Assembly (NCBI GenBank): GCA_963514005.1
Contig: OY740807.1
Location: 18,972,001-19,036,000 of the forward strand
Reading direction: 5' to 3'
Source of the DNA: Raja brachyura
Taxonomy: Eukaryota
DNA length: 64,000 nt
In this document: positions 1 to 64,000 of the stretch, one piece after another
Position numbering within the stretch: the first letter of the stretch is position 1
How the letters are laid out: each line of letters starts with the position of its first letter
Notes under the pieces: generated by a model
The model's database searches: none
What the model saw: the letters and a program-made list of their open reading frames with translations, nothing else
What the model was told of the DNA's origin: nothing
Position numbers and translations under genes: made by a program

Positions 1-35
1 TCTTTTTTTGTGTGTTGATAATAATGCAAAGTTAC

Positions 36-588
36 CTGCTTTAAGCATCTTCACATCCGTTGTAGTCCTTTGTTGCTCAGCTATATTGGACTCAATGGAC
101 TGTGCACCTGACACGGAGGTCTGTGGAACTGATTCTGAGGCAACTGACGTTGTTGCATCAGTGGAAGATGACTTTGAGACTGTGTCCGATGCAACACTGG
201 AGGTGAAATTCGGCTCTGCTGCCCCCGAAGTAGACACTGCAGATAACGGAGAAGTCTGCTCAGACTGTGAATTATTGACTTGATCTTCAACCTTTGATCT
301 CTTGCTGGATATTTCAGAGGAAGGATGTTGTGATGAAGAAATGGTATTCATGGGACTGGTGTTTTTAACCTCATCTTCGGATGCAATACCTGCGGCTGCA
401 GGGATATTTAATTGACTGGATGAAGACATTTCAGTGGAGTCAGTTGTGGATGAAGACTCTTGGCTTACAGTCCCATTCTCCGAGTATGAAGCATCATTCT
501 TGGACCCAGGTACCTCTAGGACCTGCACACTCTCCCACTCAATGCTGTCAATACTTGCCAAAGTGCTATCACTTGCACTTGACTTTAT
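36..588 (-). CDS. ZZEF1: ZZEF1 large Ser/Thr-rich exon (IKSSASDSTLASIDSIEW...DVKMLKA)
   Basis: tatttccag acceptor, 553 nt open frame, CAG|gtaact donor at 35. Confidence 0.8.
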
Positions 589-3500
589 CTGGAAATAAAT
601 GTGAAGGTGAGTCAGTAAATCCTAGCATAGAGAAATGTTCCAAGATTTGTCACAGAAGTGCTATCAAACAATGCTATAAAAGGAGAAATTAGAGTAGGCA
701 ACCAACAGAGATCAAACAGTTAGGTTTGAGTGGCACGGTTAAACAGGAGAGAGATAAAAAGGGATTAACAGGAAGACAGTTGCAGAGTCAAGAGAGGGAG
801 AGAGCTAGATAGGGCTCTTAAAGATAGCGGAGAGGGGATATGGGGAGAATGCAGGAACGGGGTACTGATTGGGGATGATCAGCCATGATCACATTGAATG
901 GCGGTGCTGGCTCGAAGGGCCGGATGGCCTACTCCTGCACCTATTGTCTATTGAGTCAGCAGCCTTTGGTAAGTAAAGGAAATTGGGGACATAACAGTAA
1001 AAAATACTTTACATGGAAAGATGAATTAAAGAAGTTTACAATAGTAAATATTTTTTTACAAAGTAAAATTTCAATGATTATGCATTATTAAACAGCACAG
1101 CAGCAGTAAGATTAAACATTAGCACAGAAACAGGGTCTTCATGAGTTGAAATAAGCATTTGGTTCAAATTTTAAAAAGGCATTTTTTAAAAAGCAATATC
1201 ATTTCTTCAATCTTTCTCACCATGATGCTACTTATCTCAGAGAAGCTTCCCACGAGAGTGGGGTAATCATCAGAAATAAGGAAAAACAACTTAACCAATG
1301 TTCCAGGACCAAAATCAACCTGTAGATATGCAAGTGATGCTCGCAAACCTAAGCTCAGCGGCCAAATTCCAACACTTACCTTCTTTTGGATTTTCTCCTG
1401 ACGACGCTGAACAGCTTCCTGTCCATCTTTGGATTGTGTATCAGATAATATTTCTCTTTGGTCATCTGCAGCAGTTGATTCCTGAAGATGGACATAAGTA
1501 AAGATTAGAAGCAAGGACTAATAGCGATTGTGGTTTTAAAAATCTGTCAAATGATAGCTTTAGAAAGTCCTCAAATAACAATGTACTGGTTGCTAACTGA
1601 ATTCTATGGTTACTAAATTCTATGGTTTTGCTGAGATTAAACTGGCAAAATCATGAAGGCCTGGAGTATTAGATTACGGTTATCTTTCAAACTAATGGCA
1701 GTCTCCATGGTTCTGCTGAACTTGCATCAACTGAAGATAACTTGAAGCAGCCTGGAAAGTAAATATACACAACCTTTCCACTACCTTCTATGAAAAGCAA
1801 TCAGAGGGAACCAACTTTCATCATACTCATCTCTTTTGCAGCTTTCTCCTGCCTATTCCAATCAGTGCAAATAATCCCGATCTGGAACCTTATCTACACA
1901 TTCCCTCCACAGAGGCTGGCTGACCGACAGAGATCCTCCAGCAGTTTGGTTTTTTTGCTCATGATTCCAGCATCTGCTGTTTCTTTCATTTCCTAGACTA
2001 TTCAAAGGCTCCTGATACCTCAGGTCCACCCATCTAGTTCAGTTTAGTTTATTGTCGTGTGTACCGAGGTACAGTGAAAAGCTTCTTGTTGCGTGGTAAC
2101 CAGTCAGCAGAAGACAATACATGGTTACAATCGAGCCATCGTGTACAGGTATATGATAAAGGGAATAACACTTAGTGCAAGATAAAGTCCAGTCAGAACC
2201 TTTCTGGCATCCTCACTAGTTTAATTATATGATACCGGCTAATGCGCACACACTGTGCAAAACTCTATTCCCACCCTATACCACATTCCAGCAATTTTGT
2301 GGATGGTTTGCGTATTTCTCTAAATATATTTTGTACAGAAGAATGCCCCAAGGTTGAGCATATCTACTTTTATCGCCAAATGATCTGACCAACTAAGCTT
2401 CTTCCTCCCTACCCAGACCTCTGCTCAAACAAAAATGTTACAGTTCCCAGACCTCTGCTCAAACAAAAATTATGTTACCGCACAAGATCCTATTTATCTA
2501 CAGTGACCTATATTGGGTTCTGGTCCATTCAAATGTCTAATTTAAAGTTTAATCTCCACAGCACTACCCCACTCATCTCCACAAACACACAAATTGACAT
2601 TCTTCCCGACATGGACCCCACTATATCCCTCGCTTTTGTCGCCCCTTTATTGAAAGCAACCTAATCCATTGCCTCTGCTCTTACTGGAGCTCCAAATCCC
2701 TCTGCCTCATTCACCACCTTCCTGAAAGCCTGTCACATGCCTTAGTATCTCCGTCCTTAATGTAACGTTAATTGTTGCTCATTAATGGTTCTACGGTACA
2801 ATAGAACTTTATTTATCCCAGGAGGGAAATTAATCTGCCAACAGTCATAAAACACAAAATACATGAAACATTAAATTAAAATGACGAGTGGAAAGGATTG
2901 GGGATGTGTAAAGATTAGGGTGGGGGGGGAAGGGAGTCAGTTTACCCCTCGACAGAAGGGGAGGGGGGGGGGGAGGGGAAGAGTTGTACAGTTTGGTAGC
3001 CACCGGGAAGAAGGCTCTCCTGTGGCGTTCTGCCCTGCATCTTAGTGGAACCAGTCTATTGCTGAAGGTACTCCTCAGGTTGACCAGTGTGTCATGGAGG
3101 GGGTGAGCTATATTGTCCAAGATGCTCTGCAGTTTGTGGAGCATCCTCCCCTCCAAGACCAACTCCAAAATGTGCCACTCCCATCTGCCATTCCCTTAGC
3201 CGCTTTCACGGTTGATCGAGGTCCTATTGCAGTTGTCCTATAGACAACCTGTTCCACTGCCCACCACACCAATGTTGGCGTCATTCACAAACTTACTAAT
3301 CATGCCACCTAATATACAAGACAAACAACAGGGCACCAAATAGTGATCACTTCAGCACGCCACTGGTCACAACTTCTCCTCAAACTTGCTTGTGATATTT
3401 ATAAACGTCGATGGGTTGGTTAGTAAGTTTGGTGGAGCTGAGGAGAGCGAGGAAGGCTGTCTTAAGATGCAGCAGGATATTGGTCATTTACAAATACAGG

Positions 3501-6500
3501 TCTCCACAGCTGGCATCTAATTCAAGTGTGAGGTGTTGCACTTTGGAAGGTCCAATATAAGGGGAAGTATAAAGTTAATAGCAAGACCCTTGACAGCATT
3601 ATGTATGGAGAAATCTTGAGGTCCAAATCCATAGCTCCCTGACAGTGGCAAAGCAAGTAGATAGAATGGTAAAGAAGGCATATGGTATGGTTGCATTTAT
3701 CGGTTGGAGCATTGAGGATTAGAGTCAGGAAGTCATGTTGCAGCTTCATAAAACTTTGGTTAGGTCGCATTTGGAGTACAATATGCAGTTCCGGTCTCCC
3801 CATTACAGTAAGGATGTGGAGGCATTGGAGGGGGCGCAGAAGAGATTTATCAGTATGCTGCCTGGATTAGATGGTATTAACGAAAAGGAGAGATTGGACA
3901 ACCTTGGATTATTTTCTCTGGAGTGTGGCAGATTATCATGTTACATGATAATAAAAATATATAAAATTACAAACGGGTAGATAATCCAATCCTTTCTCCC
4001 AGGGTTGATACGTCAAAGACAAGGGGGTATAGCGTTAGGGGGCAAAAGTTTAAACGAGATGTACGGGATAGGTTTTTGTTTTACACAGGGACTGATGAGT
4101 GCCTAGATGTGCTGCCAGGGATGGCGGTGGGCGTAGATAAGATGGTGGCATTTAAGAGACTTTTGTAAAGGCACTTGGATATGCAGGGAATGGATGGATA
4201 TGGATCATGTGCAGGAACAGATTAGATTAACATGGCATCATGTATAGCAGATATTGTGGGTCGAATGGCCTGATCCTGTACCATATTGTTTTATGTTCTA
4301 TTTGGCTCCAAGACTATCTAGTTCAACCAACTTAGAAACATAGCTGAAAGGGTTTGGTCTCAGAAACTTTGAACATAATCCAATTGAAAACAATTGAGTA
4401 GAACACACGCTGACCTGACGTTGGTTGCTGGTGCAGTGATCAGTTGTGGAAAGCATCTCCGCTGTAGATTCTGCTGTGGTATTAGTAATGGCCATCTCAC
4501 TTTCACTCGATGCATTGGAGAGTAACGAAAGTACCGCAGAGTTCTTTAGACCTGGGCCAAAATATAATCAACAATGGATGTTTCGAGCATTTGCCAGCTT
4601 TAAAGAATTGTGACAACGTAGGAATGTTACAACATTTTGAGATTTTAAAAATCAAGCCTGTAATTTATCCCATCAGATTAAAAATAACTTGATTTTATAC
4701 CTAATTCACTTTCATATCTTCAGTATTAAAAAAGTTATGGTCATTTTCATACTCGGAAATTACCATCTTGTTATGATCAATATTTTCATACTAAACATCT
4801 CACTAAAACTTTACTGTGGACGTTTTCAGATATTTAGTATGAAAATATTGATCATGGATAGACAATAACACAAAAAATAGATAATTTAGATGTTCTTATG
4901 ACATGATTGTGAAAAAAATAATGATTTTGATTATCTTGAGAGTGGACACTGCAGGATTTTGAACAAATGTCTGTGTAAAATGGCCCTTGCCTGCTGCAGT
5001 GAGAAAAAGTAAAATTTATGGGAATAAATTTTATTACCATAAATTCCCATTATACCCCCCCCCCAAACCAACAGCCTCCGGAAACACGCGCACAGGCAGA
5101 TCTGGAGTGCCACTCTCTCCAACTTCTACAGGTGTACAGTAGAGAGCTTGCTGACTGGTTGCATCGTGGATTGGTTCGGCAACTTGAGCGCCCTGGAGAG
5201 GAAAAGACTACAAAAAGTAGTAAACACTGCCCAGTCCATCATCGGCTCTGACCTTCCTTCCTTCGAGGGGATTTATCACAGTTGCTGCCTCAAAAAGGCT
5301 GGCTGCATCATCAAGGACCCACACCACCCTAGCCACACATTCATCTCCCTGCTACCTTCGGGTAGAAGGTACAGGAGCCTGAAGACTGCAACAACCTGGT
5401 TTAGGAATAGCTACTTCCCCACAGCCATCAGGCTATTAAACCTGGCTCGGAACTCTGAACATTAATATCCCTCCATCTGTTATTTGTACTTTATTAATTT
5501 ATTAAGTCATGGGTGTATTTATGTATATAATTGTAGTCAATGCCTTCTATGTTCTGTTGTGCTATGCAAATAAAGATTTTCATTGTCCTGTCAGGGACAC
5601 ATGACAATAAACTCTTTTGACTTTTGACTTTGACTTGATGGTAAGGTTTTGTAACAGCGCTGGACAATGCATAGGCAACGAGAGTAGAGCTGACTGGGTC
5701 ATTCACACTACTGTATGTAACAGCCCAACACAAGCAACAGAGATGAAAAACTAGTTCAAACAAGTATCCATCTGAGTAGAAACAAGGAACTGCAGATGCT
5801 GGTTTATAAAAAAAGTGCTGGTGTAATTCAGTAGGTCAAGCAGCATCCTTGGAGAACATGGATAGATGATGTCTGGACCCTTCTTCAGACTGATCAGACA
5901 TATCTGATGAATCTGATCACACAGATTCAATTAGTCTGAGGAAGGATTCCGATCTGAAACATCACTTATCCTGGTTATCCAGGTATACTGCCTGACCTGC
6001 TGAGCTACTCCAGCACTTTTTATTTACCTTTGTTTGAGTATTGATTGGGTAGACAAGCCTTTTGCCCACAGATTCCACGCTGACCATCGATCATCTGGTC
6101 ATGCCAGTTTAGTTTAGTGATACAGCACGGAAACAGACCCTTCGGCCCACCGAGTCCACGCAGACCAGTGATCCCCTCGTACACTAGCACTATCCTACAC
6201 GTTAGAGACAATTTACAATTTTACTAAAGCCAATTAACCTACAAACCTGCACGTCTTGGAGTGCGGGAGGAAACCAGAGTACCTGGAGAAAACCCACATG
6301 GTCACGGGAAGGACATACAAACTCCACACAGATCCCGGGTCTCTGGCGCTGTAAGAAAGCAACCACCACTGTGCAGCCCTTAATTCTATATTATCTGACT
6401 TTCACATCCACTCCCTACACATTTGGGGCAATTTATGGAGACTAATTAACTTACAAACCCGCACATCTCTGGGATGTAGGAGGAAAGCAGAGCATCCGGA

Positions 6501-9500
6501 GGAAACCCACTTGGTTACAGAAAGAACGTGCAAACTTCACACACATACAGCACCAGAGTCCAGGATCAAACCCAGGATTCGGGCGCTGTTAGGCCAAAGG
6601 AAAATCTTGAACGTATGTCTACAGTTTCGGAATAATGAAAAAGTGCGTTGTTTACTTTTTCCTTGATGGGCTTTGATTAGATATTCAGTGATGAGCTCTG
6701 TGCAGCGAGCTTCCAGTGCCTCAGCCTGAGATTGCACACAAGGCTCCAGATTCTCCTTGGTGGGTTTCTGCTCTGTAACGATGTCGGCCGTGTAGAGGGC
6801 CAGTGCGCTGAACAGCAGCCAGGTGTAGTTGTGGATGTATGGCTGGATGAGACGGTGACGGTCACTGATGCGAATTGTCACCATGGGGAACACCGTGATG
6901 CTGTGTGTAGGCAAGTGGCTGCAAGGAAATAAAAAGCTACAAATTAACGTGGAAAACAATACAGAGACAAGAGACTGCAGGTGCTGGAATCTTGAGCAAA
7001 AAAAAACTAACTGCTGGGTCAGACAGCATCTGTCGAGGGAAATGGACAGACAATATTTCCAGTTGAGACCCTTCTTCAGGAGGATCTGGACCCTTGTGTC
7101 TGACCCGAAACATCATCTGTCCATACCCCCCCCCCGAGATGCTGCCTGATACGTTAAGGTCCTACAGCAGTTTGCGCTTTGATAAGAAACAGTACATCTC
7201 CCCATCCAACTTATTAACAACTGACACAGGTAAAAAATCATTACAAAATAGTATGAATAAGGGCCAGAAAAGTTCCCCTGCAGCACCCTTCCTTGTCAGA
7301 TTAGTTTATTAGATTTATTTTGGTACAAGTGGAAATAATGAAGAATGATACAGACATTGGGTAGGGAACAACACACTTGAGATAATTCTCATTACTTAAG
7401 TAGTTTAGTCAGCTGGGTTCAATTATACACTAAACTTCAACAATACACTAAACAATTGACAGACGACTGATCACAATTGAAACAGGTACTCAAAAAGGTC
7501 AGCGGCAGCACCCAAAAGGTCAAAGGAGACAAGGACAGAATGTGCATACTGCTGAAGTGTTGCAAGCACAGTTCAAGGGCAGAGCTCTGCCAGGTGCACA
7601 CTCGTGGCCAGACAAACGCTGCTTTCATTTATTTATTTTCTCGAGACTGAGGGAGCCAAATAATTTATCAAATTTGCTGAAAGCTCACAGCAATGTCTTT
7701 GAAGTGGACACATCTGTTAATAACAGGGTGAACAGATGGCTGCACCATTTGAGGGAGTAAAAATAGCAATCCTGCAAATGAGTTACGCACGAGAGCTGCT
7801 GCCTCCTAATTTCAGCACCCAAGATATGATCCTACCTCCAGTGCTGTCAATGTGGAGGTCACACATCATCCGTGACCTCATTGGTGTTTTAGACCCACCA
7901 TAGTCTCTGTATATTACCCATAGTGAAGGTGGGTGCTATGATAATCAGGATGGAGGTACATAGAACACTACAACACAGGAACAGGGGCAGTGGCCAGCGA
8001 TCTCTACGCCAACCATGATGCCAATTTAAACAAATCTCATCTACCTGCACATGGTCCATATCCCTCTATTGCCTCTTTACATGCTTGTCTAAATGGCACT
8101 GAAGAGGTGAGTGTGAGAGAATAGAGTGAAGGGATAGGAATATGTGTGAAGTGGAATAGACATGACAGACCAAATGGCATCTGTGATCTAATTTTTAAAA
8201 AATGAGCTGTGAATTTTGCCGACTTCATTTTTGGGTCATCAACATTACAATTCTGAATTAAGAAGTAGCAATTCTAGTGCTGTATAGCACCACTGTCGGT
8301 TACCTGTCAGGGTATTTCTTTGCAGAATAGCACCCGTAGCAAAGGTCAAAGTCATCACAGACATTGCAATTGATCCTGCGGCCTATGATTAGCCCCTGGC
8401 AGTGATCACATGCGTACTCCATGTTCACCATCTTATGATAATCTTCATGATGTTCAGGCATCACTCCACCTAAAGGGAAACATCATCACGGTATAAACTG
8501 ACCCGATCATTTCATGGGATGGCATGCAAACAAAAGCTTTTCAACGTATCTTGGCACATTATAAACCTAAGGCTTCAGAACTTTGGTCTCAACAAGATAA
8601 TATTGGCAATGAAATATTGGCTAGCTAGATATTAACAATTCAATAGACAGGGCGAATTTCTGGGAACATTTAGAGGCTATTTTGCACAGAAGCAAACAGA
8701 TGTTATTCACATCATGCTCATCAAACCCACAGGTATCTTCTCACTTACTGCTAAAGATGAATTCCCGGGAACAATAATGATAATAATAGGATCAGCACTG
8801 AAAGGGCAGAGGTTTATTAATAATAACAGCACTGCTGTATTAGGAACTTGATGTAAACTCCTTCACTCTCCAGTTATGCAGGGAACCCAGCTGAAGCCTC
8901 CACCCCTTATTGACACCTCCATGCCACAAGTCAATATAACATCAGTGTGGCATGGCTCAGTGTGGAACAGGTAAGGAATCACAGTGAGAGAAGCAGTGAA
9001 GCCACTTGAGAGAGATATGGGGGTGTGTAGAAAGGAACTGCAGATGCAGATTTAAACAAAAGATAGACACAGAAAGCTGGAGTAATTCAGTGGAACAGGC
9101 AGCATCTCGAGAGAAGGAATGGGTGACGTTTTGGGTCGAGACCCTGAAGAAGGTTAATTAATTAACAGCCATTAATAGCAGCCTAGTAAAATAGAGGCAT
9201 TTGTACTTCACAGCACTTCAATTTTTTACCGAGAAAACATGTTTTGCAGAGATCCATGTCTGGACACTGGAGACAACGGTAACGATGCCAAGGTGCTATT
9301 TTGTGGCATCCGTCGCAGGATATCTCCACATTCAGTAGGTCACAGTAACGTGCAACAAACATGTGCATCTATCACATAAAAACAAATTGTTAATTACCAT
9401 TCCAGACGCTAAAACTCAAGTTATTTAATCAGAAACAGTGACAATCCCTAATGAATTAGTGGTCTGCAATTAACAGATACACTTGCTGATGACTTGTTTT

Positions 9501-12500
9501 ACGTATTTATCAAAGGTAAACAAGGATTTTATTCACAGACCCATCTTCGACATGGCAACTTAAAATATATTTTGTTAAAAACATTCCTGGGAAAATTATA
9601 GTGCTTTTCTCTCAATTCCCACAGAAAGCGTTTTGTACTCTATTATTTCCAAACCCTAAGGGAAAGAAATTATTAACAAGAGAGAAAAGTTCACAAACCT
9701 AAGCTTTGGTCTCTAACAATTCAATGCAAAGTACTGCACAATAGCTACGTGTCATAACATGGAGGATAATGAAATTACTTAAAACATTCACTTACTCGCC
9801 TCTTCTCTTCAGCTGTAGCAGTGGTCATCCTATCATACCAGACCCGCAGCTGTATTCCATCCTGACATTCGTCCATCCATTCTTTGTTGCATTCATAATC
9901 TGCAATCTCATCCTCTTCACTCCACTGGCTAAATAAATATGCCCATCAGGCAAATGGTTAACAAAGCTTCATCATCAGTTGAAAACTGTTCATGCTGTCT
10001 GTCTGATGGCTGGATAGGTATGTGTCAGCACCCATTAAAAAAAAATCTCCCCCCACCCCCCAATAAAAAAAGCACACCCCTATCCACCCCACACCGACCT
10101 CCCCCCACCCCGAACCCCGTTGTGAACCAAACACTATTGAATTCTATTAGCACCCTCCCTATTTATCAGATTCCAGCACCGGAATCCATCTTTCTCCACA
10201 GAATGCCGATGAACCACCCAGCTGTTTCCACCTTCACCTGCCCCTTCCCACCCCTTATCCTTCACCTTTCCATGCCGCACCAATTGCAATTTAAGCGAGA
10301 GTTAGGTAGAGCTCTAGGGGCTAGTGGAATCAAGGGATATGGAGAGAAGGAAGGCACGGGTGATTGATTAGGGACGATCAGCCATGATCGCAATGAATGG
10401 CGGTGCTGGCTCGAACGGCCTCCTCCTGCACCTATTTTCTATGTAATTGCCTCTTGTCTCGCCACTTCCCCTATCCTCTTTCTAGCAACCAACTACCCAC
10501 TCCACTCTGTCTGATTCAGGGTATTAAACTTCATCCCCTCCCCCCACCTTATTGTGATTTATACTCACTGAATGGCACTGTCATGAATACTGATATTTTC
10601 TTGTGACATTGCCAGTAGGAGATCAGGTAACTTGATGTCATTGAAAAAAGACATGTCCAGTGGCTCCCAACCTATATCCAGTAAATGTAGAAGGCAGGTC
10701 TGAACACAGGAAAGGGCTGGGAGCAGAGACCTAAAGGAAACATACAATGGGGCATAAATCCACTCGAAACCATGTTGTTAAATCTCCCACTATAGGGAAC
10801 AGCAAAAAGAAAATTGGTTGAATTATTTGCTGGATATTTTATACATGAGCACATTGCATCTCCAATATATATAAAAATAGCCATTCTAAGTCAAGGGTTT
10901 TAGAGGTATACTCTCTATATTATAATATTGGGGCAAATTATGCTCTGTTCAGTCCAGCACCCGGATAACTCCCTCACATCCACGCCACCTGAATTCTCCC
11001 CACCCCACATTGTGGCACATGTCCAACTGACTTGGGCGACCAGATGCAGGAATCAGTGGGCACCTGCTGTTCATGAAACTGTCAGTGACTGCACCTGCTC
11101 TGTGGTAAAACAGGCAAAAGCTTTGCTCTGGTCTTATGGCCGGGCAACATTGTTTTGAAAGTACCTTCCAGAAGGTAGTTGAGTCCCTTTCTGAACCACC
11201 TGGCATAGTACCTGCCTACGTAGCATGACATTAGATCCTAGAGAAACTCAGATGAAGTATTTGGTATATAATTTCAGTACATATTGTTTGAATCTACGAT
11301 GCGAGATCCAGGAATTAAATATCCATTTTTATTCAATACATGTGCTAGATATGGGAGTGTAGAAGATAAATACAACAGAAAATTAGTGAAAGCTAATGAG
11401 GTAATCAAAAGCATTGGTAAGACAAAAAGGAAAGCTAATAAGTTTGTTGGCCCTTACGCAAGTACAAAACCAGTTAGTGTCTCCTCAAAACAAATGTCAA
11501 AAAGAGCTGGAGAAACTCAGCGGGTCAGGCATCTTTGGAGAAAATGGATTGAATTCAGAATGCAGTCTCTGAATATCTCTTTGAATGACCAACCCTGGAA
11601 TTACTTAGCATGCCTAGTCAGCCCACCTATGGATAAACTTTTAATAATAGGTTTGCAGCAAAGGTTTGTCAGATTGGCTCCAGACACGAGAGAGAAGGAG
11701 GAAGAAATCTGTCATGAGAGATTATCAGATTGGGCCTGTACTCTCAAAAGCTTTGTAGACAAAACAGTATCTCATGAAAACATACAAATTCTTCCGGAGC
11801 TTGACAGGGTAGATGAGCAGATGATGATTCATCTGGCTGGGATTCAAAATAGGGGTCAGTCATTTGGGACTGAGATGAGAAGAAATTTCTTCACACAAAG
11901 TAGTAAATCTTTGAGATTCCCCACCCAGAAAGGAAGTGAAGGCTCAGTCACTGATATGTTCAGGACAGGATCAAGAATTTTGGATACTGAGAGATGGGAC
12001 TGGTACAGAAAAGTGGCACTGAGTCAAAAAAGTCATTCATGATCTTACTGAATGACAGAGGATCAAATGGACTAAACCTGCTCTTGTTTCAATGTTCTGC
12101 AATGGCAACCAGTTATAATACAAAAAGCACTGGATGGGAACAACATTGAAAGAACTGCTCAGGAACATATAGTATGATGGTCAAAACTCTAAAATGGATG
12201 ACTCTGCATTGGTGTTCTTCCATTTTACAATAGGCTGGACTCAAAATAAATCTAAACCAAATGCTGAATTCATTCATTCTGTTCAAGTAATTACTTACCA
12301 ATCTTTCTCAGTGTTAAACTGACGAACAGCAGTGACAAGAAGCAACACAAGATTGTGGTAAGTCTGCCGGAGTTCATGCCATAGTCCCTTTCCACAGCCC
12401 TCCAACTGCTGATGATAGCTGGAAACACAAGTCAGAGGGGGAAGAAAAAAAAAGGAAAAAAATCAACAACAAAAAAAAATCAGGGATTTGTCATTTTCAC

Positions 12501-15500
12501 TATGCACAGTATTTTCAACTAATTCAAATGTTCAGAGTTGGAAGGTGGAAAATGTATCCAGTAATCTCACCTACTTGACTTGTATATATGGCACGTGGGG
12601 AAGAACAGTTTTGTGCTGAAGGTGACAGATAAAGATGGAGGGCAGTTTTGAATTATTTTGACTTACAAAATTTGCACCAATTTTGAATTTCACAGCAATA
12701 GGAGACCAAGACGATATTGCAAAACTTGATGCAGATGATGAATGATATACTTTTACAATCATGGAAGAACACACGTATCCTAAACTGGGGCAAATGGAAC
12801 TAGATGAAGGGCAACCTTTAGTAAGGGTCAGGTGAAATAGGAATTGGTGTGAGAGGGGAGGTGAATACCAAATTAAAAGTGTTACATATGAATGTGCGAA
12901 GTATAAGAAATAAAGTGGATGAGCTTGAGGCTCAGTTAGAGTTTGGTAGGCATAATGTTGTGAGAATTACAGAGACATGGCTGCAAGAGGATCGGAGCTC
13001 GGAACTGAATATAAAATTATTAAGGGATTGGACATGCTAGATGCAGGAAACATGTTCCCGATGTTGGGGGAGTCCAGAACCGGGGACACAGTTTAAGAAT
13101 AAGGGATAAGCCATTTAGAACCGAGACGAGGAAACACTTTTTCACCCAGAGAGTTGTGAATTTGTGGAATTCTCTGCCTCAGAAGGCAGTGGAGGCCGAT
13201 TGACTGGATGCATTCAAAAGAGAGTTAGATAGAGCTCTTAGGGCTATGGGGAGAAGGCAGGGACGAGGTACTGATTGTGGATGATCCGCCATGATCACAT
13301 TGAATGGTGGTGCTGGCTCGAAGGGCCGAATGGCCTACTCCTGCACCTATTTTCTATGTTTCTATGCAATGAGAACCAAGGCCCAAAGTGGCAATCCTTA
13401 GTGAAACAAAGAATCTTGGCAGACAAGAATACCAAGCACAAGGGAGAGAATCGTTCTGCTGGAAGGCTTATTTTTAAAAGGGATATGATAGCCAGCAGTG
13501 TAACTCCATGCATTGAATGGGAATCCCTCGAGAAAGCAGGAAATACAATCATGAGGTCAAAAGATAACTGCTGAGCAACACAAATCACATCTGCGACAGG
13601 ATAACATCAACCAGCTTTTCGATAGTGATGAAAGTTTAACTGGCAAAAAATACCTTTGAGATTCAGACAGTTTAAAGTTGTATTTTAGGACAGCATGGAC
13701 AAATAAAATACTTGTAAAGAATATTCCAAAGTTTTATTATTTTGCATATCAAACCCAAATTAGAAGATGCTTCCAATCATTTGTACCCATATTCAAAGTA
13801 GAATGGATCAAATAATAATTTCAAATTGGATATTTCAGCTCCTGCTGCTGTTTTTTCCCTCTTATAACTGGCAAGTTAATGACTTGGTCAACTTTGCAGG
13901 AAGAATTCCTAAACGGGAATCATAATGTGTTACACTCGCCCAGTTAGATTATATCCACAGAACTCCATATTGGATTTCAATTGAGAACTTTAAGATGATG
14001 ATTCAATGCCCAACTGCAGGTGGGAAGCTGTTACTCAGGTAACATCTGAAGGAGTGTTAAAGAAGGAACTGCAGATGCTGGAAAATCGAGGGTACACAAA
14101 ATGCTGGAGAAACTCAGCGGGTGCAGCAGCATCTATGGAGCGAAGGAGATAGGCAATGTTTCAGGCCAAAACCTTCCTCTGAAGAAGGGTTTTGGCCTGA
14201 AACGTTGCCCATCTACTTCGCTCCATAGATGCTGCTGCACCCACTGAGTTTTTCCAGCATTTTGTAACATCTGAAGGAGGTTCTGTGCATCTGGACCACT
14301 ATTATTCTCAGGCAACATTGCCATTAATCAGCTAATTCTCTTTCATCGTTTGTGGAATCAGCTCCAAACAAAATAACACAAATTCACCAGGACGACATCC
14401 TACTGAGTATTTCACACAACTGAAGCATCCTAAGCACAGTCATATGGCATTAGTTAATGCCAATATTTTAAGCATTTTGATATTTTGCTTTTTGTGCAAA
14501 AAAAAACTATTTTTGTTTTGTTAATGGGAATGTTGGCTGTAAAATTATTCCACCATTTTACTGGCCTTTGTCACCTTGGGTGTTAAATTCAAAATTTCTA
14601 CTCATGAAAAGAAAATGTTAATGATCTGATTAAGTTGCTTAAAAAAAAATTAAAGCTAAACTTCACAAATAAATATATGGATAAATCCTCTGCACTCTCC
14701 CTGATCCCAATCATTTTCTTTATTCTTAAAATAATACAGATAACTTTCAAATCTATTTTCATATAAATAATACATAAGGCCTTTGATGATCACACGTTAT
14801 CTATTTAATGCTGGAAAGGAGTGTGGGGGTTGGGGGTGGGGGGGGCGGGGAGGAGTACTCAAGTACATCAGGATGATAAACCATGGACATTTTTATTTTG
14901 GTCATTAATCATATAATTGTAATAATGTTTGTTGGAAATACTGGCATCATTAACAATCAAATGCCATCTCCCACACATTCTCATATTTCATGGGATACCA
15001 GAGTAAATGCATTTACTTCTTAAAATACTTCAGAGAACATTCAGAATCAAAACAAGATGATATTATCAGAAAAGGATATTTCTATCTGCAGAATAGATAT
15101 CTCAAGCATAAAAGTGAAGATGCTGGGTAATAAAAGGGAATGCACACCAATTCAGCATATTTACTTTGGCAGAAATTAATAAAAGCTGCATATAAATAGA
15201 CCAAATATAACAGAATCAGCAGGTTCAGACCCCAGCCTGTGTTATCAAGATTTGTCACTAGCCTTAGCAACAATAAATCTACCAGAGAAGAAAGGGGAAA
15301 ATTCAAACAGGATTCCTGCCGCTGACTACATTAAAGATCTGCGTTACTAACATCAAGAGCTCCAACTCAGCCTCCGCCACTAGAGCTCCCTGGAAAATCA
15401 GGAAAAGTTAAGGATAGCACTGAATCAGCTATGATGCCCCACAGTTGAATGCCCTACAAATATTTACTATCATAGCTCACATTTAAAGATGGCCTTCTAA

Positions 15501-18500
15501 GCTAGGTAGCAGAGCTTTTTAATTCTATAAATCAACCTATTGCAATTAAAAGTGTTTCTTCTTAGCTAATCAATATTTGAATACACATCAAATTACTTTG
15601 CAAATTCATCATCTCAATTTCCTTCAAAAAACTGTATAAAACTAGTTTGCAAAGGTGTGGCACGCTGCATGGTCTTTGAGGGGTCTTGACAATAGGTGAT
15701 TGCATTCTAGACTACACACGGGCATGAAAAATACACCCATGAGATCTCCCACACAAAGGATGGAGAAATATCTCAGGGCCACAATGATGAAAAATAACCT
15801 CAATCTAGTTTTCTGCAGGGTCTTGATAGAACTTTGCAAATTTTCATAATTCCCCTAAATTTTATTTATATGCATGAATGCTTTGCTGAAGTGGCCCCAT
15901 CTTCAGGAAGCACTACAGCAATACATGGCAAGGCAAAATAGATGAAACACATTGATATTTGGCTATAGGAGCAAGCTTCACCATTCCATTCTATCATAAT
16001 TAATTATACAATGCAATTTCCTCTCCCTGGTTCCCTTCTATTCATATCCTTTCATAACAATCATCTACTAATTTTAATATTTGGTTCACAAGGCCAGACT
16101 CAACATCACGTTAGAGACAAGTGTTTGCTACATCCCCTCGCCTTTGTTTGAGGGGATGCACCCCACATCATCCCAAACACCTGGACTTCCTCCTCCAGGA
16201 AAATGGTTTCATTATACTCTTACCTGTTTCTTTCTGAAAGGCTGTAACAAAATGACCCACAAAGTGCAAAGCAATCCTCTGGATGCATTTGAGATTCTAC
16301 TAAAATTTACTAGGTAAGTCACATTAGGTTGACATTTGCTCTACATGAGAACATTCTACAGATAGCCAGTACAAATAACTCACTACTAAATAGTAATACA
16401 ATCATCAAGCTAAGTAGAAGATCACAACCAAAGCTCAGAATTATTTGCTGCAAATCACGATTATCAAGGTTCACAAAGTTTAGCTCATAGGTTCAAGGAG
16501 CAGAATTAGGTCATTCGGCCCACCAAGTCTACTTTGCCCGTTGTCGTTCCATACCTGATCAATTCCTTCTGACAGGTTAACATTTCCTGCAGAAAGAGAA
16601 TGCAGGAGAACTGGAATAGATGAGGCTGTCCGAGTGATTGCAGGCATTCTCTAACTGCATGGAGAACATTAATGATATTCTTGGCCTGGGCCTTCCGCAA
16701 AGATAGAACCTGCAAAACACTGCAAAAGTTTTTTTTTAAATGTTAAAGCAAAGTAATAAGAGCAATCGAGGCAAAAACAAATAAAACCACAACTGACACT
16801 TTGGTAAATACACTTGCCACTAATACGCAGTACTTGATGTCTTTTAACTTATATGCAAAATAACTCTCATTAGAAGTATCTGCCAATTTGTTGAAATCGA
16901 ACTTCAAGTTTTTTCGCACAAAGGGTTGAATGTAGTTCAAGAACAGTGTCTTCCAGCAGATATTAAAAATAATGGTGCATATCCTATTTAAGTGTCCGAA
17001 TTCAAAGAATTATATAATATCACGTGGGTCTCCCCCCAGATATCTTTATTGCAGGGATCAGTTCAAGCCCCTTGTGTGAGCCCCTCAAATTGCCCCGTCC
17101 CTTCCCACTTTGGAGCAAACAGCAGAGAGCAGGCATGAATCACTTCATACTGGTCCACTGTGCATTCACATCTATATTGCTCAAAGAAAAACACTTTGAT
17201 TCAAAGTTTAAAGACCCCATAAGGATGAAAAACCCAGTGCTTTTATTCAGTTTTGTGGTCCAGACCAGTCAAGACTAGATAGACACAAAATGCTGGAGTA
17301 AATCAGCAGGACAGGCAGCATCTCTGGATAGAAGGAATGAGTGACATTTTGGGTCGAGACCCTCCTTCAGACTTGAGTCTCGACCATAAACATCACCCAT
17401 TCCTTCTATCCAGCAATGCTGCGTATCTCACCGAGTTACTCCAGCATTATGTGTCTATCTTTGGTGTAAACCAGCATCTGCAGTTCCCTCCTACACACTA
17501 GTCAAGACTAGTATTCAATGCCCACCCCCAAGCGACCTTTGAGAAGGTAGCGACGAACTGCCTTTGTGAACTGCTACGGTCCTCTTGTAAAGATACTGTT
17601 AAGGATAAGAGATAATGAGGGACCAGTGATATAGTTCATACAATAGGATGGTGGGAGTCTTGACGGGGAACCTGTAGGTGATGATGCTTCCATGTATCTA
17701 CTGCTCTTTCTTCCAAGTGATGGACACGGCATACTTGGGGGCTGAGGGGGAGTGCGGTTGTAGCAGCCACTGCAAGTAACAGCAGCATATTTTGTAGATA
17801 GTACACTGTGCAGCCACAGTGTACTGGTGATGGAGGGGCGTACATTTAAAATGGTTAATCAACAAGGCATGATTCTGGGAATATGACAATGCCAACCTAT
17901 TACTTTTCTTAACTGGGGGGGGGGGGGTGTTGGGTAGAATACAAGGTGTTATTCTTCTAATGACCCTCGTTTCCTGTATACTTCCCTCTCTTCTCCTTTC
18001 AATACATCTCTGGCCCTGCCCACGCAAACAAAGACTCACAAACCATGCTACCAGTGTAGGCAGTAATACTGGGGAGGGGGTGGTCATCTGAATGTGCTGC
18101 AATCCATTCGATTTTTGCTGGGTTTCTCTGCGCTCCCCAAAAAAAAGTGACTCGAGGCTCTCCAGATGATTATTCTTCCATTTGGATCAGTCACGAACCA
18201 GGGATTCCTACAATCTGGTGAGGGCAATCCTCCGAATCAAAGCCCTCAGCATCCTGCTCCAACTCACCGTGCTAAGAAGTGGCTTTAATGATCAAATTGA
18301 GTAATTCACAAAGACAGGTATTAATGGCATTTAGCTTATGGCCAAATCAACCTTGCAACTCAGAAGGCTGTGCATCTTTGGAAGTTTCCGTACAAGACAA
18401 CAGTAAAGGCGGTGTAATTAAATGACTGTGACAGATAGTTTTGATCTGCAGGGGAAAATCGAGGTTTATAGGGAACGAGCAAAAAAAAGGTCACGGCCAA

Positions 18501-21500
18501 GATCATGAATGGCAAAGCATGCTCCAGGGGCCCTATGCCAACTTCTGCTCCCATTGCTAAAGCTCTTACATTGAAATCTGCACTGAGCTTTGAAACCAAT
18601 TTCTTGCCTTCAGCATCTAGCTTGCATATAGAAACAGGCTTGGTCATATTCAATCTCCAGGAACAAACTGCTATTTACTAATCCTCTTCCTTCTGTTAGG
18701 TACTACTGCTTCAGATAGGAGACTTGGAATGAGGTCCTACGGCAGTCTGGGTCGGTAAATTAAAATTTGATTGAAAGAAAACCAGTTTCTTTCCATTTCC
18801 CTGCCCTCACCCGCCGCATTGCAAACTTGCACCTCCTCTAAATGCACGTCTTCAGACAATTATTCAAGTAGTTTCCTTTGGTCTGAAGACCAAACCAGCT
18901 TACCTTTCAGATGAAATATTGGTATCCTTCATAAACTCCAAAATGCTCTTCAAAATTGGATATTTGTCTTGGATTGGGACAATTTTAAACTCTTCCATGG
19001 ACTTGAGTGAGAGTAATCTAAGTCGGCCTTTATTAAATGAGCCCTTGGGTTTGGAACTAAAAGGAGAGTGATGGTCAATATAAGGAGATACGGGATTTTC
19101 ACTGGACGTGCTGCTGAATGAAGAAGCTGGGCTTTCAGCAGGATCAAGGTTATCGTTCAATGCTGTGGCGGCAGGGATTGATTGCTGGGCTTTTTCATCC
19201 ACTGTGTTTTGCGACTGTACAATTGGTTCATGTGATGCGGTAGAGTGGACTGCAGAAATAAGCTCTGCCGGCAGATTGGCCGACTTAAGCAAACCATCGT
19301 CTTGCTCAGGCAAAGTATCCATTCTCTTCTCTTCAGATGAAGAATCAACATTTTTTGATGGAAATGGTGTAAAGTTTAATAGCAAAAGGCTCTTCCCAAT
19401 CCAGTTTTCGTCTAGAAAATATCAAAAAGTTACTTCGACAAAGTTACAAATTGTAAGTAAATATAATATTCATTCTATTAATATGATTGGTATAAATGCT
19501 TTAATAGCTGCCTTTGCAGCCACATCAGATAACTATTCTAAAATGCCACTCTTGTGCATTAATAGGTTCCTTATTATTTAGACCACCTTTAAGTAGCCGG
19601 GCATCATTTACAAGAGAACACTAAATGATTAAGCAAAAGGCAGAAATCAAAATTCTACTTAAAATAAAACTACTCGAAAAATAACTTGAAATTTGAAATG
19701 AAAATCAAATAAAAATAAAAATCAAATACACTCGGTACACTCAGCAGGCCTGGTACACTCCAGAGCATCTCTGGAGACAGAAACAGTTAAAATATTTCAG
19801 GTTAAAGACTGTTCATCAGAACTGGGACAGAGGGAAAAAAGTCAGTTTTAATTTGCAGAATGGAAAATAAACAGGGGTGCTGAGCAGAATTAGGTTAAAA
19901 CCTTAGTTCACGTTCAACTGGAGTACAGAAACAACGATGGACATTTGCATTTGTTATCTGATTTATTCACTGACTCTCAAGGCTGCTTTAAAATCAAATA
20001 GAGACTATTATACAAGAGATGATTAAAAGTGAAATGTTCATTTTCTCCAAGAAAATGGTGCAAATTTATGGAGTAATCGTCAAAAAAATGGAAAAGTAGA
20101 TTAATGATCAGATATCACTTCTATTTGAAATCTGACCACTACCTATGAATCAGTAGACTGATGAACTGCAAGCTAGCAGCACTTATTAACAACCCCATGG
20201 TCACTTTCTCAGGAATTCTGGCAGGAATCCAGCACGAAGATCAAGAGTGTTTTATTGTCATATGTCCCAGATCAAACAATGAAATTCTTACTTGCAGCAG
20301 CACAACAGAATGTGTAAACATAGTACACTGTAAACAACATAATAAACGAGAGAGAGAGAAAAAAAGAAAAAAAAGTATATTGTAGTTAAGAGCTTTGAGG
20401 TTGGAGTGTTTAATAGCCTGATGGCTGTAGGGAAATAGTTGTTCCTGAACCTGGGCGTTACACTTTTCAGGCTCCCATACCTTCTTCCCGATGGCAGGGG
20501 TGAAATGAGTGTGTGGCCAGAATGGTGTGGATCTCTGATGATGGTGGCTGCCTTTGAAGCAGCGACTTGTAGGAGGTGATGGCATTCAAGCCCTGCCACA
20601 GTTGCCGAACATCCGCCAATACCCGGGGGCTTTACAAGGTGGTAGATGGGGTAGGCATAAATAGCTGTTTTCATTTCTAGCCCTATTGGTGCTTACCATA
20701 TTTTAGAAACTAGCACATCCAATTAAAGGAGGTATATACCAACCTCCAATCCAGTGCATGTGAACCTCATTTAAAGGTAGAGAACCACAAGTTAGGGAAA
20801 TAGCTGGTGCTCAACCCCTGCCTCCGACACAATTAAAAAAAACTCCTTACAATGAGCACAACATGGATGAAAGATCTCAACAAATAGGAATAAGGAGCTT
20901 TAACTGTAGGCAAGGAATTAAGCCTACAATACTTATTATCGGATTTGTTTATTCAGGCGTTTTCATTGCAATACGGTATGAAATCATGTGATTGCAACAG
21001 AGTCCATCTATGCCAATGTCTATAGGAGTGGGAATATTGGCTAAATCTTACTCACTGATATTTTCTGGGCTCATCTTGTCATCGTCTTGCGCTTCTTCTT
21101 TATCACTGATCATCATCACATATTTCTGTTTACGTTCCATCTTATTAAGGGGAAGGATGGGGTTGAAGGAAAGAAAATTGAGTCCACTTGGTATCATTCA
21201 AACACAGAATCCTGAACATCAAGAGTGCAATGGAAATATCTGTGTAGTTACCCTATATTATATTAATTATCAATCTTTACAACTATCAATCTTTACAACC
21301 ATAATGATACTTGCTCTAATTTTTAAATCTTAATTACCCTATTCCATTTTTCAAAGTAACAAATGTACAAACTAGAAACAGGGCCATCAAGTGGCACCTA
21401 TTATGCAACAAACTGCGAGCCAATACTCAGCTCCAAGCTTAGTCACAACCCTGGCATGGACACAAGAACCAAATTGAGTTGAGCATAACTGCTCATAGTA

Positions 21501-24500
21501 CCAAGGCAACATCAGCCTAGATAAATCTTGGAAGCATTAATAAATGAGTTCCCCGTTGGTCAGGGCTGAAGCACTCTCAAACTGCAGGAGGTGTTCAAGG
21601 GTACACAGAAAATGGTAGGTGCTGCAATCTTGAGCAAACAACAAAAGTGCTGGAGAAACTCAGCAGGCCAGATAGCATCAGCAGCAGGAATGGACAGATG
21701 ATGTTATAGGTCGGGACCTTTTTTCAGACTGGCGCAAGTAAGTGAAGAAGTGCTGGTTGTGTGGATCTGGTGCAAAATGAAGTGGAGTTGAGATTCATGG
21801 CACATCTAGGAGGCCTGGAGTGGAAGAGTAAATCCATAGGGTATCCGCACCTGGTGGAGAGTATAGTGCACGGAGGGGAGACCTGTTGCAAAAAGAAGCT
21901 AAGGAGAAATAATATGGTAGATATAAGATAAGGAGCCAGTCATTTAAATCTGATAGGTAGAATTTTTTTTTCTCTGAGAGGTAGCAGATCTCTGAAATTC
22001 TCAGCCTCTGAGAATGGTAGCGGTCAGATCATTAGATATATTTAAAAGGGTGATAAATATGTGGAAGATCAAGAAGTTGACAGTCACGAGGAACTAGCAC
22101 AGAAGAGGAGTTGAGGCCAGTATAGGTCAGCCACGATCATATTGATTGCTGAATGGCCTATTCCTGCCTCTATTTTCCCTGTTCCCCTTTGGTTAGCATA
22201 CCTGCCCCTCCTCCACCAACCAGGCTATCTCATAAACTCATCACAGAATGCATTAGTGACCATTACACATTTATGAATCCTAGTTTGGAAATTCCCACAG
22301 GACGCATTTTATGTGAACTTATTTTTACAATTGTAAAGCATCACTCGTCACTTTATTTCCAGCAAAGGGGTTACCACCCTGCTTTGCCTTTCCTTGTGTT
22401 TATAATTCCGTAGTTCTGACATCAATATGAAAATTATGATTTATATGCATGAATGTAATGATGAGTTTAATCTGAACCTTTGCGAAATGAATCCTGTGCT
22501 TGGTTTCCATATGCAGAGCCTCTTAACCCGCTTTACTATTTACTGCTATCTGTGAATTTGTATCCTAATCTTTGCCTCATTCAGGCTTATTTTCCAAGCA
22601 ACTTGAGGCCCCATTTATCCTACCACAGTACCATTTTATATGTTGTGACAGTCTTGCTAATCACGATACACAAATTGGTCAAAAACTTCCAGCCTTCTAC
22701 GAATGCGAGTACATATAAATTCTGCTCTCTATTTTCTGCTTTTTTTGCCACTTACTGTTCAGTCAGATAGTAGCCCTGACTCCACACACTGAATTTAGAC
22801 CCCATGAGATTCAAATGCATCTCATCAAATTAGATCCAAAGTTCGGTTGCTTTCATGATTAGATGCCTGTGACTGATGTACCACAAGGATCAGTGCTAGA
22901 ACGCTTGCTGTTTGCCATGTACATTATTGAGTCCAATATCTATTGCATTGGATTATTACTGTTGTACCGAGATAGTGAAAACATTGGCATGCTATCCAGT
23001 CAAATTATACTATACACGAGTATATTCATTAGTTACACAAGTACAATAGGCCATGAAAAAGAAAAATAGCAGAGTGCAGTAAAACAGTTCAAGATCTGCA
23101 ATGAGGTAGGTTAGGACATCAGCAATGGAATAGAATGTAACAATCAAAAAGTATTTGGATGAGGACTTGAATCACAAGGCATAGGAAGGGTATTCATAAA
23201 TGGGATTAGTATTGATGGTCGGCATTGACATGGGGGCCAAAGGGCCTGTTTCTGTGCTGTATTACAGTGGCTGTATTACAGAGTATAGGGATTGGCTCTT
23301 CATGAGGCTTTTGAAAATCTATTACATCTATTACCTCTACATCTTTTGCTTACTCTTCGTTAATGCTTCAAAGTAATGTCATGATTCCCAAAAAAATAAA
23401 TGTAATTTGAAGAAAGTGTTGCTCTTTATTAAACTTACTATCCAAGTTTTCATTTCTTCAGCCAATGCATACACTTCTGCAATTTCATCATGGAATCCTG
23501 TGGTACCTCCGCTTGCAACTATAGAAATGGAGAAACAGAATGAATGAGTGAAAGCAATCTATTATAGCAGATTGCTCTGCATTGTTGTGTTCTACCCGTC
23601 AGAATCAGCCAACATTCATCCGTCAGGAATAAAGTTGAACTTCAGCATCTGAGCATCTACACCCGATTGTGGCAAAATTGCAATATCACCCACAGCTGTT
23701 CACAATAGTTGTAACTGAACTGCATACAACATATTTTCTGATGTTTACAAGCTGTAAAATATTAAATCATCTGTGCTGAAAATGTAACGTGCCAGCTCAT
23801 GCAAGCAACAGGTATTAAAAGCCTTCCAAATAGACATGTGAAAATCTCAAACCAGATCAATTGCTTGCAATTATCTTATCTTATTATCTACAATAAAACA
23901 TTAGTAATTGCTTGCAACAGATTCATACCAATTTTGAAGGGCTTGGTTTAAGATTACAACTGGGACATGAAAATGGCACTAAACTGGTGACTATATACCA
24001 TCTCAGTGTACTACTGCTATATACTAGTACTGTATCTGACATACTTATCTAATATGTATCTAAGTGCTTATGTATAGTGATACTTGTACAAAAATGAGTC
24101 TCACTGTACCTCGGTGAATATGTGAAATAAAGTACCATAACATATCAAGATTGGAGGTTTTGTTTCTGGTAAATACCTAACTTTACACAGGCCACACTGT
24201 GTTCTAAAGCAGAACATTTTCTCAACTGTTTTACATGTGATTTACATACATAGCCCAGAGAAGGGAGGAAGGAGGGTGGGGTGCAAGCGAGAGGGAAATA
24301 TAGTGGAGGGAAAGAAAACTGTGGCTGACAGGCTCAGGGATAGAACTAGCTCTGTTTTTAAATTGCTTTCTGACCTGGCCTCAGAAGCTAAATGTAAATT
24401 GATCAAGTTTGCTGATGAATTAGGCAAGTATAGTGGATTGAGTGGATTCCACTTTAACCATATTATGTTTTTCACACTTTGAAACAAATAGGTACTGAAA

Positions 24501-27500
24501 ATTAATGCACAAGTGCCAAATTATTGCACTTCAGACAAACAGATGGGCACTGTGCAAATTTCACTACAGCCACTGAAAATTAAATAGATCTAATAAAGAA
24601 TTAGGATCCTTTGTAAAATCATTGCTGCTTTGCGTTGCTGAATAAAATGAGTAAATCCAAAACGTGATATAGCTAAAGTGGAAAGGGCTTCACTCAATCA
24701 AATGTGCAGTGTTTTGTCAAAAGAGGGACAGGAAATATTTAACTGATGGAATATCAGGAGGTTTCTTCCTGTCAAGAGTACTGACTGCCTCCAGATACAG
24801 CCCATAAGTGGGAGGATAAAAGCTATAATATCCAAGCACAGGATAATACAACGTATAACACATCCACTAATGAACCAAGTTCTGAAATCAATGATGAAAG
24901 TCGTCCTGTTCTCTTACACTAAAGGTTGTGGCAATTGCAAATCAAAAGGTGTTGGTGCCCTCTACAGGGTTCTTGTCAAATTGAAAGCAATTTTGTGTCA
25001 TCTTAACTAATAAATCTTTCTAGAGAAACAACTCTAAATCAGAAAATGCGTTGATCGGATTACCTGTTTATAAATTCAAATTTCAAGCTTCTTGGCAGGA
25101 TAGTGGGCACTGTGCAAGCTCTGGAGGAGCAGGGCAATTTAACGCAAAATGGTGAAAAGTCCGGAACAAGTATTGATGTGGTAGATTCTGCACAACCTCA
25201 ACCTACCATCACAATTTGTACTTACGCTATTTTTGTTTTTATTATTGTGACTAATTACAATTAATACACTCAAAGAGGCTATAATTGCAAGCATTTCCCG
25301 TAACGTCTTTATACTGCCAAATCCGCAATCTAATTTAATAAAGTTAAAAAAGAAAAAATGTTAACAGACTACTTTCCAAAGAAGACCGATTTACCATATG
25401 TTCTCAGTGCACTGTGAAGATCAGGACTGTGGTACATCATGGCAGCAAATACAGCATTCACAGCTTGGTCAACTTTTGACCCAAGGCCAATTCCACTAAG
25501 TACTTCCCGCTTTGCCGAATGTTTCTTGCAAAGGCTCACAAGTTTCTTCATTAAGTCAGTCTGAGCATCAGGGACATCATCTTGCATAGAATCCCAGAGA
25601 GCAACCTGGACCAGGAACTTCTGAACATCATTCTTGCTCTGCGACCAAGTGCAAAGAGTTATTTCAATATAATGAAAACAAACATTTCTTTCCAGATAGG
25701 ACAACAAACTGCTTCTAAATTTGTTTCATGAGCCTTCAAAAATAATGTCCAGCTTCTTTTTTCCACTATCAACCCAGATTTAATCACTTCTGAAAGCTAG
25801 CTTCTTTCAGCTTTGGATGATAGCTAAAATAAAACAATTCCTCCAGTTTGATTACCTCGAAAAGATTAACCACACATTTATCTCCTCCCGCCTAGATTAC
25901 TGCAACTCCCTTTACACAGGCATCAGCGAATCTTCCCTGTCCCACCTACAACTGGTCCAAAACGCCGCAGCGAGACTCCCGATGGGCACCCGAGAAAGGG
26001 ACCACATCACCCCGATCCTGGCCTCTCTCCACTGGCTCCCTGTGCGGTTCCGAATAAATTTCAAGACCCTCCTCTTTGTCTACAAAGCCCTCAATGGGCT
26101 TGCACCCACCTACATTAAAAGTCTTCTCGCCCACTACACCACCTCCAGGTCCCTCAGATCAGCCGACTTGGGGTTGCTGAATGTCCCACAGTCTAGGCAT
26201 GAGCTCAGGGGCGACCGCGTCTTTGCGGTTGCAGCTCCTAGACTGTGGAACAGCATCCCATCCCCATCAGAACTGCCCCCTCCATCGACTGCTTTAAGTC
26301 TAGACTAAAAACTTATCTGTTCTCCCAAGCTTTTCCTGACGTCCTCTGAGCGAGGGCTATTTGTATATATGTATGTAGCCTGCTTCTGTATACTATTCTT
26401 ATAACAAATGTAAAGCACTTTGGTCGACGAGAGTTGTTTTTTAAATGTGCTATATAAATAAATGTGACTCGACTTGACTTCTCCACCGTCACTTCATGAC
26501 ATCTTTAAGATATGCAGGAATTCATAAAATTGTTCATCAAAATGGAGACCATGCATTTTTCCACCCTTTCTTCCCCACGGGCTTATTACATTCTGTTCCA
26601 CCCTATGAAATTTTAAACCTGGTCGATACAAGACTTGGCACAGTTTCCTCGCCTCAGATATCAAATTTCAAAGCTGTAAGATACTCATGTTCAGAAAAAC
26701 ATTGATCACCAAGTCCTCCCTAACAACAACCCAATTCCAGGGTTCTCTAATGTGCTTCTACCCACATTTATACTTTAAGATATACTTCAATCTCAAAGTA
26801 GCTTTTACATGACTGAAATGACTCTAGGTCCACAAATGATCCTCTCTGTGACGATGTATTATTTTCCTGTCATTGTTAAGCAGATTCTTAAAGAAATGCT
26901 GTAAACCCCCATCTTAACGTCATTATATTCTTTTTGTTTTCAGCACATCTATTATTCTAACAGTCAGGCAGGTGCAGCGGAGAAATAAGTCTTACAGCTC
27001 CACAAATGTACGTGTCGACCATTAAGCACTCTTCTGCCAATACAACTGTAACTCATTTTATTCTCTCCACATTCTCGTCAGCTAACCCTAGCTTCTACCA
27101 CTCATCTACACACTAGGGCCAACTGACCTACCAGCTCATGTTTTGGGCGTTCACACCTAGATGGTCACAGGGAAAACATACAAAATCCACATCGACGCAC
27201 TGGAGGTCAGGATTGAACACAGGTCGCTGAAGTCAAGAGACAGCACCTCCAGTTAAGCACTCAACTGGGCCACTCGCACTGTATTCCCAATTCGACTACG
27301 GTTTGCACCCCAAACATGCAGATCATCCCAAATCAAATCCCACTATCAGGTCTAACTAAACCGAATAAATCTGGTAACGTGATCTCCCAGCCTGTATGTT
27401 TTGTGTGTACATGTCCATGCTACAAGTTAGGTTTTAATGTCTTCAAGGTAATTCAAAGTGAGGTGACAAAAACAATTAAAAACAATAACGTTTTAGAAAT

Positions 27501-30500
27501 AATGAATCATCAACAGCTTTAGTTACATGAGCTCACTAATATTCTGAAGGATTGCGGATAAAATTAAGGTCACCTTTTCCTTATTTTCATCAAGTGCTTA
27601 ATTTATCTCTGAAGCTGACCAAATGAGACCAGCCATAAAAATTACAATTGAAGTTACCAGCTCAGCTTCTGCCGATGCGCCGTCCATTGTTCCAGCTGAG
27701 CATGGATTTATTCCTGCACAGGTTCCATGCCTTAAGATGGGTTTCCAGAGCCGACATTCCACTACAGAAGTAACCTTCTCTGCCGGTAACTCAGGAGGAG
27801 GGAACAGCCCTTCACAGAAAAAAATAAATGAACAAAATGTCTTTATTAACATTTCAATGGGAAGTGACTCAACTATGCAAAGCATGATCATTGTATCTCA
27901 CAGTGCTTTACAGCCAATTATTCAATATTGTGATACTATAACAGAGATAAATATTAGCTCGGGGGCTAGATGCGGGGACACAAGAGAATGCAGAAGCTGG
28001 AACCTTGAGTGGAAAATAAACTGGAACTCAGTGGGCCAGAGAGCATCTGTGGAGGGAAATCGGTGGCCGATTCCAATTGTGGAGCCTTCTTCACATGTGG
28101 GGGTCATGTTATTCCTCATGTGTGGTGAATCTGTGGAATTCTTTGCCACAGAAGTCTGTGGAGACCAAGTCAGTGGATATTTTAAAGGCAGAGATAGATA
28201 GATTCTTGTGCAAGAAGGAACTGCAGATGCTGGTTTAAACCGAAGATAGACACAAAACGCTGGAGTAACTCAGTGGGACAGGCAGCATCTCTGGAGGGAA
28301 GGAATGGGTGAAGTTTCGGGTCGAGACACGATTCTTGATTCGTACGGGTGTCAGAGGTTATGGGGAAAAGGCAGGAGAATGGGACTAGGAGGGAGAGATA
28401 GATCAACCATGATTGAATGGCTCAGACTTGATCGGATGAAAGGCCTAATTCTACTCCTATTCCATATGACCTTAAATATGCCATGAGAACTTGCAACCTA
28501 TCGAGGGTACAGACTGAACTACGTCCTCCAATGGATGGCACAAAGCCACCTTCTGATGGTATAGAGGCATCTTCTGATGGTGCAGAGCCATTTTTTGATG
28601 ATCCAGAGCCATCTCCAGTTCTACTTGACGTATGGCCCTAGGTTATGCTCACATTTGTGGAGAGAGTGTGAACTCACAGCTTTGGCTCAGAAGGTGGAGC
28701 TCCACCTCTGAGTTAAGCATAAAATTGTACTACTTTGTCATAGCCAAATAACCCATTTCCTACATACCTCAGGGTGAAACTAGATCAGCAGATGACCTAC
28801 AAGCAACACCTTGAAGCTCTCTGTGCTAAAGTCTCGGCGCGGAACAACCTCCTGCGTTGCTTGGCTGGATCATCAAGGGGCGCCAGGACATCTACTCACT
28901 GAACCAGTGCTCTTGCACCCGTGTACAGCGCCACTGAGTACGCCGCCCCAGCGCTTATACTAGCAAGCTAGACGCCATCCTCAACGACACCATGCGGCTC
29001 ATCACTGGCTGCCTACGCTCTACTCCGACGGATCTTCTGCCGGTGCTCGCATGTATCGCACCCGCCAAGCTTCGCAGGGAGTACTTCACTCACAGGCTGG
29101 TGTGCAAGGCTCCATCGGACGCCAAACATCCTTTGCACAAGCTCGCCCAGGACACACAGCAACTGGCACCTCAACGCCTGTCATCTCATCGCCCCTTCTA
29201 CCGTCACGCAGCGACCCTCTGTGGCTCCGGTTTCAACACACTAGGAGCATGGAGAACCAGCTGGGAACAGACTTCACGACCTCCGCAATTCACTGTTGCA
29301 CCAAATGCCACAGCCCCACCCAGCTCGGACCTGCCCCGCAAAGAGTGGGTCGCCCTGAACCGGCTCCGTACAGGAGTCGGCCGGTTCAACGCCAACATGC
29401 ATGGCTGGGAGCTGCGTTCATCAGCAGTCTGTGTGTGTGGAGCGGACCAGCAAACAGCGCAGCACGTCATTTTGGACTGCACTGTCCTCCGCCCCCCTGG
29501 TGGAGGGGTAGACCTCATGGCCCTCGGCAACAGCATATTGAACTGGCTAGAGCACCTGGAGAGCATTACATAACCTCTGCTGCCTTAAACGCAAGAAGAA
29601 GATAGCCAAATATTACCAATGTCTTACATGTCATCAACTAAATTGTGACAAATCAAATTAAACTGCAGATGGCGGAAATCTAAAATAAAAACAGAAAAGG
29701 CTAGAAACACTCAGCAGATCAGGCTGCACTTGAGCGGAGTCAAGAGTTAACGTTTTAGAGATACAACGTGGAAACAGACCCTTCAGCCCACCAAGTCCGC
29801 GCCGACCAACGATCCATATACACTAGTTCATCCTATACACGAGGGACAATTTACATCTACTTCATGCATGTCTTTGGAATGTGGGAAGAAAACCAAAGCT
29901 CCTGGAGAAAACCCACACGGTCACTGGGAGAGTGCACAAACTCCGTACAGACAGTACCCATAGTCATGACCTAACCCAGGTCTCTGGCTGTGAGCAACTC
30001 TGCCGCTGTGCCGCCCTATGGATCGTTTAAGTCGTAGACATTCTGCCTCTATTAACCACAGTTAGATCTTAAAAAAAGTCACTTTCAATAAGGACAAATT
30101 AAAACATACAAGGTTTCTTAAATGATGCACATAGGTGGCCAAATAACAGGATTGATATAACAATAGGTGTTGGTAAACGTTTATGAATGTGCATAAATTG
30201 TTCTTAAATATGTTTAACTGTGAAATTGATAGACTTACCACAGGTTGAGTTCAAAGACAGCGCATGCGAGGCAAGACAACCCATTAGTCGAGACACAAGC
30301 AGCTGTAGGTCTGCAACCCAAGGTACTCGCACATCTGGCAGACCATATGCTTTCACCATGAACTTGTATCCCCACTCATTGTTACAGTTGTCAGAGTGGA
30401 AGAGAAACTGCAGCCTCGGGCCCGATTTAAATGTCAATGACTGCAAAAACAAAGATGTAAGCAAGGTATTACACAGCTATTCATTATTGCCATCACCAAT

Positions 30501-33500
30501 GGTTTGTTTTCATTAGGGAAGACATATTGATCCTTAGGTGCGTAAGAAAGAACTGCAGATGCTGGTTTAAATCGAAGGTAGACACAAAATGCTGGAGTAA
30601 CTCAGCGGGACAGGCAACCTCTCTGGAGAAGGAATGGGTGACGTTTCGGGTCACCATTCCATCTCTCCAGAGAAGCTGCCTGTCCCGCTGAGTTACTCCA
30701 GCATTTAGTGTCTATCTATTGATCCTTAGAAGTGAGCATGTTTGCATTCTAATATGGACAAGAAGAACAAAAAGAAATGATGAATTAATTTGAGCAAATA
30801 TTTGAATTCAGCTGGGTCATCTCATCTGATAAATCACCAGTGTATCACACAGTAGTTTACTGACCACATTGTATACGGGGTTTAAATATCTTGTGTGTAA
30901 TATACCTAAAGTAAAAATCTAATAGTGCTGATTGAAATAGGCAATGAACGAAAAAAAATTGTTACCAAATAACTTACCGTTGGCCACTTCTCTGTCCCAA
31001 CCTTTCCATCATAACGCACTTTCACTCCTCTGGAGTCTGTAAACTCCAAGTAATCGTACCTGGCAAAGAAAATGGCCAATTTATTTGGAGCTGAATGGTC
31101 ATCTAATATTTTATATGCTGGTTAGTATTTCATAATTTCCCAAACACTCAAATTATAATAGTATCAAAGTAACTAATCTCACACATAGCAAGCCCTACAT
31201 CACTCGATCTTCCACACATCAGTGCATATTGAGGTAGGACCATAGTGCAGATGAACACGTGGCTTGAGGCAGTGAGGGTGCGAGTTTTAGATTCTCGGGG
31301 TACAGATTAGTTCCAGCGATGGCGATATTTGTCCAGACCACAGGGGTCATCACAATATGGCTGGGCACATCATCTTCACAGGCCAGACCGCTAGTGCAGG
31401 TTAAGACCATTGCATTGGGTTTGGGAAGGGAAGCGATGCTGAGCACAGGTTCACAAGGAGAAAATTGGAAATGGAAGATAGGAAATTAGTGAGAGTATAG
31501 AAACCAGAATTAACAAAGGTTGGAAAAAAGATAAAACATAGATAAAAGACAAAAGATAAACTGACCAAGAGACCAAGGTTCTTAATCAATTCTTACCACT
31601 GCCATCACTAAAGTAGGGGTAATGTTTAAATTGTAATGAAGAAGATTGAGTGTGAAACATTAAATGAAATAACATAACGAGGAAGTGTAAGGGATTTATC
31701 ATCTTTAACAGTGGCTAAATCACCAGGCTCAGACAAAGTGGACCCAATGCTATTAAAGGGGGAGAGATTGCAAGAACTCTGAATACAAATCATTCATTTC
31801 TCCCTGGTTATCCACCGGGTGGCGCCGTCAGCGATGGCTGCCTTTTCATCTTTTTTGTGTGTTTTAAAAGTATGTGTTAATGTTCTCTGGTTTGTTTTAT
31901 GTGGGGGGTGGGGGTGCGTGTTGGGGGAAACTTTTTCTCAATCTCTTACCTTGCCGGAGATACGATTGTTTTCCGGATCGTATCTCCAGTCGGTCTGCGG
32001 CCTAACATCATGGAGCTGGCGGTCTTGCTCGAGACTGACTTTGGGCCCCACCGCGGGGCCATGGACTTACCATTGGAGCCTGCGATCCCTTGCCTGGGAT
32101 TTACGCTCCAACCGCGGCCTGCAGATTTCACTATCGAGGAGCTCGCAGTCTTGGGTAGAGACTGATGTCGGGAAGCTCCAAAGTCGCAGGAGGTTCGACC
32201 AGCCCCGACTCGGGGTCCGATCACCCGGCACAGAGGAGCTGAAGTCTCCCCGACGCGGGAGCTTGATCCCCCCCCCGACGCGGAGGACCCAGACCGCCGA
32301 CTACGGGAGCCAAGATCATTACGTTAACTGAAGGTTCGAGGCCCCCCCGACTGCGGGAAAACAAAGAAGGGAAGAGATTGAACTTTCTTTTCGCCTTCCA
32401 TCACAGTGAGGAATGTGGAGTCGTCGCTGTGGTGGATGTTTATGTTAAAATGTATTTTGTGTGTCTTGTTGCTTTTTATTGGTATGACTGCATGACAAAT
32501 CAAATTCCTCGTATGTTGCAAAAAATACTTGGCTAATAAAGTATGATTATAGGAATTATAGCATGGATAAAAGCATATTATTATAGGTCAGTAAGTATAA
32601 CTTTTCTCAGCCACAAACTATTATATTCCATTCTAGGAAATGGTGTGAACCTTCATATAGAACGGCACAGATTAATCAAGGCTATTCAGCATGGAGTTGC
32701 ATGGGAACGCAATGCCCGAATAACTTGATTAAATACTTTGAGGCCAGTTCAAGGCTGGTCAATGAGAGTGAGGCTGGTCAGAAAATAAAAACTCCATGGA
32801 ATCCAAGGGAAATATTGGCTCAAAGACTGGGTCAGTGGCAAAATGCCACTCAAGTGGTGATTCAAACTCAGTGTTGACAAATTTCCCTCTGCAGTGCAAT
32901 AATTTCCAGAATCTACATGAATCTGCTCAACCTCCATTCCCGCCTCAGTCAGAAATGCAGTAAACAAAACAAAACCACACAAGCCATTGTCAAGTTATTC
33001 ACTGGAACATAAAAGGAATGAACAATAATCTTTACGTCCACCATTATGGGTAGTGTTAGGACAGTGATCAATTTACTGAACAAGTATTCTGGAAACCTGG
33101 ACTAACAAACCAGGGGCCACGCTACAAATCTCAAGTCCAACAGTTGTGGGATTTTAATTCAGTTGACAATCTGGAACTTGGAAAAAAACGTCTTAGTAAT
33201 GATGGCCACAAATTGACCCAATTATTGTAAAAATGGCCACTGATATCCTGAAGGGAACCAAATTACATTTATAAAACTCCAGACCATCCCATTTGGTTGA
33301 CTTTTAAATGCCCTGTAAAATGAGTACGAAGCCATTGAGGTGCAAATAAGGGGAACAATTCAAAGTGTTTTTCAAAGCCTCCTTTGAAAGTGTAACATCC
33401 CTACTGAGTTATAATAATTCTTGATTCATGACCAGCTCAAAACGAAGTCGAAGCATCTCTAGTCCCTTAGACAGAAGCAAGCAAAGTCCAGTAAAAATGG

Positions 33501-36500
33501 AGGAAGCCGTGTGCCACACTGTGTGCCTCCATCGGGCCTCTCCTGCCCTGACCTGTGGCAGTCTGCAGATAGCAGACCGACCTCATCAGCCATCTCAAAA
33601 TGCACAGAATGGGAGTAGAAGCAACCATTCTGCAACCAGATACACTAGCCAAGAAAAGGAGCATACAGCTATGAGGAGCCTGGATAAATGATATTGTAAA
33701 GATTTATTTCCCTTAGCACAGGGGTAAAGAGCCAGGTGCATAGGTTTAATTCAAAATTCTGCAAGGAATACAGGAGAGATGAGGAAAGTTTGGGACTCAT
33801 GCCTACATGAGTGGTCGAGACAGAAATATTACATATTTTAAAAGGTTCATAGATGTGTTCTTGAAGACTCACAACCTGCAGTGCTGCAGATATAGTGGTG
33901 AGAAGGTGGAATTAGGCCTGGTGATCTTCATTACCTGAAAATTGGCATGGTTTTTAAATTCTCTACAGCTTCATGAAACAACAAGACTATTACTCAGCTG
34001 CAATAATTATTCAAGGAGGATACAATGAGCATATCACTGCACCTTGGAGAATCTAATAGAAGAGACCATCTTTCAGAATCATCAAATACAAGTTTGGCTC
34101 TCTGGAGACCAAGAAGACTTCAAGATCATTGTGGTCAAAGGCAAAGTTGATTATTGATGATAAATTAATATGAATCATTGATTATTTTGTGATCATTTGA
34201 GGTAGGACATGGTTTTAAAAATAAGTGAGCCAAAGTCCATACAAATTAAAAATTAAAGCAGAGACGAATACGCAAGTTGAGAAGGCAAATAAATTACTTA
34301 TGCAATATAAGTAATGCAATTAAGTAAATGGTGAAGCAAAGTGGAATTACCATCAAGAAAACAATTAGCCAATTCTCCCAGGGTCACCCCCCCCCCCCTC
34401 TTAAATCCACTGTTAATGAAGCACTGAAGGATCATAAATCTTTAACCGTGTCTAAAAATACATTATTTTAAATTATAGGCAGAATTTCCAGGTGGAATTT
34501 AAATTGAACAATACCTTTTTTCTGTTTCACATTTTTCATCAAACTCCACTTCAAACAATGTTGCACCCGGACAAACAAAAACTGTTGTTGCATGACTATT
34601 ATTTTCATAGTTGTGTGTAGACTCGTTGCTCCACATCCTGAGAAACACTGGCTCCTCAGATTTCTCCAAGTTCTCACCACCAAGCTATTAATCAAAATCA
34701 AAAGTTGTTTTGAAGCACCACCCCATTAAGCACCTTTACGTGGCATTAGCCAGACATATGACAGATTGAGAAATACATTGGATACAGGCCGCTACCTTGT
34801 TAAAGTCATCACCAGTTTCACAGCAGAGGATCTTCAACTTTTTAGCCAGTGGAGCAAAAGCTTGCAGCAGACCACAGTGGGGGATTTCCAAGTTAGAAAG
34901 TTCCAAAATAAAGATCACCTGCAACAACAAAAAATGATGGACTTGAACACCAAGGTCACTTTGTTCCTCTATGCCCCTCACCATTCATGGTGTATGCCCA
35001 GGTGCTGTTCTGAATGCTCAATAAACTGCAAAATAATGGTTGCTTTTCAAGCACTCTTTCCAGCATCCACAGTTTTTTTTTAATGATTTTCAGTTGCAAT
35101 TCAAATATGTAAATCTACCAAACCTCACCATTTAATAAAATCTATAATCAAGCTTAATAATATAAATGTAACGTTAGGGCTAGGAATGGAAAATAGAAAA
35201 CTGAAATATACCAGGTTTATTACATCTCTTTTACAATTTAATAAGTTATACACCATAATCATGGAAAATTTTATAGAAATAATTTTCTTGTTACATTATT
35301 TAAAAAATATTTTTGAAAACATTGAATTAAAATTATTTTTAGAATGACTCACCAGTTGTCTAGTTGCCATAGCAAGAAAGGAGTCATTCAATTTTGCCAT
35401 GATCTGCTTCCCACTGCAGTTCAGCATCAGAAAATCGAAGACATTGGATGCACTGGAGATGTGGCGTTTGACATCTGTTGGACAATATTATGGTCAATAA
35501 TAAATCAGCTGTTTCCGGTCTATGGCATTCTGTATACTCTAGCTGAAAATGTCACCAATCAAGTCGGACTCAAGGAGGACATGCAACTTAGAGAAAAAGG
35601 ATAACCTGCCCTAAGATGACACATTAGAAGGATGAGAGGGAATCTTATAGAAATATATACAATTATTAAGGGATTGGACACGCTAGATGTCGGAGTCCAG
35701 AGCCAGGGGCCACAGTTTAAAAATAAGGGGTAGGCCATTTAGAACCGAGGTGAGGAAGAGCTTTTTCACATAGAGGGTTATGAATTTGTGGAATTCTCTG
35801 CCTCAGAGGGCAGTGGAGGCCGATTCACTGGATGCATTCAAAAAAGAGTTAGATAGAGCTCTTAGGGCTAGCGGAGTCAAGAGGTATGGGGAGAAGGCAG
35901 GAACGGGGTACAGATCGTGGATGACAGCCATGATCACATTGAATGGTGGTGCTGGGTCGAAGGGCCAAATGGCCTACTCCTACACCTATTGCCTATGTAT
36001 CTATGGATCCCATGGAATTGAGTTTATATATGCAATTATAGTCTTATTCAACGATATGGTGTGAAACACACAGCTCATTGTTCAGAATCACCATGCAGGA
36101 ACAAAGGCGCCATTGAGTCTGTGTGGAGTAAGGAAACCTGTGCCATGGCAAGTTTCAGGGGGTCGGAGATGAACCGGGGTCCTGTCAAGTTACAGATCCA
36201 GGATAGCAAATATCACCTGCTGAGCCAGACACCAGCCATCAGGATTTCAAATAGTCAGATAGGACATGACCAGAATTTTACAACTGAACACAGTAAAAGC
36301 ATTTTAAATCACATCTCATGGCACACTGGCACTGCATGGCACAGAGCAGTCAATAATTTTTCTTCTGTATGCTTTTTTTTTTGGAATGGGATGTGAAGCA
36401 ACCAGCCAAGGCTAAATCTGATGGGAAATCAGGCAAGACCTACTTGGATTTTTTAATCTAGAAATATAAATAATGCAAAGTTTTGCTGTACACAGTAAAT

Positions 36501-39500
36501 CTGGTGCATTTCACCGCTCAATTATGTTAAACCTGTTTTACACACTGAAAAAGATCCTTGCCCATTCCTCAGGACATACAAAGGGTGCTTCAGGCAACAT
36601 ATCACCTTAGAAGTTAGAAGTGCATTTACTTTGCCAGGTAGTGCACAAATGACCAGTTGATAGAGAAGGATTTTGTCATTGTCCTTCAAGTTTAAAATGC
36701 TGCATTTGTGACAATGCAATAGTCCCTTAGCACCATGGTTCAGGGTCAGTCTAAACTGTGGTAGGATCCTCGAGGACAATCTTCAGCTTTACTAGCCACA
36801 AATTAAGTCTCCAATAAGAAAATATGCTAATTGGATCAAATCTGAAAGCTATGTGCGTTATCATCTGGTAATTAATATACTCGCTCACAAATGGTGATTG
36901 TATTCAACCTGGAATGTCCGAATCTGGCCTAATACCACTATCACACCATCAAATGGTGCTTTTCTTTCCAACTACAGTATTAAATCTGGACACCCCCCAC
37001 CCAGCACAACAGTTCAAATAAACTCGAGGAGTTCTTGGAGACCTAGCCAATATTTAAATGTGAAAAGTGTGACTAGTCATTTAATCGTTTTGTTTTTAGT
37101 GGGATTTGCACTGCACACTTCCCTACATTGAATAACAATATCACCTATCGCTATAAATTAATCATGAAACATTCAGGAACCCCAAGAATGTGAAAGCTTT
37201 ATGTCAATACAAAAGTTCTTTCTTAATATTTATGTTGCATTAAAATCCCCCAAAATATTTTGTGAGATTCAAATGACGTCAGAAAATCCATACTGATTGA
37301 TCAATATACGGTGCTGGTTATTGATTTTAATGGGGTTTTATTGAGTTGATTTTTATACTTTTTATTTTTAATTTATTTTATTTTAATATTTTTGGGGACA
37401 AAGTCCAATTTTTAAAGTGCATGGGAAGTTAAACCAAAGCAGGGTGCATAAACTAAGAAATATGACTACGGGTAGATAAGTAATTGGGTATTTTTAAAGT
37501 GAAGATTAACAGATTCTTGATTAGTAAGTGTGTCAAAGGGTAGGGGGCGAAGGCAGGAGAATAGGGTTGAGAGAGAATGGCGAACTAGACCTATGCGCCA
37601 AATGGCTTAATTACAGAGCCGGATTTACCACTAGGGTTCGTAGGCTGAAGCCTAGGGCCTCGAAATCTAGGGGGCCTCCGGCCAAGGTGTATAATATTTT
37701 TGACACAACGCTGTCACAATGCACTGTAGTCTCTAAACAACCCTTCAGTAATATTCCTTGCCCTCCATTCCAGAATAATTGTTTTAAGCCGATAACTCGA
37801 CACTAGCACTGGCAATAAATAAATAAACAGATAGATAGAAATGCAGCTTTCCAGCCCCTTATCTCATTGGCCACGCTCGGTTGCAAATCAGTGTCAATCT
37901 GATGGACCATCTTCCTCTAGTTATGTGGGTGGGGGATTGGGAGGGGCCTCACAAACAGAACATCCTAGGGCCTCTCTTCATCTAAATCCGGCACTGCTTA
38001 ATTCTGTTATGAATTTATGATAATCTAAAGGCAGATTCCCAAATATTTACTCAAAAGAACAGAATGTGTAAACATAGTTCAAATCTGAGGGAAAGACACT
38101 TGGATGGTGCTCTTTGTTCAGCAGGAGTCGAGCGTAAAACTTGTAGCACGTACAGTTAAGGAGAATTTCTCTTGCATGTTGAACAGATAAGACGTCACTT
38201 TCCTTCAGCTGTAGGTAACACCAGGAGAGGAGATGACCTTGCAATGCCCAAAGCAGATTGACAAGAACGGCTTCATTCTTCCCAAATGAATCACTGACGG
38301 CCATCGATTCACACTTAAAACAAAAGCAGAAACACCATTAATCCAATGCCTCTTAAACCAACCTGCTATCATCTGCACCAAGACTCTCATCAATGGCATC
38401 AGCACTGATGCATTAGTTTCAGCAGCCAAGCATAACCCAGAGTTAAACCAGCTGAACTTTTATTTTAAAACTACAGATGTTGGATATGCAACGTTGCAAA
38501 CAGAAAATGCGCCCTCGCACCACTGGACGCTCTAAACGTCAGCAAACAACAGATTAAAATGGGTAGCGAGGTGAATTCTCAAAAATTCAAACAAATCTCG
38601 ATTCCCTCCCTCAGATAATTCCATCTTTTACGAGCATCAACTGATTTTACTGGCAGAAATCCATAGATTCTGCGCGTTCCAGTGCATCTCTGAACCACCA
38701 TGTCTTGATATTGGGCTGATGAAATGCAGCTTGTACGAGTCAGCTGCATTTTGCCCATTAACATAAACTTTATCTTGACAACGCCTTCCTGAACTTATTC
38801 CCTGAAATTGCTCAAGACCAAACAGTAATTTAATGTTCACTCACCCTATCTTGGAGAGAAAATGTACAGAGAACTACAGGCATTTATAGACATCTATAAA
38901 TAGACATTTATAGATAAATAGACATTTATAGATATAGACATTTATAAAGTCACATTAGGACACCATCACAAGAGGACAAGAGTCTCCGGACAGTGGTTTG
39001 TAAAAGAATGCATAGTCTAGGTAACAGAAATAAATTAACATGGATTTGCCGCTATATTGTATATTGCCGTTATATTGGCTGTTAGTGCAAGATTGGAGTT
39101 TAGAGGTTGGGAAGTATTATATACAGCTGTACAGGTTACAGGGGACAGCACAGTGGCACAGCAGTAGAGTTGCTGCCATACAGTGCCAGAGACCTGGGTG
39201 TGGTCCTGCCTATAGATGCCGTCTGTACGGAGTTTGAATGTCCTTCATGTGACACGCGGGGTGGCGCCTGTATGGCCGTGAGTAGTCGCCCAATGAGTCG
39301 TACCTTTTTCTGGTCCCCGCTGGATTTTCAACATGTTGAAAATTTTCGGTGACCTGCTGCGACTATGACGGGTGTTGGCAGTCGCCAAAAAGAATCGCAT
39401 AAGTAGGACAGGCCCTTTACTGATCCAGAGGGGCATAACAGGGTAGAGGTCAAGATGTTTCCACCAGAGGAAGAATTATTAACAAAGGGACATGGTTACG

Positions 39501-42500
39501 GGATAAGGCTAGTCATTTAATGAGACATATGACAAGTAAACACTCTTGACTCTTTATTCATTGGGGATATCTGAAGCGGAGGCAGATATTTTTTGGATAG
39601 AATAGGAATTGAGGGCTACGTGGAACTGGCACACAAGAGATAAGGTCTGCGATAGATCAGCCATTACACTGCATGGCGAGGCAGCCTTCCGGGCCATGTA
39701 GAAGGTAGAAAACACCTGCCTTGATTACTAGAAGGCTAGTGAAAATTTAAATTACAATTCAAACAGAAGGAAAACAAAATTCCTTGAACATGCACCATCG
39801 TTAACATAATTGCGGTTGCACTTTAGATCACTTGGGCATCTTGAGTAGAGAATTCCAAGGACCCAGAATGTCTGCAGAGCCTATTTCACCTCCATTCTAA
39901 ATGACTAAGAGTTTATCTTGAGATTATTGCTCCTACATTGAAAGTATGACCTTTAATTGGATAACCCTGTTGGAGAAAAAGAGCTTCAGAGTATCTTACA
40001 TGTCAAATACTGTCGTGTTCTCATCTTCAAACTCCAGAGAAAGCTATTTAATCCTTCCTCATAAATGAATCAATTTAATAAACCTCTGTTCACCCCTCGA
40101 AGGCAACAAAGTAGATCAAACCTATCAAAACACCTTTCAATTTCAGAGAGAATTCCTGACATACACTTCATTACCCTAACAATTAGAATGCAAGGCTGAC
40201 TGTAGATACAAGTAGTGTTTGGTTTACTAAAACGTATTTTGCACAAGATCACAAGTAGGAAACCAATAAGAGTTTCTTTATGATAAATCAACTTCACATT
40301 GCAAATCACTATCTTCCACCATATAAGAAAATAATGTAATCAACAGGTTTGAAGTTTGTAAATCGTTCTTCGCCTACTCATGACACACATACACACCAAA
40401 ATCTCTTACCTCTCGTGTTGCTACTAACAGCAAGGTATCCATGACCATCATTATTGAATTTGTGTCAAAATCTGCGGGAATCCCTTTCTGTGGCAACTGG
40501 AGCAGCCCACTTGGATCCTGATTACTGAACCAGAAAATTAAATGGATTAGGTACATCTCAGATACCACCAGGAGAGCATGTGAGAACAAGGAGGGGGAAA
40601 TTGGGCCAAAAGGGAGGTTTATGTAAGGGTGAAGAGGATCTGGTGCTGAAAGCTGGTTGGGGGCTTTAAGGAAAAGCTCATGTCAGGCTTAGGGATAAAG
40701 TAGAAGGGGCTGGGAGGAATTGTGATGGAGAAAACAGAGGGAAGTTCCTGAAGGGGCTTCACGAGGGGGCTCTGAATTGGAGTAAAGGTAGAATACAAAG
40801 AGGATGTGCAAGTATTCAGACAGTGCTATTGGAGGAGTTTAAAGCGCAGCTGGGTGATTGTGAAGCAAAAGAGCATCCCTCCTGGCTAATCCACAAATAA
40901 TGGACAGTCTTGGACCGAGAGAGAAAAGCAAATAGGACTGCATCACCATGTGTAACATAGAGGACCATGAGGCAATGGTCAGACAAATTCTTCCTGGAGC
41001 ATGGGACAAGTCCAAAGAGACCATAGTGTACACAGAAGGAAACAGCTAAAGGCAGGTGGAAAGGATTTTCAACAGAAGGAAGAAAGACGTTCACAGACAA
41101 TGTTCACTCTGCACCTATTAAAAAAATTTTTTTAAATCAAGCGACCAAATAGAAATGCACTAAAAAACTGTTAAATGAACTATAATTTAAATATTGGTTT
41201 ATTTAACTTTGTTCAGTCAGCAGAATACTCATAATTTGTTTTAATTGGTTCTCTGTGCTTGCACCAGGTTTAACTTGAAAAAGGCTCCACAAACAGATCC
41301 TGTCAGAGGAAGGAAGTCTGTGGATTATGGTGCTGTTGCTTTCAACTCCTGAAAAGCAGATCTCCAGAGGACAGCGCTCTGCTGAGCTGAGCAGAGCCCA
41401 TGCACAGGAATAGCCCAGCTACACTATCTGACGGCACAGCAGGACAGCACAAGGTCTGCCCCTACTATCTTGTCACAACTGCTGTGCTTGCTCTGCACAC
41501 GTTGGCTGCCACATCTTTAAATATTACATTCAGAAACATCAGTTGGCTGTAATACTTCGGGATGTTTGAAGTAATGAAAAATACCAAGTTCTTTTTAAAG
41601 CTCACCTAAAGTAATGACACAGGGACTGGAATGTAATTGTAGTAGAATGAGGTTGAGATGGTTCAGTAATCGTTTCCTGCAAAGGTAAAGAACACAGTTG
41701 GGTGTATTGGGCATAGCTACAAACCAGCAGAAAGCAAAGTCAGATTCGAAGGGTGAGCCTTACCATCATTTTAAAAAGTTGATTACGCCGCGTGTTTACG
41801 TCTGGAAAAAAGATGGCAGCTCCACGAAGGATGGTATTTACTGCTTCCTTCTTCAACATTCCAGAAACCATGTTGTATTTCTCACCATCCACTACTGCTT
41901 AGAGAAGAGACAAGAATAGAAAGTCTTCACATTATCAGCAACTCTTCCGGTGGTGCTGAGTACTGAGAAACACAAGAGACTGCAGATGCTGCAAACAAAG
42001 TACTGGAGGAACTCAGCAGGCCAGACTTCGTCTGTGGAGGGAGTTGGACAGATGCTATTTTGGGTCAGGACTCAAAAAGTTGTCTGTCCATTCCGTCCAC
42101 AGATGCTGCTTGGCCCAGTGAGAACCTCCAGCCCTTGTGTTTTGCAGAGTACTGACACTTCCATATCCCAACTACGTACAGCGTAGTGTGATACAGTGTA
42201 AATAAATTTCTTTAAAATCCATTCTTGCATCCCCAAACATTGCCTACAAAACTGGATACATCACAACCATTCACCCAGGTTTACCAAAAAATTTTAACCC
42301 ACCATAAAATTCAAACAACCAACTCAAAAATCAATAGAACAGCAGATAATAGTAATCTGAAACAAAAACAGAAGTTTCTGGAAACACTCAGTAGGTCAGA
42401 CACCATCTGTGGAAAGTGAAAAAGAGTTAAAGTTTCAGGTTGAAGAACTTTGTCAAGGTGTTCTGACAAAGGATCTTTGAACTGAAATGTTAATCATGTT

Positions 42501-45500
42501 TCTTTCTACAGTAGCCACCCGACCTGCTGAGCATTTCCAGCACATTGCTTTGGCTTTAACCAATTCTATACATTACCTTCACAGAGGTAGACATAGAGGT
42601 CACGAGCAGATTCTGTGTCAATAGGCTGTTTCCTCTCAGTGTCAGCCTGCGATGTCCCTTGCGCTTCCTCAGACCGAGGAGATCCAGATAATAGCACCAA
42701 ACAATTCTGAAGAAGTTGCAGCAAGATAGTCTGGGCTTGCAGACACTCTAATCCTTGACTGAGGGGAAAAAATAATGGACATGACATGTCGCTATTTTTT
42801 GTTCATCATTAACAGTCCAACAGTATACATCCAAACAGATGCCCACACTGCACATGCAAACAGACCCCACATTTCTCCCCCATTTAAAAGAAACTGCTTA
42901 CAATGTCGTCTCCATATGTACTTATACCCACAGAAAGCCATTACAGGAAGATGCACTTGCAACATTGTTATCCAAATACCAACATAAATTGCTATCTCCA
43001 GGAAAAGCCACTTAATGGTAATTTTTAAAAAGTGAACTTACTTTTCTCTGAATTTTTTGTAGAAGTTCCAGAACAGTTGTAGGTTAAGATCTGAAAAGTC
43101 CAGGTAAGGTTTCTTTTTTAACTTCCGCTCCTTCAGTTCTGCCTATAAGTAAAGAAAGAGCATTTATTGTGCAATAAACTAATGGATAACATGATCCATT
43201 TAAGTGAGATTCAAATGGAAACTATTTTGGAAAGCTTTAGGACTCCTCAAACCGTATAAAATGGAAACATTGAGGACTTTAGAAGTAGTAGCCTGCCAGA
43301 TTTTCTGGATGTTATTTGAATCGCTTTGCCAACACTTTTAATTTGCTTAAGATTTTTAGTTCAGTTCAGAGATACAGCGTGGAAACAGGCCATTCGGCCC
43401 ACCGAGTCCATGCCAACCAACGATCACCCATATACTAGTTCTATCTACACACTAGCGACAATTTACAGAAGCCAATTAGCCTGCACACCAGCAAGTCTTT
43501 GGTATATGGGAGGAAACCAGAGCATCCAGAGGAAATCCACGAGGCCGCAGGGAGAACGTACACATCAGCAGAGGTCAGGATGAAACCCCAGTCTCTGGTG
43601 CTGTATGGCAGTAACTCTACTGCTGCGCCACCCATACAGATGTCACACCGTATAAAATTAATTTTTCAGCAAACTGGCCGAGCTAAAGGGAGCACAGGAA
43701 CAAAGAACCAACTATCTTAAATGGAGGCCCTGTAAACCAAGAGATTTCTTACCACAGGGTGGTGGATAAACAGATGTAGCCCTCTTACTCAATTTTAATA
43801 GTTTTCATGCTATGAACTGCAATTTTATTACACTTATACCCAACTCATTCAATTCAGCCATTCGCAAGTATTTCAAAATATGAGGTAAACAAAATTATAT
43901 ATTGCCATAAACCAAGTTTACAGAAAATCTGTAGAGTGATTAAGGTGTAAATACAAATTAAACTCAATCAGAAAGATTGAAACTAATTACCCAGGTGAGT
44001 ACTTAATTGATGCCGGAGGTAGGCAAAAATTCTGGAGAAACTCAGCGGGTGAGGCAGCATCTATAAGCGAAGGAAATAGGCAGACTATTGTGAACCCCTT
44101 CATCAAACCTCATCAGTCTGAAGAAAGGTTTTGGCCCGAAACGTTCCCATTTCCTTCGCTCCATAGATGCTGCCTCACCCACTGAGTTTCTCCAGCGCTT
44201 TTGTCTACCTTCGATTTTCTAGCATCTGCAGTTCCTTCTTAAACACTTAATTTATGCCATTGGGCGTTTCATAGCAACCAAGTAATCTCTAGTTTGGTCA
44301 ACAGCCTCAATTACACAAGGCCCTGATTGTCTACCTTGACAGACAAATTCAATCTCCCACATTCATTGAACAAATAGAGCTCTTACAGCGGCATTTGATA
44401 CTTCCATCAAGACTCCAGGGTGACCAATAACATCATTCTCATTTAGCATAAACCAAGAAAAATGATAAAACCTGGTTTGGAAAGGTTTAACACCAAATAT
44501 TCTTTAAAACATCTTTTGAACAAAATAAATCTTGTTCAAAAACCACATGTCCAATTGATATACGTTGTCTCCTCAAAATGAAACAAGTAACACACTACAA
44601 AGTGTAGAAAATTAAATATTTTTAATTTTGGTTTTGCCATTTAGGCAAAAAATTAATCTCTCACTGAACGCAGTTGTCAGTTTTACTTAATGCAGTGTTC
44701 TGATACAGTCTTAAATTCATTTTATACATTGACATGCATCTTTTACATGATTTTGATGCTCATCATCAGAAGACTGTGATTCATCAGTTATACAAGATAT
44801 TCTGCAAGTTATGAAACATTCCACAATGTAAAACTGTACAAGGAGTTAAACAGTCTTAATTACTGTTAACGTATGTCGAACCTTTGCACAAATTATCTAG
44901 TATGGCAAAGGTTTACGGTCCAGGACAAAGGCAATCCAATACTTCACAGAAGCCTCCTGTAGGCAACACTTCAATTATATAAAATTTGTCTCCGTTACAA
45001 GTCCGTGCAATCACTACCATCCTCCAAACGTCCACATTAAATGTCTTTTAAAAATCTCACTCATCTCCTGTGACTCCACACATAGACTTCCAAGCTGATC
45101 TTTAAGGGGACCAAGCCACTTTTTAACCAATCTTTTTCTCTTATTAGTAGTAGGCCCCCCTTGGTCATGACTGACCATGGGTGATGCTTCCTCGTTTGGA
45201 GGTGATGTGTGGTCGGATGCAAGCCTGGGCGATGTCATATGGAGGACAGGCTGCTGCCCCTGCAGCACGTCCCCCCTCTCCACGTTGTTGATCGATCCAA
45301 ATGAACAGCAGGGCCGTTACAGTTTGGCACCAGCGCCGTAGACAACGACGAACTGCCTTATGACTCCGACTCTGGATTTTCTTGAGGTTTACTCCAGGAG
45401 CCTTTTCCATGACTGGATAAGGCCGCAAGGCAGTGGACATTTTAAATCAGAGTTTTCCCTCTCCTAGCTGGACTGCCTTCCCAGGTTGACGAGCCCCATC

Positions 45501-48500
45501 TTCTCTTACTATACGTGTAGAATCCTTTGGGATTGTCCTTTACCTTGCCTTTCAGATCCCTTATGCCCTTGTTGCCCTAATTTCCGTCTTAAGTGTACTG
45601 CACTTATACGCATCCTCATGACTTTGAGGGTAACGGCATTACATAGATAAATATCGTGCCACAAAGACCTTCAAGGTCTGAAATGTAATGCACTATTTCT
45701 ATTGTTTGCTGAGATTTTGGAACTTTATATGCAAAATATTTGAATACAGCGAGTCAAGTTAGGAGGGCTATTAAGAACAAATACATGATTCTTGAATAAA
45801 TATAGAATGTTGGAAATATTCAGGAGGTCAGGATGTATCTGTCCTGGTGGTGACTCTAATGTTTTAGTTCAATTACCTTATCAAGCAGCTCTGAGAGAAG
45901 GTAGACACAAAATGCTGGAGTAACTGAGCGGGACAGGCAGCATCTCTGGAGATAAGGAATGGGTGAAGTTTTGGGTCGAGACCCTTCTTCAGACTGATGT
46001 CAGGGGAGTGGGTGGGACAGAGATAGAATGTAGTCGAGACAGTAAGACTGGTGGGAGAACTGGGAGAGGGGAGGGGATGGAGAGAGAGGGAAAGCAAGGG
46101 TTATTTGAAGTTAGATAAGTCAATGTTCATACCGCTGGGGTGTAAGCTACCCAAGCAAAATATGAGATGCTGTTTTTCCAATTTGCACTGGGCCTCACTC
46201 TGACAATGGAGGAGGCCCAGGCCAGAAAGGTCACATTGGGAATGGGAGGAGTTAAAGTGCTGAGCAACAGGGAGATCAGGTAGGAATTGTGAGGAGGGGA
46301 TAGAGTCTTTACGGGAAGCAGGGTAGGAAGAAGTGTAGTCTAGAGAGCTATGGGAGTCAGTGGGCTTGTACTGGATGTCAAAAGGTAATTGATCTGAAAC
46401 ATGAAACGTTTTGCTCTCTCTCTGGATCTTCTGCCCTGATGCTTACTTCCAGCAGTGTGTATCATAGTTTGCTGCAGGTTTTTTGGCAAAACAAACAAAG
46501 GAAGAGACTGTGAAAACAATAAAGATAACCGTTGGCAATGAAGTCCTAGGTGGAATAGCTCTACCAGCATAATACATAAAGGCATCGAGGCCTTAATGTG
46601 GTTATCGGGACGTGCCAGGACTCGAGCGCCTGAACTCTAGGAAGAGATTGGGCAGACTAGACTATTTGGGTGTCAGAGGTAATGGGGAGAAGGCAGGAGA
46701 ATGGGGTTAGGAGGGAGATATAGATCAGCCATGATCGAACAGCGGAGTCGACTTGATGGGCGGTATGGCCTAATTCTGCTCCTATCATTTATGATCTTAT
46801 AGTTATTGGACTGGAGCACAAAAGGCCGAGGGGTGACGTTCGAGAGGTGCATAAAATTATGAGAATAGATAGTGTGAAGGTACAGAGTCAATGTATGAGA
46901 ATCAAGAGGGCATAGGTTGAAGATGAACAGGGAAAAATATAATATCAAGCTAACGGGTTACTTTTTCCACACAGAGAGCGGTGAGCATATGGAATGAGCA
47001 GCCAGAGGAGGCAGTTGAGACATAAACAATAATAATGTTTAAAAGACATTTGGACACTGACATGGATGAATAGATGAATATGGAAGTTTAGATGAATATG
47101 GGCTAAATGCAGGCAGGTGGAACTAGCTTAGATAGGGTATCTTGGTCGGCAAGGATGAGCTAGATCAAAGAGCCTGTTTCGGTACTGTCCAACTCCATGA
47201 CCAAGCTGCAGAGATGATTTACAAAATGCGATCAATGAAACTAAGAGGGACTAAGAAGCCGAGGTTATTCCTACAACTAAAGGTTGGACTGAAACGTCTA
47301 ACATTGGTTTAACAATTTCTTGGATGAAGATTTAGAAGAAATACTTGGTTTGAAGTCTAGCATCATTTTATATGACATTTTAAAAAAATAAAATGTTTGA
47401 ACTTACTGCATCCTGTGTCAGCTGCTGGATGAAGTAGAGCGTCTTCAACACTAGAGTCTGTCCCGCAACAAGACCACCAGGGGCACTGTCAGTGAAAGAA
47501 ACACATTCTTGACTGGGTGGTCTCACGTAGCCACGGATGGATAGATGCTTGATGCCAATACGCACATTATTCTCATCTTCTTGACGGGGACAAAGAAACT
47601 TCACCATCAAATACTGTAGTAAAAATCAAGATAGATCTTCGTCATTAAAACAGCTCAGAATGTCAGTCTCAATGCACTGTTGCCATGGTATGCTGATCAG
47701 ATTAAGTTAGTTACCAAAATTCAGCTACATGAACAAAAATAAACAAAAGTCTCAAATTGTTGAATGCAGAGCAAACTTAGTTTCCTAGTACAGATCACAT
47801 TTAATTATGAAAGACACAAATTGCTTGAGTAACTCAGCAGATTCAGGCAGCATCCCGGGAGAATATGGCTGAGTGACATTTCAGGTCGGCACCCTTCTTC
47901 AGACTGATTGCAGGGGTGGGGTGAAAGAAACTATATTCAAGAGGGAGTTGGATGTGGCTCTTGTGGCTAAAGGGATCACGGGGTATGGAGAGAAGGCAGG
48001 TACGAGATACTGAGTTGGATTATCAGCCATGATCATATTGAATGGTGGTGCAGGCTCGAAGGGCCGAATGGCCTACTCCTGCACCTATTTTTCTATGTTT
48101 CTAAACTTCCATGAGGGGCAGAACAAAGCTGTTCTTACATGTATTAGTGTCTGGCTTTGGTCAGCTGAACAATACCTCGCTGTTTAGTGCAATAGAAAAA
48201 ATACAAAGAACAGATGAGATCATGCCCTATCACTATTACATCAAATTTAAGCCATAATTTAATTGTAACAGAGACTAATGCCTCATACATTTGCAAAGGA
48301 CTGAAGGCAAACACTCATAAAACTAGAGTAAATGAAGTTTGGCTGATCGATAAAATAACTGACACACGGGTGCCATCTACCGGAAGAACAAGCTCCTAAA
48401 ACAAAACCTTTAAAGTTCCCAGCATTCCATAACCACTTAATGCAATGAAAGAAAATCTTGAAATTAGATGGTTTCCCACTCAATTTTAATTTCAGAGGAA

Positions 48501-51500
48501 GGTAAAACCTCCCAAAATATTTTTAAGATAATATTTCTAGGTACTACATAGGATTGCTGGATTATTACTTGCCTCCCAATAAGGACAAACAATTTACTAA
48601 CATACCTTTCCTTGATCATCGGTAGACAAAAATGCTGGAGAAACTCAGCGGGTGAGGCAGCATCTATGGAGCTAAGGAAATAGGCGACGTTTCGGGTCGA
48701 GACCCTTCTTCCCAACTTTCCTTGATCATCGTTGCTTTTAGCATATCTTTCATTCATTTGTTTTATGTTCTTTTTCATGTCTCTCGCTTCCCTCTCCCCT
48801 GACTCTTAGTCTGATGGAGCGTCTCAACCTGAAACGTCACCTATTCTTTTTCTCCAGAGATGCCGCCTGACCCACTGAGTTACTTCAGTTTTTTGTGCAA
48901 GTCCCATTCTAGTTTGGCTTTAACCATGTCCACTGTCTGAAAACAACAGTCACTGTCCAAACAGATCAAACAAGGCAGAATTATGGAGGTGAGGTGAGAG
49001 TGACTGCCCCTGGCATTAAGGCAACATTTGATTGAGTGAGGCAGAAAGGACTGTGATAAAACTAAGGTCAATGGGCAAAGTGAAAACAAATAAAACAACT
49101 CACACAAACTAAAATGGCGATAGTCGTGGAAGTCTATTATCCATTCCAGGACATCTTTGCCTCAGGGCAGTTTCCTGGGTCAACTATCTTTCACCATTTC
49201 ATCATGGATAGGACAGGTTTGGAGGGATAAGGACCAAACGCAGGCAGGTGAGACTAAAGTAGCTGGGACATGTTGGCCGGTGTGGAGAGATTGTGCCGAA
49301 GGGGCTGTTCCCAACACTGTATCATTCTATGGCTCTATCAATGACCTTCCATCAATCATAAAGGTCTGACGTGATGATGTTTGCTAATGATTGCACAATG
49401 TTCAATTCTATTTGCAAATCCCACGTGAGGCAGCCCGTTCTTGCATGCAGCAAGACCTAGGCAGCATTTAGGCATAAGCAACAAGTAACACTTGTGCCAC
49501 AGACGTATCTCATCCACTAGAAGCATAACATGACTGTCGAGTATCATCTATAAAAAGCACTGTAGATATTCACCCACACGACCAAAACCTACAATCACAG
49601 CACGCCAAGATCTACAATCTCCATCACCAAGGTGGACAAGAGCTTCAGGCACATTGAAACGTCAGCACCTACAGCGTTTCTCCAAGTCACACACCATCCT
49701 GGAATATAATGGAATATAAAACTGGAAATCTTGGATCTCTCTTCCCAACAGCTCTGTGGGGTTAGATTCAGCAGAGAGACTGCAGTAGTATAAGCTCACC
49801 AACATGCCTTCTAAAGAGCAATTCAAGATGAGCAATAGATACCAGCTTTGCCAATGGCACCCACATTCCTAAATATGGCGAACAGAAGGACGCAATATTA
49901 TTGAAGCTTCCTTACCTTGCTGGTTCGCAAGACCGGTAATTTTACTTCAGTCTCATTCCATTCATCTTCCAGCTCAAACCAACCAACAGGATCATCTCCA
50001 TCTAAGTCGACACTCTGGTCACCGCTTCTAATGAAAAATCAGTGATAAAGCAAATAACATGTTACTTCCAGAGTTGCAACATTAGCTGTTGGTCTTCAGT
50101 AACAGCAGTTTTAAAAATAAACACATCCTAATAATATTTAAAATAACTAGAGTCATAGAATTATACAACACGGAAACAGATCTTTGGCCCAACTTGTCTA
50201 AGCTGACCAGGTTGCCGAGCTCCATTAATAATCATAAACAAATATAATAATTATCAGAAGCAAGAAGTTAGATCATCTAAAAATAAGCCTGCTTCTGGAA
50301 CAATCAATGTTTAAAAAAATGATTTTCTTTCTGTGAGAAAGATTTACATGAGCAATGAGAGAAACAGGGGAACTGAGTGGAGTATCATGCTTGGTAAATT
50401 GGAAGAAATAAAAATAGAGGAAAACAGCAAACAATTTATAGAAGTTGGATGAAAGAAGCCACAGGTATAGCAACCTTGGGATGCGGTTGGAGTAATTCTT
50501 GGCAGGATAGCCTAATCAATGGATGCCTGGGGGAAGGAGGGAATTAAAGCAGATGTTCCGTGAGTTCCAACCATCATTGCAATCAAATATATTCAACATG
50601 AAAATGTATTTTTATAAAGGAGTCGTCACAATACAAAAGTGCATTTAGGACTCTCGTATGGTGCCATATGAAATCTATCTTTGGTAAACTCGACACATGT
50701 CCCATCCAAAAAGGAATACCTACTGCCTCACACTGATGATGAATTTGCTATGCATATCATTGTCGCAAACTCAATCACATCACTCTGTAACAGGCAAACA
50801 ATGCGCCAGATTAAGCTATTGTGATTATGATTAAATGTTATTCAACAGTTAATACCCCTAAATTATGAGACAATTGGTATATATTCTCAATACCAGATTG
50901 TAATGGGACTTTGGAAAATAATGTGTGCACATGACAAAGTAATGACTGAAATTTGTCGTCTCAAATCTACACTGACAATACACAGAGTCAACATTGCATT
51001 GCAACAGAAGGCCAAAATCAATTGCACGCAACACAATGCTGCTCGTGCTTCCCAGTGTCAAATGTAATAACCCTACCCGATCATACAAATTTGAAGTTTC
51101 GTTTCAATACAATTTTAAGTAGAAAGCATCAGCATTGCAATGTAGCAAACTATCCAGGGTAAGCCCGGGCTACAAAACAGTTGAAAATACCAACAGACAC
51201 CTATGACAGATCCCCATGCTATACTGGTTGTCAAAGCTGTTATGGGTTTTCATTGCTTCCAAATGTCTATGGCAGTCAGAAGCAGGCACAAAGCATTAAA
51301 CATTGAAATATATATACATACTATATATATGTATATACATATACATAAAAATAAGCATTAAGAGCAATTTAAACATGAACACCAACTTTAAATATTTTTT
51401 CAAATATCAACAATTTCTCTTCTCATTTGTAACCTTTCCTGTCCATTCAAATGAGAGGGTTTATTGGTGCTGAACCAGGGCAGAACCCGGCTGGCAGGAT

Positions 51501-54500
51501 TTCACGTACTGCTGAACTTCAAGCTGCACTGTTGAACTCGTGCATTGTCCGACAGCAGAGCATATTCAGTAACTACTTCAGGATTTAGAGGGAGATAGTC
51601 CAATCGAGGGCAGGTTGGACTGGTCTAGATGGGGCATCTTGGTCAGCATGGGGAAGTTGTGCCAAAGGGCCTGTTTCCATGCTATTTGACTCTCTGACTC
51701 CACTTGCCCTATGTAGGCATTCTAAACCCGATGACTGTAGCTGCCAGTATTTCCCAGCAATTTTCTGTCTAAATACACAGTAGCTTCTCGTCCCACCACT
51801 GCTATAATAGCTTGATAGATTGGCAAATACAGTTTTTTTTCCATTACCAAATTTACTGTAAATTACTTTATTTGCTGCAGCAAGCATGAAACCCAAGCAA
51901 CACCATAACCACAGAGTACAGACCACGGTAATAGGATGTGATCCTCAAAAATGCAAGTTGATACTTATAATCCACTTTGCACTTTTAACTGTATTGTTTG
52001 ACAAGCTGCAGGTCCAAAATTTAGTTTGTGCCAGTAAACTCATGATATAATAAACTACAACAGATGAATTCCTGCAAAGATGTAAAGTTAATACAAGTTG
52101 GCCGAGTGGAAATTGTGCCTCACCTCTCCTTCACAAATTGTCGAAATTCTTGTAGCTTCCATTTGTTATACTTTTCAAACCTCTTGAAATGTTTCTCTGC
52201 ATCAAAGGTTTCTGACTCATCATTATAAGCAAAGACCAAGCCACATTTTGCGCCTTTAGCACCATTATGAACCTGGTAGGAAAAATTGAAATAGTCAGCA
52301 GATTACTGTGGTTAACCAGAATGTAGACAAAATCACGTCTTAACCTTGAAATACTTATGCCCCTGTCCCACTTAGGAAACCTGAACGGAAACCTCTGGAG
52401 ACTTTGCACCCCACCCAAGGTTTCCATGCAGTTCCTGGAGGTTTTTGTCAGTCTCCCTAATGGTCGAAAGTGGTTTCCGCTTCTTCTATGTTCCGGCAAT
52501 TATTTCAAAATGTTCAACACTGGCCGTGACTAAAAATAGGTTGCCATTTTAAAAATCGGTAAAAGTCGAAGTCGGTTGTGATGCTAGTTGAAGGTGGTTG
52601 CCTGAAGTTGCAGGTAGTGGAAGGCAAGACTTTCTTTTCACCCAGTTTTACTCCACCAAGGAGGTCTTACCTTCCACTACCTGCAACCTCCGACAACCAC
52701 CTTCAACTAGCATCACAACCGGCTTCGACTAAAAAATTACCGATTTTTAAAACGGAAACCTTGGGTGGGGCACGAAGTCTCCAGAGGTTGCCGTTCAGGT
52801 TTCCTAAGTGGGACAGGGGCATTGGTAACAAAATGCAAGGGCTGAGACTGAGGTGACACTGCAGGAGAGTAGAAGATAGATAGAGTGTGCATCAGGGGGA
52901 AGCAAAAGAGTCAGAAGTGTGATTAATTGTAATAAATACCAAAAATGGAATTACATTCTTGCTTGTGTCAACATAACATGTCTATTAACACAGTACCCAG
53001 AGATAACTTTAAGGGATAGATAGATAGACTGTTGAATATTACAGGCATCAGGGGTTATGGGGAGAAGGCAGGAGACTAGGGTTAAGAGGGTACAATAGAC
53101 CAGCCATGATTGAATGGCAGAGTAGACTGGAGGGGCCGAATGGCCTAATTCTGTTCCGATCATCTATGAACATGGATAATATAATAAACAAAAGAAAGTT
53201 CGATAAATTTAAAAAAACAATATCAGTGCAAAACAAAAGCCCAAAGTCCTTAGTGCAACCAAGACAGTCCGTAGTTTACTAGAACAGGGAAAAAGGAAGA
53301 ATTCATTGCCACAGACTGCAGGAGGCCAAGTCATTTGGCATTTATTAAGGCAGAGATTAACAGACTCTTGTTTAGTAAGTGTGTCAAGGGTTATGGGGAG
53401 AAGGCAGGAGAATGGGGTTGAGAGGGATTGAATGGCAAAATAGACTTGATTGGCCGAATGGTCTACTTCTGCTCCTATTACCCCTGTCCCACTTAGGAAA
53501 CCTGAACGGAAACCCCTGGAGACTTTGCGCCCCTCCCAAGGTTTCCGTGCGGTTCCCGGAGGTTTTTCTCCTCCGGCAACCACCTTCAATTAGCATCGCA
53601 ACCGGCTTCGACTAAAAAATTATCGATTTTTAAAACGGAAACCACTTTCAACCATTAGGGAGACTATCCTTGGGTGGGGCGCAAAGTCTCCAGAGGTTTC
53701 CGTTCAGGTTTCATAAGTGGGACAGGGGCATAAGACTTATGAACTGAAAGGAGGTAAGAGACAGTAAGCAAAAGCGAAATATATAGACAGAGATGGGGAG
53801 GTAATAAAGAGATGAATGCACTTGATTGAAACAGAAGCTTTTGAAAAGTTAAGAGAAAACTGAGATGACACAATGATAAAGAAAGGTTTAGATGCATTTA
53901 ACACCAGAACTGGAGGAATTCAAGAGGATGGTGAAAAAATAAAACGGAGAAGGCTGGTTGGGGTACGTTGACAGTAGCAAGCTGTTGGTTCTGATTAGGT
54001 TGGATTGTGCGGAGAAGAGCAAGAATGCCCAAGAACCAAAACTATAGATGAATTGGTCAGCGACAGTTCGGTAAGGTTAAACACGGTCTGTCCTCACATT
54101 TCAGCACTCACCTTAACCCTGATCTGAGTAAGCTGGATGGCCAATTTAGTTCTCGTTGACAGAATGAAGCTGGCTCGTGTATGACCAGCCTCTGACAAAA
54201 ATCCTGCAATACATCAAGGGAAATATTAATCACCTGATTCTCAGAGTTAAAGACCATTCATCATCTGAACAGCCAGACAATAAAATAAATCTACCAACAA
54301 TCCCCACACACCTCAACCGAAAAAAAAACCCTAATTAAATTCTGTCCCATTACCACTCAGGAAAACGTCCCAGTGGCAAATCTTCAAAGTCATAAGGGAT
54401 AGGAAAGAATTAGGCCCATCAAGTATATTCTGCCATTCAATCGTGGTTGATCCATCTCTCACTCCTAACCCCATTCTGCCTTCCCCCCCACTACCTGTAC

Positions 54501-57500
54501 TAATCAAGAAATTAGAGTGTTCTAATCATGCCCCATGCTCCTTTTCCCTTCCCCTATCCATTTAGAGAATTACTTTCATATGTTTACCGTCTCCCAGCAG
54601 TGACTCATAGAGCACAGCAGTCGGCCCAAATCCCTTTTCTTTTCCTTCTTTGGCATCACAGGCCTCCACAGTCAACTGAAGTAGTTTCCCTGCAAAAAGA
54701 ATTGCAACACCAGGCCTTCAATGAGCCAACTTTTGCATGAGACAGACAGACAGCACAAGTAGACCGCAAAGGAGTTCATGGACCCATAAAAGAATATGAT
54801 GGGCAATTTATTTGCATAGCCCTGCCATACACACATTACATATATACGCTTGTTCATAGCAATAAAGTAATGTTATAGTAACTTCAGCAACATTAGAAAA
54901 CTGGCAATCGATTTACACACACCAACACTGACTGGGCGATTGTTTCGTCGAACACCTTCGCTCAGACCACCTGAGCCTACCTGATCTCCCGGTTGTTAAA
55001 CACTTTAATTCTCCTTCCCAATCCCACACTGATATTTCTGTCCTAGGTCTCCTCCATTGTCAGAGTGAGGCTAAACGCAAATTATGGTTACTCTAACTTC
55101 CAGTACCCCAGCATTCCCTCTCTTCATATCTCTCCTTCACCCAAGTCACACCAGCTTCTCATTTTCACCCAACAAACAACTAACAATGGCCCGTTTCCTT
55201 TATTATCGTTACTTTTTTTTTGCATATCTTACATTCATTGTACTTTATCTCTATCATCATCTACATGTCTTGTTTCCCTTTTCTCTAACTAGTCTGAAGA
55301 AGGGTCTCACTCTGAAACGTCACCCATTCCTTCTCTCCAGAGATGCTGCTTGCCCAGCTTTTTGTGTCTATCCAGTTTAAACCAGCATTTGCAGTTCCTT
55401 CCTACATATCTGTTTTAATAGATTGGGTACAGGATAAACATTGGCCAGGTCTTGAAACAGTGCCGAGGAATTTTTCATCTCCATCAAAGGGAAATGTTAG
55501 GCAATTTCTCAACTGAAAAATGGAACCGCCGAGGTTATTTCGCTCAATTCTCTCAGAGATGCGTCAGTAATATAGCCCTGGTTAGTGCCAAAATTGTCAA
55601 ATGATGAGCTCATGTTAAAGGGAACATGGCATCAGTCCAATTTCATGAAAGGCAATAATATAATCTGACTCAGATTTCCATAGAATTCAGTGATTAAAAA
55701 AAGCGAGGGCACGATGTCAAAGCCAGGCAATGGCAAAGACATCTTAACATTTTGGCTAGTTTCCGCAAGAGTCAACGAGTATTTATATCCAATGATAACG
55801 AATCCTCGGTGCTGCCTCTTTGTTTGTTTAGACCACATATTTCTCACAGGTTCACAATTTCAAGTCCACCCTCATAAGGATGTCGTCACTCCCTATAAAG
55901 ATCTTCTTAAAAAAGTGACTATTCAGCAGTTGAGGGACTTCAAATAAAAAACGCCATGAAACATCACCAACAATATTTCCATTACGGGCACTCTCAGTTT
56001 AACACATTAAATGGGAAGTCCAAAATCCACAAGCCATCAGCAGTTTGGTGCTAAAGAGCAAATCTTTGATGGGCAAATTTTAAGAATACTGTGGTTGTTC
56101 CAGATAGCACAGGAGTAAAATTGTGCAACATTAAGCAGGCATTGCAACATTAAGCAGGCAAGTAGATGGAAGGGAGAAATCTGTAAAGTGGAGGTACGGG
56201 GTCCACCCATCACAGGAGATAAGGTATCAGCACAAAATAACAGAGCAGCAAGATTAATGTGATAGTGAGCAAGCGGTATGGCAGCTCTGTTGATCAGCTA
56301 AGACAACATGTTCAATAGATTAATGTTCATACTTCTGCGCTCGATAAAGATTGTTGACTATAGTGCAAAATGCTTACCATATTTATGGAGCTGGTTTTGC
56401 CGCACAGATGCCATGGCTGTGAGGAGCGGAGATGCCTGATATTCTGTATCCAGGTGATCGCTGATGGTCAAAAGCGATGTCATCACTTTAGCAACACTTC
56501 CTCTCGCCAAAGCAAAAGCCAAAAGGGTCAGCTCTGCTTCAGGACTAGCACAGCAACTGCAGTGGGAAACATAGCTTTCAGTAATGCTTGTAGCCAAAGG
56601 ACAGGCACATCAGACATGTCTCCTTTTCAACTTGCTTTTACCCGTCTCCTCTTCAACTTGCTCAATCTGATCAATCATTTCTACATTGATAATAAAATTG
56701 CACAAATGTTCAAAAAGCTTGGCACGTGTGCGATATACACTAGCAAAATCGAGGTGTACTAGTGCTAGAGATATACTTTTAAAACATGTGCACAGATAAA
56801 CTGTCTAATTTATGCCCCGACAATGATAGACCAATTTCTATAGTACAAAATTTAAAATTTGGCGGTAAAAATACCATTCTGCTATACAAGGGGACTGCTG
56901 TCTCAGGCATTCACATCTACTGCCCCTTCCCAACTTTCTCAATGGGTGCCAGATATGCTGCCTTAATATATTCTTCACTCTAATTCCAAAAGCAAGACCT
57001 CTAATTGTTTAAATAACAATTACCCTGCAATCCTGATGAGAAAACTGTCCACTTTCTCCAGAACATTTGTTGACATGAAGCTCGGCAATACTGTGGATCC
57101 AGCCGTGAGGGAAAGGGGCGGCATGTGCTGCAGGGCTTTTCTGAGGAAGAGAGAGATGTCGGTTATTAATTTTAAATCAGTACTCATGGTGCTAAAAATG
57201 AACTGCACCACGCACAAAGAATACTCGTCCTTAATACATAGAACACATAGTAAATGGAGATTATTGCTTGGTTATAAAATTCTGAACAACTACTTACTGC
57301 GTAACCTGTAGAACATATTGTGCCAAATCTGGATTTCTTTCCACAGAAGCAGTCACCAACGTTGTTAATAAGGTTAAGTACCAAATCGCAGATGCATCAG
57401 ACACAGATACTCCGGGTTTCTTCATAGCCTGGTATCCCATAGTCTTGAGCCCGTGAATCCTTGTGTCGCAGCCATCACCATGACAACGTTTAATATTGAT

Positions 57501-60500
57501 CTGTACAACTTATTAAAAAATTAAATTTTAATTACATTGCATCCTTGCCCTTTTCCTCCTATTTTACATCAGCATCTTGAAAATAACATTTACCAAACAC
57601 TTGACTTTTATGAAAATTCATGAGTTACTAAGAAATCTATCTTTACATTCACCTCTAATTGGGAACTAATGGCCAAGTACCAATGACAATTAGGAAATTA
57701 TTTCATGTCTACATCATTCAGTGTGAACCAAAACTGAGCTTGGGAAACGTGTCGCAAATAAACATTAGATGGGATTTGGCATATATGCGATGTATAGGAA
57801 AGAACTGCAGATGCTGGTTTAAATCGAAGGTAGACACAAAATATTGGAGTAACTCAGCGGGACAGGCAGCATTTCCGGAGCGAAGGAATGGGTGATGTTT
57901 CGGGTCGAGATCCTTCTTCAGTTTTTGTGTCTACCTATGTGATGTATATGTAGTCTTTCAGTTGCATTTGCCTACATTTATGCCTATCAACTTCCTCATC
58001 ATCTTCTACAGCCAGTATTGCATTGAATACAAGCAGACTCTTTTCCTGTTCTCTTACTCTGTCCTTACGCTGCTCCAAAAGCACTCAAACATAATATTTT
58101 TTGTTTTAAAATTAATGAGCTGAAACTCGTGCTGAAGGTGTGCATTTAACAATGTATCACTGTTTATAAAAACAGATGGCATCTTTAGTGCAGAGTGTGC
58201 TGATTTATACAGCGAGTCAGTTTGATTTGTAGCACATTGATTTTATTGTGCTTTCTTACTGTGATGTTAACGGCTTGTCTTTAGTTATTATTAAGGGAAA
58301 TATAATCACAAAACTGTAATTCGTTAAAGTAATAAACAGTGTACACAAAGTTTGAAGTCATGTAACAAAGGATTGTTGACTTTAGAAGCACTGCCACTGG
58401 CAGAAATGCAAGCTTTGTTCAATCATTCGAAGACAGAATTCTAACAGGTGTCCAACAGGCACAGGTTTGGGAAAGGTCAAAAGCTAAATCCTGAAAGGTT
58501 AGGGAGTGTGATTCTAGGAGCAAAGAAAGGTGGTTGGATAATTTGGGATGCATGAATGCAAAATAACTTTACCCATGTGAATCAGTGACATCAGTGAGTA
58601 AAGTACAATTTTGGAAAATTCAAATTGCCACCGAAGGAGTGTGGATAGTGCACAGAGGCAGAAATTGGAACAAATGTTTTGGAACATGAAGATTTGATTA
58701 ATTATACTCTCAGCTCAGAACCGGAACACTGGAATTTTCAGCCTAAATGTAACAATTTTTTTTAAATCATAATTCTATTTAAAAATTTAGTTATCCGAAG
58801 ACAGCTTACAAAATCTAAGCTCTAAGCAATTCCTTCTTACACAGGGCTCTCCCTAAACAGTCTAGTTTCTTCCTACATCCAGCAGACTCTGGCAGTTTGG
58901 TTAACTGGTTACTGTATGTTTCCCCTAGTGTCTGTGGCTGACAGAAGACATTAGAGAGCAGGAGCGGGGGAAAAAAAAAGTGGGGCGTTAGGATTGGAGG
59001 GACTGCTTTTAGTGCCAGCATGGACGCCAAGAATTTATTGTCCAGTGTTATATGGAAATACGGAAATTAATGTATTACTTAATCAATTCCAAAACTTTCC
59101 TTTTTCATGCAAAATAACTGTTTTTGAAATAACACTGTCAAACTAAAGGAGCTAAGATTTTCATTGTTTAAAAATAAAATCATATATTCTCATGTTAATC
59201 ATGGGAACTAAGGCTTTAATGTAGTTTCTATTTATTGTATTGATCCCAATACTTAGATTTCACAACAATATGAGAAACGTGACCTGGAGCAACCTCCGAT
59301 CAATTAAGTGCTTATTTGATGTAAGAATAAACAGATAGTAGATAATATCTGACAAGAAACAAAAAACTGTACAATTACATGGGTGGATGATGCTTGCGTT
59401 TTCCAGCAGTGTAATGTATCCAGTCATATTACTGGGAATACGAACATCACGGACTTCATGCATGTTACCAGAATTCCTCCCCAATGACACAGTAACCTGC
59501 TGTGGCATGTAACTTTGATCACCAGCTGACACTGCTATTGATACGTGCTTCAGCACAACATCAGGTTTTAAGCGTAACCTGCAAAAAAGAACATTTCACT
59601 CGTCCATATACATTTCTTTCAAAGGACAGACAATAAAATACATTTACAGTAGTGCACGTGGTGTGGACTTGGTGTGCCAAAGGGCCTTCCACGCTGTAGC
59701 TCTAAAATAAACAAAACCCCTTAACTTCAAAGCTCAACGTGGGCAAGAATAATCTGAAAGGTGATGCAGTAAAAATGGAGGTAAACTACCAGTATCCTGT
59801 CAAATGGTCTTCAACTTGAAGCATTGACTTTGTTTCCACAGATGGTGCCTGACCAAATGGGCGCCCAGAGTCATACAGTCAAACAGAATGGAAAAGGGCC
59901 CTTTGGCTCAACTAATCTCTGCTGACTAAGACTCTAATCCCATTAACCTGTGTCTGACCCACATCCTTCTAAACCTTTCCTATCCATGGACCTGTCCTAA
60001 TGTCCTATTATTGTAACTGCCTCAATCACTTCCACTGGAAGCTCGTTCCGTACAGCCATCACTGTGCAAAACGTTACACCTCACGTTCCTATTAAATCTT
60101 TCCCATTTCATCTTAAATCGATACCATTCACCAATCCTGGAAAAAGGATACTTCCTTTCTCCAATCAATGTCACTCATGATTTTATATACCCCAAATAAT
60201 AAAGCCAATCCCTCCCTACAACTTAATTCAAGTCCTTGCAACATCATGATAAATATTTTCTGCACTTTTTCCAGCTCAATGGCATCTTTCCTATAGATGG
60301 GTGACCAAAACTGAACCCAATACTCCCAAGTGTGACCTCACCAATGTCATGTACAACTGCAACATAACATCCCAAATTCTATAATGCCCTTACTGATATA
60401 GGACAGAATGCCAAGAGGGTGTCTTGACCCAAAATGTCACCCATTCCTTCTCTCCAGAGATGCTGCCTGTCCTGCTGAGTTACTCTGGCATTTTGTATCT

Positions 60501-63500
60501 ACCTTCGATTTAAACCAGCATCTGCAGTTCTTTCCTACACATTTTGTCCGCTCTACTACAAAATCTCCTCAAGGTATGTCTACTTTGAAGGTTCTCCACC
60601 TCTCTCCGACGAGAGTTCAGCAACATCCTCTCTCACTGCTCCCCCTCCGTGATTCCTCCTGAATCAGTCTGAACAAGGGTCGCCACCCGAAACATCACCC
60701 ATTCCTTCTCTCCAGAGATGCTGCCTGACCTCTAACAGGTTAATGGCTCGCTGAGTTACTCCAGCACTTTGTGTCTTCCTTCAATGTCAAAAGCCTTCAC
60801 TGCCCTGTCCACCTGTGATATGTTCCAGCACTTTGTTCATAATTAAGCTGGGTGATTAATTTATGTTTTGCTTAAAATAATACTTTATAACATTAATCTT
60901 TATAAATCATTATCTATTGTCAACATTGTACAAATGATCAGTGGTTTGAACTACACCCATTTTTAGCATTAACTTTTCTTTTTCTACAAACATGTTTGTC
61001 ACCATCAGTCCATTCACCTGATCCAGTGTGAGCATGAACTGCCATCTGACTGCCAGTAGGATGTAGTTTCTCCATTGGTCATCTTGTCAACATCAGTTGA
61101 GTTTGAAGAAGCTTCCAAGGTGGCGTAGCATTTGGTTACTACTTTCAGCTTATCCAACTCTCTTTCACCATTCATATCTGTGGGACATTGAATTGTTTGT
61201 TCTGTGAGAAATTAAGAAATACGATAATAAAATGATGATACCACACCAATTAAACAACCAGCCAATTAAATACTGCTTATGAGATTTTCATTCAAGATTT
61301 GGCTTGGCTTTGCCTTGAACTCCAGCATAGCATGACATTTTTTTAAATGACTCACAGAAATGGTGCATTTGGAATGAATTGTTGCAACCGCCAGCTGTTT
61401 CTCTTTTCTGATCCAGATGTCCTATGCAGAGTGCCAAGTTGTCAATTTAAATAAAACATATTTTATAAATAGAATTAGCAAAGAGTCTAGATATACTCTC
61501 TTACATGGAACATTAAGGTTGGTAAATGTTTCGCTACATAGTTAGCCAAGTCATTCAATTTAAACATGATTTAGATGAATAGATTGGCGAACTATACTGT
61601 TCAAGATGCAAAACAGGCGCCAACCATCCTTTTTCATGCCAAACTCATACCAGACAGCGTGTCTACAGCCTTTAGAGCAATGCAGCAGTTTCACCTGGTA
61701 AGAAAAGGTTGCTATCTATTACAACCACCACATTGAGTGCCACATCAAACGCATCCAACTAGAAAAGGAGCTGAGATGACCAAGATGACTAAACTGAGCA
61801 ACCACGACACTGTTAGCAGTTACATGTTAATTGATACCAATACATGAACACAATAAGCTATTCAGTCTGCATATGCATCGTTTTTTAATTAGATCATCAG
61901 TGATCGACAGGTTAACTCCACTCAACCATAATTTCTCAGCTATCGACATCTTTGCAAAACAAAGATCTACCAAACTGGTCTTCAAGACTCCTTTCATTCA
62001 TAGCTATTAAAAATTACATTCTACACGTCTGTTACACTTCAAATGGTTGAGTTCTCTATTTGAAGTTAAATAAACCCATACATGCTGGGTCCTCAAGATC
62101 CCCATCCTAGCGACAAAAACATCTAAAACATTTTAATCAAGACTATTTCTCGATTAATGGCTAATCAGTGATATAACCACACGCCCACATATCCCCTAAA
62201 TACCTACCGTTTGCAAAATATAATCAATTAAAATGAAATATATAACCAACTGCATAGAAGAGATTTTCCAATGTATATGCGGTCCCAATTTTCAGAAAGA
62301 GCATGTTTCTAGATTATGTTGCTCAGAGTATGTTGCACAGAAGAAGAGCCTTCAATCGTTCAATCTTCCAATCTTAAGGATATGCAAGACAATTTTGCAT
62401 ACATTTGCCATGCAAATTAATTAAACAAACCATAGTATATTCAAGTGAATCTTCTCGACAACCTTTTCAAGTACATTTCTGTTGCAATATAAGTACAGGT
62501 TATTCTTTCTCCGCATTGATTTAAATGTAATATCACCAGCTTTCATTGGACCATGAAGATTTTTAACTTGTCTGGTTCACTACATTATTCCTATCTAACA
62601 TTAATTGTTCTGTAATCTATTTCATGTTGAAAAAATACAAAAATAATACTCATTGGTTGTCAATATATTGTAGAGAAACAACCATTTTCTGTAATCAACT
62701 AACCAGAAGACTCTCAAATCTGACTAAATCCTCACATTTTTGTCAGTGATTTGGCTTCAGATGTTAAAGGCATGGTTTGGAAAAGAAGAAAACCTCAAAC
62801 ACATTGCAAACATGTTCTATTGGTAAAGGCATAATAATTTCTCAAGTACTATATCACAATTATTGAAAATGGTTATTCACAATGTTTTTGAATGCCTGGT
62901 ATTAATTAGAGCATGCAGTTTTACCATTTGAATCAAGCATTTTGTTTAGGATTGATTTTGTCCAGGATAAGCATCGGAACGGCTGCATATTCTTATCCTA
63001 AATTTCAGAGAATATTACGTGGATAAAGCGATGATCCAAATGCAGCTCTGAAAATGGTGGCAAAGCTGACGGCGTCATTACCTAAACATAACGATCAAAA
63101 CAACCTATCTTCCTCCAGTGCAATATGAATCGCTTGCAAGATTCACTTGCAATTCATTACGCAACTCATTAAGGATTCTTAGCCATCACCTTTCAAACTG
63201 AAACTTCTGTCAACTAGAAGGATGCAGCAGGGTCTGGGAGACACCACCACCTTCCTGGAAGTCACATATAACCCTGATAAATGCTAACATTCCTTTCTCA
63301 TCATCGCTGGAGGTACATCCTGAAGCTGCCCAGCCCATAGTGCTATGCTGTTGTATTGCTTTTAACAAGATCACTGCTATAGATTATGGTTGTTGTACAG
63401 CACCATCTTTAAGAATAATCTGGTACGGGAATAAATATTGGTCATGTAGGCAAGCTCAATACCGTACGAATGGATTAAAAAATACCAACTTGATCCAGTA

Positions 63501-64000
63501 AGGGTTAAAAGTGGAGCCAAACCATCGGCATATTTGCTGCATCCAGTAGAAAATGGTCAGGTTCAGAACTCTGACAGATTTACTTGGAATCTAGACTTTT
63601 CTGTATAGATACATTGACTTAAAGGGACTTCAAAAAACTGGAGTGTTGAGTGAGTTATTCAGAACTCTTCTTTTATGAGACTGAACATGATCAGCGCACA
63701 ATATGTTCAGTCAATAGAGTTAATGAAAACTAAGGAAAGCGGCAAATTTCCAATAATCATAGAACCAGAACCCTGGTATTCTCTAATGTACACTAAAGCA
63801 TGGAAATGCTTAAGATATTTTATCCTTATGAGTTTCTTCATTAAATTCAAAACATCACAATTGCTTTTTTTTAAATCAAGATAACTGTGCATTTCAACAT
63901 CATCCTAGAGATATATGGATATTTATATTATATAATTCCACTTGAAGATCCAACATCTTACCATTCTTTTTCTCTAACAACTGCTTCAGGCTATCCTTCA
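36..64000 (-). CDS. ZZEF1: ZZEF1 gene, partial: 37 coding exons (roughly exons 3-39 by human numbering); start and stop lie outside the window
   Basis: Hand-spliced exons translate colinearly with recalled human ZZEF1 (e.g. DKMTNGETTSYWQSDGS, ISCDGCHKIAPWHRYRCLQC, CDHCQGLIIGRRINCNVCDDFDLC). All junctions are GT-AG with matching phases; 6060 nt without a stop. Confidence 0.97.
795..951 (+). mobile_element. CR1-type LINE 3' end
   Basis: RELDRAL-type coding end plus 3' UTR gatcagccatgatcacattgaatggcggtgctggctcgaagggcc, repeated many times in the window. Confidence 0.8.
1380..1481 (-). CDS. ZZEF1: ZZEF1 exon (ESTAADDQREILSD...EKIQKK)
   Basis: catcttcag acceptor, gtaagt donor; phase 0-0. Confidence 0.8.
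2036..2192 (-). mobile_element. LINE 3' UTR fragment (Rex1/L2-like tail)
   Basis: ttttcactgtacctcggtacacacgacaataaactaaactgaac tail; similar tail near 24100. Confidence 0.5.
2805..3170 (-). mobile_element. Rex1/Babar-type LINE 3' fragment
   Basis: ILDNIAHPLH...RCRAERHRRAFFPVATKLYN C-terminal motif and aataaa tail. Confidence 0.8.
3400..4300 (+). mobile_element. Decayed CR1 LINE, RT C-terminus and 3' UTR
   Basis: KCEVLHFG and LHKTLVRSHLEY..QF.SPHY.KDV..LE..QKRF motifs with frameshifts. Confidence 0.85.
4415..4551 (-). CDS. ZZEF1: ZZEF1 exon (SLKNSAVLSLLSNASSESE...SNQRQ)
   Basis: ggcccag acceptor, gtcagc donor; divergent but phase-compatible. Confidence 0.8.
5095..5637 (+). mobile_element. 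Rex1/Babar-type LINE 3' fragment
   Basis: RKRLQKVVNTAQSII...IIKDPHHPSH..LLPSGRRYRS...NSYFPTAIRLLN and a gacttt repeat tail. Confidence 0.85.
5779..6020. mobile_element. Penelope-like terminus fold-back element
   Basis: Inverted arms of the ggaactgcagatgctgg...cttcagactga family; hammerhead-like CTGAGGA...GAAACATC at 5936-5963. Confidence 0.75.
6110..6378 (-). mobile_element. tRNA-derived V-SINE (HE1-like) with CR1 tail
   Basis: cagcgccagagacccggg head, gggttttctccaggtactctggtttcctccc core; second copy at about 6400-6595. Confidence 0.75.
6656..6918 (-). CDS. ZZEF1: ZZEF1 exon (HLPTHSITVFPMVTIRISDR...LIKAHQGK)
   Basis: ccttgcag acceptor, gtaaac donor. Confidence 0.96.
8304..8469 (-). CDS. 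ZZEF1: ZZEF1 exon, ZZ zinc finger 2 (CDHCQGLIIGRRINCNVCDDFDLCYGC)
   Basis: ccctttag acceptor, gtaacc donor. Confidence 0.97.
9230..9368 (-). CDS. ZZEF1: ZZEF1 exon, ZZ zinc finger 1 (CDGC...RYRCLQC.DMDLCKTC)
   Basis: CxxC pattern of ZZ domain; gatag acceptor, gtaaaa donor. Confidence 0.97.
9796..9928 (-). CDS. ZZEF1: ZZEF1 exon (QWSEEDEIAD...EWMDECQDG...EEKRR)
   Basis: tatttag acceptor, gtaagt donor. Confidence 0.94.
10287..10445 (+). mobile_element. CR1-type LINE 3' end
   Basis: FKRELGRALGASGIKGYGEK coding end plus family 3' UTR. Confidence 0.8.
10569..10730 (-). CDS. ZZEF1: ZZEF1 exon (SLLPALSCVQTCLLHLLDIGWEP...SQENISIHDSAI)
   Basis: cctttag acceptor, gtgagt donor. Confidence 0.95.
12299..12418 (-). 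CDS. ZZEF1: ZZEF1 exon (YHQQLEGCGKGLWHELRQTYHNLVL...)
   Basis: gtttccag acceptor, gtaagt donor. Confidence 0.92.
12830..13365 (+). mobile_element. Internally deleted CR1 LINE (endonuclease head joined to RT tail and 3' UTR)
   Basis: NVRSIRNKVDELEAQ...ITETWL followed directly by KIIKGLD...FTQRVVNLWNSLP. Confidence 0.8.
14055..14263. mobile_element. Penelope-like terminus fold-back element with 16-bp TSD
   Basis: Inverted arms; GTAACATCTGAAGGAG at 14039-14054 and 14264-14279; hammerhead-like core from 14179. Confidence 0.85.
16555..16719 (-). CDS. ZZEF1: ZZEF1 exon (VLQVLSLRKAQAKNI...LTCQKELI)
   Basis: cttttgcag acceptor, gtatgg donor. Confidence 0.93.
17279..17497. mobile_element. Penelope-like terminus fold-back element with 12-bp TSD
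   Basis: AGTCAAGACTAG at 17267-17278 and 17500-17511; inverted arms. Confidence 0.85.
18904..19411 (-). CDS. ZZEF1: ZZEF1 large exon (NENWIGKSLLLLNF...FNKGRLRLLSLKSMEE...KYPILK)
   Basis: ttttctag acceptor, gtaagc donor; overlaps ORF 18900..19385. Confidence 0.95.
20240..20580 (-). mobile_element. Rex1/Babar-type LINE 3' fragment
   Basis: IIRDPHHSGH..LPSGRRYGSLK..RFRNNYFPTAIRLLN; same family as 5095-5637. Confidence 0.85.
21056..21140 (-). CDS. ZZEF1: ZZEF1 exon (MERKQKYVMMISDKEE...SPENI)
   Basis: cccttaataag acceptor, gtgagt donor. Confidence 0.86.
23439..23518 (-). CDS. ZZEF1: ZZEF1 exon (VASGGTTGFHDEIAEVYALAEEMKTWI)
   Basis: tctatag acceptor, gtaagt donor. Confidence 0.9.
25395..25638 (-). 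CDS. ZZEF1: ZZEF1 exon (SKNDVQKFL...VDQAVNAVFAAMMYHSPDL...RTY)
   Basis: ggtcgcag acceptor, gtaaat donor. Confidence 0.9.
25795..26480 (+). mobile_element. L2-clade LINE 3' fragment
   Basis: SSRLDYCNSL...LQLVQNAAARL...DHITPILASLHWLPV motifs; gtaaagcactttg...tataaataaa tail. Confidence 0.88.
27658..27809 (-). CDS. ZZEF1: ZZEF1 exon (GLFPPPELP...LWKPILRHG...AEAEL)
   Basis: ttctgtgaag acceptor, gtaact donor; LWKP motif. Confidence 0.85.
28751..29601 (+). mobile_element. 5'-truncated Vingi/Ingi-like non-LTR retrotransposon with 11-bp TSD
   Basis: ARNNLLRCLAG, MRLITGCLRSTP, W.ALNRLRTG.GRF, C.CG...QT..H...C motifs; GAA-repeat tail; ATAGCCAAATA at 28740-28750 and 29602-29612. Confidence 0.8.
29755..30016 (-). 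mobile_element. tRNA-derived V-SINE (HE1-like)
   Basis: gggcggcacagcggcagagttgct head and V-core; CR1-like tail. Confidence 0.7.
30239..30440 (-). CDS. ZZEF1: ZZEF1 exon (SLTFKSGPRLQFLFHSDNCNNEWGYKF...LNSTC)
   Basis: ttttgcag acceptor, gtaagt donor. Confidence 0.95.
30538..30716. mobile_element. Penelope-like terminus fold-back element with 13-bp TSD
   Basis: TATTGATCCTTAG at 30525-30537 and 30717-30729; near-perfect inverted arms. Confidence 0.85.
30978..31059 (-). CDS. ZZEF1: ZZEF1 exon, CUB-like region (YDYLEFTDSRGVKVRYDGKVGTEKWPT)
   Basis: ctttgccag acceptor, gtaagt donor. Confidence 0.95.
31812..32550 (+). mobile_element. Unclassified CpG-rich retroposon-like insertion inside an old CR1 fragment
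   Basis: Abrupt GC/CpG-rich block ending in ctaataaagtatgattat tail; flanks rejoin as decayed CR1-like sequence. Confidence 0.55.
33440..33655 (+). mobile_element. Decayed RTE-clade LINE 3' end
   Basis: Remnant of C-terminal TCG..C....DLISHLKMHR zinc-finger-like motif. Confidence 0.5.
34515..34684 (-). CDS. ZZEF1: ZZEF1 exon, CUB-like region (ESTHNYENNSH...FEVEFDEKCETEKR)
   Basis: taatag acceptor, gtattg donor. Confidence 0.94.
34796..34918 (-). CDS. ZZEF1: ZZEF1 exon (VIFILELSNLEIPHCGLL...DFNK)
   Basis: ttgttgcag acceptor, gtagcg donor. Confidence 0.92.
35353..35474 (-). CDS. ZZEF1: ZZEF1 exon (YVKRHISS...SFLAMATRQL)
   Basis: ccaacag acceptor, gtgagt donor. Confidence 0.9.
35618..36005 (+). 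mobile_element. CR1 LINE 3' fragment
   Basis: RMRGNLIEIY...NLWNSLPQRAVEADSLDAFKKELDRAL plus 3' UTR. Confidence 0.85.
37614..37996. mobile_element. Non-autonomous hAT-like DNA transposon (MITE)
   Basis: TIRs CAGAGCCGGATTTA / TAAATCCGGCACTG; 8-bp flanks CTTAATTA / CTTAATTC; interrupts a CR1 3' UTR. Confidence 0.8.
38154..38313 (-). CDS. ZZEF1: ZZEF1 exon (CESMAV...LQGHLLSWCYLQLK...ILLN)
   Basis: ttttaag acceptor, gtacgt donor. Confidence 0.92.
38880..38947. repeat. AT-rich minisatellite (tagacatttata unit)
   Basis: About five degenerate tandem copies visible. Confidence 0.7.
39245..39416. mobile_element. Partial Harbinger-like MITE joined to a SINE head
   Basis: Ends in AAGTAGGACAGGCCCT followed by TTA, related to the TIR at 52358; preceded by a V-SINE 5' part (about 39140-39245). 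Confidence 0.55.
40410..40524 (-). CDS. ZZEF1: ZZEF1 exon (NQDPSGLLQLP...MDTLLLVATRE)
   Basis: ggttcag acceptor, gtaaga donor. Confidence 0.93.
41606..41676 (-). CDS. ZZEF1: ZZEF1 exon (ETITEPSQPHSTTITFQSLCHYFS)
   Basis: tttgcag acceptor, gtgag donor; preceded by an 87-nt intron. Confidence 0.9.
41764..41894 (-). CDS. ZZEF1: ZZEF1 exon (VVDGEK...ILRGAAIFFPDVNTRRNQLFKMM)
   Basis: AAGCAGTAG tandem acceptor, gtaagg donor. Confidence 0.92.
42577..42758 (-). CDS. ZZEF1: ZZEF1 exon (ECLQAQTILLQLLQNC...DLYVYLCE)
   Basis: cccctcag acceptor, gtaatg donor. Confidence 0.93.
43042..43142 (-). CDS. ZZEF1: ZZEF1 exon (AELKERKLKKKPYLDFSDLNLQLFWNFYKKF)
   Basis: cttatag acceptor, gtaagt donor. Confidence 0.92.
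43360..43632 (-). mobile_element. tRNA-derived V-SINE (HE1-like)
   Basis: ggtggcgcagcagtagagttactgcc head, V-core, CR1-like tail. Confidence 0.75.
44015..44244. mobile_element. Penelope-like terminus fold-back element with 14-bp TSD
   Basis: ACTTAATT(G/T)ATGCC at 44001-44014 and 44245-44258; hammerhead-like core from 44118. Confidence 0.85.
45147..45500 (-). mobile_element. Short non-autonomous RTE-related retroposon with 11-bp TSD, nested in an old CR1 ORF2 fragment
   Basis: TTCTCTTA(T/C)TA at 45136-45146 and 45501-45511; ctaggagagggaaaactctga 5' motif; ACT-repeat tail. Confidence 0.65.
45898..46285 (-). mobile_element. Penelope-like element 3' fragment: GIY-YIG endonuclease C-terminus, 3' UTR and hammerhead-bearing terminus
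   Basis: Translates PDLPVAQHFNS...LGLLHCQSEAQCKLEKQHLIFCLGSLHPSGMNIDLSNFK-stop, then CTGAAGAAGGGTCTCGACCC. Confidence 0.85.
47407..47613 (-). CDS. ZZEF1: ZZEF1 exon (YLMVKFLCPRQE...FIQQLTQDA)
   Basis: actacag acceptor, gtaagt donor. Confidence 0.94.
47872..47904 (-). ncRNA. Minimal type I hammerhead ribozyme motif (Penelope-associated), core intact
   Basis: AGT CTGAAGA A GGGT gccg ACCT GAAA T GTC ACT on the minus strand. Confidence 0.6.
47930..48102 (+). mobile_element. CR1 LINE 3' end
   Basis: IFKRELDVALVAKGI coding end plus family 3' UTR. Confidence 0.8.
49916..50027 (-). CDS. ZZEF1: ZZEF1 exon (DDPVGWFELEDEWNETEVKL)
   Basis: ttcattag acceptor, gtaagg donor. Confidence 0.93.
52124..52272 (-). 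CDS. ZZEF1: ZZEF1 exon (VHNGAKGAKCGLVFAYN...EFRQFVKER)
   Basis: cctaccag acceptor, gtgagg donor. Confidence 0.94.
52358..52821. mobile_element. Fold-back MITE, Harbinger/PIF-like
   Basis: About 68-bp TIRs starting TGCCCCTGTCCCACTTAGGAAAC; TTA/TTG flanks; inner inverted repeat of about 80 bp. Confidence 0.8.
53479..53730. mobile_element. Second, internally deleted copy of the same MITE inserted in a CR1 3' UTR
   Basis: Same TIRs (CCCCTGTCCCACTTAGGAAAC / ATAAGTGGGACAGGGGCA) followed by TAA. Confidence 0.8.
54112..54203 (-). CDS. ZZEF1: ZZEF1 exon (GFLSEAGHTRASFILS...TQIRVK)
   Basis: attgcag acceptor, gtgagt donor. Confidence 0.92.
54588..54689 (-). CDS. ZZEF1: ZZEF1 exon (GKLLQLTVEACDAK...LLGD)
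   Basis: tttttgcag acceptor, gtaaac donor. Confidence 0.9.
54928..55408 (+). mobile_element. Penelope-like element 3' fragment with GIY-YIG remnant and hammerhead-bearing terminus
   Basis: LGDCFVEHLRS...PDLPVVKHFNSPS...LGLLHCQSEAKRK remnant; CTGAAGAAGGGTCTCACTCTGAAACGTC at 55294-55321. Confidence 0.8.
56378..56556 (-). CDS. ZZEF1: ZZEF1 exon (CCASPEAELTLLAFALARGSVAKV...QLHKY)
   Basis: cactgcag acceptor, gtaagc donor. Confidence 0.95.
57024..57140 (-). CDS. ZZEF1: ZZEF1 exon (KALQHMPPLSLTAGS...VDSFLIRIAG)
   Basis: cttcctcag acceptor, gtaatt donor. Confidence 0.94.
57298..57508 (-). CDS. ZZEF1: ZZEF1 exon, end of DOC domain (VQINIKRCHGDGCDTRIHGL...YVLQVTQ)
   Basis: aataag acceptor, gtaagt donor; DGCDTRIHGL motif. 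Confidence 0.93.
57797..57935 (-). mobile_element. Penelope-like terminus insertion with 13-bp TSD and hammerhead motif
   Basis: TATG(C/T)GATGTATA at 57784-57796 and 57936-57948; minus strand reads CTGAAGAAGGATCTCGACCCGAAACATC. Confidence 0.8.
59379..59578 (-). CDS. ZZEF1: ZZEF1 exon, DOC/APC10 domain (LRLKPDVVLKHVSIAV...LLENASIIHP)
   Basis: ttttgcag acceptor, gtaat donor; overlaps ORF 59260..59556. Confidence 0.95.
59870..60820 (-). mobile_element. Decayed CR1 3' fragment interrupted by two tandem Penelope-like termini (about 60415-60541 and 60660-60778, plus strand)
   Basis: CR1 LYMTLVRSHL..VQFWSP motif on the minus strand; Penelope terminus sequence twice in direct orientation. Confidence 0.7.
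61018..61201 (-). CDS. ZZEF1: ZZEF1 exon, start of DOC/APC10 domain (ELDKLKVVTKCYATLEASSNSTDVDKMTNGETTSYWQSDGSSCSHWIR)
   Basis: Acceptor ttctcacag, donor gtgaa; an alternative in-frame acceptor would start the exon at 61177. Confidence 0.92.
63962..64000 (-). CDS. ZZEF1: ZZEF1 exon, cut by window edge (KDSLKQLLEKKN)
   Basis: Donor G|GTAAG at 63961; resembles human VKESLDQLVQKEK; phase 1 fits the next exon. Confidence 0.85.

Follow-up and report, generated by a model that had tools for sequence, protein, structure and literature searches.

Insertions of EN+ Penelope-like elements (PLEs) have been described to carry an inverted, 5′-truncated copy of the pLTR, a tail of 30–40 bp on one side only, and a target-site duplication (PMC8557442; Pen2a of A. 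vaga, PMC3846280). According to PMC8557442, the way in which PLEs produce such inverted, tailed insertions is still undefined; PMC11167929, in its available part, answers the question only partly and in vitro. In that study of PAc, a Poseidon element of Anolis carolinensis, two internal start sites of reverse transcription span the tail, both target strands are cut and extended, hammerhead cleavage is dispensable in vitro, and the part available gives no start-site difference between the strands. The metazoan PLE hammerheads are of a minimal type I with CUGANGA, an extra base between positions 9 and 10.1, a G10.1–C11.1 pair, GAAA and a palindromic 15.2–16.2; they occur mostly as dispersed single motifs, and in Schistosoma hammerhead pairs lie on opposite strands 100–700 bp apart (PMC4209133). 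The non-LTR retrozymes are ORF-less, carry a type I hammerhead and are related to pLTRs (PMC7229834, bioRxiv 10.64898/2026.07.22.740005).

The inserts described here are members of this EN+ PLE kind, for which an inverted pLTR, a one-sided tail, a target-site duplication, an initiator-like motif and a minimal hammerhead have already been published. They lie in a window of 64,000 nucleotides from Raja brachyura (C29:18972001–19036000 of the 2.70-Gb assembly). Positions in the terminal sequence are given on the sense strand of the element; +1 is the base after GTC, the predicted hammerhead cut, and the C of CTGAAGA is at −27. Five inserts, A to E, each consist of one long-ended and one short-ended arm lying head to head with their 5′ ends facing, and each is flanked by direct repeats of 13–16 bp; a preliminary description of this DNA had reported both features, and both are borne out. 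The duplication scores are 16, 12, 13, 11 and 10, respectively; one of 60 random window positions reached 10.

Insert A is bounded by an exact 16-bp duplication (14039–14054 and 14264–14279). Its long-ended, tail-bearing arm (14055–14182, minus strand) runs from −28 to about +101 and its short-ended arm (14178–14263, plus strand) from −28 to about +58, with a 5-nt overlap. The insert is of the type of the young lineage treated below, the long arm falling in a subfamily near the young autonomous family. Insert B (17264–17511) has a 15-bp duplication with one mismatch (17264–17278 and 17497–17511), a short-ended arm on the minus strand (17279–17373, 5′ end at −30) and a long-ended arm on the plus strand (17377–17497, −17). 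Similarly, in insert C (30525–30729) an exact 13-bp duplication (30525–30537 and 30717–30729) encloses a long-ended minus-strand arm (30538–30652, −12) and a short-ended plus-strand arm (30650–30716, −2). In insert D (44001–44258; 14 bp, one mismatch, 44001–44014 and 44245–44258), the short-ended minus-strand arm from 44015 has its 5′ end at about +6 and is separated by filler from the long-ended plus-strand arm (44111–44244, −34). Insert E (57784–57948; 13 bp, one mismatch, 57784–57796 and 57936–57948) joins a long-ended minus-strand arm (57797–57921, −27) to a short-ended stub whose 5′ end is at about +53; this inverted arm, rightly described as short, measures 14 nt (57922–57935). The junction is different in every insert.

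Three older copies had also been proposed. The inverted pair at 41954–42155 does have a duplication (41954–41966 and 42143–42155, 13 bp, one mismatch, score 10), but the scores of the old long-plus-short inverted pair at 5784–6030 (score 5) and of the diverged inverted pair at 6960–7180 (score 4, ends approximate) are within chance. The inserts listed in the preliminary description are real, yet the list was too short, since the window holds 25 arms, the majority of them single. A single long-ended arm lies at 9024–9145 (minus strand), and other single arms lie at 1901, 11498, 21641, 28207, 47812, 48790 and 55291. The single short-ended arm at 48621–48711 (minus strand, −25 to +65) has its own 16-bp duplication and sits in the pLTR of another copy. 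A longer, short-ended copy at 45897–46284 (minus strand) extends upstream to −323, into the 3′ UTR and the endonuclease-coding end. On the plus strand, the copy at 60413–60785 starts at −24 and passes through the tail into the start codon region, after which a second terminus follows (−39 to +71); it holds the leader and about 110 nt of the ORF start, and either an internal deletion or a pair of separate insertions may account for it.

For an unbiased sample, 120 ten-kb stretches were placed at round coordinates, of which two were absent; the remaining 118 contained 433 terminal arms, or 3.67 per 10 kb (s.e.m. 0.28), which gives about 0.85–1.14 million arms genome-wide; the arms make up 4.4% of the sampled bases. 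With the window added, the set comprises 457 arms. Their 3′ ends are bimodal, 245 being short, 180 long and 32 other, and only 5 of the 457 lie between +77 and +87. The short end ranges over about +62 to +68 and the long end over about +99 to +104, and the 35 nt between the two sites are the tail extension that had been noticed on one arm. Neighbouring arms are arranged head to head in 84 cases, tail to tail in 9 and in tandem in 11; with 298 single arms against these 84 pairs, palindromes are the minority. Long and short ends are combined in 50 of the head-to-head pairs, an excess over independent choice among the 65 classifiable pairs (P = 2.7e-6); 13 short-plus-short and 2 long-plus-long pairs stand as counter-evidence to the coupling rule, and 19 pairs are unclassifiable. 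In the young lineage, 20 of 23 pairs are long plus short, one is short plus short and two are unclassifiable. All five multi-kb inverted pairs, which were read by eye together with their duplications (L225, L228, L229, L230 and L232), are likewise long plus short, with duplications of 13–16 bp.

In the first half of the sample, a score of at least 8 was reached by 22 of 44 pairs and by 0–1 in five swapped controls. A duplication was detectable in no more than 38 of the 247 single arms that are older and in 38 of the 98 that are young. The length varies from 8 to 18 bp and is mostly 11–17 bp. The junctions between arms are nearly all distinct, with 79 different keys in 84 pairs and 22 in 23 young pairs, which agrees with the proposal that each was formed independently at insertion. 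The 23 young junctions comprise 6 with an overlap of 1–4 nt, 4 blunt ones and 13 with filler. In 25 of the 50 long-plus-short pairs it is the short arm whose 5′ end lies further out by more than 5 nt, in 12 it is the long arm, and in 13 the two end within 5 nt of each other; the corresponding numbers for 20 young pairs are 9, 3 and 8.

The arm is no unit of its own but the terminus (pLTR end/5′ leader) of a Neptune-type PLE. Genomic copies of it run upstream into a GIY-YIG coding end and RT frames, and the suggested Penelope origin was right. The young element is 3,965 bp long, its copies are about 96–99% identical, and an intact RT/GIY-YIG frame of 1,191 aa is present in locus L214. In a search for long elements with an N-terminal piece as query, about 35 loci with open frames of at least 1,000 aa were counted by eye among the 150 scored of 3,714 candidates; 20 stretches, picked for long frames or paired matches, revealed the young element. 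Pfam places RVT_1 at 675–843 (E 4.7e-4) and GIY-YIG at 1095–1128 (E 1.7e-3) of the 1,191-aa frame, both below the curated cut-off, and gives only weak RVT_1/GIY-YIG matches on partial older frames. The frame contains the motifs DKG, YIDD and YIGET. Protein relatives number 942 at E ≤ 1e-20, with PF00078 in most of those listed, and a PDB sequence search found no relative. A Cys-rich linker between RT and EN (CNRKRCYTC at 1058) suggests the Neptune-type assignment, although such a Zn-finger-like linker, the mark of Neptune, is shared by Nematis (PMC8557442, PMC3846280). The ORF at L214:2205–5777 is about 350 aa longer than its relatives of 830–950 aa, and a Pro/Ala-rich repetitive stretch precedes the RT.

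In a real tandem junction (L221), a TATA-like motif lies at −61, an initiator-like CCAGTCT with its A at −30, the hammerhead at −27 to 0, the short end at +66, the long end at +101 and the ATG at +136. The promoter-like motifs were recognised by the initiator consensus and the usual spacing from a TATA element. The pLTR organisation with partial tandems is present in L219, L224, L225 and L231 and in an array of 3,965-bp units (L221 and L222). This array (C18:46359500–46379499) contains at least four head-to-tail young units, with an open frame of 1,033 aa in each. Loci L228, L229 and L230 are perfect inverted pairs of the young element with arms of about 2.5–3.5 kb that are 96–99% identical.

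A single ORF with RT and with GIY-YIG at its C-terminal end is attached to the terminus, and a one-sided 35-nt tail, an inverted 5′-truncated copy and a target-site duplication are all present, as in EN+ PLEs. The head-to-head terminal copy with its tail on one end, the hammerhead in the pLTR, the TATA/Inr-like motifs and the overlap of the pLTR with the ORF start region are shared with the EN+ PLE insertions on record (PMC8557442, PMC3846280). Unlike the A. vaga examples in the available part of PMC3846280, however, both arms here are usually about 95–135 nt and the duplications are mostly 11–17 bp instead of 8–10, and a copy number of about a million arms sets the family apart from the insertions of both papers. 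The resemblance to PAc is that two internal start sites would delimit the tail downstream of the hammerhead. The linker here is of the Neptune type, though, and 35 nt separate the long site from the start codon downstream of it, whereas in PAc the codon is inside the hammerhead (PMC11167929). The coupling of long and short ends within one insertion and the sharp 5′ boundary described below are found here and do not appear in the main text of PMC11167929. In a literature search to which Repbase, Dfam and subscription papers were external, long-plus-short coupling, a 5′ wall and twin priming by PLEs were not found described; the element family may well be catalogued already.

The preliminary description had the inserts carry hammerhead cores of the minimal type I consensus. 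The consensus does appear to be kept, as the core, an extra A, G10.1–C11.1 and the ACGT palindrome recur in all six subfamily clusters (213 arms), but the core motif is complete in only 88 of the 213 arms, and among the five inserts only the predicted core of insert A (14179–14206, plus strand; CTGAAGA, stem II with G–U pairs, GAAA, GTT triplet) looks complete. Insert B has no complete core, insert C has none and is without the CTGA turn, insert D is without G10.1, and insert E is without the ACGT palindrome and one stem II pair. Judged by its letters, the motif fits the minimal PLE hammerhead of PMC4209133, with the core consensus, an unpaired base after position 9 and a palindromic stem III. 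Helix I has 2 bp, as in D. virilis, compared with 4–5 bp in Schistosoma (PMC4209133), and helix II has 4–5 bp. Between clusters, the helices differ by wobble only (U–A to U–G), and C–G or A–U swaps occur in 5–8 arms. The predicted folds were no better than those of shuffled sequences (z from −1.5 to +0.9). Unconstrained folding gives no hammerhead for monomer or dimer, the constrained dimer reaching −12.7 against −26.6 kcal/mol when free. The Rfam scan recommended earlier returned no hammerhead among 15 matches at E ≤ 1, hairpin families appearing only below the gathering score. A tail-to-core pairing predicted in the young leader was dropped (z −1.49; absent in two other copies).

The 5′ ends of the arms seldom fall at the predicted ribozyme cut. 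Whole-genome counts of exact patterns of the young lineage, unequal in degeneracy and uncorrected for mutation or indels, gave 56,976 arms for the anchor at +15 to +42, 49,427 keeping +1 to +6, 50,952 keeping −5 to 0 (CpG decay allowed), 36,641 keeping −27 to −22, 23,227 keeping −30 to −25, 13,515 keeping −33 to −28 and 10,714 keeping −39 to −34. No drop in copy number is seen across the cut among these arms. Down to −27, the loss amounts to 0.015 per base; from −27 to −33 it is about ten times faster, at 0.15–0.18, and beyond this it is 0.039. About 41% of the young arms end within the six bases from −27 to −33. In the unbiased sample, a start at +1 is seen in 4 of 385 arms, of which 3 are among the 217 single and 1 among the 168 paired ones. 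These results do not support a ribozyme-trimmed template, one of the two origins first considered for the inserts. The drop from −27 to −30 is not an artefact, because all six subfamily clusters share those bases; a pile-up at −32 is partly one, of sister subfamilies with other upstream sequence (13 of 129 arms in the unbiased sample, about 2 of 51 in the young). A small 5′-end peak at +10 to +15 was also traced to sister subfamilies.

Among single arms bounded by duplications, 17 of 21 start at −33 to −25, the range over which the boundary is spread. In the young loci L234–L323, which come from the first 6.2 Mb of C1 with six overlapping or duplicate loci removed, the mode is −30; these were selected by filters on the 5′-end region and their histogram is therefore not unbiased. 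In copies that read on into the ORF, the start is at −30, −31 and −31 (L214, L236 and L310) and at −24 (window 60413). Among 11 long-ORF loci with a leader, however, only one starts at −30 (L214); four start inside the leader (−11, +7, +14 and +53), and six reach beyond it on the upstream side, being partial or full tandems. Run-off at an RNA 5′ end, probably at the initiator-like motif 27–33 nt upstream of the cut, is the likelier cause of these arm ends. Between duplication and arm, the extra base nearest the arm is G in 7 of the 13 young arms that start at −33 to −27 (P = 0.024); the base before −30 is G in 10 of 25 cases (P = 0.11). In L1, a cap-G signature is reportedly left when a G is added by reverse transcription of the RNA cap; the extra G here gives a slight hint of the same kind, that a capped RNA ended at the arm start.

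We infer that the palindrome probably consists of two cDNAs primed from both cut target strands at insertion, from two start sites, which run off at the likely RNA start. The arm sequence is the pLTR end/5′ leader of the autonomous 3,965-bp element with its RT, Cys linker and GIY-YIG frame. To judge from the duplications, and from PMC11167929 in its available part, the endonuclease would make a staggered cut 11–17 bp apart. Each target 3′ end would then prime internal reverse transcription, as a rule with the short site used by one end and the long site by the other. Where priming occurs near the RNA 5′ end, the cDNA would run to the first base of the RNA, giving arms of 95–135 nt; this base is likely the A at −30, which belongs to the initiator-like motif 31 nt below the TATA-like motif. 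The cDNA ends may be joined by end-joining with a 0–4-nt overlap or short filler. Alternatively, only one strand would be extended, which would yield a single arm, the commoner outcome. By the same explanation, the hammerhead would be an inherited part of the leader, and its predicted cut probably does not set the arm ends. Twin priming in L1 also produces inversion with a target-site duplication by priming from both target strands; there the segments are consecutive parts of one RNA, whereas the two arms here would be copies of a single stretch, begun at two fixed sites. Both strands would be cut and extended as in PAc, for which the available part of PMC11167929 gives no reads ending at the cut and no need for cleavage. 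Against the coupling of long and short ends stands the biochemical result of that paper, which, as far as its available part shows, saw equal start sites on both strands. There is about an even chance that an asymmetric RT–endonuclease dimer, with a short-site and a long-site subunit, primes both strands, most events using the 5′ leader and running off the capped RNA. If so, one model would account for why the pLTR is inverted, why the tail is on one side only and why partial tandems are needed, and the million stubs would preserve in the genome a trace of how PLEs transpose and where their transcription starts.

Other explanations have to be weighed. By the same chemistry, most stubs could be copied in trans from short RNAs made by the pLTR promoter of truncated copies, and not from the leader of full-length mRNA, forming a loose SINE-like pool. 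The 10,714 young arms that keep the sequence to −39 may thereby keep the promoter, and trans action of pLTRs is on record for A. vaga (PMC3846280). Tail-less templates of this kind would be expected from the excess of short ends, both among young single arms (71 short-ended against 25 long-ended) and among pairs (13 short plus short against 2 long plus long). However, a stub starting at −30 would lose the TATA-like motif and could not found a lineage, and the young stubs are 94–100% identical to the autonomous terminus, with the same allele pattern at +14. We regard this supply of templates as unlikely, though it has the best claim after the explanation above.

The wall at −27 to −33 could instead be a point of processing or stalling, such as a 3′ splice site (CAG|T at −29/−28), a branch point or a protein-bound hammerhead. 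The sequence upstream of the wall is pyrimidine-rich with CTGAC..CAG, and in D. virilis Penelope the 5′ end of helix I marks where the intron stops (PMC4209133). Nevertheless, the AG is mostly kept by the arms, whose starts in the selected sample have a local mode at −30/−29; of six duplication-bounded arms at −28, five adjoin the duplication directly, without an upstream exon, and the flanks upstream of the arms are heterogeneous. A structural stop of reverse transcription is moreover expected 3′ of a stem, which counts against stalling. Such an origin of the wall is improbable.

A third possibility, that one cDNA snaps back on the local hammerhead palindrome and copies itself, is very improbable. 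Some junctions are centred on the CAGTCTG quasi-palindrome, the key −32/−32 recurs in 3 pairs, and the +14 allele is the same in both arms of 13 of 14 young pairs. Yet a simple fold-back of one cDNA is excluded because either arm can reach further 5′, and the short arm, which reaches further in 25 of 50 pairs, contradicts snap-back as a general route; short ends are also found alone and on long copies, and 13 of 23 young junctions carry filler with only 4 blunt.

The preliminary description had considered a retrozyme-like family. For such a family, or one like a MITE, mobile as a unit and ending where the ribozyme cuts, speak the many copies, the hammerhead motif, the inverted repeats at the termini and the duplications, and non-LTR retrozymes have been proposed as pLTR derivatives (bioRxiv 10.64898/2026.07.22.740005). 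It can practically be set aside, since junctions that are nearly all different fit neither a MITE nor a retrozyme, the core is complete in so few arms, there is no step at the cut, the arms are inverted or single (84 and 298) where retrozymes are head-to-tail monomers with canonical ribozymes and circular RNA (PMC7229834, in its available part), tandem neighbours number only 11 and no tandem monomers bounded by the cut were found, no single internal junction is common to the pairs, the duplication has no fixed length (8–18 bp), and the same terminus and long-plus-short rule occur on autonomous arms of 3–4 kb.

The family makes up about 4% of the genome, and palindromes of PLE termini are prone to be mis-annotated as MITEs, miRNA hairpins or retrozymes. 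With 56,976 near-identical young arms and copies with intact ORFs, it is a recently active family and a ready test system, for which sharp, countable predictions can be made: long-plus-short coupling, a 5′ wall and no step at the ribozyme cut.

Some minor observations concern targets. A young short-ended stub with a 14-bp duplication (L232:1628–1732) lies within the pLTR of another young copy, and palindromic stubs lie in or near older long copies in L178 and L173; the three are possible cases of self-targeting. The young stubs in L282, L283, L287, L290, L291, L299, L301 and L307 share flanks, all of them having gone into one part of another abundant repeat; this hints that targets may be preferred. 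Within the window, a second kind of palindromic element, unrelated to the PLE terminus, is present twice (52354–52822 and 53481–53731); it has long terminal inverted repeats and contains a hairpin. A 173-aa stop-to-stop frame at 18900–19421 (minus strand) reads like a host exon and has no Pfam match. Two frames on the plus strand (25784–26308 and 28938–29573), which have no convincing Pfam match, look by eye like 3′ parts of LINE ORF2, to judge from their motifs.
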